64,000 nt of DNA from NCBI GenBank assembly GCA_047608975.1, contig JBLFYM010000006.1, positions 5,029-69,028 of the forward strand, in the 5' to 3' direction. This document shows, piece by piece, positions 1-64,000 of this stretch. How positions within the stretch are numbered: position 1 is the stretch's first letter; each line of letters starts with the position of its first letter. This stretch comes from Limisphaerales bacterium (GTDB lineage: Bacteria > Verrucomicrobiota > Verrucomicrobiia > Limisphaerales > JAYPXF01). Made by a program: the position numbers and the translations under genes. Below the pieces are notes generated by a model. It saw only the letters and a list, made by a program, of their open reading frames with translations. It did no database searches and was not told the origin of the DNA.

Positions 1-848
1 GGCGAACCGGCCTGCTGCCCGCGATAGAACTGAATCGTCTGGTTCATCTGGATGTGCAGACGGGTCATGACCTGACGGGCAATCTTCGAAATCAAAGCCT
101 GATTCGGATTGTCCGGCTCTTCATAAGCACCGCCCAGACTCACGAACCCTTCCTCGATCTTCAGGCGTTCAGCCTCATCCCAGTCCTGCTTGGATTCCGC
201 CGCAAAATCTTGGGTAATCGCATTCGCACCAATGTTGATGCTGCGGGAGAAGACCCGCCCGCCTTCAAAAAACAGCAGCGTGCTGGACTTCGCACCGATA
301 TCGAGGAGCATCACGCATCCTTCGCTGTCCCCGTAGTTGAACCGATAGGCGTTTGCCAAGGCAGCGGACGAAACATCGACCAACTGAAGCTCAAGACCCA
401 CCGCCTCACCCACCTTGAAGATACTCTCGACAACCTCGTTCTTGATCGCGACCAGAAGAATCTCCAACTCGTCGTTGGGCGTGCTACCCAGAATTTGGTA
501 ATCCCAAACCACTTCATCCAACGCGAACGGCACATTTTGTTGCGCCTCGTACTGAATGATCTGGTTTACCTTCGATGCCTCGACTGACGGCAGCTTGACG
601 AACTTTGAGAAAACCTGGAACCCCGGCGCGCAGACGTTGATCTCAACCGCTCCAAATCCAGTTTCATCAATCAGCTCCTTGATCGCGGACGCCACCATCT
701 CATCGCGGTCTTCTTCCTTGAAGCCTTCCGGCCCGAGAACCTTGAGCGCGTATCGTTGCAAACGGAGGGAACCGGACTCGTTGGGTTCAAATTCAGCGCA
801 CTTGATCGTAAACGCACCAAAGTCGAGACAGAGGAATGATTTCGCCAT
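1..848 (-). CDS. pilM: Type IV pilus assembly protein PilM (3' end outside window)
   Basis: Not in ORF track (no stop in window). Manual translation from ATG at 848: MAKSFLCLDFGAFTIKCAEF...FSKFVKLP...IIQYEAQQNVPFALDEVVWDYQ...LLDIGAKSS..., actin-like ATPase motifs typical of PilM; frame open to left edge. Confidence 0.9.
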   Translation of the reverse strand, partial: MAKSFLCLDFGAFTIKCAEFEPNESGSLRLQRYALKVLGPEGFKEEDRDEMVASAIKELIDETGFGAVEINVCAPGFQVFSKFVKLPSVEASKVNQIIQYEAQQNVPFALDEVVWDYQILGSTPNDELEILLVAIKNEVVESIFKVGEAVGLELQLVDVSSAALANAYRFNYGDSEGCVMLLDIGAKSSTLLFFEGGRVFSRSINIGANAITQDFAAESKQDWDEAERLKIEEGFVSLGGAYEEPDNPNQALISKIARQVMTRLHIQMNQTIQFYRGQQAGS

Positions 849-1020
849 AATTTGCTAGGGTTGATGATGTTTAAATACTTGAGTCTCAACTACATTGAAC
901 AATCCGGTAGGCGTCTCATCACATGGTGCCGATCAGGTGGCTAGGTAAGTTTAAAACGGGTTACGGGTCAAATATAAAACGGAACCATCCGATCGTCATC
1001 TGGGAGAATACCCCTAAGTG

Positions 1021-1995
1021 TCACGTCCGCCTGCGGAAGTATTCGATCGTCTGCTCCAAGCCAGTTGCCAGATCCACTTTCGGACGCCACTTCAGGATCG
1101 ATTTCGCTCGACCGATATCCGGCTTCCGTTGTTTCGGATCATCTTTGGGAAGCGGCTTGCGAACGATCCGGCTCCGAGAACCGGTCGCCCGAATGATTTC
1201 CTGCGCGAACTGAAGAATCGTCATCTCATTCGGATTCCCGATGTTCACCGGCATGTCGTAATCGCTCATCATCAACCGGTAGATGCCATCAATCAGATCC
1301 GAGCAGTAACAGAAGCTGCGTGTCTGCGAACCATCCCCAAACACTGTAATGGGCTTGTTCGCCAGCGCCTGGCTCACAAATGCGGGCACGACTCGGCCGT
1401 CCTTCAACCGCATTCGAGGCCCATAAGTGTTAAAAATACGGATAATTCTGGTCTCCACCTTGTGCTCACGGTGATATGCCATCGTCAAGGCTTCCGCAAA
1501 ACGTTTGGCTTCGTCGTAACATCCCCGCGGCCCGATCGTGCTCACATTCCCCCAGTAATCCTCGTTTTGCGGGTGAACCAGCGGATCGCCATAAATTTCC
1601 GAAGTCGATGCCAGAAAGAATCGAGCCCCCTTTTCCTTGGCCAATCCCAGCGCCTTATGGGTCCCCAATGATCCCACCTTCAAGGTCTGAATTGGCAACA
1701 ACGCATAGTCAATCGGGCTGGCAGGTGAGGCGAAGTGCCAGACGTAATCGACTTTCCCGTCCAGAAACAGAAACTCCGTGACATCCTGCTGAATGAACCG
1801 GAAATCCGAATTCCCAGCCAAATGGTCGATATTTTCCACTCTTCCAGTCACAAAGTTATCGATACCGATAACTTTGTGACCTTTCTTTAACAGTAAATCT
1901 GTTAAGTGTGATCCCAAAAAACCAGCTGCCCCGGTGATCACAGAAACGGGCTTAGCTTGCTTTTTGGGGGTGATTTTCTTCTTTTTGACGGCCAT
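1021..1995 (-). CDS. uxs: UDP-glucuronate decarboxylase family NAD-dependent epimerase/dehydratase
   Basis: [10 protein letters not shown] Rossmann motif, [31 protein letters not shown]; start placed at MAVKKK (ATG 1995). Confidence 0.9.
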
Positions 1996-2057
1996 AAGAT
2001 GATTTGAGATTCCTCGGGGAGAAGGGTTGCGATTCGAAATCCTCAAAGCCAGAGCGC

Positions 2058-3446
2058 TTACTTGGCGCCGGTTCCGAGTACGACGACCGGAATCGTCTTC
2101 AGCAGGATCTTTAAGTCAAGCCACAACGACCAGTTGTCGATGTACTCCAGATCCAGACTTACCCAGTCCTTGAAACTCGTAACCTCGTTTCGCCCCCGAA
2201 TCTGCCAGAGACAGGTCAAACCAGGTTTTACACTCAATCGCCTGCGATGCGCCGGATCATTGATCCGCTTGATCTCGTCAACCGGCAAGGGGCGCGGCCC
2301 CACCAAGCTCATTTCGCATTTGAGGACATTCCAAAGCTGAGGCAACTCATCGACACTGAATTTCCTCAGAATCCTTCCGATCGGAGTCACCCTCGGATCA
2401 TTCGATATCTTGAACACGGGACCGTCCATTTCATTGAACGATGCCAACTCGGCTTTCTTTTGCTCAGCATTCGAGACCATTGTCCGAAATTTCAGCATGG
2501 TGAACGGTCGACCGTTGAGGCCACTGCGCTCTTGCCGGAACAGAATCGGCCCGGACGAGGTCAATTTCACCAGCGCACCGACAATGATCAGCGGAACAGA
2601 GAGCAGTATCAGAGCGAAGCTCGCCCCCACCACGTCCAACATCTGTTTGGCCACACCTTGCCACGATGCTTCCGGCGCGGACCGGAAAACGAGCATCGGC
2701 CGCCCCATCAGGTCATCCACAGTCGTCTGGGAAATTTGAGTCCGGAAGAAATCAGCGAGCAACCAGACTTCCACACCTTCCAGTTCGCAGATTTCAATCA
2801 CGCGTTCGACCTGCCCAAATAAGGCGTGCCCAGTGCTCAAAATAACCCCATTGGCGGACCGATCGTGCAAAAGCTCACTCAGTTTTTGCGGGGAAGCCTC
2901 CTCGATTTTCAATTCAGCCAGTACTTCCAGCGTGCCGCCAACCCGGATCTCAAAATCTTCCCGAATCTTCTTCGTCTCCTCAATATCTCCGATCAGCACC
3001 ACCCGGCGGCGCATTTGAGCCTTGCCAAATTCGCTCCCATTCCAGCGCCGCAATAACTCCTCCTTCAACATCACCAGCAGGAATCCGATACCTCCGAAGA
3101 GGATGATGACGGACCGCGCGAGTTCCTCTCTCGAAATAAACAGCAACGAGATCACTCCAATCGCCAGCAATGCGCCGGTTTTGAATGCTACCCACGCCGT
3201 TCCTCGCCGCGAAAAAATCATTGGCCGGTTGTAAAACCCTTGTGCTTTCAGGACGAGCGGAGCCGCCGGTGTGATGAAGACGAGCAACCACGCGTATCTC
3301 GAGAAATCGTGAATCTGAGCCAGTGAGGGCAGGTAAATCACTGCGCTGTCACGCAGCACATGGGCCAACCAAAGTCCCAACGCAAACAACCCCGCATCGA
3401 CAATCTGCGAGAGGGAAGTTCGGATCTGGCGTTGGCGCCGCAACAT
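2058..3446 (-). CDS. Polyprenyl-phosphate sugar-1-phosphate transferase (WcaJ-like priming glycosyltransferase)
   Basis: N-terminal TM helices; C-terminal Bac_transf motifs [35 protein letters not shown]. Confidence 0.92.
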
Positions 3447-3604
3447 CGAAGTGAAACCTACGCCCTTCGACTGGGAGCCGTAAATACAATGTTCCCCCGA
3501 TTCGAAGCACTTTTACCAATAGTTGACACTCCGTTCGCCACGTCTTTGCTTCAACCGCTTCGAAAATCTGTATTCCCGTCGGAAGTCGTAAAAACAAGCC
3601 CCTC

Positions 3605-4318
3605 TCATGGCACGTCCATGAACTCAGGCGCCGCGCGTGAAAAGAACTGTGACAGTCTGCCAAAGGTCTCTTCTTCCCGGCCTTCCTCACAAAACGAATA
3701 GGCCGCCACATACGCCCAGCGCTGGAGCACGCCGGTTTTCAACTGCTCAACCGCCTGACGCCACATCCGATCGCGATGATTGGCAGTCACCTCGCCTTTC
3801 GTGACAAAGCAGTAAACCAAGACCGCCGACAGGTTCACGATCGATTTGTTCGCTGTCACGATGCTTCGCTGCGCAACAATACGGTTTACTGGAAGCTCCT
3901 TGTTCCCCACCCGCACGCGATGCGTCGTGTCCGAGACAATGCGCCAACCGTCTCCCGGCAGACAATACTGTGGTTGATGAATGCTCGTCCGGTCCGCCCC
4001 CATCAATACCACGTTGCACGCGATGGAGAAACCATCGGCGGCGGCCCGATACAGCCGCTGCCCATAGATCGTGTCCTTTGGCAGATAGTCGTAAACCGCC
4101 CGCTGCACGATTCCCGGTGTTGATTCAAAGCCACTGAGTTCGGGGAGGTAGACACTGGACGCGGTAATGGGCTGTCCGCCCTCGTCGTTCAGCGGAACCG
4201 CAACCACCTTCACACCGGGTTCCCCAATCCGTTGATTTTTCTTCAGGGAAAGTAGCAATCCCCCCGCCCCCAGGATCAATCCAATCACCATTCCAAACAC
4301 GAGCTTACGGCCAAACAT
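3605..4318 (-). CDS. epsI: Exosortase-associated EpsI family protein
   Basis: N-terminal TM, DRTSIHQPQYCLPGDGW motif, directly downstream of exosortase. Confidence 0.8.
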   Translation of the reverse strand: MFGRKLVFGMVIGLILGAGGLLLSLKKNQRIGEPGVKVVAVPLNDEGGQPITASSVYLPELSGFESTPGIVQRAVYDYLPKDTIYGQRLYRAAADGFSIACNVVLMGADRTSIHQPQYCLPGDGWRIVSDTTHRVRVGNKELPVNRIVAQRSIVTANKSIVNLSAVLVYCFVTKGEVTANHRDRMWRQAVEQLKTGVLQRWAYVAAYSFCEEGREEETFGRLSQFFSRAAPEFMDVP

Positions 4319-5354
4319 GCAACCTCCTTCCTGGCGCATGGGGCCATCGCCGGCGCAGCTTTCTCCGCTTCCGACGCCTGCTGGTTAGTCGCGCACGATC
4401 ATCACCACGCCCGCAGTTCTCGCGCAGCAACCACCCCAAGAAGAACAGCCCCGCCAACGCGGGAAGATAAGGAATCAGTCCCAAAACTGCGTTGTCGTGA
4501 ACAAAATTCCCCGCGTCCTGCCCAAAAATGTCCGCCGCTACAATGATCGAAGTCAGCCGCACCACATTGCTGGCAACGGCCAATGGGAACGCCATGAACA
4601 CCATCACACCGCGACGCCACCACGATTTGAACCAGAGGAACGCGCACACAAACGACAGCGCCAGAATCGCCGTCAAACTACGTAATCCACTGCAAGCCGC
4701 CGCGACTTCGTACGAAAACTTGCCATCCGGATCCAATACGGACGTCCCCTTTTGAATCACCTCCACCCCCAGTCCCAGATTCGCAATCAGGACGGTGATA
4801 TCCGTGGAAATCACGCGCAAAGGCTGGCTGAACGTGTCGCTCAAGGAACCCAGCGGCACGGAAAAAGCGAAGAGGAACCAAGGGAAGAACGTAGCGCGTA
4901 GCCACTGTGGCCCCCACACCACTCCCATTAGCGCGTAGATCCCGGAAAAGAATGCCACAATCGAGATCCGTGCCTGTTGCACCTGAAATCCTGCGACATG
5001 CAAGGCCAACGCACATCCGAGCAAAATCAACCCGGGCCACCAGACCCGTTTCGGAGTCACCGCGAGTTCATCTTTGTTCCACCACAGCAACACCACAACC
5101 AGCAGCGGAATCAGATATCCGTGCTCGTCATCAACGCGGTTGGAATAGGCGTAATCCATCCAACCGAACAAGCTGGCAGTGTCCACATATCCCAAGGTCG
5201 AGTTTCCCAAGAAATGAAACAGCCCCAGCCAGAGCCCCAGCAGCAGCGCAAAGATCCCTTTGTCAGGCAACTGCGCGACAAGCTCCCGCACCTCGGCGAC
5301 CAAACCACCTTCTGAGTCCGCCTTTGATTTGGATCTGGATCCCGGGGCACTCAT
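4305..5354 (-). CDS. Exosortase (EpsH family transpeptidase)
   Basis: Multi-TM; DDEHG, VAAACSGLRSL catalytic Cys, NVVRL Arg, FVH His. Confidence 0.9.
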   Translation of the reverse strand: MSAPGSRSKSKADSEGGLVAEVRELVAQLPDKGIFALLLGLWLGLFHFLGNSTLGYVDTASLFGWMDYAYSNRVDDEHGYLIPLLVVVLLWWNKDELAVTPKRVWWPGLILLGCALALHVAGFQVQQARISIVAFFSGIYALMGVVWGPQWLRATFFPWFLFAFSVPLGSLSDTFSQPLRVISTDITVLIANLGLGVEVIQKGTSVLDPDGKFSYEVAAACSGLRSLTAILALSFVCAFLWFKSWWRRGVMVFMAFPLAVASNVVRLTSIIVAADIFGQDAGNFVHDNAVLGLIPYLPALAGLFFLGWLLRENCGRGDDRARLTSRRRKRRKLRRRWPHAPGRRLHVWP

Positions 5355-6541
5355 GCGTTCCGCGCGGCGCGATAGGACTTCAGCAGTTGATCCACTGACG
5401 CTTCCCAGTTCAGTTTCCTGGTAAGGCGTTCCCGACCCAATGCCCCCATTCGTTCGCGCTGCTCGGGATTATCCAACAGCTCAACAATTGCCTCCCCCAA
5501 CAGACGCGGATCATTCCCGCGGACGTACAACGACGCCTCGCCGGCGGACGCCCGCCCCTCAGCGAGGTCGAACATCACCTGAGCCTTACCAAAGGCCATA
5601 TATTCCAAAACCTTGTTCATGGTGCAGTGATCATTGTAACCGTTGCGCGGATCGCCCGATACGCCAAGGTCCATCGTTTTCAACACCGAAAAGAGAAATT
5701 CATCCGCCACCCGACCCGGCATCTCGACCGCGTCCTCCAACTTCAAAGCCGCGCGCCGGTCTTGCAAGGCATCAAATTCAGGCCCCGTTCCCATCAGCAC
5801 AAACTGGATGTCTCGACGCTTCAACCCATTTACCACATGCGCGATCGCCTCCAACAGCAGATCCACACCGTCGGCATTTCCCATCACCCCCACATAGCCC
5901 ACGAGAAACTTCTTGCCCCGCTTCAACCCCGGATTGGCAACCGCATCACCGGCCACAATCAGGGGAGACGTACGGACCACGTAAACATCCTCATCCCGCA
6001 TTCCGCCGCGGGACATCGCCACGCGCTTCACTGACTCGTTCGTCGCCAAGGCGATGTCAGCGCAGAGGTAGGTACACCGTTCGAAGACCCGCACCAACCA
6101 ATACAGCAAACCACGACATTCAAACTTCGCCTCGAACATCTCCGGCCAGACATCGTGAATGTCGTAAATCACCTTCACACCCGCAAACAGCTTGAAAGGG
6201 AGAGCCACGATCCAAAGCAGGTCGGGCGGATTGCACAAATGAATTACCTCAAACTGATGACGTCGCCAAACCTTCCAGGCCAATCGCAGTTCGCCCCCCA
6301 ACGCGGAAGCGTACTCACTGAAAAATCCCGAAATCCCCCGCGCTTCCTCACTGATCCAATGACGGTAGACATGAATCCCATCGATCACCTCTTCCGGCTC
6401 AAGGTAACCGCGCATCTGCGGGCAGATCACGACCACTTCGTAGCCGGCATCACGCAAGGCACAGGATTCCTGCCAGACCCGCCGATCCAACGGCACAGGC
6501 AGATTTTCGACGACGATCAAAATGGCAGGCTTGCTTGCCAC
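5351..6541 (-). CDS. Glycosyltransferase family 4
   Basis: VENLPVPLDRRVWQE, YDIHD, MNKVLEYMAFGK; GTG start at 6541 inferred; ATGA overlap with exosortase. Confidence 0.9.
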   Translation of the reverse strand: MASKPAILIVVENLPVPLDRRVWQESCALRDAGYEVVVICPQMRGYLEPEEVIDGIHVYRHWISEEARGISGFFSEYASALGGELRLAWKVWRRHQFEVIHLCNPPDLLWIVALPFKLFAGVKVIYDIHDVWPEMFEAKFECRGLLYWLVRVFERCTYLCADIALATNESVKRVAMSRGGMRDEDVYVVRTSPLIVAGDAVANPGLKRGKKFLVGYVGVMGNADGVDLLLEAIAHVVNGLKRRDIQFVLMGTGPEFDALQDRRAALKLEDAVEMPGRVADEFLFSVLKTMDLGVSGDPRNGYNDHCTMNKVLEYMAFGKAQVMFDLAEGRASAGEASLYVRGNDPRLLGEAIVELLDNPEQRERMGALGRERLTRKLNWEASVDQLLKSYRAARNA

Positions 6542-6619
6542 GCGGCCGCGGAGTCTAGGGAAACAAAACCTGATTGCAAATTGACAATCCGCCCGGCGAC
6601 GGTGGCGCACTCTCCCCCA

Positions 6620-7906
6620 TCATCGCTTTTGCAATTCCTTCAACTTTCGTGCCGCCAGATTGTTCTTCTTTCGGGCGGCCGACTCGAGCAGCTTCATCCC
6701 CTTCGCTCGATCCTCCGCCACTCCGCGCCCGTCCAGATATCTCAATCCCAGACTGTATTCCGCCGAAGAGTAACCCTGCTTGATTCTCCGCTCCAAGTAA
6801 GCCACCGCGCGTCGGTCCGATGCCGCCTTCTTCTTCTCCTGTTCTTTTTTGCGTTTTCCCGCCGCTGCACTTGCCGCGTTGTCCCGCTCCGCGCGCATGG
6901 AAGCGCCGCGTTTGGCCGCCGCCGCCTCCACTCGCGCGATCATTGGCGCAGACGGATTCCCACCGAAGTCGTATGCCTTCAATGGGCGTACGGGTTGAAC
7001 CGACGAGCCTTGCGGCATGACAAACGTTCCATTGCTCCGGGCCAGAAAGCCAATCTGCTCCGACCGATCCACCCCGCCCAATCCCGGCACGTTCGTCAGA
7101 TAGATCAGCTCATCTCTGCCGTGATAGGTCTTTAACAGACGCGCAACCAACGCGTTGTCCAATTTGGACTCGACCCGGGCCGCGAAAAAATTCCAGCCCC
7201 CCGGAAAATGGATCACCCCATTTCTTACCGCATAATCCAACGAACGCAAATCCGTCACCGTATTTCCAAACAGACGGTAAGGGGCACGAAACGCCACGCT
7301 CACAAATTGCTGATAAGTCTCATCGTTCATCCGCACGGGATTCGGCGCCACGGTCGGTGGCAATTCCGGAAACTCAATTTTGAGCACTTGCGTCGGACGT
7401 CGCGGCATCCGCTTGAGGACCGGCACGACCGCCACCGCTTTTTCAGGCGGCTTCACCTCCCGCGCAGCGTCGGCCCCAGCGACATTCGCGCTCTTCTGTT
7501 CTGCCTTTGCCCGGCGGGTCGCTTCCTCAACAAAGACGTAAACAAAGAAGCACGCCACCAACAGCAACGTGCAACCGATTCCGATGAGCAATCCCCGATC
7601 CCCCTGGCGCGCTGGCGTTGGCGCTGGCGCGGACACGGGACCTGCAATCTCTGGCAGCGGCTGCGCCTCAACCTTTTCTTCACTCTTCGGTGCCGGAACC
7701 GCCTCCGGCAACGGAGGCGGTTCGATCGCGTACTCATCCAGCGATTCCTCGGGTATGGACAGGAACCTGTAAACCTCCCCGCCGTCGATCGTCACCCCAT
7801 CAAGAACCGTCACCTCGCCACATTCCGGACACGCCATCTCCCCCCCCTCCTGCGGGTCATCGTAACGGATCGCGTGATCGCAATTTGGACAGTACTTTTT
7901 TGGCAT
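6620..7906 (-). CDS. Hypothetical membrane-anchored protein: N-terminal zinc ribbon, C-terminal Sel1-like repeat
   Basis: CPNC...CPEC, acidic/Pro linker, single TM, AEYSLGLRYLDGRGVAEDRAKGMKLLESAA. Confidence 0.75.
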   Translation of the reverse strand: MPKKYCPNCDHAIRYDDPQEGGEMACPECGEVTVLDGVTIDGGEVYRFLSIPEESLDEYAIEPPPLPEAVPAPKSEEKVEAQPLPEIAGPVSAPAPTPARQGDRGLLIGIGCTLLLVACFFVYVFVEEATRRAKAEQKSANVAGADAAREVKPPEKAVAVVPVLKRMPRRPTQVLKIEFPELPPTVAPNPVRMNDETYQQFVSVAFRAPYRLFGNTVTDLRSLDYAVRNGVIHFPGGWNFFAARVESKLDNALVARLLKTYHGRDELIYLTNVPGLGGVDRSEQIGFLARSNGTFVMPQGSSVQPVRPLKAYDFGGNPSAPMIARVEAAAAKRGASMRAERDNAASAAAGKRKKEQEKKKAASDRRAVAYLERRIKQGYSSAEYSLGLRYLDGRGVAEDRAKGMKLLESAARKKNNLAARKLKELQKR

Positions 7907-8064
7907 GAGCCCGCCCGATAACGGCTGTTGAGCTTAGGTCACCACAACGAAGCCTGTCGAATCCGCATTGCTGCCACGATTCTCGAAAAAAAGAGACCGG
8001 TTCGAGCAGGTGTCCCAAGGCATATCGCCCGTGGTGGAAGTCAGCTATTGAACCGCGTCCGTGA

Positions 8065-9402
8065 CTACCGCTCCCCGTGGACCGGGCGAGCCGGATCCCG
8101 CGTCGTGTAAATTGCCAATGCCTGCGCCAATTGGCGGCCGACCGTCCGGTAGCCCTCCTGCGTGCTGTGTGGAGTATTCCAAACCGTCTCCAGCGTGCCC
8201 GAGATAGCATGCTGGCCGGCGTTATGCCTTACCCAGTTGCTGCTCATTCTCAACCGCTCCTCCTCCGTTTTCACGTAGGAGGCCACTTTGTAGTGGGAAA
8301 GTAACGCCAGGGGTCCATCGATCGATTTCGCCGCAAGTGCGATCCACTCACGATAGTTGCGCTGCTGCATGGGACTGAGTTCCGACAGATTGAAAGGCCC
8401 GAAAAAATAGGGACGGCGCTCACTCGGGCCAGGGTTGTGCAGATCGATGAAAACATGGAGCTGATCTGCCGCGTTCAAGTCCATCAACCGCTTCTGTGCT
8501 GCGGCCACCTCCGGGTAAACCGGTTGGTCGGCCCAGTCACGGTTGTGATCGCGTGGAACTGCATCCTTCCCTCCTGCTCCCCGCGCGGCATTGTCCACAT
8601 CCATGATTGGAATGTAATAAATCGTCGCCTGCTCCCTCAGCTTTGCCGCCCCGGGATCGTCGCTCGCAGCCCACTCGATGAATCCGCGCCCAACCCAGCA
8701 ACTGCCGGATTCCCAGGCATGCTGCCGCGCCTGCACCCACACACCCAATTTGCCACTGCCGACACGAATGCCATTGACCGGCCTACCGCCTCGCGTTTTC
8801 GCCAGTTCGAAGCGCTCGGATGCTCGTGGCAATTTTTCGGCGATAAGCCTCAGCAATTTCTCGGCATCGGAGGGCACAAACGGAGGCCCCCAGGCCAACC
8901 AGATTCGTTGTGCTGGCGCCTCGAAGGTGTAGGTCGCGATCCGATTCGCGCCCATAGACGCAGGCGGCGATTGGGTGAAGATCACATTGTCGCTGCTGAT
9001 GGCAACGCGCTGCGGCTGGGCCCAGCTGGCGGCCAATACCCGGGTGGCCCGAAATGGTTTCGGGTTCGCGCTGATTTTGAGCGTGACGGTCTTGCCCTCT
9101 TCCAGCCCGTCGACCCGGAAATACCACCAGCACGGCCAGCCGCGCTCAAAATTGAGTGCCGGACAAATGTGGATTATCTGAGCTTTCGGATCGATCTCAA
9201 CGATCTCAGCCGAAGCTCCCGGGAAATCCGTACTCACACTGAGTTTCGTTTCCGCTACCGCAGTGAGGCTGGAGACAAGCCCCAACAGCGCGAAAGCAAA
9301 TGCCCGCCCGGAAAATGCTTTTCTGTCCGGACCTCGCGTTCGCCGAGGGATGTCGGGCCAAGATTGACCGCGTGAGGTGAAGAGAGGAGCGACTTCTTTC
9401 AT
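8065..9402 (-). CDS. M14 family zinc carboxypeptidase-like secreted protein
   Basis: ARQHAWES (HxxE), DHNRDW, FIDLHN; start uncertain. Confidence 0.8.
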   Translation of the reverse strand: MKEVAPLFTSRGQSWPDIPRRTRGPDRKAFSGRAFAFALLGLVSSLTAVAETKLSVSTDFPGASAEIVEIDPKAQIIHICPALNFERGWPCWWYFRVDGLEEGKTVTLKISANPKPFRATRVLAASWAQPQRVAISSDNVIFTQSPPASMGANRIATYTFEAPAQRIWLAWGPPFVPSDAEKLLRLIAEKLPRASERFELAKTRGGRPVNGIRVGSGKLGVWVQARQHAWESGSCWVGRGFIEWAASDDPGAAKLREQATIYYIPIMDVDNAARGAGGKDAVPRDHNRDWADQPVYPEVAAAQKRLMDLNAADQLHVFIDLHNPGPSERRPYFFGPFNLSELSPMQQRNYREWIALAAKSIDGPLALLSHYKVASYVKTEEERLRMSSNWVRHNAGQHAISGTLETVWNTPHSTQEGYRTVGRQLAQALAIYTTRDPARPVHGER

Positions 9403-9427
9403 GGTAGGATTCAAACTTTGCCAGCCA

Positions 9428-10768
9428 TCAAATCAGCGTGCGGCTCAACCATCGGTCATACCACGCGAACGTCAGCCGCCGGGCGACACCCGGATAGCTG
9501 TGACCGCCAGGAAAGGAAAACCAGCTGAAACAATCCGCGGCTCCGATGCCGGCAAGAATTCCCGGAATTCGCTGGGGCGCGACGCGGTGTTGGGATTCGT
9601 AGTACTTCAGCGTTTCGGCATAACCGATGCGCTGCTGCCGCGCCGCCACCACGCTGGGCAGTCCTTTCTCATCCTTCCAGTTCATGTAAACCTTGAAAGC
9701 CTCCAGGCACTTCGGAAACGTCTTGTGGTTATGAAACTCGTATTCCGTCGAGATGATCATCAGCGGCCGCGGTGCCACCATCATCATCAGATCATCGAAA
9801 TCCACCGGAATGGGTCTGGTCTGATCCTCGATGTAGGGACGGAAGTTTTTGATGTAGATGTAGGGACCACTGTTGGTCTTGAACCCAAAACGTTTCTCGA
9901 GCGTCTTGCTGCTCGTCGGCGGATCAATGCCCTTTTTCCACGGCGTCCACGAGGTCGGTACCCGGGACCAGTGCGAAACCTTGCGATGCCAATCAAGGAC
10001 GCCGCCATTGCTGATCGTGGCCGTGATCCGTGGCTCAAACGCCGCCGCGAACAGCGCCGTATGTCCGCCCAATGACCAACCGGTGCAGCCAATCTGTTCG
10101 TGGTCCACGAAATCCAACGTTTGCAGAAAGTCCACACTGCGCATGACGTCCCAAATGCTCTTGCCGATGATCGACCACTCGGGATGTTTGAGATAGAAAC
10201 CGCGGGTATCCATCACCCGCTCATCGGGTTTGATTCGCTCGCCATCGGTGAGCAGATCAATGCTCAACGTGACGAAGCCATGGCGCGCCAGTTCGAGGCC
10301 GGAGGCGGCTCCCACTTGCGGATCACGCGGCGGATCCACCGGACGCCGGCCTGAAAGTCCGATGGTACTGTCCTTGCCAGACCCCCAAGTGGTGCTGTGC
10401 AGGCAGACGATCGCTGGCGTTGGTTTCTTGTAGGCCGCATCTGGAACCAACAGCCACGCGGTGACACGATCATCCGACTCGGCCTGAAAGCTCACATGAT
10501 AACGCGTGATCCCATCTTCCTGCGCAACCTTCTTCATGACGGGTCGCAGCGCCGGAATCTCGGTCGGGAAGTCGCCCAGCAGATCGAGCCACGCCCGTTC
10601 GATTTTCTTCCTCCGCCCTGGCCACAAGAGTCCCGGATCGGTTTCAGCTTTGGTAGCTCTGCTTTTCTCCGCAGCCAGTCCGACCTTCGGAAAAAAGGCT
10701 ACTCCTCCCAGCGCCGGGAGGCCTAGCTCAAGCACCTTGCGACGACTAATTCTTGATTCTTGTTCCAT
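9428..10768 (-). CDS. Alpha/beta hydrolase (esterase/dienelactone hydrolase-like), putative Tat substrate
   Basis: SRRKVL twin-Arg leader, GWSLGG nucleophile elbow, GGHSY His. Confidence 0.85.
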   Translation of the reverse strand: MEQESRISRRKVLELGLPALGGVAFFPKVGLAAEKSRATKAETDPGLLWPGRRKKIERAWLDLLGDFPTEIPALRPVMKKVAQEDGITRYHVSFQAESDDRVTAWLLVPDAAYKKPTPAIVCLHSTTWGSGKDSTIGLSGRRPVDPPRDPQVGAASGLELARHGFVTLSIDLLTDGERIKPDERVMDTRGFYLKHPEWSIIGKSIWDVMRSVDFLQTLDFVDHEQIGCTGWSLGGHTALFAAAFEPRITATISNGGVLDWHRKVSHWSRVPTSWTPWKKGIDPPTSSKTLEKRFGFKTNSGPYIYIKNFRPYIEDQTRPIPVDFDDLMMMVAPRPLMIISTEYEFHNHKTFPKCLEAFKVYMNWKDEKGLPSVVAARQQRIGYAETLKYYESQHRVAPQRIPGILAGIGAADCFSWFSFPGGHSYPGVARRLTFAWYDRWLSRTLI

Positions 10769-11066
10769 AGTTTCAACGAGCCGGTGACACATCACCACAT
10801 TGGCGTGCGCGAAATCGGATTCGGCTACGACCCGTATTCGAATCCGAGACGCGGTCAACCAGGGTGTTCTGATTCAATGACGAAAACTTCGCGGATTGCT
10901 GCTCCAACAGGAAATAAGATCGGGGCATGATCTGAACAGCGCTGGTAAATCATAGTGGCTGCCATGACCGTTCCGGGAGTGCAGATCCTTCGTTCTCAGA
11001 GGTGTCACTTGCGATGCCATTCTTGTTCGCCAAACGATCCTCGGATCAGGCCGTAGTTTTGGACCG

Positions 11067-11228
11067 TTACCATTCGAGCCGGCGAGAGAACGATCGGGCG
11101 CCTTCTCCGGACGGCTGTCCAAAGAGCAGGTTTTCGATGCTGATGTTCTCATCGAGTTCCAGCCAATGAATGCCGTGACCACCACCCGCCAGCTCCCATT
11201 TCTGAAGATCGCCGGTCCGGGCATGTGA
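11067..11228 (-). pseudogene. DUF2442-like C-terminal fragment
   Basis: KWELAGGGHGIHWLELDENISIENLLFGQPSGEGARSFSRRL resembles the DUF2442 C-terminal half; N-terminal half absent. Confidence 0.65.
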
Positions 11229-11340
11229 GGGGCGCCGATTCTGATGCTGGTGGGCATTGTAGCGGAAGAGCAAGCGTAGACGGGGTATTCCCAATGGTTG
11301 TTATGAATAGTGGCGGTTATGGATTGGTTCGTGACCCAGT

Positions 11341-12675
11341 TCAGCTCAACTCCGGCAGTTCTCCGGTGCTTTCGTTGAAGCTGTCGATGTTGTGGCCGAG
11401 GCGTTTGAGGATGGAGAGGTAGAGGTTGCAGAGTCGGGTGTCTTTTTCGAACTCGATGTGGCGGCCGGGTTTGAGTTGGCCGCCGGCGCGGCCAGCGAGG
11501 AGGATAGGGAGGTTGGCGCTGGTGTGGGAATTACCGTCGCGCATGTTGTTTCCAAACATGATCATCGAATTATCGAGGAGGGATCGTTCGCCCTCTTTGA
11601 TCGCGTGGAGTTTCTGCAGGAATTCCACGTATTTGCCGACGCAGTATTCGTTCGCGATCTGGTAGCCTTCCAGCTTCTCTTTTCTGTTCGCGTGATGGGC
11701 CATGCCGTGGAGGCCGCCGCAGATCTTGTCGACGAAGGAGAAATCGATTCCGCTGGAGCTTCGTCCCATCATGAAGGTGGCGACCCGGGTGCGATCGGTC
11801 TGGAAGGCCAGGGTCATGATGTCGATCATCCGACTCAGATGCTCGTCATGTGACTTTGCCCGTCCGGGTTCGGGAATGCGGCCGGCCAAGAGGGATTTCG
11901 GAACGGGGCGCTGATTCTTTTCGGAGAAATTGAGTTTCTTCTCCAGGCTGCGCACGGAGGTCAGATACTCATCGAGGCGATGCCGGTCATCTTGGGACAC
12001 CGTCTTCATGAGGCCGCTAATACTTTCAAGCGTCATGTCGATGACACTGCGTGTGTCTCCGAGGCCAGAGGTCTTGCCAAACAGTCGATCGAAGGCCAGT
12101 CGGGGAAAACGTTCACGGGCCAGTGGGGTGGTGGGGGTCAACCATGAGATCGAATTGCCGTAGAGCTGCGTGATGCGCTCGCCGGTGTCAACGCCGGTCC
12201 ACTCGGGTTCGGTGGAAAGTTCCAAGGAGGGCAGCAGCGTTTGGTCGGCCAGTTTCCGGGCGGCGGCCTGATCCACGGAGACGCCGCATTGGATGTCGCT
12301 GCCCATGCTGCGCTTGACGCCGGTGCCGACCAGGAAGTTGGAGGTGCCGCCGTAGTGCCCGCTGGTCGGGCGATCGCGGCCTTTCTTGAGGTCGTGATTG
12401 AGATTTGTCAGGACCAGGACTTCATCGCGGATGGGTTCCAGCGGTCGGAGGGTCTTGGACAGTTTGTAGTCCGCCCCGGTCCCTTCGGGCGTCCATTCGA
12501 AAGGATTGATCCCGTTGGGCTGGTAGATCACACCGAAGCGCAGGGGATGCTTGGCGGCCTCCTTCTTGTCGGCACCCCAAAGGACTGTTTCCAGCCAGGG
12601 GAGTCCGAGGCTGACGCCAGCCATGCCCTTGAGGGCCGATCTACGATTCAGGTTCCAGGTCTTTTTGTTGAGCAT
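11341..12675 (-). CDS. DUF1552 domain protein (copy 1)
   Basis: LNRRSALKG Tat-like leader, PLRFGVIYQPNG, SVDQAAA, HRLDEYLTSVRSLE, DGNSHTSANLPILLAG. Confidence 0.9.
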   Translation of the reverse strand: MLNKKTWNLNRRSALKGMAGVSLGLPWLETVLWGADKKEAAKHPLRFGVIYQPNGINPFEWTPEGTGADYKLSKTLRPLEPIRDEVLVLTNLNHDLKKGRDRPTSGHYGGTSNFLVGTGVKRSMGSDIQCGVSVDQAAARKLADQTLLPSLELSTEPEWTGVDTGERITQLYGNSISWLTPTTPLARERFPRLAFDRLFGKTSGLGDTRSVIDMTLESISGLMKTVSQDDRHRLDEYLTSVRSLEKKLNFSEKNQRPVPKSLLAGRIPEPGRAKSHDEHLSRMIDIMTLAFQTDRTRVATFMMGRSSSGIDFSFVDKICGGLHGMAHHANRKEKLEGYQIANEYCVGKYVEFLQKLHAIKEGERSLLDNSMIMFGNNMRDGNSHTSANLPILLAGRAGGQLKPGRHIEFEKDTRLCNLYLSILKRLGHNIDSFNESTGELPELS

Positions 12676-12812
12676 GAGCAGTGGCCATTCGGAGTTAAAG
12701 AAACAGGCGAGGGTGTTTAGATACGAAAACTGAATTGGTGGCAAAAATATGCGGCTCAGCGGCTACGATTCTGGAAACAGTCCGGAACGAGGCGTTCCTA
12801 TTCCAATTTTCG

Positions 12813-15800
12813 TCATTCAGCATGAGCCAAGTATGCTTTCTCTCTGCGGTATCTGAAGGGGTAGCTCTTGATGATAGCGGTGGCAAGGGCGGAGAACCGG
12901 TGGTCGTTGTCCTTCAATTCAGCGACCGTTTTCCGGATGACGCTTTCGTCGTAGTATTCGAGGCTGCGTCCCAACGCGAACCCGAGGCTCTTTTGTGCCA
13001 TCTGATGCAGGAAGGCATCCCGCTTCTCGCTCATCAAATAGCGCTTCAAGCCGGCCAGCCCGTTCAGCTGCGGGCCGCCCTTCACATCTCCCATTGCGTC
13101 CACCGCTTGGCCGTTCGCTTCCTTGCTCCGGAAACGGCCGATGGCGTCGTAGTTTTCCAGGGTGAATCCAAAGGGATCGATGCGTTCATGGCAGACCGCG
13201 CAATTCGGATTGGTGCTGTGCGAAGCCAGACGTTCCTTCGTGGTCAGCGTCTTGTTGCTCAATTTGGATTCATCGATTTCGACGCCATCGGGTGGCGGCG
13301 GGACTTTGCCTCCGATCAAGGATTCCAGAATCCATTGACCTCGGATCACCGGGCTAGTTCGGTTGGGATAGGAGGTCGCCACCAGCACGCTGCCCATGGC
13401 CGGAAATCCACCGCGTTGATTCGTGGTCAGCTCGACCTTCCGCAGGTGGTCTCCCTTGATGTCGGGAATGCCGTAGTGTCCGGCCAAGGTCTCGTTGAGG
13501 AAGGCCGTTTTCGAATCCAGAATCTCCAACACGCTTTTGTCCTGCTTGACGAGGTCATCAAAGGTCATCACCGCTTCTTGATACATGGCCGCTTCGAGTT
13601 TTGCGGTGTAGTCGGGGAATAGTTTTGTATCCGGTTTCTTCTCGGAAAGGATCTTCCGAAAGCCAAGCCATTGACTGGCAAATTCTTGGGCCAGGGAAAT
13701 TGACTTCGAATCCTTGAGCATGCGGCGAACCTGTTCCTCCAAAACACTTTCGTCCTGCAGACGGCCTTCTTTCGCCAACTTCATCAGGGTTTCATCCGGC
13801 ATGGAACTCCAGAGGAAATACGACATCCGGCTGGCCATGGCGTAGTCGCCGACTTGCTGGGCGCTCTGCCCGGGGGCCTCATCTTCAATGCGGAACAGGA
13901 ACTGCGGACGGGTCAGCAGGCTTTGGATTGTTCGTTGCGCCGCCTTCTGAAAATCGTCGGTCTCGCCAAGCGCTTTGTCGTAGATGCCGGCGATGACCCG
14001 GGCATCTGTCGTACTGACCGGACGGCGAGACGCTTTGCCCGCAAACGCCAACAGGGAATCTTTCATCCGTCCGTCCATTTCCTGCTGGAAGGCTTCGGCG
14101 GCTTTTCTCAGATTGTTCCACTGTTTCTGTTCGGATTCCGAAAGTTTTTCTGGAGCCCCCCGGTCTCGCGCCGCCAGATCCGAGAGTCGCGGATGTTCCT
14201 CCTTCTTCGTTTTCAACAGCTGCCCAAACTGCTTCTTCGTCACGAAAGTGAAGAAGTCTTTGATCGGCGTCCGCTTGGCGTATTCGACTTCCTGCCGGAT
14301 GGCTTCGAGGCGCGTCTGGCCTGCCTTGTCCAGCGACACATCGATCATCTCCTTCGCGCCGGCGCTTTTTCCGTAGCCGACGAGCGATGAGAAGATGACC
14401 CACCACTTCTTCGCCTCTTCAATGGCGAAGTGGCCCGGCCCTCGATAGAAATGGGAGTGGGTGTGCTTGCCCTTGGGAAACGGGATCGATTCATCCTTCG
14501 CGTAGACTTGGACTGATCCCTTGTCGGTGGCCGACTTCTCCATGCCCATCGTGGCCTTGAACGACTTCGCACCGGCCGGGAGTTTGAAGGAAAGCAAGGC
14601 CGGAGCTTCGATGTAGAAGCCGCGTTTAATTTCCTTGGACGCGGAACTTTCGAACTGTTTGCCGTCGGGAAACTTGTCCCGATGGATTGCGCCTTCGCCC
14701 TGTTTTTCGATCAGTTCGAGATCGCCGAGATAAGCCACACTGCCATCCGTCAAGGTCACCTTGGGATCGTGGAGGACAATGCGGTCGAATTCGTTCCCGT
14801 CGTCCATGTCGCCCACGCTGAGATACAAGATCTTGGCATTCTCCCGGATGCTCGTTTTCACCTCCAGCCCGGGCACACCCGTGTAACGGGTGTGGGAAAC
14901 GGCCAGTTGGACCTTGCCTGCGAAGTCGTCGTGAAACGCCTGCAGCTCTTCATCCGTGACACTCTCCCGACGGGCTTGGAGTTCCAACCAAGGATCGAGG
15001 ACCCAATGGCCGTAATGACTCTTCCAACGACTGGTCTTGATATCCTTGTCCGCATTGATGAAGGCGATGGCCCAGCGATAGAAAACGCCCGGCATCAGTT
15101 TCTTCTCAATCGCGAGGTCATAGATCTCCTTGTGACTGGCCTCAGGATTCTCCAAGGCCAGTTTCATGGCGGGCATGAGGTAGGGCTTGTACTGCGTGCG
15201 GGGATTGTATTTCGGAAGCTTGTCGAAGAAGTCGTTGTAGAAATTGGTCAACTTGCGCTCAGCCCGAACGAGGTAGGCTCGCGGCGGATAAGTCGGTGAG
15301 AGATCGGCGGTGAAATTGATGCCTCGCGTGTAGCTCACGTCGGCATGACGCGAAATGTCCCGGGCCGCCTTGAAGTATTTCTCCACCATGAGTGGAAGCA
15401 TCGTCATCGCCTCGGCGTTATTGTCGAAGCCCTCCCCTCCTCCGCCGTCGCCAGAGAAATACCGCGCCGGTCTCAGATTGACCCCGGTCAGGTCGCGGAT
15501 CGTGTTGTCGTATTCGGCCTTGTTCAGGCGGCGCAGGTTGTGTTTCCCCGGATCCTTGACGGACTCGTAATCAAATTCATCGATCGTTTTCCGGATCCAC
15601 GAGGTCAGCTTGGCAATTTCCGCCGCGGTCGGACGGATTTTCCGATCCTCCGGAGGCATCACACCCGTTTCGACCTGATCGATGACGCTGAACCATTTCT
15701 GCAGGTGGACCAGAATATCTTTCTCGGTCTGGTAGGCTTCAAAATTCAGGCCGGCTTTGCGCTTCTTGTTCCCGTGGCAATCCGTGCAATGCTTTCTGAG

Positions 15801-15998
15801 AATAGGTTTGATGGTATCGTAGCCCTCTTCGAATCCGGCCTGAAGCGGGGACAGCGGCAACAGCCCAAGGATTCCCGTGCCAATCCAGGCCTTCACGCGC
15901 CAGCGGGTTCGCATTCGTTTCAGAGTCGCAGTCATTGAGGCAAAGACATCATGTTTGGGGTGGCTGAACTTCTGCCAGCTTATCTCAGCCAGTCTCAA
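12813..15998 (-). CDS. DUF1592/1588/1587/1585/1595 protein with cytochrome-c CxxCH motifs and NPCBM-like insert (copy 1)
   Basis: [51 protein letters not shown]; true start probably a few codons inside ORF. Confidence 0.9.
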   Translation of the reverse strand: MRLAEISWQKFSHPKHDVFASMTATLKRMRTRWRVKAWIGTGILGLLPLSPLQAGFEEGYDTIKPILRKHCTDCHGNKKRKAGLNFEAYQTEKDILVHLQKWFSVIDQVETGVMPPEDRKIRPTAAEIAKLTSWIRKTIDEFDYESVKDPGKHNLRRLNKAEYDNTIRDLTGVNLRPARYFSGDGGGGEGFDNNAEAMTMLPLMVEKYFKAARDISRHADVSYTRGINFTADLSPTYPPRAYLVRAERKLTNFYNDFFDKLPKYNPRTQYKPYLMPAMKLALENPEASHKEIYDLAIEKKLMPGVFYRWAIAFINADKDIKTSRWKSHYGHWVLDPWLELQARRESVTDEELQAFHDDFAGKVQLAVSHTRYTGVPGLEVKTSIRENAKILYLSVGDMDDGNEFDRIVLHDPKVTLTDGSVAYLGDLELIEKQGEGAIHRDKFPDGKQFESSASKEIKRGFYIEAPALLSFKLPAGAKSFKATMGMEKSATDKGSVQVYAKDESIPFPKGKHTHSHFYRGPGHFAIEEAKKWWVIFSSLVGYGKSAGAKEMIDVSLDKAGQTRLEAIRQEVEYAKRTPIKDFFTFVTKKQFGQLLKTKKEEHPRLSDLAARDRGAPEKLSESEQKQWNNLRKAAEAFQQEMDGRMKDSLLAFAGKASRRPVSTTDARVIAGIYDKALGETDDFQKAAQRTIQSLLTRPQFLFRIEDEAPGQSAQQVGDYAMASRMSYFLWSSMPDETLMKLAKEGRLQDESVLEEQVRRMLKDSKSISLAQEFASQWLGFRKILSEKKPDTKLFPDYTAKLEAAMYQEAVMTFDDLVKQDKSVLEILDSKTAFLNETLAGHYGIPDIKGDHLRKVELTTNQRGGFPAMGSVLVATSYPNRTSPVIRGQWILESLIGGKVPPPPDGVEIDESKLSNKTLTTKERLASHSTNPNCAVCHERIDPFGFTLENYDAIGRFRSKEANGQAVDAMGDVKGGPQLNGLAGLKRYLMSEKRDAFLHQMAQKSLGFALGRSLEYYDESVIRKTVAELKDNDHRFSALATAIIKSYPFRYRREKAYLAHAE

Positions 15999-16019
15999 CT
16001 AGTCGACGCGGAGATCGAC

Positions 16020-17279
16020 TCAAAAATTCGGACTGGGCCAACGGTCTTCGAAGGAGTTGACCTGCTCCTCGAGCGGGGGTTTGACATTGGGCCAGCTTTG
16101 GGCGCGGATGCGGACAGTGAGGCCGGGGCGGAAGCCTTCCAGAATGAGGGGAACTTCGAATTGAAGCTGAATGCCGCTGCTGCCAAATTCGGGTGTGCCT
16201 TTGACCTTTTGCACGGCGAGGATATTGCCGTCCATACCGTCGTGGTTGGGCCACCAGGTGCGGAGGGTATTTTCGGCAGCGGCCATCTTGGCGCGGGTCC
16301 CGGACTTGAAGTCGGCATAGAGCGATTCATCCATACCTCCGAATAAGGTCGCGGTGATGGTGGCTTTGCCGAACTTGCCGTGGTTCGCAGCATCGATCAG
16401 GGCGGGCATCCAGCGGGTGCGGATGTGGCGGATATGACGCTGACGTTGGCGTTCAGCGGCGACTTTCATCGCGACTTCATCAAGCCATAGGTCGGCGACA
16501 TGAAATTGTTGATAGAGGTGACGCTCGTGCCAGGTGAGTCCCAGCTGAATGGAGATGGGTTGGTCTTCGAAGTTCTTTTTGCCGGCGGCTGGCCAGGTTC
16601 CTTCGGCGATGAGGTCATCGAGGCCGAGCAATTCCCGACCGCGCCAGATGCGGGTGGAGCGATCGATGGTCAGTTTGTGTTCGCCGCCGAGTCCTTCTCC
16701 GCCTGCTTTGCGATCCAGGCTGGCAATGAGTTGGCCTTCCTCGCCTTTGATTTCCACTTCCTTCAGCTGCCAGGCTTTGCCTTCGCGCAGGCAGAGACTG
16801 GGGCCGTCTTCCAGGAGGATCGCGTGGTTTTCGCGGGGCTGACCGAGGCGGGCTCGCTTTATGACCGGGACGGCAGAAGTGACCGGATCGGGCGGCAGGT
16901 AGAAGCGGCCGTAGAGAACGGTGCCGATGGGAATGTCCCGCAACTCGGCCGGTGCGCCCCGGTAATAGATCATGCCGTAGGGCAGCATGGCGAAGCGGTG
17001 CGACTGCACTTCCCTGAAGAACCCGTCCACATGCAGGCGCAGGCTGCCGCGCCGGTTCACGTGATCGACGAAGACGAGTTCGCCGCGGTGGGACTTGGCC
17101 TTGGCAATCGATGGGAACTTGCCGGGCTCGGGTTGGAAAGGTTCGGCGGCCGAAACGTGGCCGATGGCGACGAGAAGGAACGCGGTGATGATTGGGGGCC
17201 AAGTGATGGCAAAAACATTCCGCTGCGCCGTTCTTCTTTTCATACTTTTGCCTGTTCCCATCGAACCAAAGCGAATCAT
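16020..17279 (-). CDS. Conserved hypothetical secreted protein
   Basis: 419-aa ORF with signal-peptide-like region, 4-bp overlap with upstream DUF1552 gene. Confidence 0.75.
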
Positions 17280-18631
17280 CCCAGATCCAACCTGCGGTTG
17301 CTGTCAGCGAAGCGATCGGTCTCCACGCCCATCTTTTGCGCCATGTTCAGCAGGAGATTGCTCAGGTGCGCGTCGGCGTTGGCCGGACGGGCACAGAGGC
17401 GATAGTGCTGGCCGGGATCGTCTAGCTGGTAGTCGTCGAAGTGGCCCTGGTTCAGATCCAGGTGGCGGCCGTGTTTGAGTCCGCAGCCGGTGCCGCCGGC
17501 GAGGACCAGCGGCAGGTTGGCATTGCCATGACTGTGCCCGTAGGCCATGCCGCTGCCGAACAGAGCCATGGTCGTGTCGAGCAGCGGACGGCCATTGAGA
17601 TCCTGGGTCGTGGCCAGGCGGGTCAGGAAATAGCCAAACTGTTCGACGGCGAAGGTGTCGCTCTGCGTGAGCCGTTCCATGTGGCCAGGATCGCCGTTAT
17701 GGTGGCTGAGTTCGTGGCGTGACTGTGAAATGCCCAACTCGGGAATGGGTAGGCCCTGACCTTCGATGCCGCTGCTAAACGTGGCCACGCGCGTGGCGTC
17801 AGTCTGGAAGGCCAGCACGATCAGGTCATACATGGTTCGGAAATACTCGCCGGCCTGGGTCTGGGGGATGTTGCGGTCAGTGCGCTTACGATCGGCTTTC
17901 GAGATTCCCGGCCGAGGGATGTCGAGCCAGGCATCGGCCCGTTGCGTGCGGATCTCGGTCTCGCGGACGGAGGTGAGGTATTGGGTCAGGCGTCCCTTGT
18001 CTTCCACGCCAATCTTTTTCTCGAGCCGGCGGACTTCGGCGAGGTTTGCATCCAGCACGCTTCCTTTGCGGCGAAGTGCACGTCGTTGAGCTGCCGTGCC
18101 GTTCGTCGGCTCCTCAAACAGATGGGCAAATATCTCAGTACTCCGACTCATGCCGGGAAGCCGGATTCCGTCAGCCGTCCAAGCCAGGGATTCGCCCTTG
18201 TTCGCGATCTCCAGGGAATGATAGCGCGTGTGCGGCGCGGTCACTTCAGCCATCTGCTGATCGACCGAAATGGTATTGCGATCAGAAGGGCCGAGCCGGC
18301 CGCCGGTCAGCCAGATTTTCTGGCAATTGTGATGATGTCCCAGACCGCCCGGGTGATGCAGACCGCTGATGGGCGTAACGACGCCGCGATGTTTTTCCAG
18401 CGGCTGGAGAGTGCGTGAGAATTTGTAGTCTTTGCCGGGAGTGGTGATCTGGTAGTCGAGCGTGTTGACCCCGTTCGGAATGTAGATGAAGACACTGCGT
18501 GTCGGGATGACAGGTTCGGCCGCTCGCGCAGGTTTCATGCAGTCCAGCAGCGGCAAGGCAATGAAGCTGCCGAGAGCCCGCAGGGCGTGGCGACGATCGA
18601 TGAGCCAGGATTGGCTTTGGATGTTGCTCAT
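17276..18631 (-). CDS. DUF1552 domain protein (copy 2)
   Basis: [41 protein letters not shown]. Confidence 0.9.
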
Positions 18632-18739
18632 AAGATTTGGCGTATTGCTTCTAAATGACGTGACTTAAGGCTCTTCATCTTTGTCTCAATTCTCAGAGCA
18701 AGAATTCAGCCAGTGGACAATTTTTAATCTGTCGATGCA

Positions 18740-21169
18740 TCAGCGTTTCCGGATCAGGTCGGACAGGGCGACGGCGCGGACGGTGTCCTTCAATCCATAT
18801 TGTCTCTTCTTGGCTTCGTCCACGATGGACTGGATGTCTTCGCGATCATCCACAGTGAGCACACGGCGCAGGGCGTAGGTGGAAAGGTGCTCAACGAAGG
18901 CTCTGAGGAAATGTTCGCGATCGTCGCGGAGCAGCCGCTTGAACTGCTCCGCGTCGGCGAAGGCGCGGCCGTCGGGCAGCCTGCCGGTGGGATTGACCAG
19001 CGGGTTGGCGCCGGTTCCTTTCTCGACGCGTTCGTGGGTGCGCCACTGGCCGATGGCGTCGAATTGGTCGAAGGCCAATCCGAGCGGATCGATGCTGCGA
19101 TGGCAGGCGGCGCAATTCGCGTTCTGGGTGTGGGCCGCCAGTTTTTGCCGGATCGTCGCCTTGGGGCTATCCGGCGGATTGGGTTCGATGGGATCCACGT
19201 TCGCCGGTGGCGGTGGCGGGGTTTTGCCGAAGATGGCTTCACTGATCCAGACGCCGCGATGAACCGGACGATGCCGCGTGCCGTCTGAAGTGAGGCCAAG
19301 GATCGCCCCCATCGTCAGCAGCCCGCCGCGGTGGTCGGCGGGTTGCAACGACACGAGCTGAAAGCCGGAGGTCTTTGGCTCGGGCAGGCCGTAGAATTCG
19401 CAGAGGCGCGGGTTGGCCATCGTCCAGTCGGAGTTGATGAACGCATCGATGCCCCGGTTGTTCGCGAAGACTTCGCGGAAGTAGTGGCCAACCTCTTCGC
19501 GCATGCTCGCCTCCAGCCAGACGTCGTAGTCCGGATAGAGCTTCCCGTCGGGCGGGAACATTCCAAGCCGATGCAACTGCAGCCACTGGCGGGGGAAGTC
19601 GTCGATGAAGCGATGGATCTTGTCGTCACTCAGCAGGCGGTCCACTGCGGCGCTCAGCCCCTCGCCGCTCAGCCTACCTTGGCGGACGGTTGCGATGAGT
19701 TTATCGTCCGGCATCGAGCTCCAGAGAAAATACGAGAGACGCGAGGCCAGTTCCCAATCCGTGAGGCGCGCGCGTGGTTCGATGTCGCCCTCAACGAGGT
19801 AAGTGAAGTGGCGGGAAGTCAGCGCCCCGAGCAAAGCAACCTGGTAGGCGGCAAAGACACTCTCGCCAGCGGCGCGTTCGGATTCGTAGGCGCGCAGGTA
19901 GTGACTCAGGTCATCTTCCACCACGGGCCGCCGCCAGGCGCGCTCAGCGAATCGTTGGAGATGATTCGCGACGACTTCCGGCGTCGCATCGTCCGGCGGC
20001 AGCAAGCCTTTGCGGGTCGCACGCTCAGCCTCACTTTCAATCGGTCCCTCCCACTCGATCCAATCCAGCAGCACGGACGAAAAGATCCCGTTGCCGTCCT
20101 CATCGAACATCTTGGGCGCGGTCGGATTCAGCAGGCGGGTTTCACTGGTGTGAGTGAACATGTAGAATGACTTGGAAAGGGCATTGCGGTAGTGCGCGCC
20201 CTTCTGTCGGTCGATGATGTCGGTCACCACGACGTTGAAATGGAGAGTTGCCGGCATCTCCAGGAACACCTCGAACTCGTAGATCTCCGGTTCATCCTCT
20301 GGAGCCAGAATATCCAGTTCGATCAACCCTTCGTTGCTCTCTTCACCCGTTCGCGCGCCAATGCGAAGGTGGGCCGGTTGTCCATCCGGCGGACGGATAC
20401 CACTGGCTTTCATCCGCGCACGGTAAAGGCCGCTGTGCTCAGGCCCGGTTCTTCCGAACCAGTGTTGCGCCAATGCAGGTTGCACCCGGCCAGGAAAGAT
20501 GAGGGCGCGCAGGGGCCGCTTGATCCCAAAGCGATCGAGGTAAGCCTGTTGCTTCTCACCGCCTTGGTATCGAATCTCGGCCGCAGTCTTGCGGACCTTC
20601 CTGGCCGCGACCGGCTTCTCTGGAAAGGCGCGTGCCAGCACGATTTCCGCGGCGCGGTAGTAACGCTCGACATGCGAAGGAGAAAGCGAAAGCCGCGACC
20701 CGATCCGCTCAAAGCCATGCCACAGTGGGTCCGCATTCAACTCGCCCGGCATCGTCGGGTCGTAGCGCACGCCCAGCAGATCGTAGACCGTGTTCTGATA
20801 TTCCTTCCGGCTTAGCCGGTAATGGGCCACGGGTGGTCGCGCTGCCATTCGCGCCGCACGCCCTTCACGAATTCGTGAATCGAGCTGCCCGATCACCTTC
20901 GCAATCTCGCCTTCGCTCGGCTGAGGTTCCTCTTCCGGCGGCATCTCCCCCGCATTGATCCGTTCCACGATCTCCGCCCAAAGATGAGCATCCCCTCCCG
21001 CCTTGAAATCGCGCGACAGCTTGTCGATCCGCAGATCACCCTTCTCCTTTTTCGGCCCGTGACAGCGCACACAATGCGTCTGCAGAAACGCCTCAATCGG
21101 TTCCGCCGCAGGAACCAGGGTCGTTCCAACTACGCAAAGAACAAAAAACGAGAAAACTCGGGACATCAT
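18740..21169 (-). CDS. DUF1592 family protein with CxxCH motifs (copy 2)
   Basis: [52 protein letters not shown]. Confidence 0.9.
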
Positions 21170-21612
21170 CAGTTTGCAATTACTGCCGGGATAGCTGCGC
21201 AAGATTACCAAAAAATTAGCAGCCGTAAACCGCTTTAGGCTCTTCTCTTTTCAAACGTTTAAAAGGGTTCAATTTCAGGGATTTCGCACCTTGATCGCCT
21301 CCGCGCCGGCGCTTCCCCAACTCCTCTATGATGAACATCGCCTCGAACCTCAACCGCCGTGGGGGCCTACATTTTCATGGTGTATCTGTGGTCCACCTTC
21401 AGCCATGCCAATATCGACTGGCGCCTGAAGTGGCTTCCTGCTCAATGACAGAATGTTCGGCACACACCACCTGCCTGTCGATCGCTGGCCGGAGGGCTAC
21501 GGTGTCGGTGGGCATCCCGTGCCAAGCGGGTATGTGAAACAAATGCTTTACCCGTTACAGAAGTGAAGAACACACCGTCGCGCCGGGCACATACCGCAAG
21601 GCGCACTCCGCC

Positions 21613-23277
21613 CTATCGCAGCCGCTCGCGGACGATATCAGGTAGTCGCCGGTCTCGGAGATTGACGATCTTCACATTCTTGTCGTTCTTCAGTTGGGGC
21701 CCGGGGGTGCTACGCCCGTTGGCAACCTGCTTTTGGAGAAGCGCGACCATCTTCGCCACGCGCTCAGGATGTTTCGCCGCAAGATTGAGGTCTTCGTGGG
21801 GATCGTTCGCGAGGTTGTAGAGTTGAACAAAGGGCGGGCTGAGCAGATCCGCGTCCTTTGGTTTGCCACTGAAATTCCCCAAAGCCTTCTTCCACCCGAC
21901 TTCGGGCGTGGGATCGTTGCCCTTCGCATTGGGAGACCTGGCGTTCGTACCGCTGCCCGGACACAGGCAGAGCTTCCAATCCCCATCACGCAGCACAAAC
22001 GGACCGATGGATTGCATGGTCAGATCTTTCCGTGTGCCTTTCGCCGAGGGCGCGCGCAGGAGTTTGGCAAAGCTGATGGAGTCCGGCGCTTCATGATCGG
22101 CAAGCTCCCCGTTCGCGAGTTCGGCAAAGGTGGCCATAAAATCGTTCAAGCCAACCAGCGCGTCGCAGGTTTCCCCGGGCGGAATGACACCCGGCCAATG
22201 GGCGATCAGAGGAACGCGTAGTCCGCCTTCATACACCGAAAACTTGTAGCCGCGATGCGGTCCACTGGGATAGTGACCAGCCGCCTCCAACTTCTTGATC
22301 TGACCCGGCGTCGCTTCCAGGATATTGCCGGCATAGGGAGCCGGCCCATGATCCGAGGAAAACAGAACCAGGGTATTTTCGCTTAGTCCGCCCGCCTTCA
22401 AAGCCTTCATCACGCGCTCAATGGAGTGGTCCACCTCCATCACAAAATCTCCATAGACCCCCAGCTTACTTTTGCCCCGCCAATTCACCCCGGGGCTCGT
22501 CGGCGTATGCGGGGCCGTCAAGGCAAGGAACAGAAAAAACGGACGATCTTTCTGCTGCTTCCGAATAAATTTTTCCGCTTCGACATAAAATGTCTCCAAC
22601 ACCTCATGATCCTGAAAATCCTTCTCGGAGGGGCCGACCCGATTGAATGCGCTCCAGCCTTTCTGCGCAGTGATCTCGCCCTGCCAAGCGTTGTTACGGG
22701 CGTAGGCGTAGGGATACATGTCGAGCGAGCCCGGCAGAATAAAGCTGTAGTCGAACCCAAACTGCACGGGTCCATAAGTCAACGGTTTTGTGAAATCAAC
22801 ATTGGCCAATCCCTGCTTCTTGCCGTCGAGCGTTTGCATCGTGGTGCCCAAATGCCATTTCCCAACATAGCCGGTGCGGTATCCTGATCGCCGGAGCAAC
22901 TTGCCGAGCGTCGATTTTTCCGTGTTCGGTCGCGGTCCCACAAAACCCCAAGGCCCCGTATTCACCGTGGCACCATAGCGCCAATTGTAGCGCCCGGTCA
23001 TGACCGCACGTCGCGTCGGCCCACAGACTGAAGCGCTCGGATGAGCGTCCGTGAAACGGACCCCGCCGGCAGCGAGAGCATCGATGTTCGGCGTGTCAAT
23101 CAGACAACGATCCCCGCCGTAACACTTCACATCACCAATCCCCAGATCATCCGCGAGGATGAAAACTATGTTGGGCCGCATCTGAGCGTTGCCAGTTTTC
23201 GACGGTGGACCCGTCGCTGCGTGGAGGGTCGAAAACAAGAAGACCGTAAACAAAGTTAAGAATCGCATTTTCACCAA
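21613..23277 (-). CDS. Arylsulfatase (formylglycine-dependent)
   Basis: PNIVFILADDLG, CGPTR (CxPxR), GKWHLG, SSDHG, GYKFSVYEGGLRVP. Confidence 0.92.
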   Translation of the reverse strand: MVKMRFLTLFTVFLFSTLHAATGPPSKTGNAQMRPNIVFILADDLGIGDVKCYGGDRCLIDTPNIDALAAGGVRFTDAHPSASVCGPTRRAVMTGRYNWRYGATVNTGPWGFVGPRPNTEKSTLGKLLRRSGYRTGYVGKWHLGTTMQTLDGKKQGLANVDFTKPLTYGPVQFGFDYSFILPGSLDMYPYAYARNNAWQGEITAQKGWSAFNRVGPSEKDFQDHEVLETFYVEAEKFIRKQQKDRPFFLFLALTAPHTPTSPGVNWRGKSKLGVYGDFVMEVDHSIERVMKALKAGGLSENTLVLFSSDHGPAPYAGNILEATPGQIKKLEAAGHYPSGPHRGYKFSVYEGGLRVPLIAHWPGVIPPGETCDALVGLNDFMATFAELANGELADHEAPDSISFAKLLRAPSAKGTRKDLTMQSIGPFVLRDGDWKLCLCPGSGTNARSPNAKGNDPTPEVGWKKALGNFSGKPKDADLLSPPFVQLYNLANDPHEDLNLAAKHPERVAKMVALLQKQVANGRSTPGPQLKNDKNVKIVNLRDRRLPDIVRERLR

Positions 23278-23421
23278 TCTATTTTTAACACCGAGATACT
23301 TTTCGAATGATCGAGCGGTGAGACATTACTCTGGGGCCTGTCAGAATGACCCGCCAGAAATTCCTGCAAAATCCGGATCGACAGATCAACGTTGCGGGAG
23401 AAATCAGAGCTGTCGGGAGAA

Positions 23422-23436
23422 ATGAAAATGGAGCCA
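23422..23436 (-). mobile_element. Putative att site: direct repeat of tRNA-Thr 3' end plus flank
   Basis: atgaaaatggagcca versus atgaaaaatggagcca at 51187-51202 (tRNA 3' end). Confidence 0.55.
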
Positions 23437-23471
23437 TCAGACATGGCGTAACCCCCTATCATTGGCGTTTT
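23431..23471 (+). repeat. 41-bp perfect inverted repeat, left copy
   Basis: gagccatcagacatggcgtaaccccctatcattggcgtttt is the exact reverse complement of 50890-50930. Confidence 0.95.
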
Positions 23472-23530
23472 CGGTGAAAAATCGCCCTTTTTCTCTGCGG
23501 TTCGAGAACTCTTTCCAACGGGAGGCGCAT

Positions 23531-23902
23531 CGTGACAGAGGGGTGTGTCACGTCTCGGTGTCGCAATAGTCAATGTTTGCAGTGTTTTTTCGCGGGTAGT
23601 CTGGAAGTTGTGACTCCGCTCAATTTGGGGCGTCACGCCATTCGCCGAGGGTAACTATGTTTAACTCCATGTTTAACTCGATGTGTGACGGGTGTGACGG
23701 CCCTTTGGGCGAAGCCCAACCCCCAGTGAGGACGGGCGCTTGGCCCAGAGCGGGGCGGTCTCTCTCTCTCCCTTTATCTCTTTCTTATCATTGAAATAGA
23801 AAAAGTAGTGTCACAGGTGTCATCAATTGTGTCCACGGATCTGGCGCTCTTGGAGCGACGACCCGCATGCCGGGTGGTGTGGGAGCCGGAGTTAACACTC
23901 CC
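23531..23902. repeat. Cluster of short direct and inverted repeats, ori/iteron-like
   Basis: cgtgaca-N8-tgtcacg, atgtttaactc x2 (12-bp period), gtgtgacgg x2 (9-bp period), CT/AT tract, gtgtcac/gtgtcat (9-bp period, inverted), ggagt-taac-actcc. Confidence 0.7.
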
Positions 23903-23954
23903 GGCGACCCGATTAGGCAGCCGGTAAAATCTCAAATCCATATCCGCTCCGTCA

Positions 23955-24539
23955 TCAGTGATCGTGTATGTGTCCAGACCGCCGTAACTCAAAGAAACAC
24001 CGAGCACAAGCCTCCAAGTCAGCTTCGGCGTCGTGTGCGCCATGATACTCCTGACCGAATAGGTGCTCGTGAAGCTCCTGCAAGGTCGGCCACTTGTATC
24101 CTGTGCCAGGCTGCTTGGGTATCCGGCAGAGATCGGTCGTGCTCTTCATGGTGCAGACTGCCGGTAAGCTGAGAAACGCTCCGAGACACCTCGAACGAAC
24201 AAGCTCGGCACCGACAACGCCTCGGTCGTATTCGAGGTTGTGGGCGACCAATGTGACGCGCCCGCGCTGTATCGCGGCTGTGAAACGAGTGAGCACTCGC
24301 TCGACATCTTCGCCCGCACTTACCGCCTGTGCATGAGTAATCCCGTGAATTCGTGACGCCTCCGCCGGAATCGTAAAACCACTCGGACGGACAATGAAAC
24401 TGTGGGGGTCGCACACGGAACGCGAGGAATCGTAAATCGCCCATCCGAGCTGAACTATTCTCGGCCACCCGTCAACATCCTGAACTGAAAGATTGCGACT
24501 GCGCGGCAAACCGGTCGTCTCACAATCAAAGAAAAGTAG
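23955..24539 (-). CDS. DEDDh 3'-5' exonuclease (DnaQ-like); no start codon upstream of the ExoI motif
   Basis: In-frame LLFFDCETTGLP upstream of the TTG at 24509; AHNLEYD; HDAEAD. Confidence 0.8.
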   Translation of the reverse strand, partial: LLFFDCETTGLPRSRNLSVQDVDGWPRIVQLGWAIYDSSRSVCDPHSFIVRPSGFTIPAEASRIHGITHAQAVSAGEDVERVLTRFTAAIQRGRVTLVAHNLEYDRGVVGAELVRSRCLGAFLSLPAVCTMKSTTDLCRIPKQPGTGYKWPTLQELHEHLFGQEYHGAHDAEADLEACARCFFELRRSGHIHDH

Positions 24540-24546
24540 TCCCTGA

Positions 24547-24909
24547 CTAAATCCCGTGCTGTTTCCGGTGGCAGTCCCGGCATATTGCCTTGAGGTAACT
24601 CATGTTCTCTCGCTTGAAACTCATGCGACCGAAACTCTTGGGGTAACGCACGTGATGCACCTGCTTCCACTTGTCCGACCGCAGATACTCCCCGTATGCG
24701 CTGTGCCACTCCTCGCGCCGCTCTGCCTCCTGCCGCTCTCTCTCGATACGCTGCTGCTCCAAACGGGTCCGTAACTCGCGCTCACGCTGCTCTCGCTCCT
24801 GCTGCTCCCGAAGAAGCTCCTCTGGCGTCTTTGGTGGAGTCTGCTGCAGCCACCAGCCGAAAATGTGGACTGCGAGCCAGGTACTGCCAATGATGAGAAA
24901 AATTTCCAT
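24547..24909 (-). pseudogene. TM-coiled-coil protein with HNH-like C-terminus, apparently internally deleted
   Basis: MEIFLIIGSTWLAVHIFGWW TM, E/R/Q coiled coil, YGEYLRSDKWK joined directly to QVHHVRYP...LKAICRDCHRKQH. Confidence 0.65.
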
Positions 24910-25079
24910 GCGCTGTTGTTGTGTGGCTCTCGCCATGACCGAGGGCGTAGGCTGCCTAACGTCCTGCATCAGCCACCGACTGCCGGCGGCGAGCTTTGAT
25001 TCCACCCCGTGACAGCGGCGGGGTAGCTACCCTCAGACATCGATTCCCCGAGGGCAGGTGGTTGGTATCCTCGCCTTGT

Positions 25080-25120
25080 GTCTGCCCGGCATGGGCGTGT
25101 TGTAATGGGGTGAAAGTCCC
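25080..25120 (+). mobile_element. Group IIC intron 5'-end remnant
   Basis: GTCTGCCCGGCATGGGCGTG...GGGTGAAAGTCCC resembles IIC 5' consensus GTGYGCCCGGCATGGG...GGGTGAAAGTCCC; follows a short hairpin; no RT or domain V seen. Confidence 0.55.
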
Positions 25121-25188
25121 TGGTTCATGAACTCAATGAAAGTCGAAGAACCAGAGTGCGGCCACACCGATGACGCTGCTTATCATTT

Positions 25189-25515
25189 GTGTGTTGTTTG
25201 GCACGTGGCCAAATCCAAGAGGAAGCGATTGCGGGTTGCGCAACGGCATTCCTAACAGTGTTGCTTCCAGGTCTCCTCGCGCCAAAAAGACGCACTCTTG
25301 TTGCTCTGGTCATCTTCGTTTTGGGCGCAATCTATGCTTGGAATATCGTCACTCGTCACGATTGGTCAACGGGAGATCCAGTCCATCTTTCGATTTTGTG
25401 CACTTACCTCGGCGGAGCAGTCGCGCTTGCATTGGTTGCGGCCATCGACATTTCCAGTTCCACTCGAAGAGGTCGCCCTTCGAATGACAACAGCCAATCG
25501 GGGCGACGGGAGTGA
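25189..25515 (+). CDS. Small hypothetical membrane protein (possibly 5'-frameshifted)
   Basis: Three hydrophobic segments; overlapping frame 25170 has a hydrophobic start MTLLIICVLFG. Confidence 0.4.
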   Translation: MCCLARGQIQEEAIAGCATAFLTVLLPGLLAPKRRTLVALVIFVLGAIYAWNIVTRHDWSTGDPVHLSILCTYLGGAVALALVAAIDISSSTRRGRPSNDNSQSGRRE

Positions 25516-25606
25516 ATCGCTATCCACTGCGTTTTCATGCCCGGAACCCGTTGCTTCTGCAGCGCCATCCGATCTACCGAAGCCGTATGGCTAGAGTTGA
25601 ATTGAA

Positions 25607-25736
25607 GTAGGATGGACCTGTGGTCGGTCCAGTTGGATGTGTGACAGGCATCAGGGCTGGCAAACGACTCCGAAATCTTACTCACCATTGGGCTGGCATC
25701 CCGCGCGTCCATGGACGGACCACAGGTCCATCCTAC
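25607..25736. repeat. REPIN-like element: two inverted GTAG-type REP hairpins
   Basis: gtaggatggacctgtggtcggtcca (25607-25631) and tggacggaccacaggtccatcctac (25712-25736), 24/25 identical inverted. Confidence 0.85.
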
Positions 25737-25819
25737 CTTGGCGTTCCTTGCAGTCGCCGGGTTCTGGATTGCAACGTTACGACTAAGCCCTGTCGCTCGG
25801 CTGGATTACGCAAAGAACC

Positions 25820-25838
25820 GTAGGATGGGCATTCCTAC
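25820..25838. repeat. Collapsed or partial GTAG REP
   Basis: gtaggatgggcattcctac; shares gtaggatgg with the REPIN, with GTAGGA...TCCTAC ends. Confidence 0.55.
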
Positions 25839-25938
25839 TTGGGCTCTCGTTGTGCAATCGCTTGTTTTTCGACTGCAATGTCTCAGCTAGGATCTGGGGG
25901 CATTTTTGGAACCAGCCACGCTCTTCAGCAGTCATCCA

Positions 25939-28077
25939 CTAGAACGTAAGCGTTGCGCCAATTCCGACACTTCGCCCCGGAAGTGGAGCGACGTCTTTTG
26001 CCACCGAGACATGGTTGCGGGCGTCGGCGTTCAGAAGATTGTTTCCCTTGATGAACAGACTTAGGTCTCGATTCCCCCATTTGCGGGTGTGAGTGAGGTC
26101 GGCGTTGAGCAGGGTGTAAGATTTGGTCGGCGTTTCGAAATTTCGCTGGAGGCGATTCTGCGCGAACGAGTGACGGACCTCGGCTCCGAGTTTCCACGGG
26201 CCTTGGCTGTATTCGACGCGATTGCCCACGCGGACCGGAGGGAAACGCGGGATGGCTGTGTCTTGATTGAGATCGGTCGCGCGGACGGAGTCAGCGCTGA
26301 AGTGGTAGGTGAGGCTGGAGTTGGTGGAAGCGGGGAGGAGTTCGTATTCGAGCTGCAATTCGGCACCTTCGAATTTTGCGCGGGTCTGGATGTAGCGAAA
26401 GATGGGCAGACCGTTGACTTCCCAACCGGGACCGATGCCAGTGACGAAGATGTAGTTGTCGAAGTTGTAGGTAAAGTAGGTGACCGAACCGGTCAGTCGG
26501 CCTTTGGTTTTGCGTAAGCTGAATTCGTAGTTCTCGGAACGTTCAAGATCGATTCCGCCCTCGGCTGGTTTGAGGAAGGGAATGCGGTACCAGGCGCCGA
26601 CTTCAAAGGTGCCGGCGGCCAGGTGGGGGCCATTGGAGAAAAGCTCGGTGGAGTTTGGCGGACGGCGGGCGCGAGACCAATTGGCCGCGATTTCAAATCC
26701 GTCCCAGAGCTGCAGTTCGAGTCCGGCGGAAAGGCTGTGCGAATCGTAGGTAAGTCGTTCTTGCCGGATGTTGGCGAAGTTGACGTCCATGATCTGGGTT
26801 TCGAAGCGCCCACCTGCCTGAAGTTTGAGCGGGCCGAGTTCGAGGTTCTCGATGACGTATCCGGCGAAGTTTTCAGTCTGGCTGTCGGGCGTGTTCACTT
26901 CAGGGCCGCGACTGCCGAAGTCGATTGTTCTCCACGTTCCGCCGATGCGTCCGCTGAGTCCACGAAATCGTGCGTGCGTGAGGTCGAGTTTGGTTTCGGT
27001 GGTGGTGTTGCCGAAGTTGTTGTCCAACGTGGCAGCAGCTTCACTTTCTGCGTGTTGGTAGTCGGACCAAGTCCCGCGAAGTTCAATTTCGTCAATCGCA
27101 GCGATCGGGTTGTAGAGTTCGAATTCTCCGTTAAAGCGGATCTGATCGAGGTCAACGGCAACGTCGTTGATCTGCCGATTGACACCGGGACCGAAGTGGC
27201 TGTGAGCGTCCGCATGAAAAGGCACGCCGTATTCGGATTCGATACGGGTGATCGATGCGCCAACACGCCCCTTCTCCCAGAACGTTCCGATGCCACCAGA
27301 TGCGGTCAGTCGATCCGTCCAGGTGTTGGGTAGGGTTCCTTCAGGGTTGGTTGTGGGGTCGTGTGGGTTGAGACGTGCTTTGCCGGGGATATCGTAGTCT
27401 TGGGAAATGCTGCGAAGGACATTGAATTGCAGTGCGAGGTTTTCATTTCCGAGAGTAAGCGCAGTCACTCCGGTTCGTTCCCGAGAAGCGCTTTCCCAGC
27501 GAAGGGATGAGACGCCTTCGTACGACTTGGCCGGTGCGCGTCGTGGAATGCTCTTCGATTTGACGTTCACGACCCCTCCGATGGCAGATCCGCCGAACTC
27601 CAAAGTGGAGGGACCACGCAGGACTTCAATCTCTTCGGAGAGCAGGCTCTCCGCGGTGACTGCGTGGTCGGGGCTGGTCTGAGAAATATCGCCGGTGCCG
27701 ACGCCATCAGAAAGCATCCGTACGCGGTCACCGCTGAACCCGCGAATGACGGGGCGGCTAGATCCCGGACCAAAGGAGGATGAAGTGATGCCCGGTTCCC
27801 ACATCAGTGTGTCGCCAAGCGATGGAGCAATCTTGAGCTGCAAATCAGCGGCATCGAGAAGCGTACGGGATTGAATGATGCGCGTGTCGATGAGGGGAGT
27901 GCTCTCATCCGCCCGGACAACGATTTCATCCAGGATAAAAAGGTTGGTTGATACGGGAACGGTTTCCTGAGCGAACGAGTGAGTGACGCCAAACAAAATT
28001 GCAAACGCAACAATGCAACGGGGCAACGAGTAGTTGCTCAACGGGCGGTATTCATGCTCACGATTCTGTGTATGCAA
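25939..28077 (-). CDS. TonB-dependent receptor, ZnuD-like
   Basis: Signal peptide, plug motifs SSRPVIRG, PDHAV, IEVLRGP, His loop YGVPFHADAHSH, C-terminal Phe (GATLTF). Confidence 0.9.
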   Translation of the reverse strand: MHTQNREHEYRPLSNYSLPRCIVAFAILFGVTHSFAQETVPVSTNLFILDEIVVRADESTPLIDTRIIQSRTLLDAADLQLKIAPSLGDTLMWEPGITSSSFGPGSSRPVIRGFSGDRVRMLSDGVGTGDISQTSPDHAVTAESLLSEEIEVLRGPSTLEFGGSAIGGVVNVKSKSIPRRAPAKSYEGVSSLRWESASRERTGVTALTLGNENLALQFNVLRSISQDYDIPGKARLNPHDPTTNPEGTLPNTWTDRLTASGGIGTFWEKGRVGASITRIESEYGVPFHADAHSHFGPGVNRQINDVAVDLDQIRFNGEFELYNPIAAIDEIELRGTWSDYQHAESEAAATLDNNFGNTTTETKLDLTHARFRGLSGRIGGTWRTIDFGSRGPEVNTPDSQTENFAGYVIENLELGPLKLQAGGRFETQIMDVNFANIRQERLTYDSHSLSAGLELQLWDGFEIAANWSRARRPPNSTELFSNGPHLAAGTFEVGAWYRIPFLKPAEGGIDLERSENYEFSLRKTKGRLTGSVTYFTYNFDNYIFVTGIGPGWEVNGLPIFRYIQTRAKFEGAELQLEYELLPASTNSSLTYHFSADSVRATDLNQDTAIPRFPPVRVGNRVEYSQGPWKLGAEVRHSFAQNRLQRNFETPTKSYTLLNADLTHTRKWGNRDLSLFIKGNNLLNADARNHVSVAKDVAPLPGRSVGIGATLTF

Positions 28078-28183
28078 AGCGTCGTTCCCAGCTTGGCGGC
28101 GCGAACGATGCCAGCCAAAATCATTCGTTCAAGCCGCGATCTCAATTTCAGCGGATGCGCACCATAATACTGGGGATTTAGTA

Positions 28184-28200
28184 TTGCAAATGGTTTGCAA
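28184..28200. promoter_or_regulatory. Palindromic operator (Fur/Zur-type), copy 1
   Basis: (A)TTGCAAA-TGG-TTTGCAA(T) perfect 8-3-8 palindrome between divergent genes; overlaps TTGCAA-N16-TATGTT (+) and TTGCAA-N17-TATGGT (-) promoter-like arrangements. Confidence 0.85.
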
Positions 28201-28225
28201 TTCGATATGTTGCCCCACCTTTGTG

Positions 28226-29887
28226 ATGAACGGATCGAAGTTGTATTCTGGGTTTCTCGCCTTGCTTGTCGCCGGCTTGGTATTCTCCGCACCAAGCGGC
28301 CGTAGTGCGGAATTGATCACCAATGGGCACTACGACCTCAACGTGACCTTCTCCAACAACGTTGGCTGGGCGTTCAATTGGTACAACTTCGACAATGAAG
28401 CCCGAATCCCAAGCCCATTGATCGACATAGCCGTTATGGAGGCGGCTCGCACAACCGTGCCAGGCAACGGATTTTCGGCGCTCGGAGCAAGCCCGGGCGA
28501 TCCCGTCTGGATCCTGCCGCAAACCCAGACTCCGGATATCACTTTCCTCGGTTATCGCATGGCCGATGCGGATCCGAACGAGTTTTTTGCGCTTTTTGGC
28601 ACACCGATCGTTGGCCTGAAGGTTACCGAAGTTCGTGGTAGTGGCCCGGATCGTGGAGGGTTCTTTTCAGGCTATCAGACTGGCTTGGGCACTCCGACTT
28701 TCCAATACACTTCGGCGGACGGGTTCGACAACAACGACGCGATTGCCGTTCCGTTGGGGGCACATGCGCACTACAGTTGGGCCTTCACCAAGCCTGGAGA
28801 GTATCAGGTGAATTTTGAGGCGGAAGGCGATCATCGGACGGGTGGCGCAACCAATGGCTCGGGCGCATTCACTTTCTTCGTTCCCGGCGGAATGACCAAT
28901 CTCCACATCCTCGACGGCGACCATGCCTCTTTCCTCTTCGGATTCACCAGCAATTCAGTGGAGTTGAACGTGGGCGGCGAAGTCGAAGGCATTCCCAACT
29001 CCTATGACAACAAGATCCGTTCACCGGAAGAAACGTTGTTTTACGACAAAGCTTCTGACATTCAGCTCACCGTCCCAGCCGCCGGATTCGATTTCCTTGG
29101 CAACCCGGGAGAAACCATCTGGGCCTTCCCGCAGAGCTATAATCCCAACACAATCTTTCTTGGTCTCCGTTCAGAGGGCATCACCAATGGCGCAGTGATG
29201 AACGATGCGGTGGAAATGCGACTGATTGACGTGGATGGTCCCACCAACGGCAACTTCAGCTTCTTCCAAGTCGATGCGTTCGGCGCTGCGAATCTGTTTA
29301 TGGACTCCGGCGACGGAGTGGATCCCAACGTGGACAAACACGTCTTCGGGGCCAACGGTCACGATCACTACTTCTGGGCCTTCACCAAGACCGGCCGCTA
29401 TCGCGTCTCGTTCCAACTTGCCGCCACGAACACCACCGGCACTCCCATCACGTCTCGGGTCTACGAAACCCAGTTCGGCATCGGCGCGCTTCCGGGATTC
29501 CACGATGACGATGGCAACGGCATCGACGATCATTGGGAAACCCGTCACGGCTTTACCACTCCGGCGGATCCCAATGCCGACCCGGACAACGACAACAAGA
29601 CCAACCTGAAGGAATATCTCTTCGACAGCGATCCGCAGACTTCGGACACAAACGCCCCCGTCTTCCGTATCATGAACTCCGCGAATTCGATTTCGATGGA
29701 GGTCAACACTGTGGAAGGCCGTCAATATCGCCTCATGTATTCCGATGATCTCACCACTTGGAAACCCGGCAGCGAAAAGATTCTTGGCCAGCGAGCACTG
29801 CTTCCCTTCCTCGATGACGGCAATGGTCTGATCCAGGGCCCACCCACCAATCGTTTCTATCGATTGGATATTTCTTCTCCACAGTAA
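28226..29887 (+). CDS. Secreted protein with two choice-of-anchor M (TIGR03769-like) domains, Asp-rich Ca-binding repeat and RFYRL tail
   Basis: NGHYDL...PVWILPQ...HAHYSWAFTKPGEY; second domain HDHYFWAFTKTGRY; DDDGNGIDD/DPDNDNKTN; ends NRFYRLDISSPQ. Confidence 0.85.
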   Translation: MNGSKLYSGFLALLVAGLVFSAPSGRSAELITNGHYDLNVTFSNNVGWAFNWYNFDNEARIPSPLIDIAVMEAARTTVPGNGFSALGASPGDPVWILPQTQTPDITFLGYRMADADPNEFFALFGTPIVGLKVTEVRGSGPDRGGFFSGYQTGLGTPTFQYTSADGFDNNDAIAVPLGAHAHYSWAFTKPGEYQVNFEAEGDHRTGGATNGSGAFTFFVPGGMTNLHILDGDHASFLFGFTSNSVELNVGGEVEGIPNSYDNKIRSPEETLFYDKASDIQLTVPAAGFDFLGNPGETIWAFPQSYNPNTIFLGLRSEGITNGAVMNDAVEMRLIDVDGPTNGNFSFFQVDAFGAANLFMDSGDGVDPNVDKHVFGANGHDHYFWAFTKTGRYRVSFQLAATNTTGTPITSRVYETQFGIGALPGFHDDDGNGIDDHWETRHGFTTPADPNADPDNDNKTNLKEYLFDSDPQTSDTNAPVFRIMNSANSISMEVNTVEGRQYRLMYSDDLTTWKPGSEKILGQRALLPFLDDGNGLIQGPPTNRFYRLDISSPQ

Positions 29888-29948
29888 ATAGCAGCCAACG
29901 TCAGCGGCTCGAACTTCGCTGCGTTTCCGAGCGTTCTTACGTCGACTG

Positions 29949-32483
29949 CTACGGATTGACACCCTGCACCGGACGCTTGGTGCCAGGCCAATGAAGCCAG
30001 TTGGCATTGGTGTCATTCATCAGGACCGGCGGAAGATTTGTGCTGAGAAGTGCTTCGAAGGCGGGCGCGCGTCGATCCTTTTGGAGAATGGCTTGTTCCC
30101 AATTGGAAAGCGTGAATCCCAGCCCCGCCATACGAACGTGATCAAAGCCGCCACTCGGTCGATCAAAGAGGCGGGGAAATTGTTGCATCCATTTCAACCA
30201 GAGACCGCCGATGTGATATTTGGCATTGGGTTTGCCGGTCAGACGTTCGCGGGCCGCATCGAGTTCGATCCAGAGGTTGTCCAAGGTGTTCAGCGGCGTT
30301 TCCTTTTTGGCTTCGTATCGCCCGAAGTAGAGCATGGCGATGCCTTCGCGGTGGCGCATGCTGGGGTCTGCAATCTGGTTGTGAATGCGGACTTGTGAGC
30401 AGCGTTGGGCGACGACGTTCCAATCCAAATCAGAATCCTTGAAGCCCACGAGAGCGAGACCAGGATGACGGGTCTTGAAAGTGAGACGGAAGAGATGCGT
30501 CGTTGGGAAGGCTTCCTTGAAGGTGTTGGCGATGACGGTGAATTGATCGGCGGTGAGCTGATACATCGGCAGCCATTGGCAGAAAATCCCGCCCGGTCGC
30601 AAAGCGTCGCGAACAGACGCAAAGTGTTCACGGGAATAGAGCCGTCCGACGCCTGCGCCCCACGGCAGGAAGAGATCTGCCTCGATGACGTCAAAGCTCT
30701 CCCGACAGGCGGCGAAGTAGGTGCGACCGTCTTCGTTCAAAACGCGGGCGTGCGAAACGTTGGCGACGTCATGATTGATCTCGGCGAAGTGTTCAGTGGC
30801 CGCATCAATCACAGATTCGGCGATCTCGATGGAGACAATCTCCTCGACTGAATCGTGAAGCACTGCCGCGCCGGGTGTCATCCCAGTCGCGTGCCCAATG
30901 AAACCAGCGCTCTTGGGAGCGGGATGCAAGAGCAGCGGCAGGTGGGCTTGACGTTCCTGCATATATTTGGCCCGCGAACTTCCCAAGACGTACTGGTTGG
31001 ACATCATGATCGCGCGCCCCATACCTTCGTGCTCGATCACGGCAAGATGCCCTTCGCGACCGTTCTTCTCTTCCAGGAGTTTGAAGCCCATGTTCGCATT
31101 CACGTGTGGAATGTTTGGCAACTTCCCGAATAGCAAACCGGCAACCAGGACAAAAGAAACAGCAGTTACCCCAATGGATAAGGCGCTTCGCGAGACCGAC
31201 CTCCAGAGGAGAAAGCCAACGGCAAATACCACGTAAACGAGCCCTACAACGCCAAGCGACTGGTAGACCCCGAGCTTGGGGAGCAACCAGCGATAGGTGA
31301 TCTCCGCACCAAGCAATCCGCCCAGTCCATTTACGGCCAGCAACCAGCCCAGTTGTCTGCCCTTGGCATCGTTGCCCTCCTCGCTCAACCATTTCAATGC
31401 GGCAGGAAACAACATGCCAGCGAAGAAGATGGCTGGGCCAATGGTGGCGAGCGCGACGCCGGCGAACTTCAACATGAACATCAATACGCTGGGGTTGGAT
31501 ACGTAGGGATGATGTCGAGTGACGATCGCCATGTAGATCACCGGTGCAAGCGCGAGGCAGAGTCCAGCTATAGCGGCAAAGACGACGATCGCATGCGAAA
31601 GCTTCCCGCAAAGCTTCGTGAGCGGTCCGATTAGCCAAGCCGAAACGGCAAGGAGCAGAATCACCGCGACCAGCAAGGCGGTCGGGGTATGGAAAGACAT
31701 GGTCGCAACCAAGGTATACATCTTGAAGGCCGCCACTTCGGCTGCCATTACCCCGGCGCCTGAAAAGCCCGCGATGACGAGAATGCCCGGATCCAATCGT
31801 CGGTTCTCGGACTCGTTCGATTCGCGTGCGAGTTGTTTCTCGATGCGTTGGGTCTCGCGCAAATGCAGTTGCCAAAACGCAAAACCAAGCCCGGCGTTCA
31901 TAGTCATCATGGCGATCATGGACGCGGAAGCACCGGCAGCGGGAATGATGAAGCCGGCCAGAATCAGCAGTCCCACCACCCCGCCAACGGTATTGAAGGC
32001 GTAGAGATTGATGCCCTGCCGTCCCAGTTCGAATCCACCCGCCATGACCCCGCGAACGATGACTGGAAAACCGAAGCCCATGAGCGTGGCTGGGGGCACG
32101 ATCATCAGTGCAGACAGGAGGAACTTGATCAGGCCGCCAGGCCAGGCAACAAGCAAGTCCGGGCCTACCCGTGGCCAGATCCAATCGGTGAGTTGCGGCA
32201 GGAATAGAATGGGCAGCGTGAGAAGAACGATGCCGACTTCCAGGCGAGCCAATACAAGGAAAGGACGTTTGATGCGATGCACGTAGACGGCGGCCAGAGC
32301 GGAACCGAGCCCCAGCCCAAAGAAGAAGCAACTGAACACCCGCACGCTGGATTCCGCGCTCGCTCCCAAAAGATCCGTCAACCGGCGCGTCCACAATAAT
32401 TGATGTCCCAATGCGGCGGCACCGCTGAGCAGCAGCAACAGCAGAGCGAGGCGGTAGACTTGTTGAGAACGTTTGTCACCCAT
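29949..32483 (-). CDS. Fused multi-TM / spermidine-synthase-like SAM-dependent transferase
   Basis: LSGAAALGHQLLWTR, LYAFNTVG, about 13 TM segments, FIGHATG, IEIAESV, EDGR, DVIEAD, YSREHF. Confidence 0.85.
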   Translation of the reverse strand: MGDKRSQQVYRLALLLLLLSGAAALGHQLLWTRRLTDLLGASAESSVRVFSCFFFGLGLGSALAAVYVHRIKRPFLVLARLEVGIVLLTLPILFLPQLTDWIWPRVGPDLLVAWPGGLIKFLLSALMIVPPATLMGFGFPVIVRGVMAGGFELGRQGINLYAFNTVGGVVGLLILAGFIIPAAGASASMIAMMTMNAGLGFAFWQLHLRETQRIEKQLARESNESENRRLDPGILVIAGFSGAGVMAAEVAAFKMYTLVATMSFHTPTALLVAVILLLAVSAWLIGPLTKLCGKLSHAIVVFAAIAGLCLALAPVIYMAIVTRHHPYVSNPSVLMFMLKFAGVALATIGPAIFFAGMLFPAALKWLSEEGNDAKGRQLGWLLAVNGLGGLLGAEITYRWLLPKLGVYQSLGVVGLVYVVFAVGFLLWRSVSRSALSIGVTAVSFVLVAGLLFGKLPNIPHVNANMGFKLLEEKNGREGHLAVIEHEGMGRAIMMSNQYVLGSSRAKYMQERQAHLPLLLHPAPKSAGFIGHATGMTPGAAVLHDSVEEIVSIEIAESVIDAATEHFAEINHDVANVSHARVLNEDGRTYFAACRESFDVIEADLFLPWGAGVGRLYSREHFASVRDALRPGGIFCQWLPMYQLTADQFTVIANTFKEAFPTTHLFRLTFKTRHPGLALVGFKDSDLDWNVVAQRCSQVRIHNQIADPSMRHREGIAMLYFGRYEAKKETPLNTLDNLWIELDAARERLTGKPNAKYHIGGLWLKWMQQFPRLFDRPSGGFDHVRMAGLGFTLSNWEQAILQKDRRAPAFEALLSTNLPPVLMNDTNANWLHWPGTKRPVQGVNP

Positions 32484-32592
32484 GACACGAAAACGCGGAG
32501 ACCGTAGTCCCCGCACAAAAACGAGGCGAGCCCTGACCGGCACACATTTACGGTCAGAGCCCGCCTATCCCGTCACCCGACGGGAAATTTGA

Positions 32593-35562
32593 CTAGGGTT
32601 GCGGTTGTTGAATTCCGATCCGGAAGAAGCGTGATCCAATCGTCGCTGGGTCACGGTTCACATCCAAGAGCCGGAGGATATTACCATCAGGAACTGCCTG
32701 TGCTCCGTTGACCGGCGCGAACACCGTCGGCGCATTGATTGCCTCGCTGGATTCCAGCATGAGATTCAATCCGCCGGTCGGGCCTTCCACCTTCACCCCC
32801 GCTACGAAGACTTGCGTCACACGCAAGACCGGAACGTTCGGACTCGTCGCAGCCGGACCGGTTGAACCGTTGACAACAAACCGATAATTCCCTGGTACAG
32901 CGCCGGTGGCGCTCAGGGTCGCGCCGCTTGCCCCTGGAATATCCACGCCGTCCAGTTGCCACTGGTAAGTCAATCCATCTCCCGTCACTGCACCGGCGGG
33001 AATGCTCAACATCAGTGAGCCGTCGGGCGCCAACACAGCACCCGGCAGAGCAGACGTAAATGTCGCGACGTTAACAGTCGCGGGCACGGGTGGAGCCTGA
33101 ACCAAGAATGTCAGAGTGCCCGAACCACTCACGGCTCCGAGCGTGTTGTGCATGCCGGCAGCTGTCAGGTTGAGCTGGTAGTTACCCGGTGCCGAGAAAC
33201 CCAGATTGAAGTGCTCATGATGCCCAGCTTCGACGGTGAAGTTGTCTGCGGCCGAAACCCCATCGGCACTCGACATGCGGAAGGTGGGCGTCAGACCAGC
33301 TTGGTAAACCGAGAAGTGACCCGGCCCACTCACACTGTTCAATGTCCAGGCAATGTCTCCGTTCCAATCACCGGCCGTCAATTCTTCCGCAGCCCAACCG
33401 AGAAACACTGCTCCGGCCGTTTCCGAAGCATTCTCTGTCTGAGGTAGAACAAAGACGGCTGCGCCAGAGCTTGCGCCAGTCGGATCCCACTCCGAGCCAC
33501 TCGGTCGTGCGATCAAGGTCGACGCCGGCACCACGACATGAAGGTCCTCTGCCTCGAACTCATTCTGTTGCGGCGCGCCGCCCGTAATCGTCGTCATGCC
33601 ACCGGTGAATTCGGTGTGGAAACCGATTTCTAACTGGTTGCCATCCAACTCAAGATTCACGTCGCCATGTCCACCGGTCAGTTGGAACGGATCCGCTGCC
33701 ACATCGAAGGTCAAGGTGCTGGTCGAGCTCACGACACCCGCAGTGTTGTGCGTGCCTGCCACAGCTACCTGAACCTGATACTTGCCCGGTTGTGAAAACC
33801 CGAGATTGAAATGCTCATGATGACCGGCTTCAACCGTGAAGACATCTGCTGCACTGACTCCATCGGATGACGCCATGTTAAAAGTCGGTGTCAGCCCAGA
33901 TTTGTAAACGGAGAAAGCCCCCGGTCCGGTTACTCCGGTCAAGGTCCAGTTAAGGTCGCCGGTCCAGTCTCCCGCCATCAATTCCTCAGCGGCCCATCCC
34001 AGCCGAACCACGCCGGCGGCTTCGGATTCCGATTCCGTCTGCGGCATTATGTTCATGCGCTGCCCTGCAGGAATACCGATCGGGTCGAACTCCGCTCCCG
34101 CGGGGCGCGTCGTAGTCGTACCCGTCGGAACGTTGATGATGATGTCAGACGCGGCGAACTCGTTTTGCTGCGGCGCACCTCCCGTGATTTCAGTATGTCC
34201 GCCGGTGAACTCAGTATGGAATCCGACTTCCAATTCGGAACCATCGAACTCCAGGTTCACATCGGCATGTCCGCCAGTAAGTCGAAAGGGGGTCGCTGCC
34301 ACATCGAAGGTAAGAGTACTGGTCCCATTGACCGCACCAGCCGTGTTGTGCGTTCCCGCCACATTCAACTGAATCTGGTAAGTGCCGGGTGCGGAGAAGC
34401 CGAGATTGAAGTGCTCGTGATGACCGGCCTCTATCGAGAAAGAATCACCAGCGGTCAAGCCATCGGCCGAAGCCATATGGAAGTTCGGCGTGAGCCCTGA
34501 TTCATAAACCGAAAATGTTCCCGGACCGGTCACGCCGCTCAAAGTCCAGTTGAGGTCACCTGACCAATCGGCGGCAGTCAGTTCTTCAGCGGCCCAGCCC
34601 AAACGAACCACACCGGCGGTTTCGGACGCCTCTTCAGTTTGGGGCATCACGTTGATGCGTTGGCCGCCCGGAACACCGATTGGATCAAACCCGGCGTCTG
34701 TCGGCCGCGTCGTGGTCGTGCCAGTCGGCACATTGATGATGATGTCTGCTGCTTCGAATTCGTTCTGCTGCGGCGCGCCTCCCGAGATTTCGGTCATACC
34801 ACCCGTGAACTCTGTGTGGAAGCCGACTTCCAATTCTGCCCCATCGAATTCGAGATTCACATCGGCATGTCCACCGTTGATCCGGAACGGTGTCGCAGCC
34901 ACGTCGAACGTCAGTGTCCCAGTCGTGTTGACTGCACCAGCCGTGTTGTGCGTTCCCGAAACGTTCAATTGAACCTGGTAGGTTCCCGGTGTAGAGAAGC
35001 CGAGATTGAAATGCTCATGATGACCGGCTTCGATCGTGAAAGCATCTGCAGCGCTGATGCCGTCTGAGGAAGCCATTCTGAATGTCGGTGTCAGGCCGGA
35101 TTCATAAACCGAGAACGTTCCCGGGCCGGTCACGCCAGTCAAAGTCCAAGTGAGGTCGCCTGTCCAATCGGCGGCTGTCAACTCTTCCGCAGCCCACCCG
35201 AGACGAACCACACCAGCAACTTCAGATGCCTCTTCAGTTTGCGGCATCACGTTGATGCGCTGACCACCCGGAACACCAATCGCATCGAACTCTGTTACAG
35301 CGGGACGAGCCGTGGTGGTGCCGATTGGCACGTTCACAGTCAGGTCAGCGGTTTCAAACTCGTTCTGCTGAGGTGCGCCACCGGTGATGGTAGTCATACC
35401 ACCGGTGAATTCGGTATGGAAACCGATCTCCAGGTTTGCACCATCGAATTCTAGGTTTACATCGGCATGCCCGCCGGTAAGGAGATACGGCTGGGCACTT
35501 GCGGTGCCGACGACGGACAAAATCGTCAGCAAACAAATCATAATTGTCGGTCTATTTTTCAT
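32593..35562 (-). CDS. Large surface protein with four tandem choice-of-anchor M domains, Ig-like domain and RFFRI tail
   Basis: Signal peptide; 4x GGH(A/G)DVNLE...FHTEF...GHHEHFNLGFS.PG.Y; TYQWQLDGVDIPGA; ends SRFFRIGIQQPQP. Confidence 0.88.
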   Translation of the reverse strand: MKNRPTIMICLLTILSVVGTASAQPYLLTGGHADVNLEFDGANLEIGFHTEFTGGMTTITGGAPQQNEFETADLTVNVPIGTTTARPAVTEFDAIGVPGGQRINVMPQTEEASEVAGVVRLGWAAEELTAADWTGDLTWTLTGVTGPGTFSVYESGLTPTFRMASSDGISAADAFTIEAGHHEHFNLGFSTPGTYQVQLNVSGTHNTAGAVNTTGTLTFDVAATPFRINGGHADVNLEFDGAELEVGFHTEFTGGMTEISGGAPQQNEFEAADIIINVPTGTTTTRPTDAGFDPIGVPGGQRINVMPQTEEASETAGVVRLGWAAEELTAADWSGDLNWTLSGVTGPGTFSVYESGLTPNFHMASADGLTAGDSFSIEAGHHEHFNLGFSAPGTYQIQLNVAGTHNTAGAVNGTSTLTFDVAATPFRLTGGHADVNLEFDGSELEVGFHTEFTGGHTEITGGAPQQNEFAASDIIINVPTGTTTTRPAGAEFDPIGIPAGQRMNIMPQTESESEAAGVVRLGWAAEELMAGDWTGDLNWTLTGVTGPGAFSVYKSGLTPTFNMASSDGVSAADVFTVEAGHHEHFNLGFSQPGKYQVQVAVAGTHNTAGVVSSTSTLTFDVAADPFQLTGGHGDVNLELDGNQLEIGFHTEFTGGMTTITGGAPQQNEFEAEDLHVVVPASTLIARPSGSEWDPTGASSGAAVFVLPQTENASETAGAVFLGWAAEELTAGDWNGDIAWTLNSVSGPGHFSVYQAGLTPTFRMSSADGVSAADNFTVEAGHHEHFNLGFSAPGNYQLNLTAAGMHNTLGAVSGSGTLTFLVQAPPVPATVNVATFTSALPGAVLAPDGSLMLSIPAGAVTGDGLTYQWQLDGVDIPGASGATLSATGAVPGNYRFVVNGSTGPAATSPNVPVLRVTQVFVAGVKVEGPTGGLNLMLESSEAINAPTVFAPVNGAQAVPDGNILRLLDVNRDPATIGSRFFRIGIQQPQP
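33069..35490 (-). repeat. Four intragenic tandem units with 600-bp period
   Basis: Anchor atcggcatg/gtcgccatg at 35461, 34861, 34261, 33661; outer boundaries approximate. Confidence 0.9.
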
Positions 35563-35697
35563 TTCAGGGTACGCCAACACAGTTGGCCAAAGGTTTTTCA
35601 AGGTCAGATTAAGCGACGCAGTCCGCCGCCAAGAGTGAGTGTGGGAAGGCGCGATCCGACAAGGTGTCGAATCCCGTTTGCGGGAGGACGAGGAAAT

Positions 35698-36066
35698 CTA
35701 GGAGACAGGAGGGGCGCGCCCGGGGATGGCAGAAGAAGACAATCCGGAAGCAACCTGGCCGTGTTCGAGCAGTGTCACTTCCGATATCACAACGAACTGA
35801 AGTGGGACGAAACCGATTGCCACCGGAACATCCGCGCACCCGGCAGCAAGAAGCTCGATCAGGCACTGATGACCATCGGGCAATCCGGATCCTTGCTCAT
35901 GCCCGGTTTCGGCTTGGCAGCCTGAGGAGCAACAATATGACGCCCCTTCACAATGCAGTTCGGCATGAAGCCCCGGCAGATGAACAAGCGTACCAGCCGC
36001 CAAAACGCTGAATGCCAAAGCGGTGGCAAGCAGGAGTTTGAGTGCGTGTTGAGTGCGCGTTACCAT
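35698..36066 (-). CDS. DUF2946-like His/Cys leader protein ending in RAPP
   Basis: Signal-like N-terminus, HLPGLHAELHC..YCC..GC...GH...GHQC, C-terminal PGRAPPVS-stop; ATG at 36066. Confidence 0.75.
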   Translation of the reverse strand: MVTRTQHALKLLLATALAFSVLAAGTLVHLPGLHAELHCEGASYCCSSGCQAETGHEQGSGLPDGHQCLIELLAAGCADVPVAIGFVPLQFVVISEVTLLEHGQVASGLSSSAIPGRAPPVS

Positions 36067-36083
36067 TTGCAAGCGATATGCAA
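36067..36083. promoter_or_regulatory. Palindromic operator, copy 2
   Basis: TTGCAAG-CGA-TATGCAA immediately upstream of the DUF2946 start. Confidence 0.65.
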
Positions 36084-36173
36084 TAAGAGAGTAAGGAAAG
36101 TGGTTCGTCAAGGATTTTGGTGGTGAACAGAATACAACCTGGCCGATCGAATTGAAGTAAGACGGATTTATTA

Positions 36174-36190
36174 TTGCAAACCTATCGCAA
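36174..36190. promoter_or_regulatory. Palindromic operator, copy 3
   Basis: (A)TTGCAAA-CCT-ATCGCAA(T) upstream of the Fur-family gene. Confidence 0.75.
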
Positions 36191-36226
36191 TTATTACGGG
36201 AAGGGACATAGCTTTGCCGCGTTCTT

Positions 36227-36700
36227 ATGGGAACGCAGAATTCAGTTCAGCGATCGGTTTATGAGCGTTGTGAATACGTCTCCAACGTACTTCAACAAGC
36301 GGGCAATCGGCTGACCAAGTCCCGCCGTGAGGCCATTCGTGTGCTGTGCTCAGCAAGCGCGCCCATGTCGATTCAGGATCTGCACGAAGAGGTGGTACGC
36401 AGGGGTTCCAGCGATCTCAGCACCCAATACCGTCTGATGAACGAGCTCCAACGTCTGGATCTCGTAAAGGCGGTCGAAGTTCCCGGCCAGTCCATGCCCG
36501 GCTACGTCGTGCACCTGCCGGGGGAAAGCAATGATCTGCTGGTGTGCGTTCGCTGTGGCCATTATGTGTGGCTAGAGGAGGCTGCTGAAATTCGGAAGCT
36601 GGAGGAACGAGTTGCCAAAAAAATGAAATTTGGAGAGCTCTCACACGAACTGCGCCTCAACGGGGTTTGCGAACCGTGTCAGGAAACTTCCGATCCGTAA
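36227..36700 (+). CDS. Fur-family transcriptional regulator (Zur-like, atypical)
   Basis: RLTKSRR, LSTQYRLMNELQRLDLV HTH, CVRC and CEPC structural Zn site, HELRLNG. Confidence 0.88.
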   Translation: MGTQNSVQRSVYERCEYVSNVLQQAGNRLTKSRREAIRVLCSASAPMSIQDLHEEVVRRGSSDLSTQYRLMNELQRLDLVKAVEVPGQSMPGYVVHLPGESNDLLVCVRCGHYVWLEEAAEIRKLEERVAKKMKFGELSHELRLNGVCEPCQETSDP

Positions 36701-37598
36701 GCGCCGACGCTGATTTGGCTTTGAGATCACCGATTCGCTGCTGAATCGGAGCGGGGTTCGGGCTGACGGTTGCGAGCACGCTGAAGTAGTGAATGGCTTC
36801 AGCGAATCTATCCTCACGTTCGGCCAGCACGCCAAGCTTACCGACAATTTGACTCAAGCCGAAGCGATCGGGTTGTTCCTTTTCAGCCTCCCCTTCTTTC
36901 CAACGGAGCAGCGCCAATTCCCAGAGTCGCTTGGCTTTCACTTGGTCGTTTCTGTTTTCGTCGGCGATACGCCCAAGCTCGAACAGAATCGAATAGCTTT
37001 GGGGATTGTGGCGAAGCCCTTCGCGAAGGAACTTCTCCGCCGCGTCCGCACGATTCATGCGGGAGCGCAACCAATACGCCGTAGTAGTGTAGGTTTCCTC
37101 GCGGGAGGGATCCAAGGTCGCTGAAAGCCGCAACCAAGGGAGGATCTCACGTACTTCTCCACTGTCGCCCAACTCAATCGCATGGCCTTCTCCTTCGGCA
37201 GCCGCCGTAGCCCCACCCTCGTCCAGGTGGGTATGGGAGGCGGGCCGGAAGTGACGCCCGATGCGCTCGATAAAATCTCGGGAGTCACTTTCAAACTCCT
37301 CGCCGTGCTCGTCAGTCTCATCGGCAATCGCGCCCGCATCAGCAGCCATATGCGGGGACTTGAAGCCCCCGGCCTGATCGAAGAAGGACGGATAGTAGCC
37401 ACTGTGAAAATACGCATCGGCTTTGACGAAGAACTCGTAAGCCAAAACCTTTCGACCTTCACCCAGCGCCAGCGCGAATACGTTTCCGGAGCGGGACCGA
37501 TCACCGGATCCGCTTACAACATCGGGCACCAAAGCTGTCGAGATTGCAAAGGCTGCCAAGGCGAAAGCAATGGCTTGAAACAAGGGATGGCGCATCAT
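36657..37598 (-). CDS. His-rich TPR-containing membrane-anchored protein
   Basis: N-terminal TM, KADAYFHSGYYP, HFRPASHTHL, C-terminal TPR-like helices. Confidence 0.75.
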   Translation of the reverse strand: MMRHPLFQAIAFALAAFAISTALVPDVVSGSGDRSRSGNVFALALGEGRKVLAYEFFVKADAYFHSGYYPSFFDQAGGFKSPHMAADAGAIADETDEHGEEFESDSRDFIERIGRHFRPASHTHLDEGGATAAAEGEGHAIELGDSGEVREILPWLRLSATLDPSREETYTTTAYWLRSRMNRADAAEKFLREGLRHNPQSYSILFELGRIADENRNDQVKAKRLWELALLRWKEGEAEKEQPDRFGLSQIVGKLGVLAEREDRFAEAIHYFSVLATVSPNPAPIQQRIGDLKAKSASALTDRKFPDTVRKPR

Positions 37599-38488
37599 TC
37601 AGAAGGTAGGGGTTGTCGGTCAAAGCACCATTCTGCGAGCTTGATGAGGGAAGCGCTCGCACACAGCGCATAAGCAATGGAGGCAATGACAATTCCACCT
37701 GAAGCAGCGTCGCGACTGCCGCTGGCAATCTCTCGGGCGTCCAGCAGTTCGAAATGGGGCATCAGGAAGTAGATGGCTGCAAGTGGTGACTGCAGGGGTG
37801 AACCGGACAAGTTGCCAAGCGAATCATGCAGCGGTCGGGCAGCCAACAACATGAGAGCACCGACCAGGAGGCAAAGGCCCACGTTGAGTCCGCCTGGCAT
37901 TCGCCAGACTGCCAAAGCCAAAGCAAGGGAAGAAAAGAGCGTGAGCGCGCACCAATGAAGCATCAGCCCTTGAAACAACCCCACCCAGCTGTAGTCGCCT
38001 GCTGCAAACAGACCGAAGCCAACTGCTGAATAGCAGATCGCGAGCGCTACGCAGTTAGTGATGCCGCTGCCGAGGGCCAGTCCCCATAGATACTCCGACC
38101 GACGAATCGGTTTGGACAACAACAAGGGAAGGGTTCGGTTTTGAAGGCCGCGCGGCAACTGGCGCGCCGTTAGCGCGAGACTCATTGTGATCGTGACAAC
38201 CCAGATCACTGCCAGGCACAACTCACCGACCACCCGTGTCATCTCTGGCCGCCCACCCATGGATGCCGCCACTAGCATGCAGAGCACGATCCCGGCGATG
38301 AATATCACAGCAACACACTCCTCCTTACGCAGTGCTTCGCGATATACGATTCCCGCCACCGTTGTTGCGTTCCGCCATCCGCGCTCAAAGCCGCGTACCT
38401 GCGACTTGTTTTCATCGTTCATTTTCGGTGACCTCAGCGTTTGTTCCTTGAGCCAGGTTGATGAATACGCGTTCGAGGCTGACTCCAT
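37595..38488 (-). CDS. ABC-2 type transporter permease
   Basis: VYREALR, RTLPLLLSKPIRRSEYLWG, 6 TM. Confidence 0.85.
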   Translation of the reverse strand: MESASNAYSSTWLKEQTLRSPKMNDENKSQVRGFERGWRNATTVAGIVYREALRKEECVAVIFIAGIVLCMLVAASMGGRPEMTRVVGELCLAVIWVVTITMSLALTARQLPRGLQNRTLPLLLSKPIRRSEYLWGLALGSGITNCVALAICYSAVGFGLFAAGDYSWVGLFQGLMLHWCALTLFSSLALALAVWRMPGGLNVGLCLLVGALMLLAARPLHDSLGNLSGSPLQSPLAAIYFLMPHFELLDAREIASGSRDAASGGIVIASIAYALCASASLIKLAEWCFDRQPLPSE

Positions 38489-39161
38489 GTTTTCCGCTCA
38501 GCATACCGGGTTCGCCTTCCACCTTGAGCTCGCCGTCCACCAACATCCCCACACGATCGCACACCGTCTCGATCTCGCTCAGTTCGTGCGAAGAGAAGAA
38601 TACCGTGCGCCCACGGGCCTTCATGGATTCGATCAACTGCCGGATTTTCTGTCGTCCAAGGGGATCCAATCCGCTCGCCGGTTCATCGAGAATGAGGAGT
38701 TCAGGATCATTCAACATCGCCTGTGCCAAGCCCAAGCGCTGCTGCATCCCTTTCGAGAACTTGCCAATGCGTTTCTTCGCGTGGTCCGCCAATCCCACTT
38801 GGGCGAGCAATTCGGCGATGCGAATCCGACGATCGTCCGCGCTCATTCCGAACAAACGTGCATAGCTGTCCAGCAATTCAACCGGCGTGAGAAAGTCGTA
38901 GTACGTCGGCGTCTCTGGGAGATACCCAAGTCGGGCCCGAGCGGCTTCGTCCCGCGCATCAACGCCAAGGATTGATATCTCGCCTCCTGCTATTCGGTTG
39001 AAACCGAGCAAAGCCCGGATGGTGCTCGATTTGCCTGCGCCATTGGGGCCGACGAAGCCGTACACCTCGCCACAGCGAACGCTCAGACTCAGGTTTCGCA
39101 CCGCGGTGTGTTGGCCGTATTCGATGCATAGATTCCGGATTTCAATGACGGTTTTATTCAT
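38412..39161 (-). CDS. ABC transporter ATP-binding protein
   Basis: GPNGAGKS Walker A, FSKGMQQR signature, LILDEP Walker B, SSH. Confidence 0.95.
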   Translation of the reverse strand: MNKTVIEIRNLCIEYGQHTAVRNLSLSVRCGEVYGFVGPNGAGKSSTIRALLGFNRIAGGEISILGVDARDEAARARLGYLPETPTYYDFLTPVELLDSYARLFGMSADDRRIRIAELLAQVGLADHAKKRIGKFSKGMQQRLGLAQAMLNDPELLILDEPASGLDPLGRQKIRQLIESMKARGRTVFFSSHELSEIETVCDRVGMLVDGELKVEGEPGMLSGKHGVSLERVFINLAQGTNAEVTENER

Positions 39162-39198
39162 AAGCGATTCAGAGCCCTAAAGTTTTTCTGATCTTTTA

Positions 39199-39215
39199 CT
39201 GCAAATCTATTGCAA
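39199..39215. promoter_or_regulatory. Palindromic operator, copy 4, overlapping a -35 (TTGCAA-N17-TAGCGT)
   Basis: (A)CTGCAAA-TCT-ATTGCAA(T); -10-like TAGCGT at 39233-39238. Confidence 0.8.
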
Positions 39216-39247
39216 TAACGGAATCAGCCCGCTAGCGTCAACCGCAA

Positions 39248-39264
39248 ATGCAAAAGGTTTGCAA
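39248..39264. promoter_or_regulatory. Palindromic operator, copy 5
   Basis: (A)ATGCAAA-AGG-TTTGCAA(T) just downstream of the predicted transcription start. Confidence 0.8.
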
Positions 39265-40531
39265 TACTGTCTCTGAGTCGGATTCCACACCCGAGGTGGT
39301 TTCGGTGGACTCTGTGGCTGAACAGCGAGCCAACATCCACCGCATGACCCCGGTCACCGTTCTCTCCGGATTTCTGGGAGCGGGCAAGACGACCCTCCTG
39401 AACCAGTTGTTAAAACATGCCGGCGAACGAAAAATTGCGGTCATTGTGAATGACCTGGGCGAGGTCAATATCGACGGTGCCCTCCTGCGAGAAGGGGGGA
39501 GCGGATCTGGCGAAGCGGTGATGGAAATCACTGACGGATGCTTTTGCTGCAACATCCAAGAAGATCTGGTGCACGGATTGCTGGATCTGGCAGGTCGCGA
39601 GCCCCAGTTCGATCACATCATCGTTGAAGCCTCCGGCGTGGGAGACCCGGAAGGAATTGTAGTTGCGGTCGATCGCGCCGCGGTTTTCATGCCCCGGCTG
39701 CGCGAGATCGTTGACATTCAATCGCTGGTCACGGTCATAAATTCACCGCTCCTCTTGGAAGAATGGCGACGCATGCAGAGCGCGGACAAGTTGGTGAGTG
39801 CCCATCTATCCCCGAACATCGAGCCCATCTTCGAACTGATGGTGCAACAAATCGAATGCGCAGATCTGTTACTCGCCAACAAGGACGACCGTCTGAGCGA
39901 AACCGACCGCGAAGATCTGCGCACGCTCGTCGGTTCGATGAACGAACGTGCCGAACTGAAATTCATCCGCGAAGGCGAACTCGCGGTGGAAGACGTGCTC
40001 GATCAACAACGTTTTGAATTGCAGACAACAATTTGCGGCGCTCGCTGGATGTCCGATCTGCGCGCGGAAAAAGAGACAACTAAGCCGTCCATTTCCATCT
40101 CCCTAGATCGGCCGTCCAGTTCTCGGGACCAAAGAGGAGCGGCCTACAATCGACATGGGCTCTCATCGTTTGTGTATCGAGCCCGACTGCCCTTCCGTGC
40201 GGCCGCGTTCACGAAGTTGATCTCGCCCCCGCTCCCCGGAGTCATCCGCGTGAAAGGATTCTTTTGGGTCGATGACCACGCTCGCGATGTCAACCTGCTC
40301 TCCATCTCCGGAAACATCCTGCGCCGAAACATTCTCGGCCGTTGGTGGATTGACCGCGTTCAGGCCGAGGAATGCGACCGTTCGGATGTGCCTGACCTAA
40401 TCGAGGCACATTGGCAAGAGCCACACGGAGATCGTCGCCAGGAACTCGTCTTCATCGGCACGGAACTTGAGGAAGAACAACTCCGCAAACAATTGGACGA
40501 TTGCCTCGCCGACTACTTCTGGGGTGCTTGA
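39248..40531 (+). CDS. COG0523 / CobW-family G3E metallochaperone GTPase (start may be ATG 39344)
   Basis: LSGFLGAGKTT, VNDLG, GCFCC (CxCC), VEASG, ANKDD, CobW_C RVKGFFW and RQELVFIG. Confidence 0.95.
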   Translation: MQKVCNTVSESDSTPEVVSVDSVAEQRANIHRMTPVTVLSGFLGAGKTTLLNQLLKHAGERKIAVIVNDLGEVNIDGALLREGGSGSGEAVMEITDGCFCCNIQEDLVHGLLDLAGREPQFDHIIVEASGVGDPEGIVVAVDRAAVFMPRLREIVDIQSLVTVINSPLLLEEWRRMQSADKLVSAHLSPNIEPIFELMVQQIECADLLLANKDDRLSETDREDLRTLVGSMNERAELKFIREGELAVEDVLDQQRFELQTTICGARWMSDLRAEKETTKPSISISLDRPSSSRDQRGAAYNRHGLSSFVYRARLPFRAAAFTKLISPPLPGVIRVKGFFWVDDHARDVNLLSISGNILRRNILGRWWIDRVQAEECDRSDVPDLIEAHWQEPHGDRRQELVFIGTELEEEQLRKQLDDCLADYFWGA

Positions 40532-40549
40532 ACTGACGACCACGAATCC

Positions 40550-41149
40550 ATGAATCCTGAGCCTCAATCCACTCAATCCAGCTCGGGCGCAACGATTGCG
40601 CTGGCGCTGATCACTTCCGCTTTGCTCGTGCTGTTTCTTTGGAACCTGATAGGCAAGCCCGGACTCCCGGTGAGCCCGCCTGACTATGGCAACCTGCCCC
40701 TGGAAGATGGCAAAGGTCAGCGGATCAACCTCACTGACTATCAGGGCCCCATCATGTTGCACTTCTTCACTACCTGGTGTGACCAATGTGAAACGATGGC
40801 ACCGATGCTCACCGCCACGAGCAAAGCCATGTCGAACGACGTTCAGATCGTCGGTGTGTCATTGGACTTGATTCCGGATTTTCAGTTGGGCGAGGCCAAA
40901 CTTGAACCCGGCCCGCGCACAGTAGAAGTGAATCAATTCGTGAAACAGAACGGCGTGGATTATCCGATTCTATTTGATCGCGACGGCAAATGCGCTGACG
41001 TGCTGGACGGGTATCAAGTCCCTGTTCACGTGGTGTTCGATTCGAACATGAACATGCTTCGACGTTTCACCGGCAAGCGAAGCGAAGAAAGCCTACGAGC
41101 TATTCTACGTGCTTGTGTCGAAGAAGACAGGAATCGGCAAGGGCTATGA
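40550..41149 (+). CDS. Membrane-anchored TlpA/thioredoxin-fold protein
   Basis: N-terminal TM, LHFFTTWCDQC (CxxC), YQVP cis-Pro loop. Confidence 0.85.
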   Translation: MNPEPQSTQSSSGATIALALITSALLVLFLWNLIGKPGLPVSPPDYGNLPLEDGKGQRINLTDYQGPIMLHFFTTWCDQCETMAPMLTATSKAMSNDVQIVGVSLDLIPDFQLGEAKLEPGPRTVEVNQFVKQNGVDYPILFDRDGKCADVLDGYQVPVHVVFDSNMNMLRRFTGKRSEESLRAILRACVEEDRNRQGL

Positions 41150-42288
41150 CCATGGACGAACAACCTGCAAAACCTAGATCCCGGGCATTCCGCATTCGCG
41201 TATCCATTCTCCTGCTGATTGGGCTTGTGGCGCTTACCCAACTTGGACGATTAAATCAGTACGCCGTCACCGAAGGCATCCTGCGATCCCATAGCCCGGA
41301 CCCTGAGATTCTGCATCAACTTCTTGGCGACGCACCAAATCCTGGCCCGCTCATAGCCCGTATCTGGGAGACGGAGAAACTCCCTCATCGCTGGGAGATT
41401 ATCAATTACCTCAACCGCAATCTTGGAGCTCGACCGGAGCTCGTGCCGATCATTGGCAACCTTGTTTTGGAGGCTGCCAATGATCCCGATGTGACCCTGC
41501 GCCTCACCGCCTTGAACTTGCTTCGCGTACTCGATCACCCGGAATGGCAAGGCATTGCTCAAGCGGCCCTGAATGATCCGGATCCAGTGGTAAACGACAT
41601 CGCCCGCGCGGTACTGAAAGACGTCGACAGCGAAATCGAGGTCCCAGTGAAACAGTATCCACACGTGAATCAGGTTCGTGGTTCGCAGTTTGACCATCTC
41701 GGCTTCAACGACTTCGCTCACCAGCCGTACGCGCTCTCTCAGTTTGAGGGACGACCGATCCTCCTACACTTCTTTGCCACCTGGTCGCCAGAGTGTACTA
41801 AGGAAATTTCTGACTTGCTCGAACTCCGGAATATTGCCCCCTCCGAATTGATTATCTTAGGTGTGAATATTGATGGCGTTCCCGGCATTCGCCATGATCA
41901 CTGCGAGACCGACTGCGAGACCGACTGCGAGACCGACTGCGAGACCGACTGCGATCACGAGGAGGAGTGCGAACACGACCACGGGTCAGCCACTCTCTCC
42001 AATATTTTCAAGACCGTCGAACGACACGTCATCATCAACGAATACAATTATCCAATCGTGTTCGATACCAACGGCTTGGCCACCGCCCAACTTGAAGGCA
42101 GCGAACTTCCCGTGCACGTCCTCCTCGACTCCGATCATCACCTGCTTCGTCGCTATGCAGGAACACGCAGCGCCCGGATTCACGACCACATCCTCAGGAC
42201 GCTGCTTGGAATCGAAGGAACTCCCGCGACAACAAATGAAATGAAACCCGTCCACACCGCATCTCCAGCAAAAAGCCAAGAACCATGA
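41146..42288 (+). CDS. HEAT-repeat plus TlpA-like (SxxC) protein with His/Cys-rich insert
   Basis: DPDVTLRLTALN/DPDPVVNDIA repeats, LHFFATWSPEC, HDHCETDCETDCETDCETDCDHEEECEHDH. Confidence 0.8.
   Translation: MTMDEQPAKPRSRAFRIRVSILLLIGLVALTQLGRLNQYAVTEGILRSHSPDPEILHQLLGDAPNPGPLIARIWETEKLPHRWEIINYLNRNLGARPELVPIIGNLVLEAANDPDVTLRLTALNLLRVLDHPEWQGIAQAALNDPDPVVNDIARAVLKDVDSEIEVPVKQYPHVNQVRGSQFDHLGFNDFAHQPYALSQFEGRPILLHFFATWSPECTKEISDLLELRNIAPSELIILGVNIDGVPGIRHDHCETDCETDCETDCETDCDHEEECEHDHGSATLSNIFKTVERHVIINEYNYPIVFDTNGLATAQLEGSELPVHVLLDSDHHLLRRYAGTRSARIHDHILRTLLGIEGTPATTNEMKPVHTASPAKSQEP
41902..41954 (+). repeat. 12-bp tandem repeat tgcgagaccgac x4 plus partial (encodes CETD)
   Basis: Four exact units 41902-41949 read directly. 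Confidence 0.97.
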
Positions 42289-42779
42289 ACCTGGAACCGA
42301 CACTGCAAGCCAATGGAACCGATCCTGGCGAGCCACCCACCAGCGCCCCCCGCTCGCGTTGGGACAGGCTTGGCTTCTTCGCATCATCGCTGTGCGCAGT
42401 TCATTGCGTGTGCATGCCGTGGCTGCTCCTGGCTTTGCCATTGCTGGCCGGCACTTGGCTGGTCGATCGCGAAATCGAACGTGGTTTCGTCGTTGCGTCC
42501 ATTCTGCTGGCGACTGCATGCACCGTTGGAGGTTGCCGGACGCATGGGAAATGGTGGCTATTGGGATTGCTCGGAGCAGGTGCCACGACGCTGATAGGAG
42601 CACACGTGACCGCACCTCCCACCTGTTGTTCCGAACACCTGAGTTGGCCAAATGCGCTGGGTGCAGCGTTCGGTGGCACTCTCCTCGCCGCTACCCACTT
42701 CTTCAATCTCCGGCTGCAACGCGGGTGGGCTCCGCCATCCGGCAATCGTTGCGTGGGTACTGAATGTGGATGCGACTAA
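42285..42779 (+). CDS. merC: MerC-family membrane protein
   Basis: WDRLGFFASSLCAVHCVCMP motif, 4 TM, HFFN end. Confidence 0.75.
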   Translation: MNLEPTLQANGTDPGEPPTSAPRSRWDRLGFFASSLCAVHCVCMPWLLLALPLLAGTWLVDREIERGFVVASILLATACTVGGCRTHGKWWLLGLLGAGATTLIGAHVTAPPTCCSEHLSWPNALGAAFGGTLLAATHFFNLRLQRGWAPPSGNRCVGTECGCD

Positions 42780-42785
42780 GCTGAC

Positions 42786-43562
42786 ATGAAAAAGATCTGG
42801 GCCATTGCGCGAATTGCATTGTTGGAAATGCTACGCCGTAAGGATGTTTACGTCGTCATCCTCCTCGCTGCCGTGCTCACCGTACTGGCGGCTTCCGTAA
42901 ATTTCTTCAACGATGACCGAATCGTAAGATACCTTCGCGAAGTCAGCCTCACGCTGGTTTGGATCGGCTCGCTGGTGCTGGCCGTGATTTCCATTGCCCG
43001 CCAATTGCCAAACGAACACTCCAACAAAACTATCCAACCGCTGCTTGCCAAACCCATCAGCCGCGCCCAACTACTGCTCGGTAAATTTGTGGGCTGTTGG
43101 CTGGCCAACGGCTTGGCGTTGTTGATCCTGTATTTTCTGTTTTTATCGGCCAGTTCCTTGAAAGGCGGGCAAATCTCCACCGTGGGTTGCCTCCAGGCGT
43201 TCTTCCTGCACTGGTTGTTTCTTGCAATCGTGATCTCGGGCGCATTGCTCGGCTCACTGATATTCACTGCGCCTTCTTCCAACGCGGTTATTGCCCTTAT
43301 CACCACCGGGGGACTGCTCTTCGTCGCGCAGCACCTGAACAAGATAGCCCTACGAATGGAGGAACCTGCGCGGACTCTTCTGTATGGAAGCTATTACTTG
43401 GTCCCTCATCTGGAATGGTACGACACCCGCCTCCTAATCATCCACAATTGGCCCCCGATCTCTTTCACCGCGATCCTGATCGCCATCGCGTACGCCGCGC
43501 TCTATTCGGGGATTCTTATCTTGGTGGCAATTCTGATTTACCGCCGAAAGACGTTCAACTGA
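42786..43562 (+). CDS. ABC-2 type transporter permease (second)
   Basis: IARIALLEMLRRK, KTIQPLLAKPISRAQLLLGKF. Confidence 0.85.
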   Translation: MKKIWAIARIALLEMLRRKDVYVVILLAAVLTVLAASVNFFNDDRIVRYLREVSLTLVWIGSLVLAVISIARQLPNEHSNKTIQPLLAKPISRAQLLLGKFVGCWLANGLALLILYFLFLSASSLKGGQISTVGCLQAFFLHWLFLAIVISGALLGSLIFTAPSSNAVIALITTGGLLFVAQHLNKIALRMEEPARTLLYGSYYLVPHLEWYDTRLLIIHNWPPISFTAILIAIAYAALYSGILILVAILIYRRKTFN

Positions 43563-43638
43563 CTGTCCCACACTCGTCGACTAAAATAAATTCAAGGTTG
43601 AACTACCAGTGCGAAAGTTGAGTTAATCTACCCGTCGC

Positions 43639-44424
43639 ATGCTGTCTCGAAGACACATCCTAATTCTGACGATAATCTGCCTCTCTCTGGTGGGAACGGT
43701 TCGACGCGCGTATTCAGCAGAAGCGAATGATGCCGGGCGTTTCGAGGCCGCGCGCCAGACCACGATTCAGTGGATGCAGACCCGCAAGGCGATCAACAAG
43801 ACGATTCGCGATTGGGCGGATCAGAAACAATCCTTGGAGCTGACGACCGAACTGCTGAACAAGGAGATCGACGTTCTCGATAAGCAGATCAAGCAGGCAA
43901 AGGATGCGAGCGCTGGAAGCCAGACGTCGCGCGAGGAACTCGAATCCAAGCTCAGGAGTCGAAGCCAATTGCTCGACTACGCTGCCAGGCGTCTGAGTTC
44001 GATCGAGACGAAGATCGCCGGAATGACCGACATGTTCCCGGCGGTGCTGAAGGAACTCGTCGCTCCCTCAATGCGCAAATTCCCCAAGGCCGACACGCAA
44101 TCACAGATTCCGGTTTCGCAGCGACTGCAGAACCTGCTCACCGTTTTCAACGAAATCGAGAAGTTCAATGCGCAGTTCACCGTCACTCCCGAGATGCACG
44201 GTTTGAATGGCACGCAGGTCAGGGTGCAGGTGTTGTATCTCGGTTTGGCTCAAGCCTTTTACGTGAGCAAGAGCGGGAAGCTTGGGGGCGTAGGTCGCCC
44301 CGGTGCAGACGGATGGATCTGGACACCCAACAACAAGATCGCGGCTGACATTTCACGGGCGATCCGCGTGTTCAAAGAACAAGCCGCTCCATCTGTGGTA
44401 AATCTGCCAGTGGAGTTGAAATGA
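43639..44424 (+). CDS. DUF3450-like periplasmic coiled-coil protein (TtpB-like)
   Basis: Signal peptide, coiled coil, QVLYLGLAQAFY, WIW; first gene of an exbB-exbB-exbD-tonB-TPR block. Confidence 0.75.
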   Translation: MLSRRHILILTIICLSLVGTVRRAYSAEANDAGRFEAARQTTIQWMQTRKAINKTIRDWADQKQSLELTTELLNKEIDVLDKQIKQAKDASAGSQTSREELESKLRSRSQLLDYAARRLSSIETKIAGMTDMFPAVLKELVAPSMRKFPKADTQSQIPVSQRLQNLLTVFNEIEKFNAQFTVTPEMHGLNGTQVRVQVLYLGLAQAFYVSKSGKLGGVGRPGADGWIWTPNNKIAADISRAIRVFKEQAAPSVVNLPVELK

Positions 44425-45830
44425 AGCCGATCATGCAAATCAGTTTGGTTTTATTGCTCGCGCTCGGAACTTTCGCGTCGATTGGGCACGCTGCGGAAGC
44501 TTCATTTGATGGTGCCTCAGCCTCTGTGCAAGCCGACCTTCGCTCCGCCCAAAAAGAACTCACCGATCTCAATCGAAAGATTGCGAACGAGAAGCTGCCA
44601 CTCGCCCGGAAGGTGACCGAGCTGGAATCTTCGACCGCCACCAAACGTGGGGAATTGGAGGCTGCCCGCGCCCAAGCCCGAGATGCGAAGGAAAGCATCA
44701 GCGGCTTGGAATCCGAAAAGGACACCGCCGATCAGGAAGTCGAGTTCGTCACCAGTTCGCTCGCCGAATTCGGACACTTTCTCGAAACCAAGATTCATAT
44801 CAGCGAACTCCGTCAATATGAGGAAGTCATCGAGCAAGCCGAGTCGGTGGCCGACGACGTAAACCTCTCCGATCGTGAACGCCTCGACAAACAACTCGCG
44901 CTGCTCGACAAGGCAGCCGACCGCATCGGCGAACTCATGGGGGGGCAGATCTTCGAGGGTCAGGCGCTGTCGGCCGAAGGTGAGTTGGACCAAGGGCGCT
45001 TCGCGCTCGCCGGACCGGTTGCTGTTTTCGCAGGAAAGGCCTACGGCAATGTCGGTGTCGCGCAGTTGGAAGTGAACACCCTCGACGCCGTGATCATTCC
45101 GATCAACGGCGGCCACACCAACCAACTTCGTGAACTCGCCCAAAGCGGCAAAGGCCTGTTTCCCATCGATGCATCCGGCGGCCGCGCGCTGCAGATCCAA
45201 GAAAGACAGGAAACCTTCGAGGAACACTTACGAAAAGGCGGAGTGGTCATGATTCCAATCCTCGCGCTCGCCGTGCTGGCGGGCTTGATGGGCATCATCA
45301 AATGGGTGCAAGTCGGTTGGCTCCGTGCACCGCTACCGCAAGACGTTGAGCTCATCCTCAAACAACTCGCGACGGATCAAAAAGCGAAAGCCATCGATCA
45401 TGCCCGCTCCCTGAAGGGGCCCGCTGGGAATCTCCTCGAAACGGCCATCAACAACGCGAACCAGAAGAAGGAGTTGTTGGAAGAAATGCTCTACGAGCGC
45501 GTCCTGCACATCCGCCCGCGATTGGAACGCTGGCTTCCTTTCATTGGCCTCACTGCCGCGATCGCCCCGCTGCTCGGATTGCTTGGAACCGTCACCGGCA
45601 TGATCAACACCTTCAAGCTGATCACCATGTTCGGCACCGGCGACGCCAAAACGCTCTCCAGCGGAATTTCCGAAGCGCTCGTCACGACCGAGTGCGGCCT
45701 CATCGTCGCAGTCACGGCCCTGCTCATTCACGCCTTTCTAACCCGCCGAATTCGCGGCTTCATCACCAGTCTGGAACAAGCCGCGGTCGGATTCGTCAAC
45801 GGCCTCGCCCTAAGCCGCGATGATCAATGA
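44421..45830 (+). CDS. Long MotA/TolQ/ExbB protein (TtpC-like)
   Basis: Periplasmic coiled coil, then APLLGLLGTVTGMI and GISEALVTT. Confidence 0.9.
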   Translation: MKPIMQISLVLLLALGTFASIGHAAEASFDGASASVQADLRSAQKELTDLNRKIANEKLPLARKVTELESSTATKRGELEAARAQARDAKESISGLESEKDTADQEVEFVTSSLAEFGHFLETKIHISELRQYEEVIEQAESVADDVNLSDRERLDKQLALLDKAADRIGELMGGQIFEGQALSAEGELDQGRFALAGPVAVFAGKAYGNVGVAQLEVNTLDAVIIPINGGHTNQLRELAQSGKGLFPIDASGGRALQIQERQETFEEHLRKGGVVMIPILALAVLAGLMGIIKWVQVGWLRAPLPQDVELILKQLATDQKAKAIDHARSLKGPAGNLLETAINNANQKKELLEEMLYERVLHIRPRLERWLPFIGLTAAIAPLLGLLGTVTGMINTFKLITMFGTGDAKTLSSGISEALVTTECGLIVAVTALLIHAFLTRRIRGFITSLEQAAVGFVNGLALSRDDQ

Positions 45831-46416
45831 CTTTCATCAACATGGCCTTTTGCACGCCTGGCATGACGGCGGCTGTGTGTTGATCCCGCTTTTCTTGCTG
45901 GCGCTCTTCATCGGCTATCACGTTTCCGAGATGCTCATCTACTTTGCACGCAGTGACTGCAAAGACTCGGAGAATACGAAGTGGAACGACTGGATCAAAC
46001 AACCCGATCAAGCCCAGGGAGAAGGGGGCGAAATCATCCGTTACTCTCAAGCAGGCCCGCAGAATGCCTGGTCCGTGCGTGAACGATTTCTCGCCGTGCG
46101 CTCCGCCCGACTTCCACGCCTCAATCAGCGGCTCGTCATGTTGAGTGTTGCCGTCACCGCGGCGCCACTGCTGGGTTTGCTCGGCACGGTACTCGGAATG
46201 TTGGAAACATTCGAAGCCATCGGTGAAACCAGCGGCAACACTTTGGACCGGATGTCGCACGGAATCTCCGAAGCCCTGATCACCACCGAAGTCGGATTGA
46301 TCATCGCGGTCACCGGCTTCTTCGGACTCTACCTGGTGCGCCGCCAACGAAATCGTTTCCGCGAATTCCTCTACCACCTCGAAAACCTCACACTGCAGCA
46401 CTGCCAGCAAAGCTGA
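45820..46416 (+). CDS. exbB: ExbB proton channel protein
   Basis: AAPLLGLLGTVLGM, GISEALITTEVGL. Confidence 0.88.
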   Translation: MINDFHQHGLLHAWHDGGCVLIPLFLLALFIGYHVSEMLIYFARSDCKDSENTKWNDWIKQPDQAQGEGGEIIRYSQAGPQNAWSVRERFLAVRSARLPRLNQRLVMLSVAVTAAPLLGLLGTVLGMLETFEAIGETSGNTLDRMSHGISEALITTEVGLIIAVTGFFGLYLVRRQRNRFREFLYHLENLTLQHCQQS

Positions 46417-46418
46417 CC

Positions 46419-46829
46419 ATGCAAAGCCGTCGTTATCTCGAAGAAGAGGAGGAACGCAACGAGGTCAACATCTCGCCGTTGATCGACATGGTTTTTATCC
46501 TGTTGATCTTCTTCATCGTCACGACGGTCTTCGTGGAAGAAACCGGTATCGACGTCGACAAACCGGTTGCCAATACCGCGCGGCAATTGGAGAAAAAGTC
46601 CATCCTGATCGCGCTCAGTGCCAGCGGACAGATCGTCTACGGCGGACGCGAAATCGGTATTCAAGGCGTGCGCGCCGTCGTCACCCGTCTTTGCGAAAAG
46701 CAGGCCATGCCGGTAATCCTCCAGGCCGACAAAAGCGTTCACGCCGACCTCATCGTTTCCGTGATGGACGAAGCCAAAGCCGGTGGAGCCAACCAGATCA
46801 GTCTCTCCACGGACTCTCCGGGAAGTTGA
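46419..46829 (+). CDS. exbD: Biopolymer transporter ExbD
   Basis: NISPLIDMVFILLIFF, ILQADK. Confidence 0.93.
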   Translation: MQSRRYLEEEEERNEVNISPLIDMVFILLIFFIVTTVFVEETGIDVDKPVANTARQLEKKSILIALSASGQIVYGGREIGIQGVRAVVTRLCEKQAMPVILQADKSVHADLIVSVMDEAKAGGANQISLSTDSPGS

Positions 46830-46832
46830 ACC

Positions 46833-47537
46833 ATGACCGCGAATTCCCCAGCAACTGAAGCGAACGCGGTGTATCACGCACCACCCCAGCGTGGTCTGCC
46901 ATTGGCCTCGGCTTTGGTCGCGACCGCGTTTGCTGGCGGCATCTTCATTGCGTTTGCCGTCTTCCAGGTTCAGCCGGTTGAACCCGAAGTTCAGGAAAAG
47001 GCCCGGCTCTTCGCGGTCGTCGAGAATCCACCTCCGCCCGTCAAGCAACCGCCGCCGCCGAAAAAGGATCAACGGGTCGAAGACACGCTCCAGGTTCAGG
47101 TCAAACCCGATCTGCAGGTACCGGTTCCGCCACTCAAGCTCAACCAGCTCAACGTAAAGCTCGTTCCTGACTTCAACACCAGGCTCGCCGGAAACTTCGA
47201 CCTGAATTTCCAATCCGTTGGGCCAGGTGTATCCAATTTCGAAGTCTTCGATCTCAGTGAAGTCGACGACCAGCCCCGAGCGCTCTTTGTTCCGCGTCCG
47301 ACCTATCCCGTTTCGCTCCGCAAGTCCGGCATCTCCGGGCGGGTCATTATTCAATGCATCATCGATTCCGAGGGCAGTCCGCGAGATCTCAGCATTTACC
47401 AATCGACCCATCGAGCCTTCAACGCAGCGGCCTTGAATGCCATCAACAAGGCCCGTTTCCAAGCCGCCACCAAGGGCGGGAGAGCCGTCGCCTCGCACGC
47501 ACAAATTCCATTCCGCTTCGAAGCTCCAGGGAAATGA
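46833..47537 (+). CDS. tonB: Energy transducer TonB
   Basis: TM anchor, Pro-rich spacer, PTYP...GRVIIQCIID...ARFQAA. Confidence 0.9.
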   Translation: MTANSPATEANAVYHAPPQRGLPLASALVATAFAGGIFIAFAVFQVQPVEPEVQEKARLFAVVENPPPPVKQPPPPKKDQRVEDTLQVQVKPDLQVPVPPLKLNQLNVKLVPDFNTRLAGNFDLNFQSVGPGVSNFEVFDLSEVDDQPRALFVPRPTYPVSLRKSGISGRVIIQCIIDSEGSPRDLSIYQSTHRAFNAAALNAINKARFQAATKGGRAVASHAQIPFRFEAPGK

Positions 47538-56103: not shown

Positions 56104-57462
56104 TTAGTCAAAGATCCACCTCTTTTGTAAACCTCCCCCGGGAAGCAGCAGCGCTCCGGCGCGAGCCTTACCGTCAAATTTCATTTCCGTCACCCAATCC
56201 GCTGCAAATCGAATGGGGCCAAAGAGAACGGTATGACCACTTGCGCGTCGGTTTGTGCCGCCGCGCTCCGGCCAATCCAGATCTTTCATCTGTAGAGTGA
56301 GGCGTTCGTCGGTCGAGAGCGCTGCCTGGACGCCAGGAGTCGCTGATCCGTAGATCGAGAACAGCGGGGTGGGGAAATTGATCTGCTGCACACGCTGGAC
56401 GGGCAATGACAGGTCAAGTTTCTCGGCATTGAAGCTCAGTTTGTCGCCCGCGATTTCACCCACCGTCCCCGCGAAGGTATCTCGATTCACCAACCGAATC
56501 ACGGGCTTGATGGCGTTCGTGACGACGGTTGATCCAGTGTCCTCAAAGCCACCATCCCATTCAGAGACGCGGATTTCACCGATATTCACCGAGTAGGTAT
56601 GCGAATTGAAGGAGATCCCACTTTGATCCCCTTCCAGTGTGCCCGGATCATTCCACTTCTGGATCAGGCGACCGTTGACCAGGATCGCGAGCACCGACGA
56701 AACCCGATCGATTCGCAACTCCACATCCAAGGGTCGGCTCCCATTCATCAGCGGCAGACGGGTGGAAGTTCCGATCACAGACGGTCCGATTCCGTTGCCA
56801 CGGGTCACGTTCACGTAGGAGCCGCCAATGGTGAATTCATATCCTTTGTGCGCGTAGTTGTAGCGTTCGAAACTGTCAGTGAAGATCCCGACCTTGAGAT
56901 TCAGGCTGTTCAGCCAGGTCAGTCGCAGTTTCACCTTCACACGCGGGGGCAGTTTAAACTTCTTGGCGATGAACGCGTTCTGTCCCCCGACCAGTGCGCC
57001 GTTGCGAAACCACCAGGTATTGGGAACACCGACATTCCACTCAGCCAACGAATTCGGCCCTTCATAAATGGACGCGGAACCATGAAAGAACGAAAGGGAT
57101 TTCAGCGCCTCACGTGGCGCCGTCAATTCACCGGCAAACCAGGATCGGAACTTGAGTTCACGTTTTCCGAGCGAGATGAGATCACCATAGAGAGTATCCC
57201 CGTTGAAGAAGCTGAAACGGCAGGAGTAACCGGAAGCCTGCTGCCTCACCGATTCCTGTTGAAACCGAATCGAAGTCACTGCGTCCGGTGCCACCCCAAT
57301 TGGCGAATCGGCCATCGGGGAGTTCCAGAGGATTCCATCCTTACCCCCAAACGACATCAACTGACCGCGCAAACGGGAGCCGTCGAGAAAACCCACCTCA
57401 TCCTGCCCCTTGGAAAGGCAGGCGCAAAAAAGAAGTAAAATAATCAGCAACCGCCGGTTCAT
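56104..57462 (-). CDS. Secreted hypothetical protein, paralogue B
   Basis: Signal peptide; FLDG/FFNGD modules, YEGP, LPPRVKVKLRLTW, IRVSEWDG. Confidence 0.8.
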   Translation of the reverse strand: MNRRLLIILLLFCACLSKGQDEVGFLDGSRLRGQLMSFGGKDGILWNSPMADSPIGVAPDAVTSIRFQQESVRQQASGYSCRFSFFNGDTLYGDLISLGKRELKFRSWFAGELTAPREALKSLSFFHGSASIYEGPNSLAEWNVGVPNTWWFRNGALVGGQNAFIAKKFKLPPRVKVKLRLTWLNSLNLKVGIFTDSFERYNYAHKGYEFTIGGSYVNVTRGNGIGPSVIGTSTRLPLMNGSRPLDVELRIDRVSSVLAILVNGRLIQKWNDPGTLEGDQSGISFNSHTYSVNIGEIRVSEWDGGFEDTGSTVVTNAIKPVIRLVNRDTFAGTVGEIAGDKLSFNAEKLDLSLPVQRVQQINFPTPLFSIYGSATPGVQAALSTDERLTLQMKDLDWPERGGTNRRASGHTVLFGPIRFAADWVTEMKFDGKARAGALLLPGGGLQKRWIFD

Positions 57463-58838
57463 TCGCGTGATTCCTGGGAACTCTTCGGCAAATACCAGGA
57501 TAAGTCCAATACAGGTTTTTCCCGGGTGAAATGCACACTGCGAACGAGGGTCATGGGCGATTTCTTTCGGCCGGTCAACGGACTGCGCCATTCGATCAGT
57601 TCCGCTGTCCAAGCCAGAACCTCTGCCCGTAACCAGTCACCGCTGGCAAATTGAATCCAGCTCTGCAGCCCCAGAGCATGCGGTGATTCTGCCGTCCCGG
57701 CCTGATGAATCTCAGCCACTCGTTCGAGCGGGATTTTGATCTCGTCACCTTCGTAGTTGAAACTCAGCAACCCACCGCCACAGCGGAGCGAGGCAGATTC
57801 CATCCGGTCACCATTGCGAAACAGCACCGCGGTGGATTTCACCGGCGGCTCCTCAACCACCGTCGTGCGACCGTCCCATTCGGAAACCCGGAGGTTTGCC
57901 ACACCCAGCCGAGCTTCTGATCGGAAGCTGTAGAACATCATCCCCATACCGGCACCGGAATAGCCCAGATCAGTCCAGCGCTTGATCTCACGTCCATTCG
58001 CAAACAGCCAGCCCTCGCCCTTCTGTGAATTCAACCGGAAATCCAGGTGTACCTGATTGGCGTTCGTAAACTCGCTGACCAACCCGCGGGGAACAGTAAC
58101 AGCGCGACCGGGGTTTCTTCCCCGCGACAGTGCATAGATCGCGCCCTTGCCCGAGCTGTAGAAATGATATCCCTCACCGTCCACGTAGTTCATGACGTCA
58201 CGAACGTAGCAGGCGATGCGGATTTGGGGTGTCTTACGCCAGTGCAGATCGAACTCCACCCGGGCCACGATCGGCAGGTTGCAATCAACGCTCAGTGTCC
58301 CCTTCCCTTGCGAAAGAAAAATTCCTTCGCGGAACTCCCACGAAGGTCGGCGTTCCTCGTTCTTATCCTTGTCCCCCGGCAGATCGCTGATGAACCATTC
58401 GTTGGTCGAGAACGGTCCTTCGTATTGCACATCGCTTCGTTTACCGGTCCAGCGGATGGATTTCACCGAACCCCGTGGGACCGACAATTCACCGGCGATG
58501 GTCGTCGCGAGAGTCACGCGCTCGCGATCCATGGCGACGAGTTTGCCGCTCAACAGTTGACCACCCGCCAGTTCAAGACGGTTCTCCGGCCGCTCCGAAC
58601 GATTTGTGGAGATCGACGTGTTCAGGATCGCCTGCAACTCGGCGAGGGGAATACTCCGCTCCGGTTCGCCCGGTGGTTTGAGAACAACCCGATCCGACAT
58701 AAACCCGGTCAGCGAGCCGGCGGATCGGCTGCCATCTTCAAAACGGAGGGAGACCGATGCGTCCGGAGCGGCGGACGCATCCGACTGCCAGGCAAGCATC
58801 CCGGCGACCAGAAACAACCGGATGGAATCAGCGTTCAT
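57459..58838 (-). CDS. Secreted hypothetical protein, paralogue A
   Basis: Signal peptide; FEDG modules, YEGP, LPIVARVEFDLHW, LRVSEWDG. Confidence 0.8.
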   Translation of the reverse strand: MNADSIRLFLVAGMLAWQSDASAAPDASVSLRFEDGSRSAGSLTGFMSDRVVLKPPGEPERSIPLAELQAILNTSISTNRSERPENRLELAGGQLLSGKLVAMDRERVTLATTIAGELSVPRGSVKSIRWTGKRSDVQYEGPFSTNEWFISDLPGDKDKNEERRPSWEFREGIFLSQGKGTLSVDCNLPIVARVEFDLHWRKTPQIRIACYVRDVMNYVDGEGYHFYSSGKGAIYALSRGRNPGRAVTVPRGLVSEFTNANQVHLDFRLNSQKGEGWLFANGREIKRWTDLGYSGAGMGMMFYSFRSEARLGVANLRVSEWDGRTTVVEEPPVKSTAVLFRNGDRMESASLRCGGGLLSFNYEGDEIKIPLERVAEIHQAGTAESPHALGLQSWIQFASGDWLRAEVLAWTAELIEWRSPLTGRKKSPMTLVRSVHFTREKPVLDLSWYLPKSSQESRE

Positions 58839-59910
58839 AGATCGGCAGATACCGATAGTTCAGAGCCAGCGACAGCAATGACGAACTGGTGCAAAAAGCC
58901 GTCCCAAAAGGCCCGTCCCAACTGCCGGTGCGATCCTGGGTCTTTCCCAGTGACGCAATGTTCTGCAGGTTCCACTTCCGCCACTCCGCGGGTGAAGCGT
59001 GAAAGAATGCCTGCGACGCGTAATAGAGATAGTAGTGGTAGTAGTGATTCTCCGCCGGCGCACCCTTGAGAAACGCAAAGGCGGATTTGAACTCCGGCTT
59101 TGATTTCCGTTTCGCCAGCGCGAGCACCAGCGTGCCGATCGCCGTGCGGGCTGCGTTCGGACCGGCCGCGCTGGTGTAGCCATATCCGCCATCCGGAGTC
59201 TGGCAGCTCGCAAAGTATTTCAGTCCCCGATCGATCGCCGCATCGGGAACGTAGAGCCCCGCGTTTCGGGCCGCGAACAAAGCCACCATCTGCGCACCAC
59301 TCACCGTGGTATCCGCATCCTTGCTCTCGGGCGAGTAACGCCAGCCGCCTTTGGGATTCTGTTTCTGTGATACGAGAATCAATGCCACTGCTTTCTGTAG
59401 CGCGCGTCCCAGTCCTTCGTATTCGACCGTGCCATAGGCCTCCGCCAAGGCGAGCGTGGCAAACCCGTGATTGTACATCGTGCTGCCGATGTAACCGGTT
59501 TCCTTGTTCTGCTGCGAGAGGATGAACTTCAGTCCCTGATGAACGGTTTTCGAGAATGGTCCATGGTTCGGGTCATCGCCATGAGCCAGCAGCGAAACAA
59601 TCGCCAGACCAACCACCCCCGGTTGCCGACCATAATTGTCATCCCAATATCCACCGGCGTGCTGCGTCTCGGCGAGAAAGCGCATGCCTTTCAGATACAT
59701 GTTATCGATCACCGCCGGACTCATCGCGGATTCCTCGATGAATAGCTCTTGGGCGCGGAGGGAGTTCAGGGAGGTGAAAAGCAGGAGCCCTACGATGAGC
59801 AACACATTGAAGTTTGGAGTTTGAAGCTTATTTGAAGATTGGAGTTTGCAGCTTGAAGCTTCCGCAAATTTTCCATCCCAAAACATCAACCGGCCCAAGC
59901 GCGCGTCCAT
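58828..59910 (-). CDS. Prenyltransferase/squalene oxidase repeat protein
   Basis: QHAGGYW, MYNHGFATLALAE, QNPKGGWRY, QTPDGGYGY, QDRTGSW repeats; ATG overlaps upstream TGA. Confidence 0.88.
   Translation of the reverse strand: MDARLGRLMFWDGKFAEASSCKLQSSNKLQTPNFNVLLIVGLLLFTSLNSLRAQELFIEESAMSPAVIDNMYLKGMRFLAETQHAGGYWDDNYGRQPGVVGLAIVSLLAHGDDPNHGPFSKTVHQGLKFILSQQNKETGYIGSTMYNHGFATLALAEAYGTVEYEGLGRALQKAVALILVSQKQNPKGGWRYSPESKDADTTVSGAQMVALFAARNAGLYVPDAAIDRGLKYFASCQTPDGGYGYTSAAGPNAARTAIGTLVLALAKRKSKPEFKSAFAFLKGAPAENHYYHYYLYYASQAFFHASPAEWRKWNLQNIASLGKTQDRTGSWDGPFGTAFCTSSSLLSLALNYRYLPIYER
59807..59859. repeat. Heptamer array TTG(A/G/C)AG(T/C/A) x7
   Basis: ttgaagt ttggagt ttgaagc [ttat] ttgaaga ttggagt ttgcagc ttgaagc. 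Confidence 0.85.
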
Positions 59911-62900
59911 CACAACTCCTTCTCCACTGCCTTGAAATAGCGTTCCATGATCTGTCGGAATTCCGCCGGGATCTGCCGCGTCCGACCGCTGGCACGATTC
60001 CCGGAACCATCGCCCGGGCCACCGTTCTCATTGCGCCCACCAGGGATATTCCCGGCAGTGCCGGTTCCACCGCCGTTCTCACCCGTTCCCGGACTGGATC
60101 CCGGTTTCATTCCTGGCATGCGGCTGAACGCAGTTTTCATCTGCTGCTGCGCCAGTTTCAAGAGCATCTGCATTTCTTCCATCGCCTGCTGTTGCTGCGG
60201 GCTCTGGTTTTGTGGCTTCTTCTTGCCTCGCTTGGCCTCTTCGTTGATCAGGTTGATGAGATCTGAGAGGTTCCGAATGGAGGCGATCTGGGCATCCTGC
60301 GTCGGCTTGCCGGTTTCCGGCTCGCGCAGTCCATATTCTGAATCCATCAAGGCCGTCTGGCCGTCGAGGAAAAGCTCCTTCATGACCTCATGCTCGTTCT
60401 CCATCTGGACCTTGAAAAAATCCTGCCGGATATCACGTTGCTGCTCCGACAACTTTTCCGCCGCCTGTGCGAAGGTCTTCTGCGTGCGATCTTCGTCCAG
60501 CATTCGGGTGTGCTGATGGAGACTCACCTCGTTCATGCGAATGCGGATGAAGGCCAAAAGCATCTTGATCAGTTTCTGCTGTTTCTGCTGTTCCCCCGCC
60601 TTGCCCGACCCACTCTTGGAATCCTCAGCCGGCGGTTCCAACATTTCCGCCCAGGAATTCAGACGCCGCATCCAGCGACCCAGATCCTGAATCGTTTCCA
60701 TGGCGATATTGCCACCGATGAGATTTCCGACTTCGTCCAATTCGGTCGCCGTCTTCGCCTCCTTCATCTCACGATTGACCTCGCCGTAGACCGGCTTGCG
60801 CGTGCGATCAAAGAACCGGCCGATTTCATCCTGCACCTCACCGGAATCTTTGCCGATTTTCCGTTGATCGTTCGCGAGACGACCGTTCATCAGATGATGC
60901 CGTTCCTTCAATTCATGCGGACGGAGACCGAGCGTCTCAACGATCACACTGCGAACCTGACTCACAACGACATCCTCCTTCATTGCCAGACCGCGGAGCC
61001 GCTCCGCCAAGGTAAGCGCTTCAAGATTGTCCAGGCCCTCATTGATCCGTTTCTGCATTTGTTGCAACTGCTCAAGCGCCTTCTGCTGGGCATCCTCCGC
61101 TTTCGCCAATTCCTGCTTCTGCTGGGACTGAGGTTGCGAGGGGGCTTGGGGAGACTTCGGTGACTGAGGCGATTGGGGTGACGGCGACGCTTGCTGCGAG
61201 GCCTGCTGAGAAGACGATTTGCTCGGAGCTGCCTGTGCCTCTGCCTCCTGAGCATCACGCAACGATTCCGCCGACTTCTTCATCTCCTGCTTGGCGAGTC
61301 GCTGCATCGCCGAGATGTTCTCCGTCCACTCCTTCAAGGCCTTTTCACTGATCACCGGATTGCGAATTGCCTCCTCCAGAATTCGTTGTCCCGTGCGGGC
61401 GATCGATTCGAGATGGCGATTGTTCTGTTCCTGTTGTTCCGCAAGCTTCTGCGCTTCTTTCGAATCTGCGTCGCCATCGGCCTGCTCACCGGGCTTGTTC
61501 TTCAACTCACTGGTGGCCTGCGCGATCGCCTCCTCCGTGCGGGTGATTTCCTCGACTTCGGCGAACAAAGCTTCCAGCTGTTCCTTCACCATCATGGCGT
61601 GCCGAACATTACCGATGACCCGGATGCGATAACTGGATGACTGTGCCGGTTCCCGATCCGGATAGTAGTCCAGCGCGGCGGCCCGCAGCTCAATGGTTGT
61701 GTCGGCCGGAATGCCCAGCACGGTCGGACTGAAGATGTAGCTGTTCGTAAACTCGATCGTGGTCGTATTGGTCAGCTCCGATTTCATCTCGCGAAGCCCC
61801 AGCGTATTGGTTTCGCCCTCCACCAGTTTCCAGGCAATCCCGGCGAGTTTGATTCCGAAATCATCCGAGGCAAACAAGCGCAGCTCGAGCACATCCGTTT
61901 CGAGAATCGACAGCGAAGGCGCGAGATCCAGCAACTCAACCACGGGCTGCTCATCGGGTCGGGTGCGGATAAAGAAAGGACGGGGCGCAGTGTTCGTCAG
62001 CCCAAGCTGATCTCCGATGCTGAAGAGCCCCTGCAATTCACCAAAGGGCTGAAGTTCGGGCGTTTCAAAAACGTTTCCGGAGATTGGCAGATCCAAGGCT
62101 TCGGTTCCTTCCGACCAGAATCGGACGGAAGCCAGTTCCCGGTTTGCCTCCGCGCGAAGCTTCATGGTGCTTTCTTCAACCACGGTCAGCCCCGGGCCGG
62201 AAAAGGTCAGATTGGTCACGGGATACTGCAGATATTTGGGGAGGGTGACGACCGCTTCGAGTTTTTGTACAGCGGGCGGATGAGTCGGTAGAATCATCGC
62301 CGACGCCTGCGCATCCCCGAGTTTCACCTTCAACGTTCCGGCGCGGGTTTGCCCCGGCAGATCAACCCGAATCATCCCGGCATTCACCGTGACCTCAATG
62401 GGGGGCTGTTCTTCAAATTGAATCGTCGCGCGATCAGGTTTCCACAGCCCCCGATACTTCACCCCGGCTCGGGCCGAAAACTCCCCGCCATGCAGAACGA
62501 TCATTTCTTCCGGCAGATCCGAAATCGAAACAAAGGTGAAGCGTTCAATCTCTGAAGTCGGCATCAGCCAGCGCACAAACGAATTCCAGGCTGCCGGGGG
62601 AGCGGCCAACGAGGTTCCAATGGTGGCAACGAGCAGGATGAGGAAAAATACTTTCAGGCGTCGTACCAACGTGTCGTCGATAACGCTTGTGAAATCGAAC
62701 TCCCGCGCGCCCTCTGCCACCTGCTGAATCGCGGCGCGGCGCAAGGCGGGCGACATGCGTGGCTGATTGACATCACCAGCGGCCAATTCCACGGCCCCAC
62801 GCAGGCGATCGCCAAAGCGACGATGATGAAACTGGATCATCTTTGCGAGCGAACCCAGCCCGCGCGGATCCCAGCGCCAGTTCCGTAGCCAGACCACCGC

Positions 62901-63128
62901 GCAACCGGCAACACCCAGCGCGGCCGCAATCAGCAAAGCACCACGGAGCCCGGTCGGTGAATCCCAAAACCGATCCGAGACGAAAAGAATCGCAATAGAA
63001 ACAAGCACCGTGCAGATCGCGCCCATCACCACCAGCGAAGTTTCCTTGCGGAACAGGGCCAGTTCCAAGTCTTCAAACTGGCCTTCCAGACTTTCCGGTA
63101 AGTTTGATTGTTCGTCCGGCTCGTCCAT
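59910..63128 (-). CDS. Large membrane-anchored protein with Ig-like and coiled-coil regions (DUF4175-like)
   Basis: 3 N-terminal TM, TLPKYLQY, ASDDFGI, long Q/E/K coiled coil, Gly-rich end IPAEFRQIMERYF. Confidence 0.75.
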   Translation of the reverse strand: MDEPDEQSNLPESLEGQFEDLELALFRKETSLVVMGAICTVLVSIAILFVSDRFWDSPTGLRGALLIAAALGVAGCAVVWLRNWRWDPRGLGSLAKMIQFHHRRFGDRLRGAVELAAGDVNQPRMSPALRRAAIQQVAEGAREFDFTSVIDDTLVRRLKVFFLILLVATIGTSLAAPPAAWNSFVRWLMPTSEIERFTFVSISDLPEEMIVLHGGEFSARAGVKYRGLWKPDRATIQFEEQPPIEVTVNAGMIRVDLPGQTRAGTLKVKLGDAQASAMILPTHPPAVQKLEAVVTLPKYLQYPVTNLTFSGPGLTVVEESTMKLRAEANRELASVRFWSEGTEALDLPISGNVFETPELQPFGELQGLFSIGDQLGLTNTAPRPFFIRTRPDEQPVVELLDLAPSLSILETDVLELRLFASDDFGIKLAGIAWKLVEGETNTLGLREMKSELTNTTTIEFTNSYIFSPTVLGIPADTTIELRAAALDYYPDREPAQSSSYRIRVIGNVRHAMMVKEQLEALFAEVEEITRTEEAIAQATSELKNKPGEQADGDADSKEAQKLAEQQEQNNRHLESIARTGQRILEEAIRNPVISEKALKEWTENISAMQRLAKQEMKKSAESLRDAQEAEAQAAPSKSSSQQASQQASPSPQSPQSPKSPQAPSQPQSQQKQELAKAEDAQQKALEQLQQMQKRINEGLDNLEALTLAERLRGLAMKEDVVVSQVRSVIVETLGLRPHELKERHHLMNGRLANDQRKIGKDSGEVQDEIGRFFDRTRKPVYGEVNREMKEAKTATELDEVGNLIGGNIAMETIQDLGRWMRRLNSWAEMLEPPAEDSKSGSGKAGEQQKQQKLIKMLLAFIRIRMNEVSLHQHTRMLDEDRTQKTFAQAAEKLSEQQRDIRQDFFKVQMENEHEVMKELFLDGQTALMDSEYGLREPETGKPTQDAQIASIRNLSDLINLINEEAKRGKKKPQNQSPQQQQAMEEMQMLLKLAQQQMKTAFSRMPGMKPGSSPGTGENGGGTGTAGNIPGGRNENGGPGDGSGNRASGRTRQIPAEFRQIMERYFKAVEKEL

Positions 63129-63135
63129 TAAGATC

Positions 63136-64000
63136 CTACAACATTCCCGCGAGTTTGCGGCCCGTCCAGTAAATCGCGAGCAAAAGGAGCAGCAATCCGC
63201 CCCACCAGGGATGGCTCCAGATCCGCATCCGTTTCTCGATCGGCTTGGGTTCCGGCAACAGGGTGATCGCCTCGACCACGCTGTTCAATTGCTCCATTGC
63301 CCCACTCTGCCCGCCGGTAATCGCAGCCAGTTCCCGCAACACATTGAAGTTCGCCGACTGACCGACACGTTCACGCAAGGGCTGGGTCACTTCGATCGAA
63401 GTCTCCAACTGGCGATCCGCTTCCGGCGCACTGATATCCAATTTGAACGCGCCACCTTTGCGGGGTGTGAAGCGAGTTTTGTAAACGCCCCAACCACCCT
63501 CAATCGGCTTGAAATCGAGATCTTCCAATCGGCCTCCCGGCCCTTCCACGCGGGCAACCACCTTACCCTCGTTCAGGGGAAATCCGGACTGATTCAAGAT
63601 CGATGCCTGTAAAAACACAGTCTCGCCGGCATTTGGCGATTCCGGACTGTAGGTCAGACGAATCCCCTCTCGCTCGGACAAATGGCGTTGATGCGCCATC
63701 CATCGCACCACCTGACTCCAAAACCGATAATGGTATTTGTCCTCCACTCCCCGTCGCCAACGCCAGGCGCTGTCCGTGCCCATGAACAAAACTTTCCCGG
63801 CTCCGGCCGAGCGCGTAACCAGGAGCGGAATCCGCCCCCACGCATTGCGCATCGAGGCATGCACTCCCAGCACCTCCGAACCCGGTCGACTCTTGTCTAC
63901 GGCGGCACTCCAGAAGAAGCCCGGCAGGTTCTTCCAAATCTCGGCATTCCGATTCTCGTCGGTTTCGAAGCGGGTCAGCAGATGACCCTTACCAGTGGAG
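63136..64000 (-). CDS. Large membrane protein, C-terminal part (glutamine-amidotransferase-like/vWA-associated); 5' end outside window
   Basis: Frame open to right edge: LPGFFW, GAGKVLFMGTDSAWRWR, YRFWSQVVRWM, NFNVLRELAAITGG, C-terminal TM and RKLAGM. Confidence 0.8.
   Translation of the reverse strand, partial: STGKGHLLTRFETDENRNAEIWKNLPGFFWSAAVDKSRPGSEVLGVHASMRNAWGRIPLLVTRSAGAGKVLFMGTDSAWRWRRGVEDKYHYRFWSQVVRWMAHQRHLSEREGIRLTYSPESPNAGETVFLQASILNQSGFPLNEGKVVARVEGPGGRLEDLDFKPIEGGWGVYKTRFTPRKGGAFKLDISAPEADRQLETSIEVTQPLRERVGQSANFNVLRELAAITGGQSGAMEQLNSVVEAITLLPEPKPIEKRMRIWSHPWWGGLLLLLLAIYWTGRKLAGML

What the first reader, a model, noticed from the sequence alone, without database searches (positions are those of the whole stretch)
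28183..39265. Five copies of an AWTGCAAA-N3-WTTGCAAT operator define the regulon
Seen at 28184 (TTGCAAATGGTTTGCAA), 36067 (TTGCAAGCGATATGCAA), 36174 (TTGCAAACCTATCGCAA), 39199 (CTGCAAATCTATTGCAA) and 39248 (ATGCAAAAGGTTTGCAA), all at 5' ends of metal genes. I found none elsewhere by eye. At 28184 and 39199 a TTGCAA half-site doubles as a -35 with a TAnnnT 16-17 nt away, which fits steric repression. The motif differs from the gamma-proteobacterial and Firmicute Zur boxes and looks more like alphaproteobacterial Mur/Fur TGCAAA-N3-TTTGCA boxes. Inference: a lineage-specific Zur-type site.
Basis: partly seen in the sequence, partly recalled or inferred. Interest (0 to 1): 0.75.

Follow-up and report, generated by a model that had tools for sequence, protein, structure and literature searches.

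The report
Zur operator sites, zinc-starvation island
The five repeated palindromes are real binding sites for a zinc-sensing repressor (Zur) that switches on a 23-kb block of zinc-scavenging genes in a verrucomicrobial genome; this is an ordinary kind of switch, the same DNA word is already published for a clostridial zinc regulator, and the repressor is probably encoded elsewhere in the genome, not next to the sites.

Summary
The window has exactly five matches to ATTGCAAA-N3-TTTGCAAT, against 0.38 expected. All five lie between genes.

The 6.4-Mb genome has one more site. It sits upstream of a ZIP transporter and a second, canonical Fur-family gene that I call Zur. The next-best matches lie inside long reading frames.

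In 19 other genomes from 16 families of the same order, the same box sits directly upstream of the first gene of the operon that contains the Zur orthologue (znuACB-zur or ZIP-zur). A matrix built only from 16 of those foreign sites ranks four window sites and the ZIP site as the top five in this genome.

So this is an autoregulated Zur box. It is most likely read by the distant Zur, not by the local His-less Fur paralogue, which occurs in only 3 of 40 relatives.

The core TGCAAAT-N-ATTTGCA equals the published DAP-seq motif of Clostridium thermocellum Fur_1691, so the box is not lineage-specific.

TTGCAA, a 16-18 nt spacer and TAnnnT are conserved for four promoters in three genomes.

It is a new member of a known kind, of modest interest. 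Its main use is to assign uncharacterised genes to a zinc-starvation regulon.

The parts
25939..28077 (-). TonB-dependent outer-membrane receptor. Its best family match is the zinc-piracy receptor ZnuD, but below that model's cut-off. The start is probably TTG 28041.
   Evidence: Pfam Plug and TonB_dep_Rec. NCBIfam ZnuD 295 bits against a cut-off of 950.
28183..28201 (.). Site 1, a perfect palindrome ATTGCAAATGGTTTGCAAT. The hexamer 28184-28189 is a candidate shared −35 for two divergent promoters, with −10 TATGTT at 28206-28211 on the + strand and TATGGT at 28166-28161 on the − strand.
   Evidence: 32.5 bits, the top hit in the genome. Conserved in G001 and G004. −35/−10 geometry conserved.
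28226..29887 (+). Secreted choice-of-anchor-M / TIGR03769-repeat protein, 553 aa.
   Evidence: NCBIfam choice_anch_M 183 bits.
29949..32543 (-). Fused membrane / spermidine-synthase-like protein, possibly the last gene of the unit controlled by site 2.
32593..35601 (-). 1002-aa protein with four choice-of-anchor-M repeats.
   Evidence: internal repeats; similarity to the 553-aa protein..
35698..36066 (-). 122-aa secreted His/Cys-rich protein. Its ATG abuts site 2.
   Evidence: Read from the sequence. Orthologues in G002 and G003.
36066..36084 (.). Site 2, TTTGCAAGCGATATGCAAT, the weakest site. It lies just downstream of a conserved TTGACG-17/18-TCTTAT on the − strand.
   Evidence: 16.4 bits.
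36173..36191 (.). Site 3, ATTGCAAACCTATCGCAAT. Its right hexamer 36185-36190 is a candidate −35 for furX, with −10 TAGCTT at 36209-36214.
   Evidence: (21.6 bits).
36227..36700 (+). furX, a Fur-family paralogue. It keeps the two CxxC pairs but lacks the His cluster (PGESNDLLVCVRC). It is a regulon member and probably not the main reader of the box.
   Evidence: Pfam FUR 44 bits. Alignments. Distribution.
36657..39161 (-). Operon of an ABC ATPase (38412-39161), an ABC-2 permease (37595-38488) and a TPR protein (36657-37598).
   Evidence: Synteny in G002 and G003.
39198..39216 (.). Site 4, ACTGCAAATCTATTGCAAT. Its right hexamer 39210-39215 is a candidate −35 for the COG0523 operon, with −10 TAGCGT at 39233-39238.
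   Evidence: (22.1 bits).
39247..39265 (.). Site 5, AATGCAAAAGGTTTGCAAT. It lies at the predicted transcription start and contains the in-frame ATG 39248.
   Evidence: (27.3 bits).
39248..40531 (+). COG0523 / ZigA-like zinc metallochaperone GTPase. The alternative start is ATG 39344.
   Evidence: Pfam cobW and CobW_C. NCBIfam ZigA 288 bits against a cut-off of 600.
40550..48886 (+). Closely spaced downstream genes: TlpA-like, TlpA-like, MerC-like, ABC-2 permease, DUF3450, ExbB, ExbB, ExbD, TonB and a TPR protein. They probably form one unit with COG0523.
   Evidence: Gene spacing.

Best explanation
The palindromes are Zur boxes. They are operators for a dimeric, zinc-loaded Fur-family repressor, and the order-wide consensus is nTTGCAAA-Y-N-R-TTTGCAAn.

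The repressor is most likely the canonical His-rich Fur-family protein encoded outside the window, at contig C5:82661-83155. It lies in a ZIP-zur operon that carries the genome's sixth box.

When zinc is sufficient, Zur would occupy the boxes. The boxes overlap the −35 hexamer and spacer (sites 1, 3 and 4) or the −10 and transcription start (sites 2 and 5) of six promoters, so binding would exclude RNA polymerase.

When zinc is scarce, Zur would leave the DNA and a zinc-starvation island of about 23 kb would be transcribed. The island holds:
- a ZnuD-like receptor with its own TonB-ExbBD system;
- choice-of-anchor-M surface proteins;
- a secreted His/Cys protein;
- an ABC-2 transporter;
- a COG0523 metallochaperone with TlpA-like and MerC-like proteins;
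- the His-less Fur paralogue furX.

Shown here: the sites, their genome-wide specificity, their conserved link to zur operons, and the promoter geometry. Inferred: zinc as the signal, repression as the direction, and which protein binds.
For: - Window: five sites against 0.38 expected.
- Genome-wide PWM scan: six clear outliers, one of them upstream of ZIP (PF02535) followed by a Fur-family gene.
- Lower-scoring hits lie inside open frames of 234-958 aa.
- In 19 other genomes from 16 families of the order, the best-scoring or pattern-matched box in the fetched locus lies directly upstream of the first gene of the operon holding the orthologue (42-66% identity) of the C5 protein. That gene is znuA (PF01297, 224-260 bits) or ZIP.
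- A matrix built only from 16 foreign zur-operon sites ranks sites 1, 5, 4 and 3 plus the C5 site as the top five of the genome, at 21.6-32.5 bits. The next hit scores 16.7.
- In close relatives the sites are islands of identity inside intergenic DNA that is 72-80% identical overall and has indels.
- TTGCAA, 16-18 nt and TAnnnT are kept for four promoters in three genomes. TAnnnT has a genome-wide frequency of 0.003 per position.
- The best family matches of the regulated genes are zinc systems: ZnuD, ZigA, AztC/ZnuA, AztB/ZnuB.
- An identical core motif is bound in vitro by a clostridial Fur-family protein at a zinc ABC operon (PMC8457756).
Against: - No binding or expression data exist for this organism.
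- No Fur paralogue here reaches an NCBIfam Zur cut-off, so the name 'Zur' rests on gene context.
- All zinc-family matches are below their curated cut-offs. ZnuA-family and ZIP transporters can carry Mn or Fe.
- Site 2 is no better than background by the independent matrix.
- Five genomes with a Zur orthologue showed no box near it. In three, zur is not in a transporter operon; in two, the contig ends.
- The foreign sites were found with a pattern derived from this window, so their discovery is not fully independent, although their position is.
- The promoter of the ABC-2 operon could not be placed.
Confidence: 0.8

Rival explanations
1. The local His-less Fur paralogue (furX, 36227-36700) is the protein that reads the five boxes, either alone or together with Zur.
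For: - furX lies in the middle of the island and has its own box.
- It keeps a Fur-type recognition helix with the Tyr-Arg pair (SDLSTQYRLMNEL against CDLATVYRSMHLL in Zur).
- A 41%-identical relative in another family sits inside a znuACB-furX-COG0523 operon, so the subfamily is tied to zinc loci.
Against: - furX orthologues occur in only 3 of 40 related genomes.
- The box is found at zinc genes in at least 15 families that lack furX but have the canonical Zur, several of them 96-98% complete.
- furX lacks every His of the sensory cluster, so it could not sense zinc in the usual way.
- The one genome that seemed to have furX but no Zur (G002) also lacks the essential rpsR gene, which adjoins ZIP-zur in its relatives. 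That points to an assembly gap.
- The G036 furX-type operon has no box.
Confidence: 0.15
2. The box belongs to a Fur-family regulator that senses another metal (Mn, Fe, Co or Ni), as in the alpha-proteobacterial Mur system that the reader mentioned.
For: - ZnuA-family binding proteins score almost as well against Mn models (MntC 130-155 bits) as against Zn models (AztC 147-173 bits).
- ZIP and COG0523 proteins are not strictly zinc-specific.
- No regulator reaches a Zur equivalog cut-off.
Against: - For every regulated family the best match is the zinc member: ZnuD, ZigA, AztC/ZnuA, AztB/ZnuB.
- No mntH or sitABCD, siderophore or haem gene sits at any site.
- The genome has three further Fur paralogues that could serve iron and peroxide.
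- The same core motif marks zinc transporters in Clostridia.
Confidence: 0.07
3. The repeats are not operators. They are chance AT-rich palindromes or remnants of a small repeat element in intergenic DNA.
For: Intergenic DNA is AT-richer than this 57.5% GC genome, which raises the chance of AT-rich words there.
Against: - Shuffles give 0.38 against 5 observed.
- Scores are bimodal genome-wide.
- Position is conserved across 16 families, always at zinc genes.
- Flanks diverge while the half-sites stay fixed.
Confidence: 0.01

Closest known systems
Fur_1691 (Clo1313_1691) box of Clostridium thermocellum, TGCAAATcATTTGCA, defined by DAP-seq (PMC8457756)
   Same: - Identical 7-1-7 core. For example, ATTGCAAATGATTTGCAAT in G023 and G024 contains it exactly.
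- It is bound by a Fur-family protein.
- It lies upstream of a zinc ABC transporter operon next to the regulator gene.
- It is conserved at zinc transporters in related species.
   Different: - Different phylum.
- Here the positions next to the centre are only Y and R, and an extra T/A on each side is conserved.
- The regulon is far larger, with six sites and about 25 genes, including a TonB system and a Fur paralogue.
- Orthology of the two regulators was not tested.
- That study recorded no conserved self-regulation for Fur_1691, whereas here the regulator sits in the operon behind the box.
Classical Zur boxes: B. subtilis 7-1-7 TCGTAAT-N-ATTACGA, the E. coli 23-bp box, and the actinobacterial TGAAAATGATTTTCA type (reviewed in PMC6103462; the sequences are from my own knowledge)
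   Same: - A palindrome of 15-23 bp read by a Fur-family dimer.
- It overlaps core promoter elements of znuABC, ZIP, COG0523 and TonB-receptor genes.
- The zur operon is autoregulated.
- Several boxes of graded quality per regulon (for the architecture).
   Different: The half-site letters differ (TGCAAA against TCGTAA, GTTATA or TGAAAA). The most conserved bases lie farther from the dyad.
Alpha-proteobacterial Mur box (MRS) and Fur-alpha box (PMC1698941)
   Same: A 19-bp palindrome of a Fur-family protein. I recall, from memory only, a TGCAA-rich half-site.
   Different: Those boxes control Mn uptake (sitABCD, mntH) or iron genes, and none of these is present here. The sequence comparison could not be made, because the logo and tables are not held as text.

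Membership tests
Zur box (operator of a Fur-family zinc uptake regulator) | Palindromic site of Fur-family size (15-19 bp, 7-1-7 or 9-1-9) | tested here: met
   19-bp palindrome. Positions 3-8 and 12-17 are nearly invariant in 16 foreign and 5 local sites.
Zur box (operator of a Fur-family zinc uptake regulator) | Lies in promoter regions of zinc-acquisition genes | tested here: met
   Found upstream of ZnuD-like receptor, COG0523/ZigA-like, ZIP and znuACB genes. It overlaps a conserved −35/−10 geometry. The zinc assignments are best matches below curated cut-offs.
Zur box (operator of a Fur-family zinc uptake regulator) | Rare elsewhere in the genome | tested here: met
   Six outliers in 6.38 Mb. 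Weaker hits lie in long open frames.
Zur box (operator of a Fur-family zinc uptake regulator) | Conserved linkage to the regulator gene (autoregulation) | tested here: met
   The box heads the zur-containing operon in this genome and in 19 others from 16 families.
Zur box (operator of a Fur-family zinc uptake regulator) | Zinc-dependent binding by the protein and repression in vivo | not testable with these tools
Fur_1691-type box (TGCAAAT-N-ATTTGCA) of Clostridia | Same core sequence at zinc transporter genes | tested here: met
   Paper text compared with the consensus and individual sites.
Fur_1691-type box (TGCAAAT-N-ATTTGCA) of Clostridia | The regulators are orthologous | not tested
   The sequence of Clo1313_1691 could not be fetched. 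The homologue lists carry no organism names.
Alpha-proteobacterial Mur box (MRS) | Controls manganese uptake genes (sitABCD, mntH) through Mur | tested here: not met
   No such genes lie at any of the six sites or at the foreign sites.
Alpha-proteobacterial Mur box (MRS) | Sequence match to the MRS logo | not testable with these tools
   The logo and site tables are not held as text.
Canonical metal-sensing Fur/Zur protein (for the local furX) | His-rich regulatory site before the first CxxC | tested here: not met
   The window copy has PGES-NDLLVCVRC where Zur orthologues have GHHHHL(I/V)CxxC. All eight furX-type sequences lack the His cluster; seven share this motif and the G036 relative has ET-EDYVAC.
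Canonical metal-sensing Fur/Zur protein (for the local furX) | Structural Cys4 site and winged-helix DNA-binding domain | tested here: met
   Both CxxC pairs and the (S/A)TxYR helix are kept.

The most novel reading that the evidence does not exclude
The island may contain a two-tier circuit on one operator class.
- Zinc-loaded Zur keeps furX silent.
- On zinc starvation the His-less, presumably zinc-blind FurX is made.
- FurX then either re-occupies the same TTGCAAA boxes, giving a delayed zinc-independent brake on the starvation response, or forms mixed dimers with Zur.

A second unusual point is that the transcripts would be almost leaderless, and the COG0523 start codon and first six codons (MQKVCN) would be written inside operator 5.
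Probability: 0.15. Interest if true: 0.6.

Novelty: new member of a known kind. Interest (0 to 1): 0.33.

Why it matters
No transcription-factor site has been described for this verrucomicrobial order in the literature I could search. The box gives a ready matrix for predicting zinc regulons across at least 16 families of mostly uncultured bacteria.

It places several uncharacterised families under zinc-starvation control:
- choice-of-anchor-M surface proteins;
- a membrane/spermidine-synthase fusion;
- an ABC-2/TPR transporter;
- TlpA-like and MerC-like proteins;
- a His-less Fur paralogue.

That is a testable functional lead for each of them. It also adds a second phylum to the TGCAAAT-N-ATTTGCA class of Zur boxes, which so far has been measured only in Clostridia.

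Tried and rejected
- Sigma-70 consensus scans of the four intergenic regions found no promoter at the tool's 9-of-12 threshold. A relaxed, conservation-based test replaced them.
- I tried to compare with the Mur box. The paper gives no consensus in its text and no supplement is held. Two further literature searches were uninformative.
- Phylum-wide (200 genomes) and class-wide (120 genomes) pattern scans looked for the box outside the order. Hits were rare. In 15 of the 16 loci checked by tblastn no zinc gene lay within 1.5 kb. The two class-scan hits from other orders were one inside a long open frame and one next to an apparent dapF gene. The remaining phylum-scan locus (G133, L066) was not checked.
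- NCBIfam could not name any of the five Fur paralogues; all were below cut-off.
- PDB sequence search did not separate Zur from Fur or PerR.
- Cluster look-up gave no organism names.
- A 624-aa flanking gene failed as a synteny marker because it is multicopy. rpsR worked instead.
- The 20-bit hit at C195:5173 was rejected as coding; it lies inside a methyltransferase-like frame.
- Two other ZnuA-family systems of this genome (contigs C27 and C62) carry no box.
Full report
**The observation**

The five sites are at the stated coordinates.
- A search for ATTGCAAANNNTTTGCAAT with up to three mismatches returns exactly these five in 64 kb. Dinucleotide-preserving shuffles give a mean of 0.38 and never more than 2.
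- A looser core, TGCAA-N7-GCAA, gives the same five places against 0.81 expected.
- The word is a true palindrome. ATTGCAAA is the reverse complement of TTTGCAAT.

**Gene context**

Pfam and NCBIfam scans give the following map.

| Coordinates | Strand | Feature |
|---|---|---|
| 25939-28077 | − | TonB-dependent receptor, best match ZnuD |
| 28183-28201 | . | Site 1 |
| 28226-29887 | + | Choice-of-anchor-M (CoA-M) protein |
| 29949-32543 | − | Membrane/spermidine-synthase fusion |
| 32593-35601 | − | Four-repeat CoA-M protein |
| 35698-36066 | − | 122-aa secreted His/Cys protein |
| 36066-36084 | . | Site 2 |
| 36173-36191 | . | Site 3 |
| 36227-36700 | + | Fur-family gene, here called furX |
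| 36657-39161 | − | TPR protein, ABC-2 permease, ABC ATPase |
| 39198-39216 | . | Site 4 |
| 39247-39265 | . | Site 5 |
| 39248 or 39344 to 40531 | + | COG0523/ZigA-like GTPase |
| 40550-48886 | + | Two TlpA-like proteins, a MerC-like protein, an ABC-2 permease, DUF3450, ExbB, ExbB, ExbD, TonB, a TPR protein |

The last group is closely spaced. Every site lies between genes, at a 5' end.

**The whole genome**

The assembly has 6.38 Mb in 277 contigs, with 57.5% GC.
- A matrix built from the five sites gives scores that tail off smoothly to 17 bits. Seven outliers follow: the five window sites, C5:81840 (TTTGCAAACCGTTTGCAAA), and one 20-21-bit hit inside a coding frame.
- The C5 site lies after the rpsR terminator. 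It is 46 nt upstream of a ZIP transporter (PF02535), which is followed directly by a second Fur-family gene.
- The lower-scoring hits all fall inside open frames of 234-958 aa.
- The genome has five Fur paralogues. None reaches a curated NCBIfam cut-off.

**Which protein reads the box**

The C5 protein has the usual His-rich segment, GHHSQDHHHHLICSRC. The window's furX has PGESNDLLVCVRC, with Ser, Asn and Leu at the positions of His96, His97 and His99 of Helicobacter pylori Fur. It keeps both CxxC pairs.

Evidence from 40 relatives of the same order:
- Clear furX orthologues exist in only three: G002 at 85% identity, G003 at 80% and G036 at 41%.
- Orthologues of the C5 protein, at 42-66% identity, exist in 21.
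- A pattern scan of the same genomes finds the box in 27 of 41 (the window's own genome included). The backwards-read control gives 0-2 per genome.
- In eleven of them the box is on the same contig as the C5-type gene and lies directly upstream of the first gene of its operon. That operon is znuA-znuC-znuB-zur or ZIP-zur. ZnuA was confirmed by Pfam at 224-260 bits in five families.

I then fetched the remaining zur loci.
- The top matrix hit of each 6-kb stretch sat immediately upstream of znuA or ZIP in five more genomes.
- A class-level scan added three further families.
- The total is 19 other genomes from 16 families.
- Five zur-positive genomes showed no box. In three, zur was not in a transporter operon. 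In two, the contig ended.

One apparent exception was G002, which has furX and seven boxes but no C5-type gene. It also lacks ZIP and the essential rpsR, which adjoins ZIP-zur in G000, G001 and G003. The region is therefore simply missing from that 92%-complete assembly.

The box therefore tracks the canonical Fur-family protein, which I call Zur because of its operon partners. furX is best read as a member of the regulon. Whether it also binds the box remains open. Its recognition helix keeps the Tyr-Arg pair but differs at several positions.

**An independent check**

I built a matrix only from 16 foreign zur-operon sites.
- It gives the consensus nTTGCAAA-Y-N-R-TTTGCAAn, so the spacer is Y-N-R and not a free N3.
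- Scanning this genome with it ranks site 1 (32.5 bits), the C5 site (28.9), site 5 (27.3), site 4 (22.1) and site 3 (21.6) first. A gap to 16.7 follows.
- Site 2 scores 16.4, no better than the best coding hits.
- Site 2 is nevertheless kept at the same place in G002 (TTTGCAAACGATATGCAAT) and G003.

**Footprints in close relatives**

I aligned the three intergenic regions with genomes of the same genus.
- The half-sites are islands of identity in DNA that is 72-80% identical overall.
- That DNA carries a 30-bp indel between sites 2 and 3.
- Changes inside the sites fall in the spacer and the outermost bases.

**Mechanism**

TTGCAA is self-complementary, so one hexamer can serve both strands. 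A script found TTGCAA (TCGCAA at site 3 in this genome), then 16-18 nt, then TAnnnT in all three genomes for four promoters:

| Promoter | −10 in this genome | −10 in the two relatives |
|---|---|---|
| CoA-M | TATGTT | TACGTT, TAACTT |
| TonB-dependent receptor | TATGGT | TAAGGT, TACGCT |
| furX | TAGCTT | TAGCTT, TAGGTT |
| COG0523 | TAGCGT | TAGCTT, TAGCGT |

TAnnnT occurs at 0.003 per position genome-wide. The variable inner letters combined with fixed T-A...T argue for real −10 elements.

By inspection, the small His/Cys gene has a conserved TTGACG-17/18-TCTTAT on the − strand. Site 2 begins at the end of that −10 element.

All five sites therefore overlap core promoter elements, which fits repression by exclusion of RNA polymerase. 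The tool's own sigma-70 scan found nothing, because these promoters match only 8 of 12 consensus positions. I could not place the ABC-2 operon promoter.

Start codons lie 10-15 nt after the putative −10 elements, so the messages would be nearly leaderless. The only start codon conserved for COG0523 in three genomes is the ATG inside site 5. G002 and G003 lack the internal ATG.

**Which metal**

The best family match of each regulated gene is the zinc member:
- ZnuD, 295 bits;
- ZigA, 288 bits;
- AztC/ZnuA, 147-173 bits, against MntC at 130-155 bits;
- AztB/ZnuB.

All are below curated cut-offs. Zinc is the most likely signal but is not proven.

**Comparison with what is known**

- A literature search found no Zur site described for Verrucomicrobia.
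- A lead from earlier notes of this scan pointed to PMC8457756, which I read. DAP-seq of the Clostridium thermocellum Fur-family protein Fur_1691 gave the pseudo-palindrome TGCAAATcATTTGCA upstream of the adjacent zinc ABC operon. Similar sites occur at zinc transporters of three related species.
- That is the core of the present box. ATTGCAAATGATTTGCAAT in G023 and G024 contains it exactly. The box is therefore not lineage-specific.
- Inside Verrucomicrobiota it is concentrated in this order. The exact core occurs in 6 of 15 same-order genomes and in 2 of 106 from other orders of the class. Those two are one coding hit and one next to an apparent dapF gene.
- In a phylum sample, 14 of 200 genomes had a match with at most one mismatch. 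None of the 13 loci tested (L053-L065) had a zinc gene within 1.5 kb; the fourteenth, from G133, was not checked.
- The Mur-box resemblance could not be tested. Its defining context, manganese transporters, is absent here.

**Verdict**

- The Zur-type operator reading is supported, and so is the −35 overlap.
- This is a new member of a known kind of switch. Its main value is that it assigns several uncharacterised gene families, and an odd His-less Fur paralogue, to a zinc-starvation regulon.

Noticed in passing
window 36227-36700: furX is a Fur-family paralogue that keeps both CxxC pairs but has PGES-NDLLVC in place of the GHHHHLxC sensory cluster. It sits behind its own Zur box. A 41%-identical relative in another family (G036) lies inside a znuACB-furX-COG0523-DUF3450-ExbB operon that has no box.
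   Followed up: partly
window 39233-39265 (also 28206-28226 and 36209-36229): Start codons lie only 10-15 nt after the conserved TAnnnT elements, so these mRNAs would be nearly leaderless. The ATG at 39248 is inside operator 5. The first six codons (MQKVCN) are identical in three genomes because they are the operator.
   Followed up: partly
window 28161-28211: One self-complementary TTGCAA hexamer (28184-28189) appears to serve as the −35 of both divergent promoters, for the TonB-dependent receptor and for CoA-M. Polymerase could then load in only one direction at a time.
   Followed up: partly
window 39248-48886: The unit behind site 5 appears to run about 9.6 kb, through TlpA-like, MerC-like, ABC-2 and DUF3450 genes, and ends with a dedicated ExbB-ExbB-ExbD-TonB set and a TPR protein. 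This would be a private energising system for the Zur-controlled receptor.
   Followed up: partly
G002:C100:5899-5940, G003:C322:6456-6497, G004:C35:3226-3267 (L026, L078): In relatives, a CoA-M paralogue carries two boxes in tandem with centres exactly 23 bp apart. In G004 they face a second, 35%-identical COG0523 gene. Regulon architecture varies within the genus.
   Followed up: no
genome contigs C27:10135-12773 and C62:18700-21045: Two further ZnuA-family ABC systems in this genome carry no box; the best score within 800 nt is below 4 bits. They are probably not zinc-regulated, or they answer to another regulator.
   Followed up: partly
L001 6662-7159 (genome C5:82661-83155): Zur proteins of this genus and of its sister genus in the family end in a basic tail followed by CGC (…RKPKPCGC). 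Most orthologues in other families lack it. It may be an extra metal-binding tail.
   Followed up: no
G002 (assembly PBAL01): This 92%-complete MAG lacks rpsR, ZIP and zur together, which points to an assembly gap at that locus. It shows why presence/absence calls from MAGs need care.
   Followed up: yes

Follow-up and report, generated by a model that had tools for sequence, protein, structure and literature searches.

What purpose does an exported protein serve when four histidine-bearing domains of the choice-of-anchor M (CoA-M) family follow one another in it in exact register, and how old is such an arrangement? The question is raised by a locus of a Limisphaerales bacterium (Verrucomicrobiota) contained in the 64,000-nucleotide stretch of DNA analysed here, hereafter the window. 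Surface seawater is zinc-poor, and the zinc supply of abundant heterotrophs such as Verrucomicrobia is poorly understood. As judged from the sequences of the protein and of its neighbours, the four-domain protein is most likely a zinc catcher outside the cytoplasm, feeding uptake, and the locus is probably a zinc-regulated uptake gene cluster.

The gene and its protein

The gene and the parts of its product (P0001) are arranged as follows.

32593..35562 (-): gene for the 989-aa protein with four CoA-M domains; stop codon 32593-32595, ATG 35560-35562
35491..35562 (-): Sec-type signal peptide MKNRPTIMICLLTILSVVGTASA, read from the sequence and from orthologue N-termini; cut probably after ASA
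34888..35487 (-): CoA-M unit 1, aa 39-238 of P0001; grouped by the tree with first units of orthologues
34288..34887 (-): CoA-M unit 2, aa 239-438; mainly beta-strand in an AF2 model (pLDDT 93.7)
33688..34287 (-): CoA-M unit 3, aa 439-638; grouped by the tree with penultimate units of orthologues
33088..33687 (-): CoA-M unit 4, aa 639-838; the most divergent, placed by the tree within the last-unit clade of all orthologues
32824..33054 (-): Ig-like domain, YQWQLDGVDIPGA...GNYRFVV; one copy, AF2 confidence moderate
32596..32823 (-): C-terminal module ending RFFRIGIQQPQP; similar ending in ~20 other large ORFs of the genome

The open reading frame as listed covers 32593..35601 (-). The start is more likely the ATG at 35562, in line with the N-termini of orthologues, and the coordinates 32593-35562 given in an earlier reading of the DNA (hereafter the sequence-only reading) are thus exact. 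From its N-terminus, the protein consists of the signal peptide, the four CoA-M units, one Ig-like domain and a tail ending in RFFRI. It is very acidic (pI 4.3), with no Cys and few Met.

The sequence-only reading had the units followed by an Ig-like stalk. This is right for aa ~850-926, which match the repeated YQW..DG..I.GAT...G.Y.V units of another protein having Pfam Ig_2/Ig_3 matches. The last ~76 aa, in contrast, form the separate C-terminal module, of a type characteristic of the lineage, and a Pfam search of this tail gave no match. AF2 modelling of the C-terminal 164 aa with nine close orthologues was poor (pLDDT 49). The largest of the ~20 large ORFs that have an RF[FY]R[ILV] ending in common is of ~3,650 aa.

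Four units in exact register

Each of the four CoA-M units is 200 aa long. They align without gaps, have no linkers between them and are spaced by exactly 600 bp. GGH[AG]D is at aa 43, 243, 443 and 643 (low coordinates 35461, 34861, 34261 and 33661), FHTEF at 61+200n, GHHEH at 193+200n and [TM]HN at 217+200n. Units 1 to 4 contain 6, 7, 7 and 8 His, six of which are at positions invariant in all four. Hence, both the indel-free 600-bp periodicity and the set of motifs with six common His per unit, as first described from the letters alone, are confirmed. At the DNA level, a repeat search recovered the 600-nt spacing; Tandem Repeats Finder, whose longest period is 500, reported no repeat.

The units belong to a family that is already described by profiles. 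NCBIfam NF038134 (choice_anch_M) matches four times (E 7e-101, 335.8 bits vs a cut-off of 55), and the profile search of the genome gives ~91-98 bits per unit over positions 2-184 of the 184-position profile. TIGR03769 (P_ac_wall_RPT, a 41-residue core around the HxH strand region) reaches 93.3 bits vs a cut-off of 30.9 on four stretches, for example aa 595-634. TIGR03773 reaches 235 bits, a cut-off of 190.3 passed only as the sum of four partial matches (profile positions ~316-474). Assignment as a TIGR03773 transporter-associated surface protein was rejected: the architecture differs and the locus has no anchored-repeat ABC genes (TIGR03770-03772), the ABC genes near the four-domain gene being of the ABC-2 type. 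A polyhistidine triad (Pht) protein was also rejected, with no Pfam histidine-triad match and a motif that is HHEH here, not HxxHxH.

The CoA-M family comprises about 1,400 clusters at 50% identity, with arrays of 1-9 domains in 154 diverse representative proteins. Its domain is present in 12 of the 37 genera sampled from the same order.

Age of the units

The sequence-only reading took a supposed high DNA similarity of the units as a sign of recent amplification or gene conversion. Its proposed checks, on the identity of the units and on their number in relatives, have been run. The units are in fact only 63-77% identical pairwise in DNA and 37-53% at third codon positions, and no exact repeat between units is longer than 32 nt, a length reached where units 1 and 3 encode GHHEH. 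Between units, dS ranges from 1.26 to saturated, dN from 0.11 to 0.29, and dN/dS is about 0.07-0.09. Orthologues have 2, 4, 5 or 6 units. In the tree, units 1, 3 and 4 each join the first, penultimate and last units of other genomes, unit 2 joins a middle unit of the orthologue P0002, and no unit pairs with another unit of the same gene.

For this genome, a recent amplification, or gene conversion that keeps the units similar, is hardly credible as the origin of the array; it is refuted by these distances and by the clustering by position across orthologues. Copy-number variants were not seen in three metagenomes either. Such an origin would go with the exact 600-bp register and with the 32-nt exact repeat. 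It would also go with the younger middle-unit duplications found in relatives, such as u2-u4 of the orthologue P0004 (dS 0.46-0.69). The four units are ancient and under purifying selection, and their order is fixed; in relatives, the middle units alone multiply.

The putative metal site

In all four units, H7-[AG]-D9 is followed, after 147 residues, by H157-E-H159. This is the HxD/HxH motif (HxD, ~150 aa, HxH) that defines ZnuE/F/G, CmrA and CmrA2 of C. diphtheriae (PMC12445094; Peng, Lyman and Schmitt 2025). These proteins are Zur-regulated and zinc shifts them in nanoDSF (PMC12445094, PMC6711530). ZnuE and ZnuG lose their function on His mutation, with phenotypes in zinc-limited medium, and AlphaFold models of both place the four motif residues in one pocket (PMC12445094). 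The zinc shift persists in triple His-to-Ala proteins (PMC12445094), so that the role of the motif in binding is unproven even in C. diphtheriae.

Among 451 domains from the 154 diverse representative proteins, H7 is found in 71% (and Glu instead in a further 15%), D9 in 86%, H157 in 89% and H159 in 87%; none of them has H156, and 7% have H180. Of 31 units of the marine verrucomicrobial clade, all have H7, H24, H156, H157 and H159, and 30 also have H180. Position 31 is His or Met by turns in the units of this clade. Specific to the clade are an inserted loop (residues 27-38) and the histidines of HHEH, FHTEF and THN. Going by these alignments, the putative metal core common to the whole family is only H7, D9, H157 and H159, and H24, H156 and H180 are clade additions.

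The AF2 model of one unit is confident (pLDDT 93.7, pTM 0.90). H7-A-D9 falls on strand 2 of its beta-sandwich, H157-E-H159 on strand 14. From the strand register of the DSSP hairpin 7-14 / 19-25, D9 would face H24 and H7 would face E26. Neither a sequence search nor a profile search of the PDB found a relative, and Foldseek against the PDB gave only insignificant matches to generic beta-sandwiches (best E 2.9e-3, TM 0.30), hence no template that locates the His. In mean-field DCA on 346-435 domain sequences, gap artefacts prevailed at first and subfamily signal afterwards, and the expected hairpin contacts were not recovered. That the HxH/HxD motifs are those of an enzyme was rejected, since the 200-aa beta-sandwich is neither a TIM barrel nor a metallo-hydrolase fold.

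The gene neighbourhood

The genes and sites around the four-domain gene that bear on its role are the following.

25939..28077 (-): gene for a ZnuD-like TonB-dependent receptor, as listed; true start probably slightly downstream of 28077
28183..28201: perfect operator-like palindrome ATTGCAAATGGTTTGCAAT, between the genes for the receptor and for the two-domain CoA-M protein
28226..29887 (+): second CoA-M gene, from a profile match; its two domains have HAH and HDH motifs and its tail ends in RFYRL
29949..32543 (-): fused multi-TM / spermidine-synthase-like gene, downstream; conserved partner of CoA-M arrays
35698..36066 (-): small ORF rich in Cys and His, N-terminus signal-like, C-terminus GRAPPVS; directly upstream of the four-domain gene
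36066..36084: operator-like palindrome TTTGCAAGCGATATGCAAT, overlapping the start of the small Cys/His-rich ORF
36173..36191: operator-like palindrome ATTGCAAACCTATCGCAAT, preceding the Fur-family gene
36227..36700 (+): divergent gene for a Fur-family regulator; weak profile score, 44 bits
39198-39216 and 39247-39265: two more operator-like copies, between the ABC ATPase and zigA-like genes
39248..40531 (+): gene for a ZigA-like COG0523 metallochaperone GTPase; best match ZigA, E 1e-85

The best NCBIfam match of the receptor is ZnuD (E 1e-87, 295 bits; copper receptor E 1e-13, 51 bits), and both the receptor and the ZigA-like GTPase score under the equivalog cut-offs. TlpA-like thioredoxins and a MerC-like protein are encoded nearby, downstream. 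The second CoA-M gene contains GAHAHY and GHDHY, and the difference from HHEH and HTEF, from which the sequence-only reading suggested two affinity classes, is real. Synteny is preserved in orthologues having 5 and 6 units, and syntenic orthologues have an ORF of 120-130 aa where the small Cys/His-rich ORF sits. Distant CoA-M loci contain two cobW genes and znuABC in one case (L005), cobW and FUR in another (L007).

Operator-like sites were sought genome-wide as 19-mers that have at most 2 mismatches to the palindrome or that match a TGCAA-N7-GCAAT core. Five of the six matches are in this locus and the sixth lies 47 bp before a gene for a Pfam ZIP transporter (85 bits), which is followed by a second Fur-family gene. 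On contig C62, a site at ~440 bp from a ZnuA-type operon has 3 mismatches and was taken for a chance occurrence. A promoter scan found no sigma-70-like site.

The ZnuD-like, ZigA-like and Fur-family neighbours, as assigned by profile, and the palindrome before the ZIP transporter gene point to zinc. The sequence-only reading had proposed a His-lined metal-binding array. What stands of this is a multivalent, His-bearing protein of a metal-acquisition family and locus, given the published HxD/HxH zinc family and these neighbours with their common operator. The metal reading thus appears largely right, yet it is already in print for this domain family (PMC12445094).

Possible roles of the four-domain protein

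A joint explanation, which we hold to be probable with some reserve, is that the exported array binds zinc outside the cytoplasm, under Zur-like control, and passes it to the uptake machinery of the locus. With one Zn(II) or more on each CoA-M domain, a chain would bind at least four. The gene would be switched on under zinc scarcity, repression by zinc being presumed, and a Fur-family (Zur-like) repressor would bind the ATTGCAAAnnnTTTGCAAT boxes. From the four-domain protein, which may be sited beyond the outer membrane, zinc would be handed over to the ZnuD-like TonB receptor and pass through inner-membrane steps to the ZigA-like GTPase.

The place of the protein in this path can be disputed. 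By itself, the Sec signal peptide leaves it in the periplasm, and its passage through the outer membrane is only something that we infer. No lipobox, PEP-CTERM, T9SS or autotransporter signal is recognisable beside the signal peptide, and no route for outer-membrane export was identified. This favours a periplasmic zinc buffer, store or chaperone which, like ZinT or AztD, would stand between the TonB receptor and an importer of the inner membrane, and storage has also been considered by the authors of the C. diphtheriae work (PMC12445094). We nevertheless find such a role unlikely: the name of the family reflects varied cell-surface anchors, the RF[FY]R[ILV] ending of ~20 large ORFs suggests a common sorting or surface module, and an Ig-like spacer suits a protein kept away from a surface. 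The metal too may be questioned. Because position 31 is His or Met and genes for TlpA-like and MerC-like proteins are close by, some probability, though a small one, goes to an array and locus serving copper, nickel, cobalt or manganese instead of zinc; weak, non-significant fold matches including cupredoxin and CopC domains would agree with this. Against it stand the preference of the receptor for ZnuD over the copper receptor, ZigA as best match of the GTPase, and the operator-like palindrome also found before the ZIP transporter gene. The Zur-regulated and zinc-responsive relatives of the domain (PMC12445094), the presence of znuABC and cobW in distant CoA-M loci and the want of Cys and scarcity of Met in the protein also speak for zinc.

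It is even less probable that the CoA-M domains are adhesin or structural modules, or enzymes, in which the His/Asp site holds a structural ion and the zinc neighbourhood is incidental. Such modules would account for fold searches that give only generic Ig-like, pilin and cadherin-like sandwiches, and for other family members in which the domain is fused to cadherin, Calx-beta and FG-GAP domains. They would leave aside the recurrence of COG0523, Fur, ZnuA or TonB receptor neighbours in distant lineages, the operator-like palindrome common to the locus and the published phenotypes of mutants in zinc-limited medium (PMC12445094).

The zinc-catcher role can be carried further, in a form that we regard as possible though doubtful. 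The HxD/HxH site, enlarged by three invariant His, a conserved Glu and the His/Met loop, would be of higher capacity or hold two ions. An Ig-like stalk carrying four to six of these domains would make an outer-surface antenna that loads the ZnuD-like receptor directly and depends on the multi-TM/SpeE-like partner for anchoring or modification. If true, a TonB receptor would here have a protein-based partner for zinc capture for the first time.

Comparison with known systems

A close parallel is offered by ZnuE/F/G, CmrA and CmrA2 of C. diphtheriae. They and the four-domain protein belong to one domain family (the TIGR03769/03772/03773 'anchored repeat' models match here) and have HxD/HxH in common. 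The C. diphtheriae proteins are also exported and tied to zinc regulation and zinc uptake genes, with a proposed role in extracellular zinc holding. They have one to three copies of the domain per protein, whereas there are four here. Moreover, the verrucomicrobial host is Gram-negative and the partner is a ZnuD-like TonB receptor instead of a ZnuABC binding protein. In place of a sortase or TM anchor there are an Ig-like domain and an RFFRI tail, each domain has three extra invariant His and the His/Met position, and the units abut at exactly 200 aa. Being encoded in a cluster that is probably zinc-regulated and devoted to uptake, the four-domain protein would thus be a Gram-negative variant of a known zinc-binding kind, not a new invention.

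Streptococcal PhtA/B/D/E with AdcAII are similar in that a zinc-regulated exported protein carries serial His-based zinc sites and is thought to feed a high-affinity importer. However, there is no homology, HxxHxH is set in another fold and the host is Gram-positive. Zinc piracy by ZnuD in Neisseria and Acinetobacter, where ZnuD and ZigA are under Zur, resembles the locus by the best matches of receptor and GTPase and by its Fur-family regulator, the scores under equivalog cut-offs being the difference. We know of no CoA-M partner protein in these ZnuD-type systems.

The locus suggests that a zinc-binding domain so far studied only in Gram-positive actinobacteria serves marine Gram-negatives together with a TonB-dependent receptor, in 2-6 copies. 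This is an informative yet expected extension of the 2025 C. diphtheriae finding. If confirmed, it would give a general function to the choice-of-anchor M family and a simple system, with one versus four domains and core versus extended His, in which to study the effect of repeat number and of additional ligands on metal capture. In C. acnes, the expression of CoA-M genes changes along with that of the L28 and S14 ribosomal protein genes (PMC10045295).

Occurrence in nature

In many seawater and sea-ice metagenomes, 100% of the sampled words of the four-domain gene are found. Its three unitig pieces are equally deep and no joints were seen. The four-unit form is thus not an assembly artefact. 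Metatranscriptome contigs, which are short, of low depth and may include DNA, match the four-domain gene, the small upstream ORF, the second CoA-M gene and the receptor gene.

Architecture of the array protein

On translation, the open reading frame of the array gene (32593..35601, minus strand) gives a frame of 1002 aa. Since the ATG at 35562 yields the N-terminus MKNRPTIMICLLTILSVVGTASA/QP, in agreement with those of orthologues, the gene is bounded at 32593-35562, exactly as the sequence-only reading had placed it. Successive GGH[AG]D, FHTEF, GHHEH and [TM]HN motifs lie at exact 200-residue intervals (GGHxD low coordinates 35461, 34861, 34261 and 33661). No gap is needed to align the four units, and six histidine positions are common to all of them. 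The 600-nt spacing was also recovered by a repeat search; Tandem Repeats Finder, with a period limit of 500, below the 600-nt unit, did not match the array. The indel-free array of four 600-bp units with six shared histidines that had been described by eye is thus borne out.

The NCBIfam model NF038134 (choice-of-anchor M, CoA-M) matches the protein four times (E 7e-101), and TIGR03769 and TIGR03773 also score above cut-off. Pfam holds no model of the CoA-M domain, and the protein draws there just weak matches, to families of Ig-like and other beta-sandwich domains. On the C-terminal side of the array is a single Ig-like domain; it resembles the YQW..DG..I.GAT units repeated in a protein that matches Pfam Ig_2/Ig_3. 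The last 76 aa or so, up to the end RFFRIGIQQPQP, form a module to which neither Pfam nor AF2 gave an assignment. The mature protein contains no cysteine and, with a pI of 4.3, is very acidic. Both this protein and that of the second, two-domain CoA-M gene have RF[FY]R[ILV]-type endings:

32596-32640, ending of the array protein
29840-29887, ending of the two-domain protein

The ending ...R[FY][FY]R[ILV]xxx(P) is likewise found in about 20 large ORFs of the genome (roughly 600-3,650 aa). A scan of the genome's large ORFs found 29 matches to the tail motif within the last 16 residues vs. 13 in a control segment, and the shared R[FY][FY]R[ILV] tail may represent a C-terminal module, particular to this lineage, for sorting or for the cell surface.

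Age and evolution of the units

Pairwise identity between the units is 63-77% for DNA and 66-82% for protein, and just 37-53% at third codon positions. Between units, dN is 0.11-0.29 and dS ranges from 1.26 to saturated (dN/dS about 0.07-0.09). A maximum-likelihood tree was built from 35 units of nine orthologues; its groups follow position and not genome, with one clade of first units and one of last units. Unit 3 (counting from the N-terminus) belongs with the penultimate units, and the partner of unit 2 is unit 4 of a six-unit orthologue. The number of units in orthologues is 2, 4, 5, or 6, with the 200-aa register almost always kept, and one genome of the same genus has six units at exact 600-bp spacing. 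Synteny is retained in both orthologous loci examined (five and six units). The additional copies of relatives come from duplication of middle units, and even the youngest of these copies show a dS of about 0.46. The proposal of recent amplification or gene conversion, drawn from “high DNA similarity,” is refuted by the DNA identities, the dS values, and the position-wise grouping. Because of dS, the tree, and the middle-unit duplications in relatives, the array is regarded as old and ordered, under purifying selection, with middle units turning over slowly.

The domain family and its putative metal site

Searched with the CoA-M domain, a set of 1.84 billion representative proteins gave 1,414 clusters (E up to 0.001). 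In 163 proteins, made up of the best 150 representatives and further homologues, it is normal for an array to have 1-9 domains; 18 of the proteins have four. Of 31 units from the close clade, all have H7, H24, H156, H157, and H159 (positions within one unit), and 30 have H180. Conservation outside this clade was as follows.

Residue conservation in 451 CoA-M domains outside the close clade
H7, 71% (Glu in a further 15%)
D9, 86%
H24, 33%
H156, 0%
H157, 89%
H159, 87%
H180, 7%

Since just H7, D9, H157, and H159 are kept family-wide, the family core is, judged by alignment, H-x-D, then 147 aa, then H-x-H. In the second domain of the two-domain protein, DGDHAS replaces GH.D, so that the Asp after the His is lost, and GHDH is kept; its domains are followed by a thrombospondin-type-3-like acidic stretch (DDDGNGIDD...DPDNDNK).

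The AF2 model of unit 2, built on a 24-row unit alignment, is mostly beta-strand (pLDDT 93.7, pTM 0.90). No sequence relative of the unit was found among solved structures, and Foldseek with the model gave only insignificant, generic sandwich matches. From the strand register of the DSSP hairpin (7-14 / 19-25), D9 should lie opposite H24 and H7 opposite E26, which would make at least H24 part of the core site. Position 31 (e.g., 34795-34797 in unit 2) is His in 19 units of the clade and Met in 12, both of them metal ligands, and sits in a loop inserted in this clade only (residues 27-38, FTGG[MH]T..GGAP).

The core is the same “HxD/HxH” motif as that of C. diphtheriae ZnuE, ZnuF, ZnuG, CmrA, and CmrA2, described by Peng, Lyman and Schmitt (2025; PMC12445094); the metal-binding reading is therefore not new, having already been published for actinobacterial relatives. 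Each of the C. diphtheriae proteins has the motif in 1-3 copies; they are under zinc and Zur regulation and show thermal shifts with zinc. His-to-Ala changes in ZnuE or ZnuG abolish function, and in AlphaFold models of both the four motif residues form a pocket resembling the ZnuA zinc site; as the same authors caution, triple mutants are still zinc-responsive in vitro. The authors liken the multi-motif proteins to the Pht proteins of streptococci and suggest zinc retention at the surface as their role (PMC12445094). The adjacent transporter is named “anchored repeat ABC transporter” in a Zur-regulon paper (PMC6711530), which ties the C. diphtheriae proteins to the TIGR0377x models matching the array protein. 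In C. acnes, expression of CoA-M genes shifts together with that of the genes for ribosomal proteins L28 and S14 (PMC10045295).

The metal locus and its putative operator

The array gene lies within a compact metal locus:

25939-28077, -, ZnuD-like TonB receptor gene
28226-29887, +, second CoA-M gene, two domains
29949-32543, -, fused multi-TM/spermidine-synthase-like gene, just downstream of the array
35698-36066, -, small Cys/His-rich ORF, just upstream of the array
36227-36700, +, Fur-family gene, divergent
39248-40531, +, ZigA-like COG0523 GTPase gene
without coordinates here: TPR and ABC-2 genes; TlpA-like genes, MerC-like gene, ExbB-like gene

A 19-bp palindrome, ATTGCAAAnnnTTTGCAAT, occurs in five copies, spread over all three divergent promoter regions of the locus. 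In the 6.4-Mb genome, just five 19-mers are within two mismatches of it, and four are in this locus. The fifth, TTTGCAAACCGTTTGCAAA (contig C5:81840-81858; 3841-3859 of region L004), is the sole strong copy outside the window; it precedes by 47 bp the gene of a Pfam ZIP zinc transporter, after which comes a second Fur-family gene. This genome-wide distribution is the best evidence that the palindrome is a putative Zur-type operator and that the locus would be zinc-responsive. Three distant CoA-M loci were compared: two have cobW/COG0523 genes, one together with znuABC and the other with a FUR gene.

The genome has five Fur-family genes. One copy of the palindrome overlaps the start codon of the small upstream ORF, whose product has a signal-like N-terminus, a Cys/His-rich middle (HLPGLHAELHCEGASYCCSSGCQAETGHEQ...), and the end GRAPPVS; orthologous loci have an ORF of 120-130 aa at this position. 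The stretch 40550-42779, downstream of the zigA-like gene, encodes two TlpA/ResA-like proteins with a thioredoxin fold and a membrane protein of the MerC family (PF03203, 69 bits), with a DUF3450 gene and the ExbB-like gene beyond; most of these genes are also found in the orthologous locus L001, in somewhat changed order. The partner gene fused in the window is split in the distant locus L005 (CoA-M protein just ~35% identical), where two proteins are encoded after the array: a membrane protein of 408 aa (12015-13241; 43% identical to the N-terminal half of the fused protein) and a SpeE-like protein of 298 aa (13491-14387; 53% identical to the C-terminal half). The multi-TM/spermidine-synthase-like gene is a conserved companion of CoA-M arrays, and its conservation exceeds that of the CoA-M domains.

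Proposed role

The account we lean towards, by a modest degree, is that the array protein would be exported, that each CoA-M domain would bind zinc under zinc scarcity, giving at least four sites per chain, and that captured zinc would be handed to the uptake route of the same locus. The earlier reading of the array as multivalent, His-bearing metal-binding domains is partly supported, by the HxD/HxH zinc motif family and by the zinc-type locus. Less probably, the array would bind another metal: the His/Met alternation at position 31, where Met hints at copper, and the TlpA-like and MerC-like neighbors count in that direction, and the motif family and the putative operator in that of zinc. The protein may also lie inside the outer membrane, a less probable reading. 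A Sec signal is the sole export signal recognizable in the array protein, which would suit such a location, whereas the tail common to the large ORFs speaks against it.

The array in natural samples

In many metagenomes of seawater and sea ice, 100% of the words sampled from the array gene are present. Short seawater metatranscriptome contigs match the array gene, the small upstream ORF, the second CoA-M gene, and the receptor, which is weak evidence of locus expression. Exact repeats within the gene reach 32 nt at most; the two copies of that length (33800-33831 in unit 3 and 35000-35031 in unit 1; EAGHHEHFNLG codons) lie exactly 1200 bp apart, and Logan unitigs from three metagenomes break solely there, at 33800 and 35000. 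Contigs of the related MAGs G001 and G003 likewise stop within arrays, and copy numbers from short-read assemblies are therefore minimum values. In the unitigs of the three metagenomes, no joints or copy-number variants were seen and the three pieces of the gene are equal in depth, so the four units are truly present.

What the first reader, a model, noticed from the sequence alone, without database searches (positions are those of the whole stretch)
35698..36066. DUF2946-like uORF ending in RAPP: probable metal-sensing ribosome-arrest leader
Seen: a 122-aa ORF with an export signal, a dense His/Cys cluster (HLPGLHAELHC-YCC-C-H-HQC) and RAPP at 35707-35718, two codons before the stop. It lies 135 nt upstream of the 4x CoA-M gene. 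The gap has several hairpins, one (gccaac-tgt-gttggc) just before the ATG, and no clear SD. Known: RAPP-type motifs arrest ribosomes (ApdA/ApdP), and the DUF2946 leaders CutF (Rhodobacter) and CruR (Bordetella) give copper-responsive control of downstream genes. Inference: here the mechanism may sense Zn or another metal on top of Fur-type repression. The usual CxxC reads CLIE.
Basis: partly seen in the sequence, partly recalled or inferred. Interest (0 to 1): 0.8.

Follow-up and report, generated by a model that had tools for sequence, protein, structure and literature searches.

The report
Zinc-linked RAPP ribosome-arrest leader peptide
A small conserved gene in front of a zinc-capture operon of a marine Verrucomicrobium is a divergent relative of the copper-sensing leader peptide CruR; it most likely stalls its own ribosome at a terminal RAPP motif and uses a His/Cys site in the growing chain to tie expression of the downstream genes to metal supply.

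Summary
Window 35698-36066 (-) encodes a 122-aa protein with an N-terminal membrane helix and a His/Cys cluster, ending ...PGRAPPVS*. It lies 135 nt upstream of the 4x choice-of-anchor-M gene.

It is a real gene. More than 40 homologues (down to about 20% identity) all keep R(A/G)PP 1-14 residues from the stop. One has QAPP.

Pfam DUF2946 does not hit it directly. However, its family profile matches Pfam-positive DUF2946 proteins of the same order (hhalign 97.4%, E 1e-11). The Cys-to-RAPP spacing is exactly the 45 residues reported for CruR. The CxxC motif is replaced by HxC. Four near-invariant ligands (H34, H38, H66, C68) suggest a His3Cys site.

Across Verrucomicrobiota these leaders head ZnuABC-type, choice-of-anchor-M or ABC-2 operons, which points to zinc rather than copper. 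A second copy in this genome heads a porin-like OMP-znuACB operon.

The spacer has no intrinsic terminator and no start-site pairing with the arrest site. It has a conserved C>G bubble and three conserved hairpins, and rho is present. I therefore favour CruR-like Rho-dependent attenuation on top of Fur/Zur-type repression. Arrest, metal response and Rho dependence are all inferred, none shown.

Verdict: a new variant of a known kind, of moderate interest.

The parts
36106..36111 (-). Putative -35 hexamer TTGACG of the leader promoter, 39 nt before the start codon
   Evidence: TTGAC is invariant in 7 aligned upstream regions, including the paralogue, at 39-41 nt from the start codon. The consensus promoter scan found no full sigma-70 match, so this is inference.
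36066..36084 (.). Fur/Zur-type operator (palindrome ATTGCAAA-N3-TTTGCAAT, one mismatch) abutting the leader ATG. It implies a 5' UTR of about 10 nt or less.
   Evidence: Seven window matches against 2.4 expected. Five lie at the promoters of this regulon (28183, 36066, 36173, 39198, 39247). The site keeps the same position in L008, L004, L051 and the paralogue.
35698..36066 (-). Leader ORF, 122 aa (P0001): a divergent DUF2946/CruR-type peptide
35980..36045 (-). N-terminal hydrophobic helix (residues 8-29), a signal peptide or membrane anchor
   Evidence: Kyte-Doolittle mean 1.96 over residues 11-30. AF2 predicts a helix at 2-29 with pLDDT about 90. A hydrophobic N-terminal segment is visible in the homologue sequences.
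35953..35970 (-). L-H34-x-x-L-H38 motif, two near-invariant His on one helix face
   Evidence: H34 and H38 are invariant in A2 and at least 90% conserved in A3. AF2 predicts a helix at 31-45.
35854..35871 (-). H66-Q-C68-L-I-E71: the position of the family's CxxC motif, here HxC with the second Cys lost
   Evidence: H66 and C68 are at least 90% conserved. C68 aligns with the first Cys of CxxC in Pfam-positive relatives. The C-to-R offset is 49 (range 48-50) in 31 of 34 sequences listed; for the remaining three, which lack the His of the HxC search pattern, the script gave no value.
35707..35718 (-). RAPP arrest motif (R117-P120), two codons before the stop
   Evidence: Invariant or near-invariant in all homologues. 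RAPP and RGPP are experimentally robust, EF-P-refractory arrest cores (PMC12992588, PMC10951233).
35615..35750 (-). C>G bubble (C 40%, G 22%) running from leader codon ~105 into the spacer and peaking at RAPP/stop; candidate Rho-utilisation region
   Evidence: top 1% of genome windows. The 80 nt after the stop have C-G of +10 to +21 in all 9 close orthologues and the paralogue.
35650..35676 (-). Hairpin HP1, flanked by invariant CAAA and GCCUU, starting about 21 nt after the stop codon
   Evidence: Predicted in 8 of 8 orthologues. 82% of cells are paired against 23-43% for slid controls, and 6 of 12 pairs carry changes on both sides.
35612..35630 (-). Hairpin HP2 (GGCGGCG-GACUG-CGUCGCU)
   Evidence: Predicted at the syntenic place in 8 of 8 orthologues, with different stem sequences.
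35573..35588 (-). Hairpin HP3 (GGCCAAC-UGU-GUUGGC), 10 nt before the choice-of-anchor-M start codon
   Evidence: A hairpin is predicted at the equivalent place in all 8 orthologues: a GCCAA...UUGGC-type stem in 6, and hairpins of different sequence in L008 and L004.
32593..35562 (-). Controlled gene: 4x choice-of-anchor-M surface protein. It has no operator or promoter of its own. The MFS/spermidine-synthase fusion gene (29949-32543) follows it.
   Evidence: NF038134 at 336 bits with four stretches. There is no operator in the spacer. The gene order is conserved in L001-L004, L008 and L154.

Best explanation
The ORF is a cis-acting regulatory leader peptide of the CruR/DUF2946 kind, adapted to a zinc-acquisition regulon of a Verrucomicrobium.

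Proposed sequence of events:
1. Transcription starts at a Fur/Zur-operated promoter, and the leader is translated from a very short 5' UTR.
2. When the ribosome reaches R117-A-P-P120 it arrests. Peptidyl-RAP-tRNA sits in the P site and Pro-tRNA in the A site, two codons before the stop.
3. At that moment the near-invariant ligands H34, H38, H66 and C68 have just left the exit tunnel, because C68 is 51 residues from the peptidyl-transferase centre.
4. If metal (most likely Zn2+) is available, it closes this His3Cys site. The folding or tension releases the arrest, the ribosome terminates and leaves, and Rho loads on the now naked C-rich, G-poor RNA (35615-35750). Transcription then stops before the choice-of-anchor-M/MFS-SpeE genes.
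5. If metal is scarce, the arrested ribosome stays, Rho is kept off, and the uptake genes are transcribed.

Shown here: the gene, its conservation, its homology to DUF2946, the fixed 45-residue spacing, the synteny with Zn-type uptake genes, the C>G bubble, the lack of an intrinsic terminator, and the presence of rho.

Inferred: the arrest, metal binding and the identity of the metal, the sign of the response, and Rho dependence.
For: **Real, conserved gene with a fixed ending**
- Seven close homologues share an invariant PGRAPP-xx-stop. Three more, at 33-39% identity, keep RAPP.
- All 29 further loci inspected, from other genera of the order, end in R[AG]PP (one QAPP).

**Homology to DUF2946**
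- 12 of 34 family members hit PF11162 at E<=1.
- G196:C42 matches both models.
- hhalign of A2 against Pfam-positive A5 gives 97.4% probability and E 1.2e-11, with H..LH, the first Cys and RAPP in register.

**Spacing**
- The Cys-to-Arg offset is 49 (range 48-50) in 31 of 34 sequences listed, which equals CxxC plus 45 residues.
- In CruR this spacing is conserved to within 1-2 residues, and Roy et al. report that it plays a role in regulation (PMC9426467).

**RAPP as an arrest core**
- RAPP and RGPP arrest ribosomes of several species with many upstream contexts and resist EF-P (PMC12992588).
- RAPP mutants of CruR abolish downstream expression.

**Metal context**
- The window holds a ZnuD-like TBDT, a ZigA-like COG0523 GTPase, a Fur-family gene and two choice-of-anchor-M genes.
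- The paralogue P0014 heads an OMP-ZnuA-ZnuC-ZnuB operon.
- In 14 of 19 sampled loci from other genera the leader is followed by the same OMP, then ZnuA, then ZnuB, with ZnuC in some. In 3 loci a choice-of-anchor-M protein follows within about 1 kb, and in 1 an ABC-2 system follows.
- Anchored-repeat/surface proteins are Zur-regulated in C. diphtheriae (PMC6711530). ABC-2 genes belong to the Caulobacter Zur regulon (PMC4176598).

**Output**
- No intrinsic terminator and no promoter were found in the spacer.
- C-G is +18 over 136 nt, in the top 1% of genome windows, and is conserved in orthologues.
- rho is present at 665 bits.
- The spacer is 135-155 nt, against 162 nt in cruR.

**Physical precedent**
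- Zn2+-dependent folding of a His2Cys2 domain at a defined tether length releases SecM arrest in vitro (PMC4571824).
Against:
- Pfam's own DUF2946 model does not recognise the protein, and the defining CxxC is incomplete.
- The spacer folds no better than shuffled sequence overall (z = -0.09).
- A C>G bubble in the top 1% is suggestive, not diagnostic, of a rut site. Three conserved hairpins sit inside the proposed Rho-loading region.
- An arrested ribosome covers only about 30 nt, so how it would keep Rho off the downstream C-rich stretches is unexplained, as it also is for CruR.
- Zinc is inferred from gene context only. The ZnuA-like protein scores nearly as well against Mn-type models. TlpA/AhpC-like and MerC-like genes in the regulon could point to copper.
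- A second hydrophobic stretch (residues 82-100) suggests the peptide might also be a genuine membrane protein.
Confidence: 0.62

Rival explanations
1. The leader peptide is the same, but the output is translational, of the CutF/SecM type. The arrested ribosome would remodel spacer RNA structure (HP1-HP3) so that the start region of the choice-of-anchor-M gene becomes accessible. Metal binding, possibly in the periplasm after Sec targeting, would either induce or relieve the arrest.
For: - Three conserved hairpins lie in the spacer, one only 10 nt before the ATG.
- CutF works this way (bioRxiv 10.1101/2025.02.05.636593).
- Earlier follow-ups in this scan reported arrest-codon/SD pairing in other zinc-linked RAPP leaders.
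- In the window's own minimum-free-energy fold the G-R codons pair with CGCGCCU 3' of HP1.
Against: - There is no SD to mask.
- HP1 begins about 21 nt after the stop codon, which I estimate to be beyond the leading edge of a ribosome at RAPP or at the stop. HP3 is more than 100 nt away.
- Duplex energies between the arrest site and the start region are not better than shuffles (window z = -0.43; 8 of 9 loci lie between +0.15 and -1.44).
- The G-R/CGCGCC pairing is not kept in the orthologues.
- The start region is A-rich and predicted to be open in all folds.
Confidence: 0.17
2. The product is mainly a working small membrane or periplasmic metal-binding protein (a chaperone or accessory of the uptake system, acting in trans). 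The C-terminal RAPP would be a tolerated or merely slow ending without a regulatory role.
For: - The TM helix, the conserved His/Cys ligands and a second hydrophobic stretch at residues 82-100.
- Some CutF-like proteins (CzcI) lack the Pro motif and may act differently.
Against: - RAPP and RGPP are among the most avoided tetrapeptides in proteomes, yet they are invariant here at a fixed 45-residue distance from the Cys.
- The region between Cys and RAPP is conserved in length but not in sequence.
- AF2 finds little structure beyond residue 45.
- The gene lay immediately upstream of the operon genes, on the same strand, in every locus examined.
Confidence: 0.1
3. It is a secretion or insertion monitor like ApdA/ApdP/SecM. 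Arrest would be released by the Sec/YidC pulling force rather than by metal, so that expression of the surface protein follows export capacity.
For: The N-terminal export signal plus a C-terminal RAPP is the architecture of ApdA/ApdP (PMC7897499, PMC10951233).
Against: - The downstream genes are metal-uptake genes, not sec, yidC or secDF.
- Near-invariant His/His/His/Cys residues and homology to metal-responsive DUF2946 argue for a metal role.
Confidence: 0.05

Closest known systems
CruR (Bp2923) of Bordetella pertussis, prototype of Pfam DUF2946/PF11162 (Roy et al. 2022, PMC9426467)
   Same: - It is the first gene of a metal-uptake operon and has an N-terminal export signal.
- A Cys motif lies exactly 45 residues before a C-terminal RAPP, which sits 2-3 residues from the stop.
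- The spacer is long (162 nt there, 135 nt here), with a C>G bubble running from the 3' end of the ORF into the spacer and no intrinsic terminator.
- Homology is supported profile-to-profile.
   Different: - The second Cys of CxxC is lost (C-L-I-E). A preceding His (HxC) and an LHxxLH motif are conserved instead.
- The Pfam model is not matched.
- The host is Verrucomicrobiota, whereas the published survey lists mostly Proteobacteria.
- The target is a Zn-type regulon (choice-of-anchor-M, ZnuABC, COG0523) under a Fur/Zur-type operator, not a copper TBDT.
- The spacer carries three conserved hairpins.
CutF of Rhodobacter capsulatus (DUF2946-like; PMC9973294 / bioRxiv 10.1101/2025.02.05.636593)
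   Same: It is a small Sec-targeted peptide with a Cys/His metal site and a C-terminal Pro-rich arrest sequence, acting only in cis on the next gene.
   Different: - CutF uses PPP (EF-P dependent), senses periplasmic Cu, and induces a detoxifying enzyme by melting an SD-masking stem-loop in a short spacer.
- Here the motif is RAPP, the spacer is long, there is no SD and no reachable masking helix, and the target is an uptake system.
ApdA/ApdP and other RAPP/RGPP arrest peptides (Sakiyama 2021 PMC7897499; Morici 2024 PMC10951233; Fujiwara 2025 PMC12992588)
   Same: They share the RAPP core near the C-terminus of a small exported protein upstream of the regulated gene.
   Different: - Those peptides monitor Sec/YidC capacity, or are uncharacterised, and have no conserved His/Cys site.
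- I did not test for sequence homology between ApdA/ApdP and this leader. The downstream genes here are metal-uptake genes.
Engineered ADR1a-SecM constructs (Nilsson et al. 2015, PMC4571824)
   Same: Zn2+-dependent folding of a His/Cys site at a defined tether length from an arrest motif releases the arrest. This is the physical principle proposed here.
   Different: That is an artificial reporter with a 29-residue zinc finger at a tether of 24-26 residues. Here there is a natural, putative His3Cys site spanning residues 34-68 at a tether of about 51 residues.

Membership tests
DUF2946 / CruR family (PF11162) | Match to the Pfam PF11162 HMM above the gathering score (23.7 bits) | tested here: not met
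   P0001 has no hit at E<=1. A whole-genome scan with PF11162 finds nothing at this locus.
DUF2946 / CruR family (PF11162) | Demonstrable homology to accepted members | tested here: met
   hhalign of A2 against A5 (A5 holds proteins matched by PF11162 in the scan of this order, most above the cut-off) gives 97.4% and E 1.2e-11 over 102 columns. G196:C42 matches A2 at 1.2e-9 and PF11162 at 28.1 bits. 12 of 34 relatives hit PF11162 at E<=1.
DUF2946 / CruR family (PF11162) | Conserved C-terminal RAPP a few residues before the stop | tested here: met
   R117-A-P-P120 followed by V-S-stop. The motif is invariant in the homologues.
DUF2946 / CruR family (PF11162) | Conserved CxxC motif | tested here: not met
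   The motif reads C68-L-I-E71. The fourth position is E, K, Q, Y, T or V in the subfamily, and only the first Cys and H66 are conserved.
DUF2946 / CruR family (PF11162) | 45 (+/-1-2) residues between the Cys motif and RAPP | tested here: met
   There are exactly 45 residues between E71 and R117. The C-to-R offset is 49 (48-50) in 31 of 34 sequences listed.
DUF2946 / CruR family (PF11162) | N-terminal export signal; first gene of a metal-related operon with a long spacer | tested here: met
   Helix at 2-29. The leader lies directly upstream, on the same strand, in all 19 sampled loci plus the window and the paralogue, and the spacer is 135-155 nt in the close orthologues.
DUF2946 / CruR family (PF11162) | Ribosome arrest at RAPP and metal-dependent relief | not testable with these tools
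   This needs toeprinting or reporter assays. Transcriptome mapping was unavailable.
CruR-type Rho-dependent attenuation | C>G bubble spanning the ORF 3' end and the spacer; no intrinsic terminator; Rho present | tested here: inconclusive
   The bubble is present and conserved, there is no terminator, and rho is present. These are permissive features, not proof of termination.
CutF-type translational unmasking | Stem-loop masking the SD or start of the next gene within reach of the stalled ribosome; PPP motif | tested here: not met
   There is no SD. The nearest hairpin begins about 21 nt beyond the stop. Arrest-site/start-region duplexes are not better than shuffles. The motif is RAPP, not PPP.
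ApdA/ApdP Sec-monitoring arrest peptides | Located upstream of secDF, yidC or other localisation genes | tested here: not met
   The downstream genes are choice-of-anchor-M and MFS/SpeE here, and OMP-ZnuACB, choice-of-anchor-M or ABC-2 in relatives.

The most novel reading that the evidence does not exclude
This would be a natural zinc-sensing nascent chain. A His3Cys site (H34, H38, H66, C68) would form co-translationally just outside the exit tunnel and mechanically release an EF-P-refractory RAPP arrest, switching Rho-dependent attenuation of zinc-capture genes. It would be the first zinc-responsive arrest peptide, and would show that the CruR principle has been re-tuned from Cys2/copper to His3Cys/zinc across a whole phylum, working as a second lock beside Zur.
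Probability: 0.35. Interest if true: 0.7.

Novelty: new variant of a known kind. Interest (0 to 1): 0.5.

Why it matters
In the literature I could search, post-transcriptional metal sensing by a nascent peptide has been shown experimentally only for copper (CruR, CutF). This locus and its relatives suggest three things.

- The same RAPP-plus-45-residue design has been re-equipped with a His-rich, single-Cys ligand set and attached to zinc-acquisition operons (ZnuABC, choice-of-anchor-M, ABC-2). In the samples searched the family was found in about 13-16% of Verrucomicrobiota genomes.
- Pfam's model misses most of these proteins. In the genomes sampled it passed the cut-off in 7 of 201, while the family profile matched 33 of 201.
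- Zur-type repression can be doubled by a co-translational check.

The fixed spacing and four candidate ligands give a directly testable system for asking how metal-dependent folding at the ribosome exit releases an arrest that EF-P cannot.

Tried and rejected
- **Direct family scans.** Pfam and NCBIfam scans of P0001 gave no hit. A whole-genome PF11162 scan found nothing at the locus.
- **Named GTDB genomes.** The search for related loci with A3 had no usable conserved stretch. With A2, none of the pattern matches was confirmed. I therefore inferred the taxon from Rho similarity instead.
- **Known RNA families.** Rfam at E<=10 over 35300-36400 found nothing, so a known riboswitch or leader RNA is rejected.
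- **Terminators and promoters.** The scan of the spacer found none, so hairpin/U-tract attenuation is rejected.
- **Anti-SD or start-region pairing with the arrest codons.** This was suggested by earlier notes of the scan. It is no better than shuffles in the window and in 8 of 9 loci, so it is rejected here.
- **Thermodynamic stability of the spacer.** The z-score is -0.09. The hairpins are therefore supported by conservation and covariation only.
- **Copies of the spacer element elsewhere in the genome.** nhmmer found none.
- **Solved structures.** The PDB sequence search found nothing for the leader family or for the coiled-coil OMP.
- **Structure prediction.** The AF2 model is low-confidence beyond residue 45, so I ran no fold search.
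- **Spurious hit.** P0011, a 1230-aa repeat protein in the representative search, matches only low-complexity sequence and was dropped.
Full report
**1. Observation**

Reading the minus strand of 35300-36400 and translating 35698-36066 gives a 122-residue protein:

MVTRTQHALKLLLATALAFSVLAAGTLVHLPGLHAELHCEGASYCCSSGCQAETGHEQGSGLPDGHQCLIELLAAGCADVPVAIGFVPLQFVVISEVTLLEHGQVASGLSSSAIPGRAPPVS*

- RAPP is encoded at 35707-35718, and two codons (V, S) precede the TAG stop.
- The next ATG, at 35562, opens a 989-aa protein with four choice-of-anchor-M domains (NF038134, 336 bits, four stretches). The gap is 135 nt.
- A Fur-family gene (PF01475) is transcribed divergently at 36227-36700.

**2. A real, conserved gene, and RAPP is not chance**

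- A word-indexed search found six homologues at 40-65% identity. An exhaustive HMMER search found three more small homologues at 33-39%.
- All end in RAPP followed by two or three residues. In the seven closest sequences PGRAPP is invariant.
- A profile of these ten sequences found matches in 33 of 201 genomes of the same order, in 27 of 118 genera.
- In all 29 loci that I opened, the ORF ends in R(A/G)PP (once QAPP) plus 1-14 residues.
- In a 34-sequence alignment with a mean column identity of only 21%, P119 and P120 are invariant. H34, H38, H66, C68 and R117 are at least 90% conserved.
- The third codon positions of R-A-P-P vary among orthologues, so the constraint is on the peptide.
- In the whole 6.4-Mb genome only 8 of 24,942 six-frame ORFs of at least 50 aa end in R[AG]PP plus 0-4 residues. 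Two of them are this gene and a paralogue.

**3. Family**

- Pfam and NCBIfam give no hit for the protein itself.
- Twelve of the 34 relatives do hit DUF2946 (PF11162) at E<=1, with a best E-value of 4.8e-6. These alignments run to the last profile position.
- One protein (G196:C42) matches both my family profile (E 1.2e-9) and PF11162 above its cut-off (28.1 bits).
- I aligned six proteins of the same order matched by PF11162 in the scan, most above its cut-off (A5). Comparing that alignment with the close family (A2) by hhalign gives 97.4% probability and E 1.2e-11 over 102 columns. H..LH, the first Cys and RAPP are in register.
- Here C68-L-I-E71 is followed by exactly 45 residues before R117. 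The Cys-to-Arg offset is 49 (range 48-50) in 31 of the 34 sequences listed. For the other three, which lack the His of the search pattern, the script gave no value.
- The protein is therefore a divergent DUF2946/CruR relative that has lost the second Cys. The fourth position is E, K, Q, Y, T or V in the subfamily.
- What is conserved instead is H two residues before the Cys (HxC) and an LHxxLH motif directly after the membrane helix.
- A sub-branch (L009-L011) has even replaced the Cys by His (HPHG).

**4. Anatomy of the peptide**

- Residues 8-29 form a hydrophobic helix: Kyte-Doolittle 1.96, and an AF2 helix at 2-29 with pLDDT about 90.
- AF2 predicts further helices at 31-45 and 69-74. Everything else is low-confidence, as was reported for CruR.
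- A second hydrophobic stretch (residues 82-100) lies between the Cys and RAPP. It would still be largely inside the exit tunnel when the ribosome reaches RAPP.
- With the peptidyl-transferase centre at P119/P120, C68 is about 51 residues away, just outside the tunnel.
- The four near-invariant candidate ligands, H34 and H38 (i, i+4) plus H66 and C68, would therefore become available together only as the ribosome arrives at the arrest site.
- This geometry, and the fact that length but not sequence is conserved between Cys and RAPP, is what a force-coupled sensor would need.
- There is an engineered precedent. Zn2+-dependent folding of the His2Cys2 domain ADR1a at a defined tether length abolishes SecM arrest (PMC4571824).

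**5. Which metal**

The window carries the following genes:
- a ZnuD-like TonB-dependent receptor (E 1e-87), a 2x choice-of-anchor-M gene, and an MFS/spermidine-synthase fusion;
- the 4x choice-of-anchor-M gene, the leader, and the Fur-family gene;
- an ABC-2 system, a ZigA-like COG0523 GTPase, two thioredoxin-like genes, and MerC.

A palindrome, ATTGCAAA-N3-TTTGCAAT, occurs at five promoters of this set: 28183, 36066, 36173, 39198 and 39247. In all there were seven window matches against 2.4 expected.

The genome has a paralogous leader (P0014...HPPGRAPPIV*). It carries the same operator in front of its ATG. It is followed by a 506-aa coiled-coil outer-membrane-like protein and then by ZnuA/AztC-, AztA- and AztB-like genes.

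I fetched 10-kb neighbourhoods of 19 leaders from other genera:
- 14 are followed by the same OMP, then ZnuA, then ZnuB, with ZnuC in some;
- 3 have a choice-of-anchor-M protein within about 1 kb downstream. In the matching smaller loci the ORF directly after the leader is a prepilin-like protein;
- 1 is followed by the ABC-2/TPR-like genes;
- 1 is followed by an unidentified gene.

Supporting literature:
- Anchored-repeat/surface-protein systems are Zur-regulated in C. diphtheriae (PMC6711530).
- ABC-2 genes are part of the Caulobacter Zur regulon, where a DUF2946 gene with a Zur box also sits next to czrCBA (PMC4176598).

Zinc is therefore the best-supported ligand, but only by context. The ZnuA-like protein scores almost as well against Mn models, and the thioredoxin-like genes would also fit copper.

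The published surveys that I could search associate DUF2946/CutF-like genes with Cu, and some His-only clusters with Ni/Co. I found no mention of zinc in their main text. The RAPP survey of Fujiwara et al. likewise does not mention zinc.

**6. Output mechanism**

- The spacer contains no intrinsic terminator, no sigma-70-like promoter and no operator. The choice-of-anchor-M gene must therefore be read from the leader's promoter.
- There is no SD before its ATG, and the start region is A-rich and open in all folds.
- Eight orthologous spacers (135-155 nt) share three hairpins at syntenic positions, with different stem sequences.
- For HP1, 82% of cells pair against 23-43% when the partner is slid. 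Six of 12 pairs carry double changes, and 3 of 500 shuffles reach the covariation score.
- HP1 starts about 21 nt after the stop codon, beyond the reach of a ribosome at RAPP or at the stop. HP3 is more than 100 nt away.
- Duplex energies between the arrest-site RNA and the start region are not better than shuffles (window z = -0.43).
- A SecM/CutF-type unmasking is therefore not supported here, although earlier follow-ups of this scan reported it in other zinc-linked RAPP leaders.
- In contrast, a C>G bubble (C 40%, G 22% over 35615-35750) runs from codon ~105 to the middle of the spacer and peaks at RAPP/stop. It is in the top 1% of genome windows.
- The 80 nt after the stop have C-G of +10 to +21 in all nine close loci, against about 0 for the ORF body.
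- rho is present (665 bits).
- This is the arrangement described for cruR, where a ribosome arrested at RAPP blocks Rho and copper-induced release allows termination.
- For an uptake operon the same sign makes sense: metal present leads to release, termination and no uptake.
- I therefore favour Rho-dependent attenuation. All steps beyond the sequence features are inference.
- The role of the three hairpins is unexplained. Possibilities are an RNA polymerase pause site, spacing of rut segments, or a processing or stability element.

**7. Promoter**

- TTGAC(G/T) is conserved 39-41 nt before the start codon in seven loci. In five of them the operator fills the last 19 nt before the ATG.
- With a 17-18 nt spacer and a weak -10 (TCTTAT or CTTATT), the 5' UTR would be only about 10 nt.
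- This is geometry, not evidence of a transcription start.

**8. Taxon and spread**

- Rho is 77-82% identical to that of Verrucomicrobiota MAGs.
- The close homologues come from marine metagenomes.
- A broader profile finds the family in 39 of 301 genomes sampled across the phylum, in 26 of 149 genera.
- PF11162 passes its cut-off in only 7 of 201 genomes of the order.

**9. Comparison and novelty**

- The kind is known: CruR (PMC9426467), CutF, and the general finding that RAPP and RGPP are strong, EF-P-refractory arrest cores enriched at the C-termini of small exported proteins upstream of diverse genes, including metal genes (PMC12992588).
- The scan's own notes list 41 entries matching the search words, in at least 38 genomes. 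The eight shown describe similar RAPP-type, mostly zinc-linked leaders.
- What differs here: the ligand set (HxC plus LHxxLH instead of CxxC), the failure of Pfam's model, the lineage, the choice-of-anchor-M target, the long structured C-rich spacer without SD pairing, and the stacking on a Fur/Zur-type operator.
- I class it as a new variant of a known kind.

**10. Confidence**

- That this is a CruR-type cis-regulatory arrest leader: about 0.75.
- That the ligand is zinc: about 0.55.
- That the output is Rho-dependent attenuation: about 0.5.
- The combined statement: 0.62.

Noticed in passing
G000:C62 (locus L037 8835-9185, minus strand): A second, paralogous RAPP leader (P0014, 116 aa, ...HPPGRAPPIV*) with a purely His-rich linker (HHHHAHSQDHGDHDHH) and an HTC motif. 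The same operator lies in front of its ATG. It heads an OMP-ZnuA-ZnuC-ZnuB operon.
   Followed up: yes
L037 7190-8710 (-), and the first gene after the leader in L135-L148: A roughly 500-aa protein with a signal peptide, an N-terminal coiled coil (QETNEVEQLKKQLQ...) and an outer-membrane-like C-terminus ending in F. It has no Pfam, NCBIfam or PDB match. It sits between the RAPP leader and znuA in 14 of 19 sampled loci from other genera. It is a candidate zinc-specific porin family without annotation.
   Followed up: partly
window 28183, 36066, 36173, 39198, 39247: The palindrome ATTGCAAA-N3-TTTGCAAT marks five promoters of the locus. It differs from classical Fur and Zur boxes. The site at 39247 overlaps the annotated ATG of the COG0523 gene, whose real start may be the Met about 31 codons further downstream.
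   Followed up: partly
window 36067-36111 and the orthologues in alignment A6: The -35-like TTGACG lies at a constant 39-41 nt from the leader start codon, which leaves room for only about a 10-nt 5' UTR without an SD. The leader may be translated from a nearly leaderless mRNA.
   Followed up: partly
L009-L011 (G160, G198, G033): A Cys-less sub-branch of the leader family (EEHPHGLLTLMAG...GRAPP) lies upstream of a prepilin-type (GFTLIELLVV) protein, which is followed by large choice-of-anchor-M proteins.
   Followed up: partly
window 35766-35822 (leader residues 82-100): A second hydrophobic stretch (VAIGFVPLQFVVISEVTLL, Kyte-Doolittle 2.0) lies between the Cys motif and RAPP, and is strongly hydrophobic in many relatives. 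It would be inside the exit tunnel at the moment of arrest. Its role is unclear; it may be a spacer, a second TM segment, or a force generator after release.
   Followed up: no
window 35646-35680: The invariant single-stranded flanks CAAA (5') and GCCUU (3') of hairpin HP1 are kept in all eight orthologues although the stem varies. No partner or function was found.
   Followed up: partly
G000:C36 (L054 1489-3300, minus strand): Rho carries an N-terminal extension of about 190 residues rich in K, A, P and E (PKPDAPKPDAPKPDAPKP repeats).
   Followed up: no
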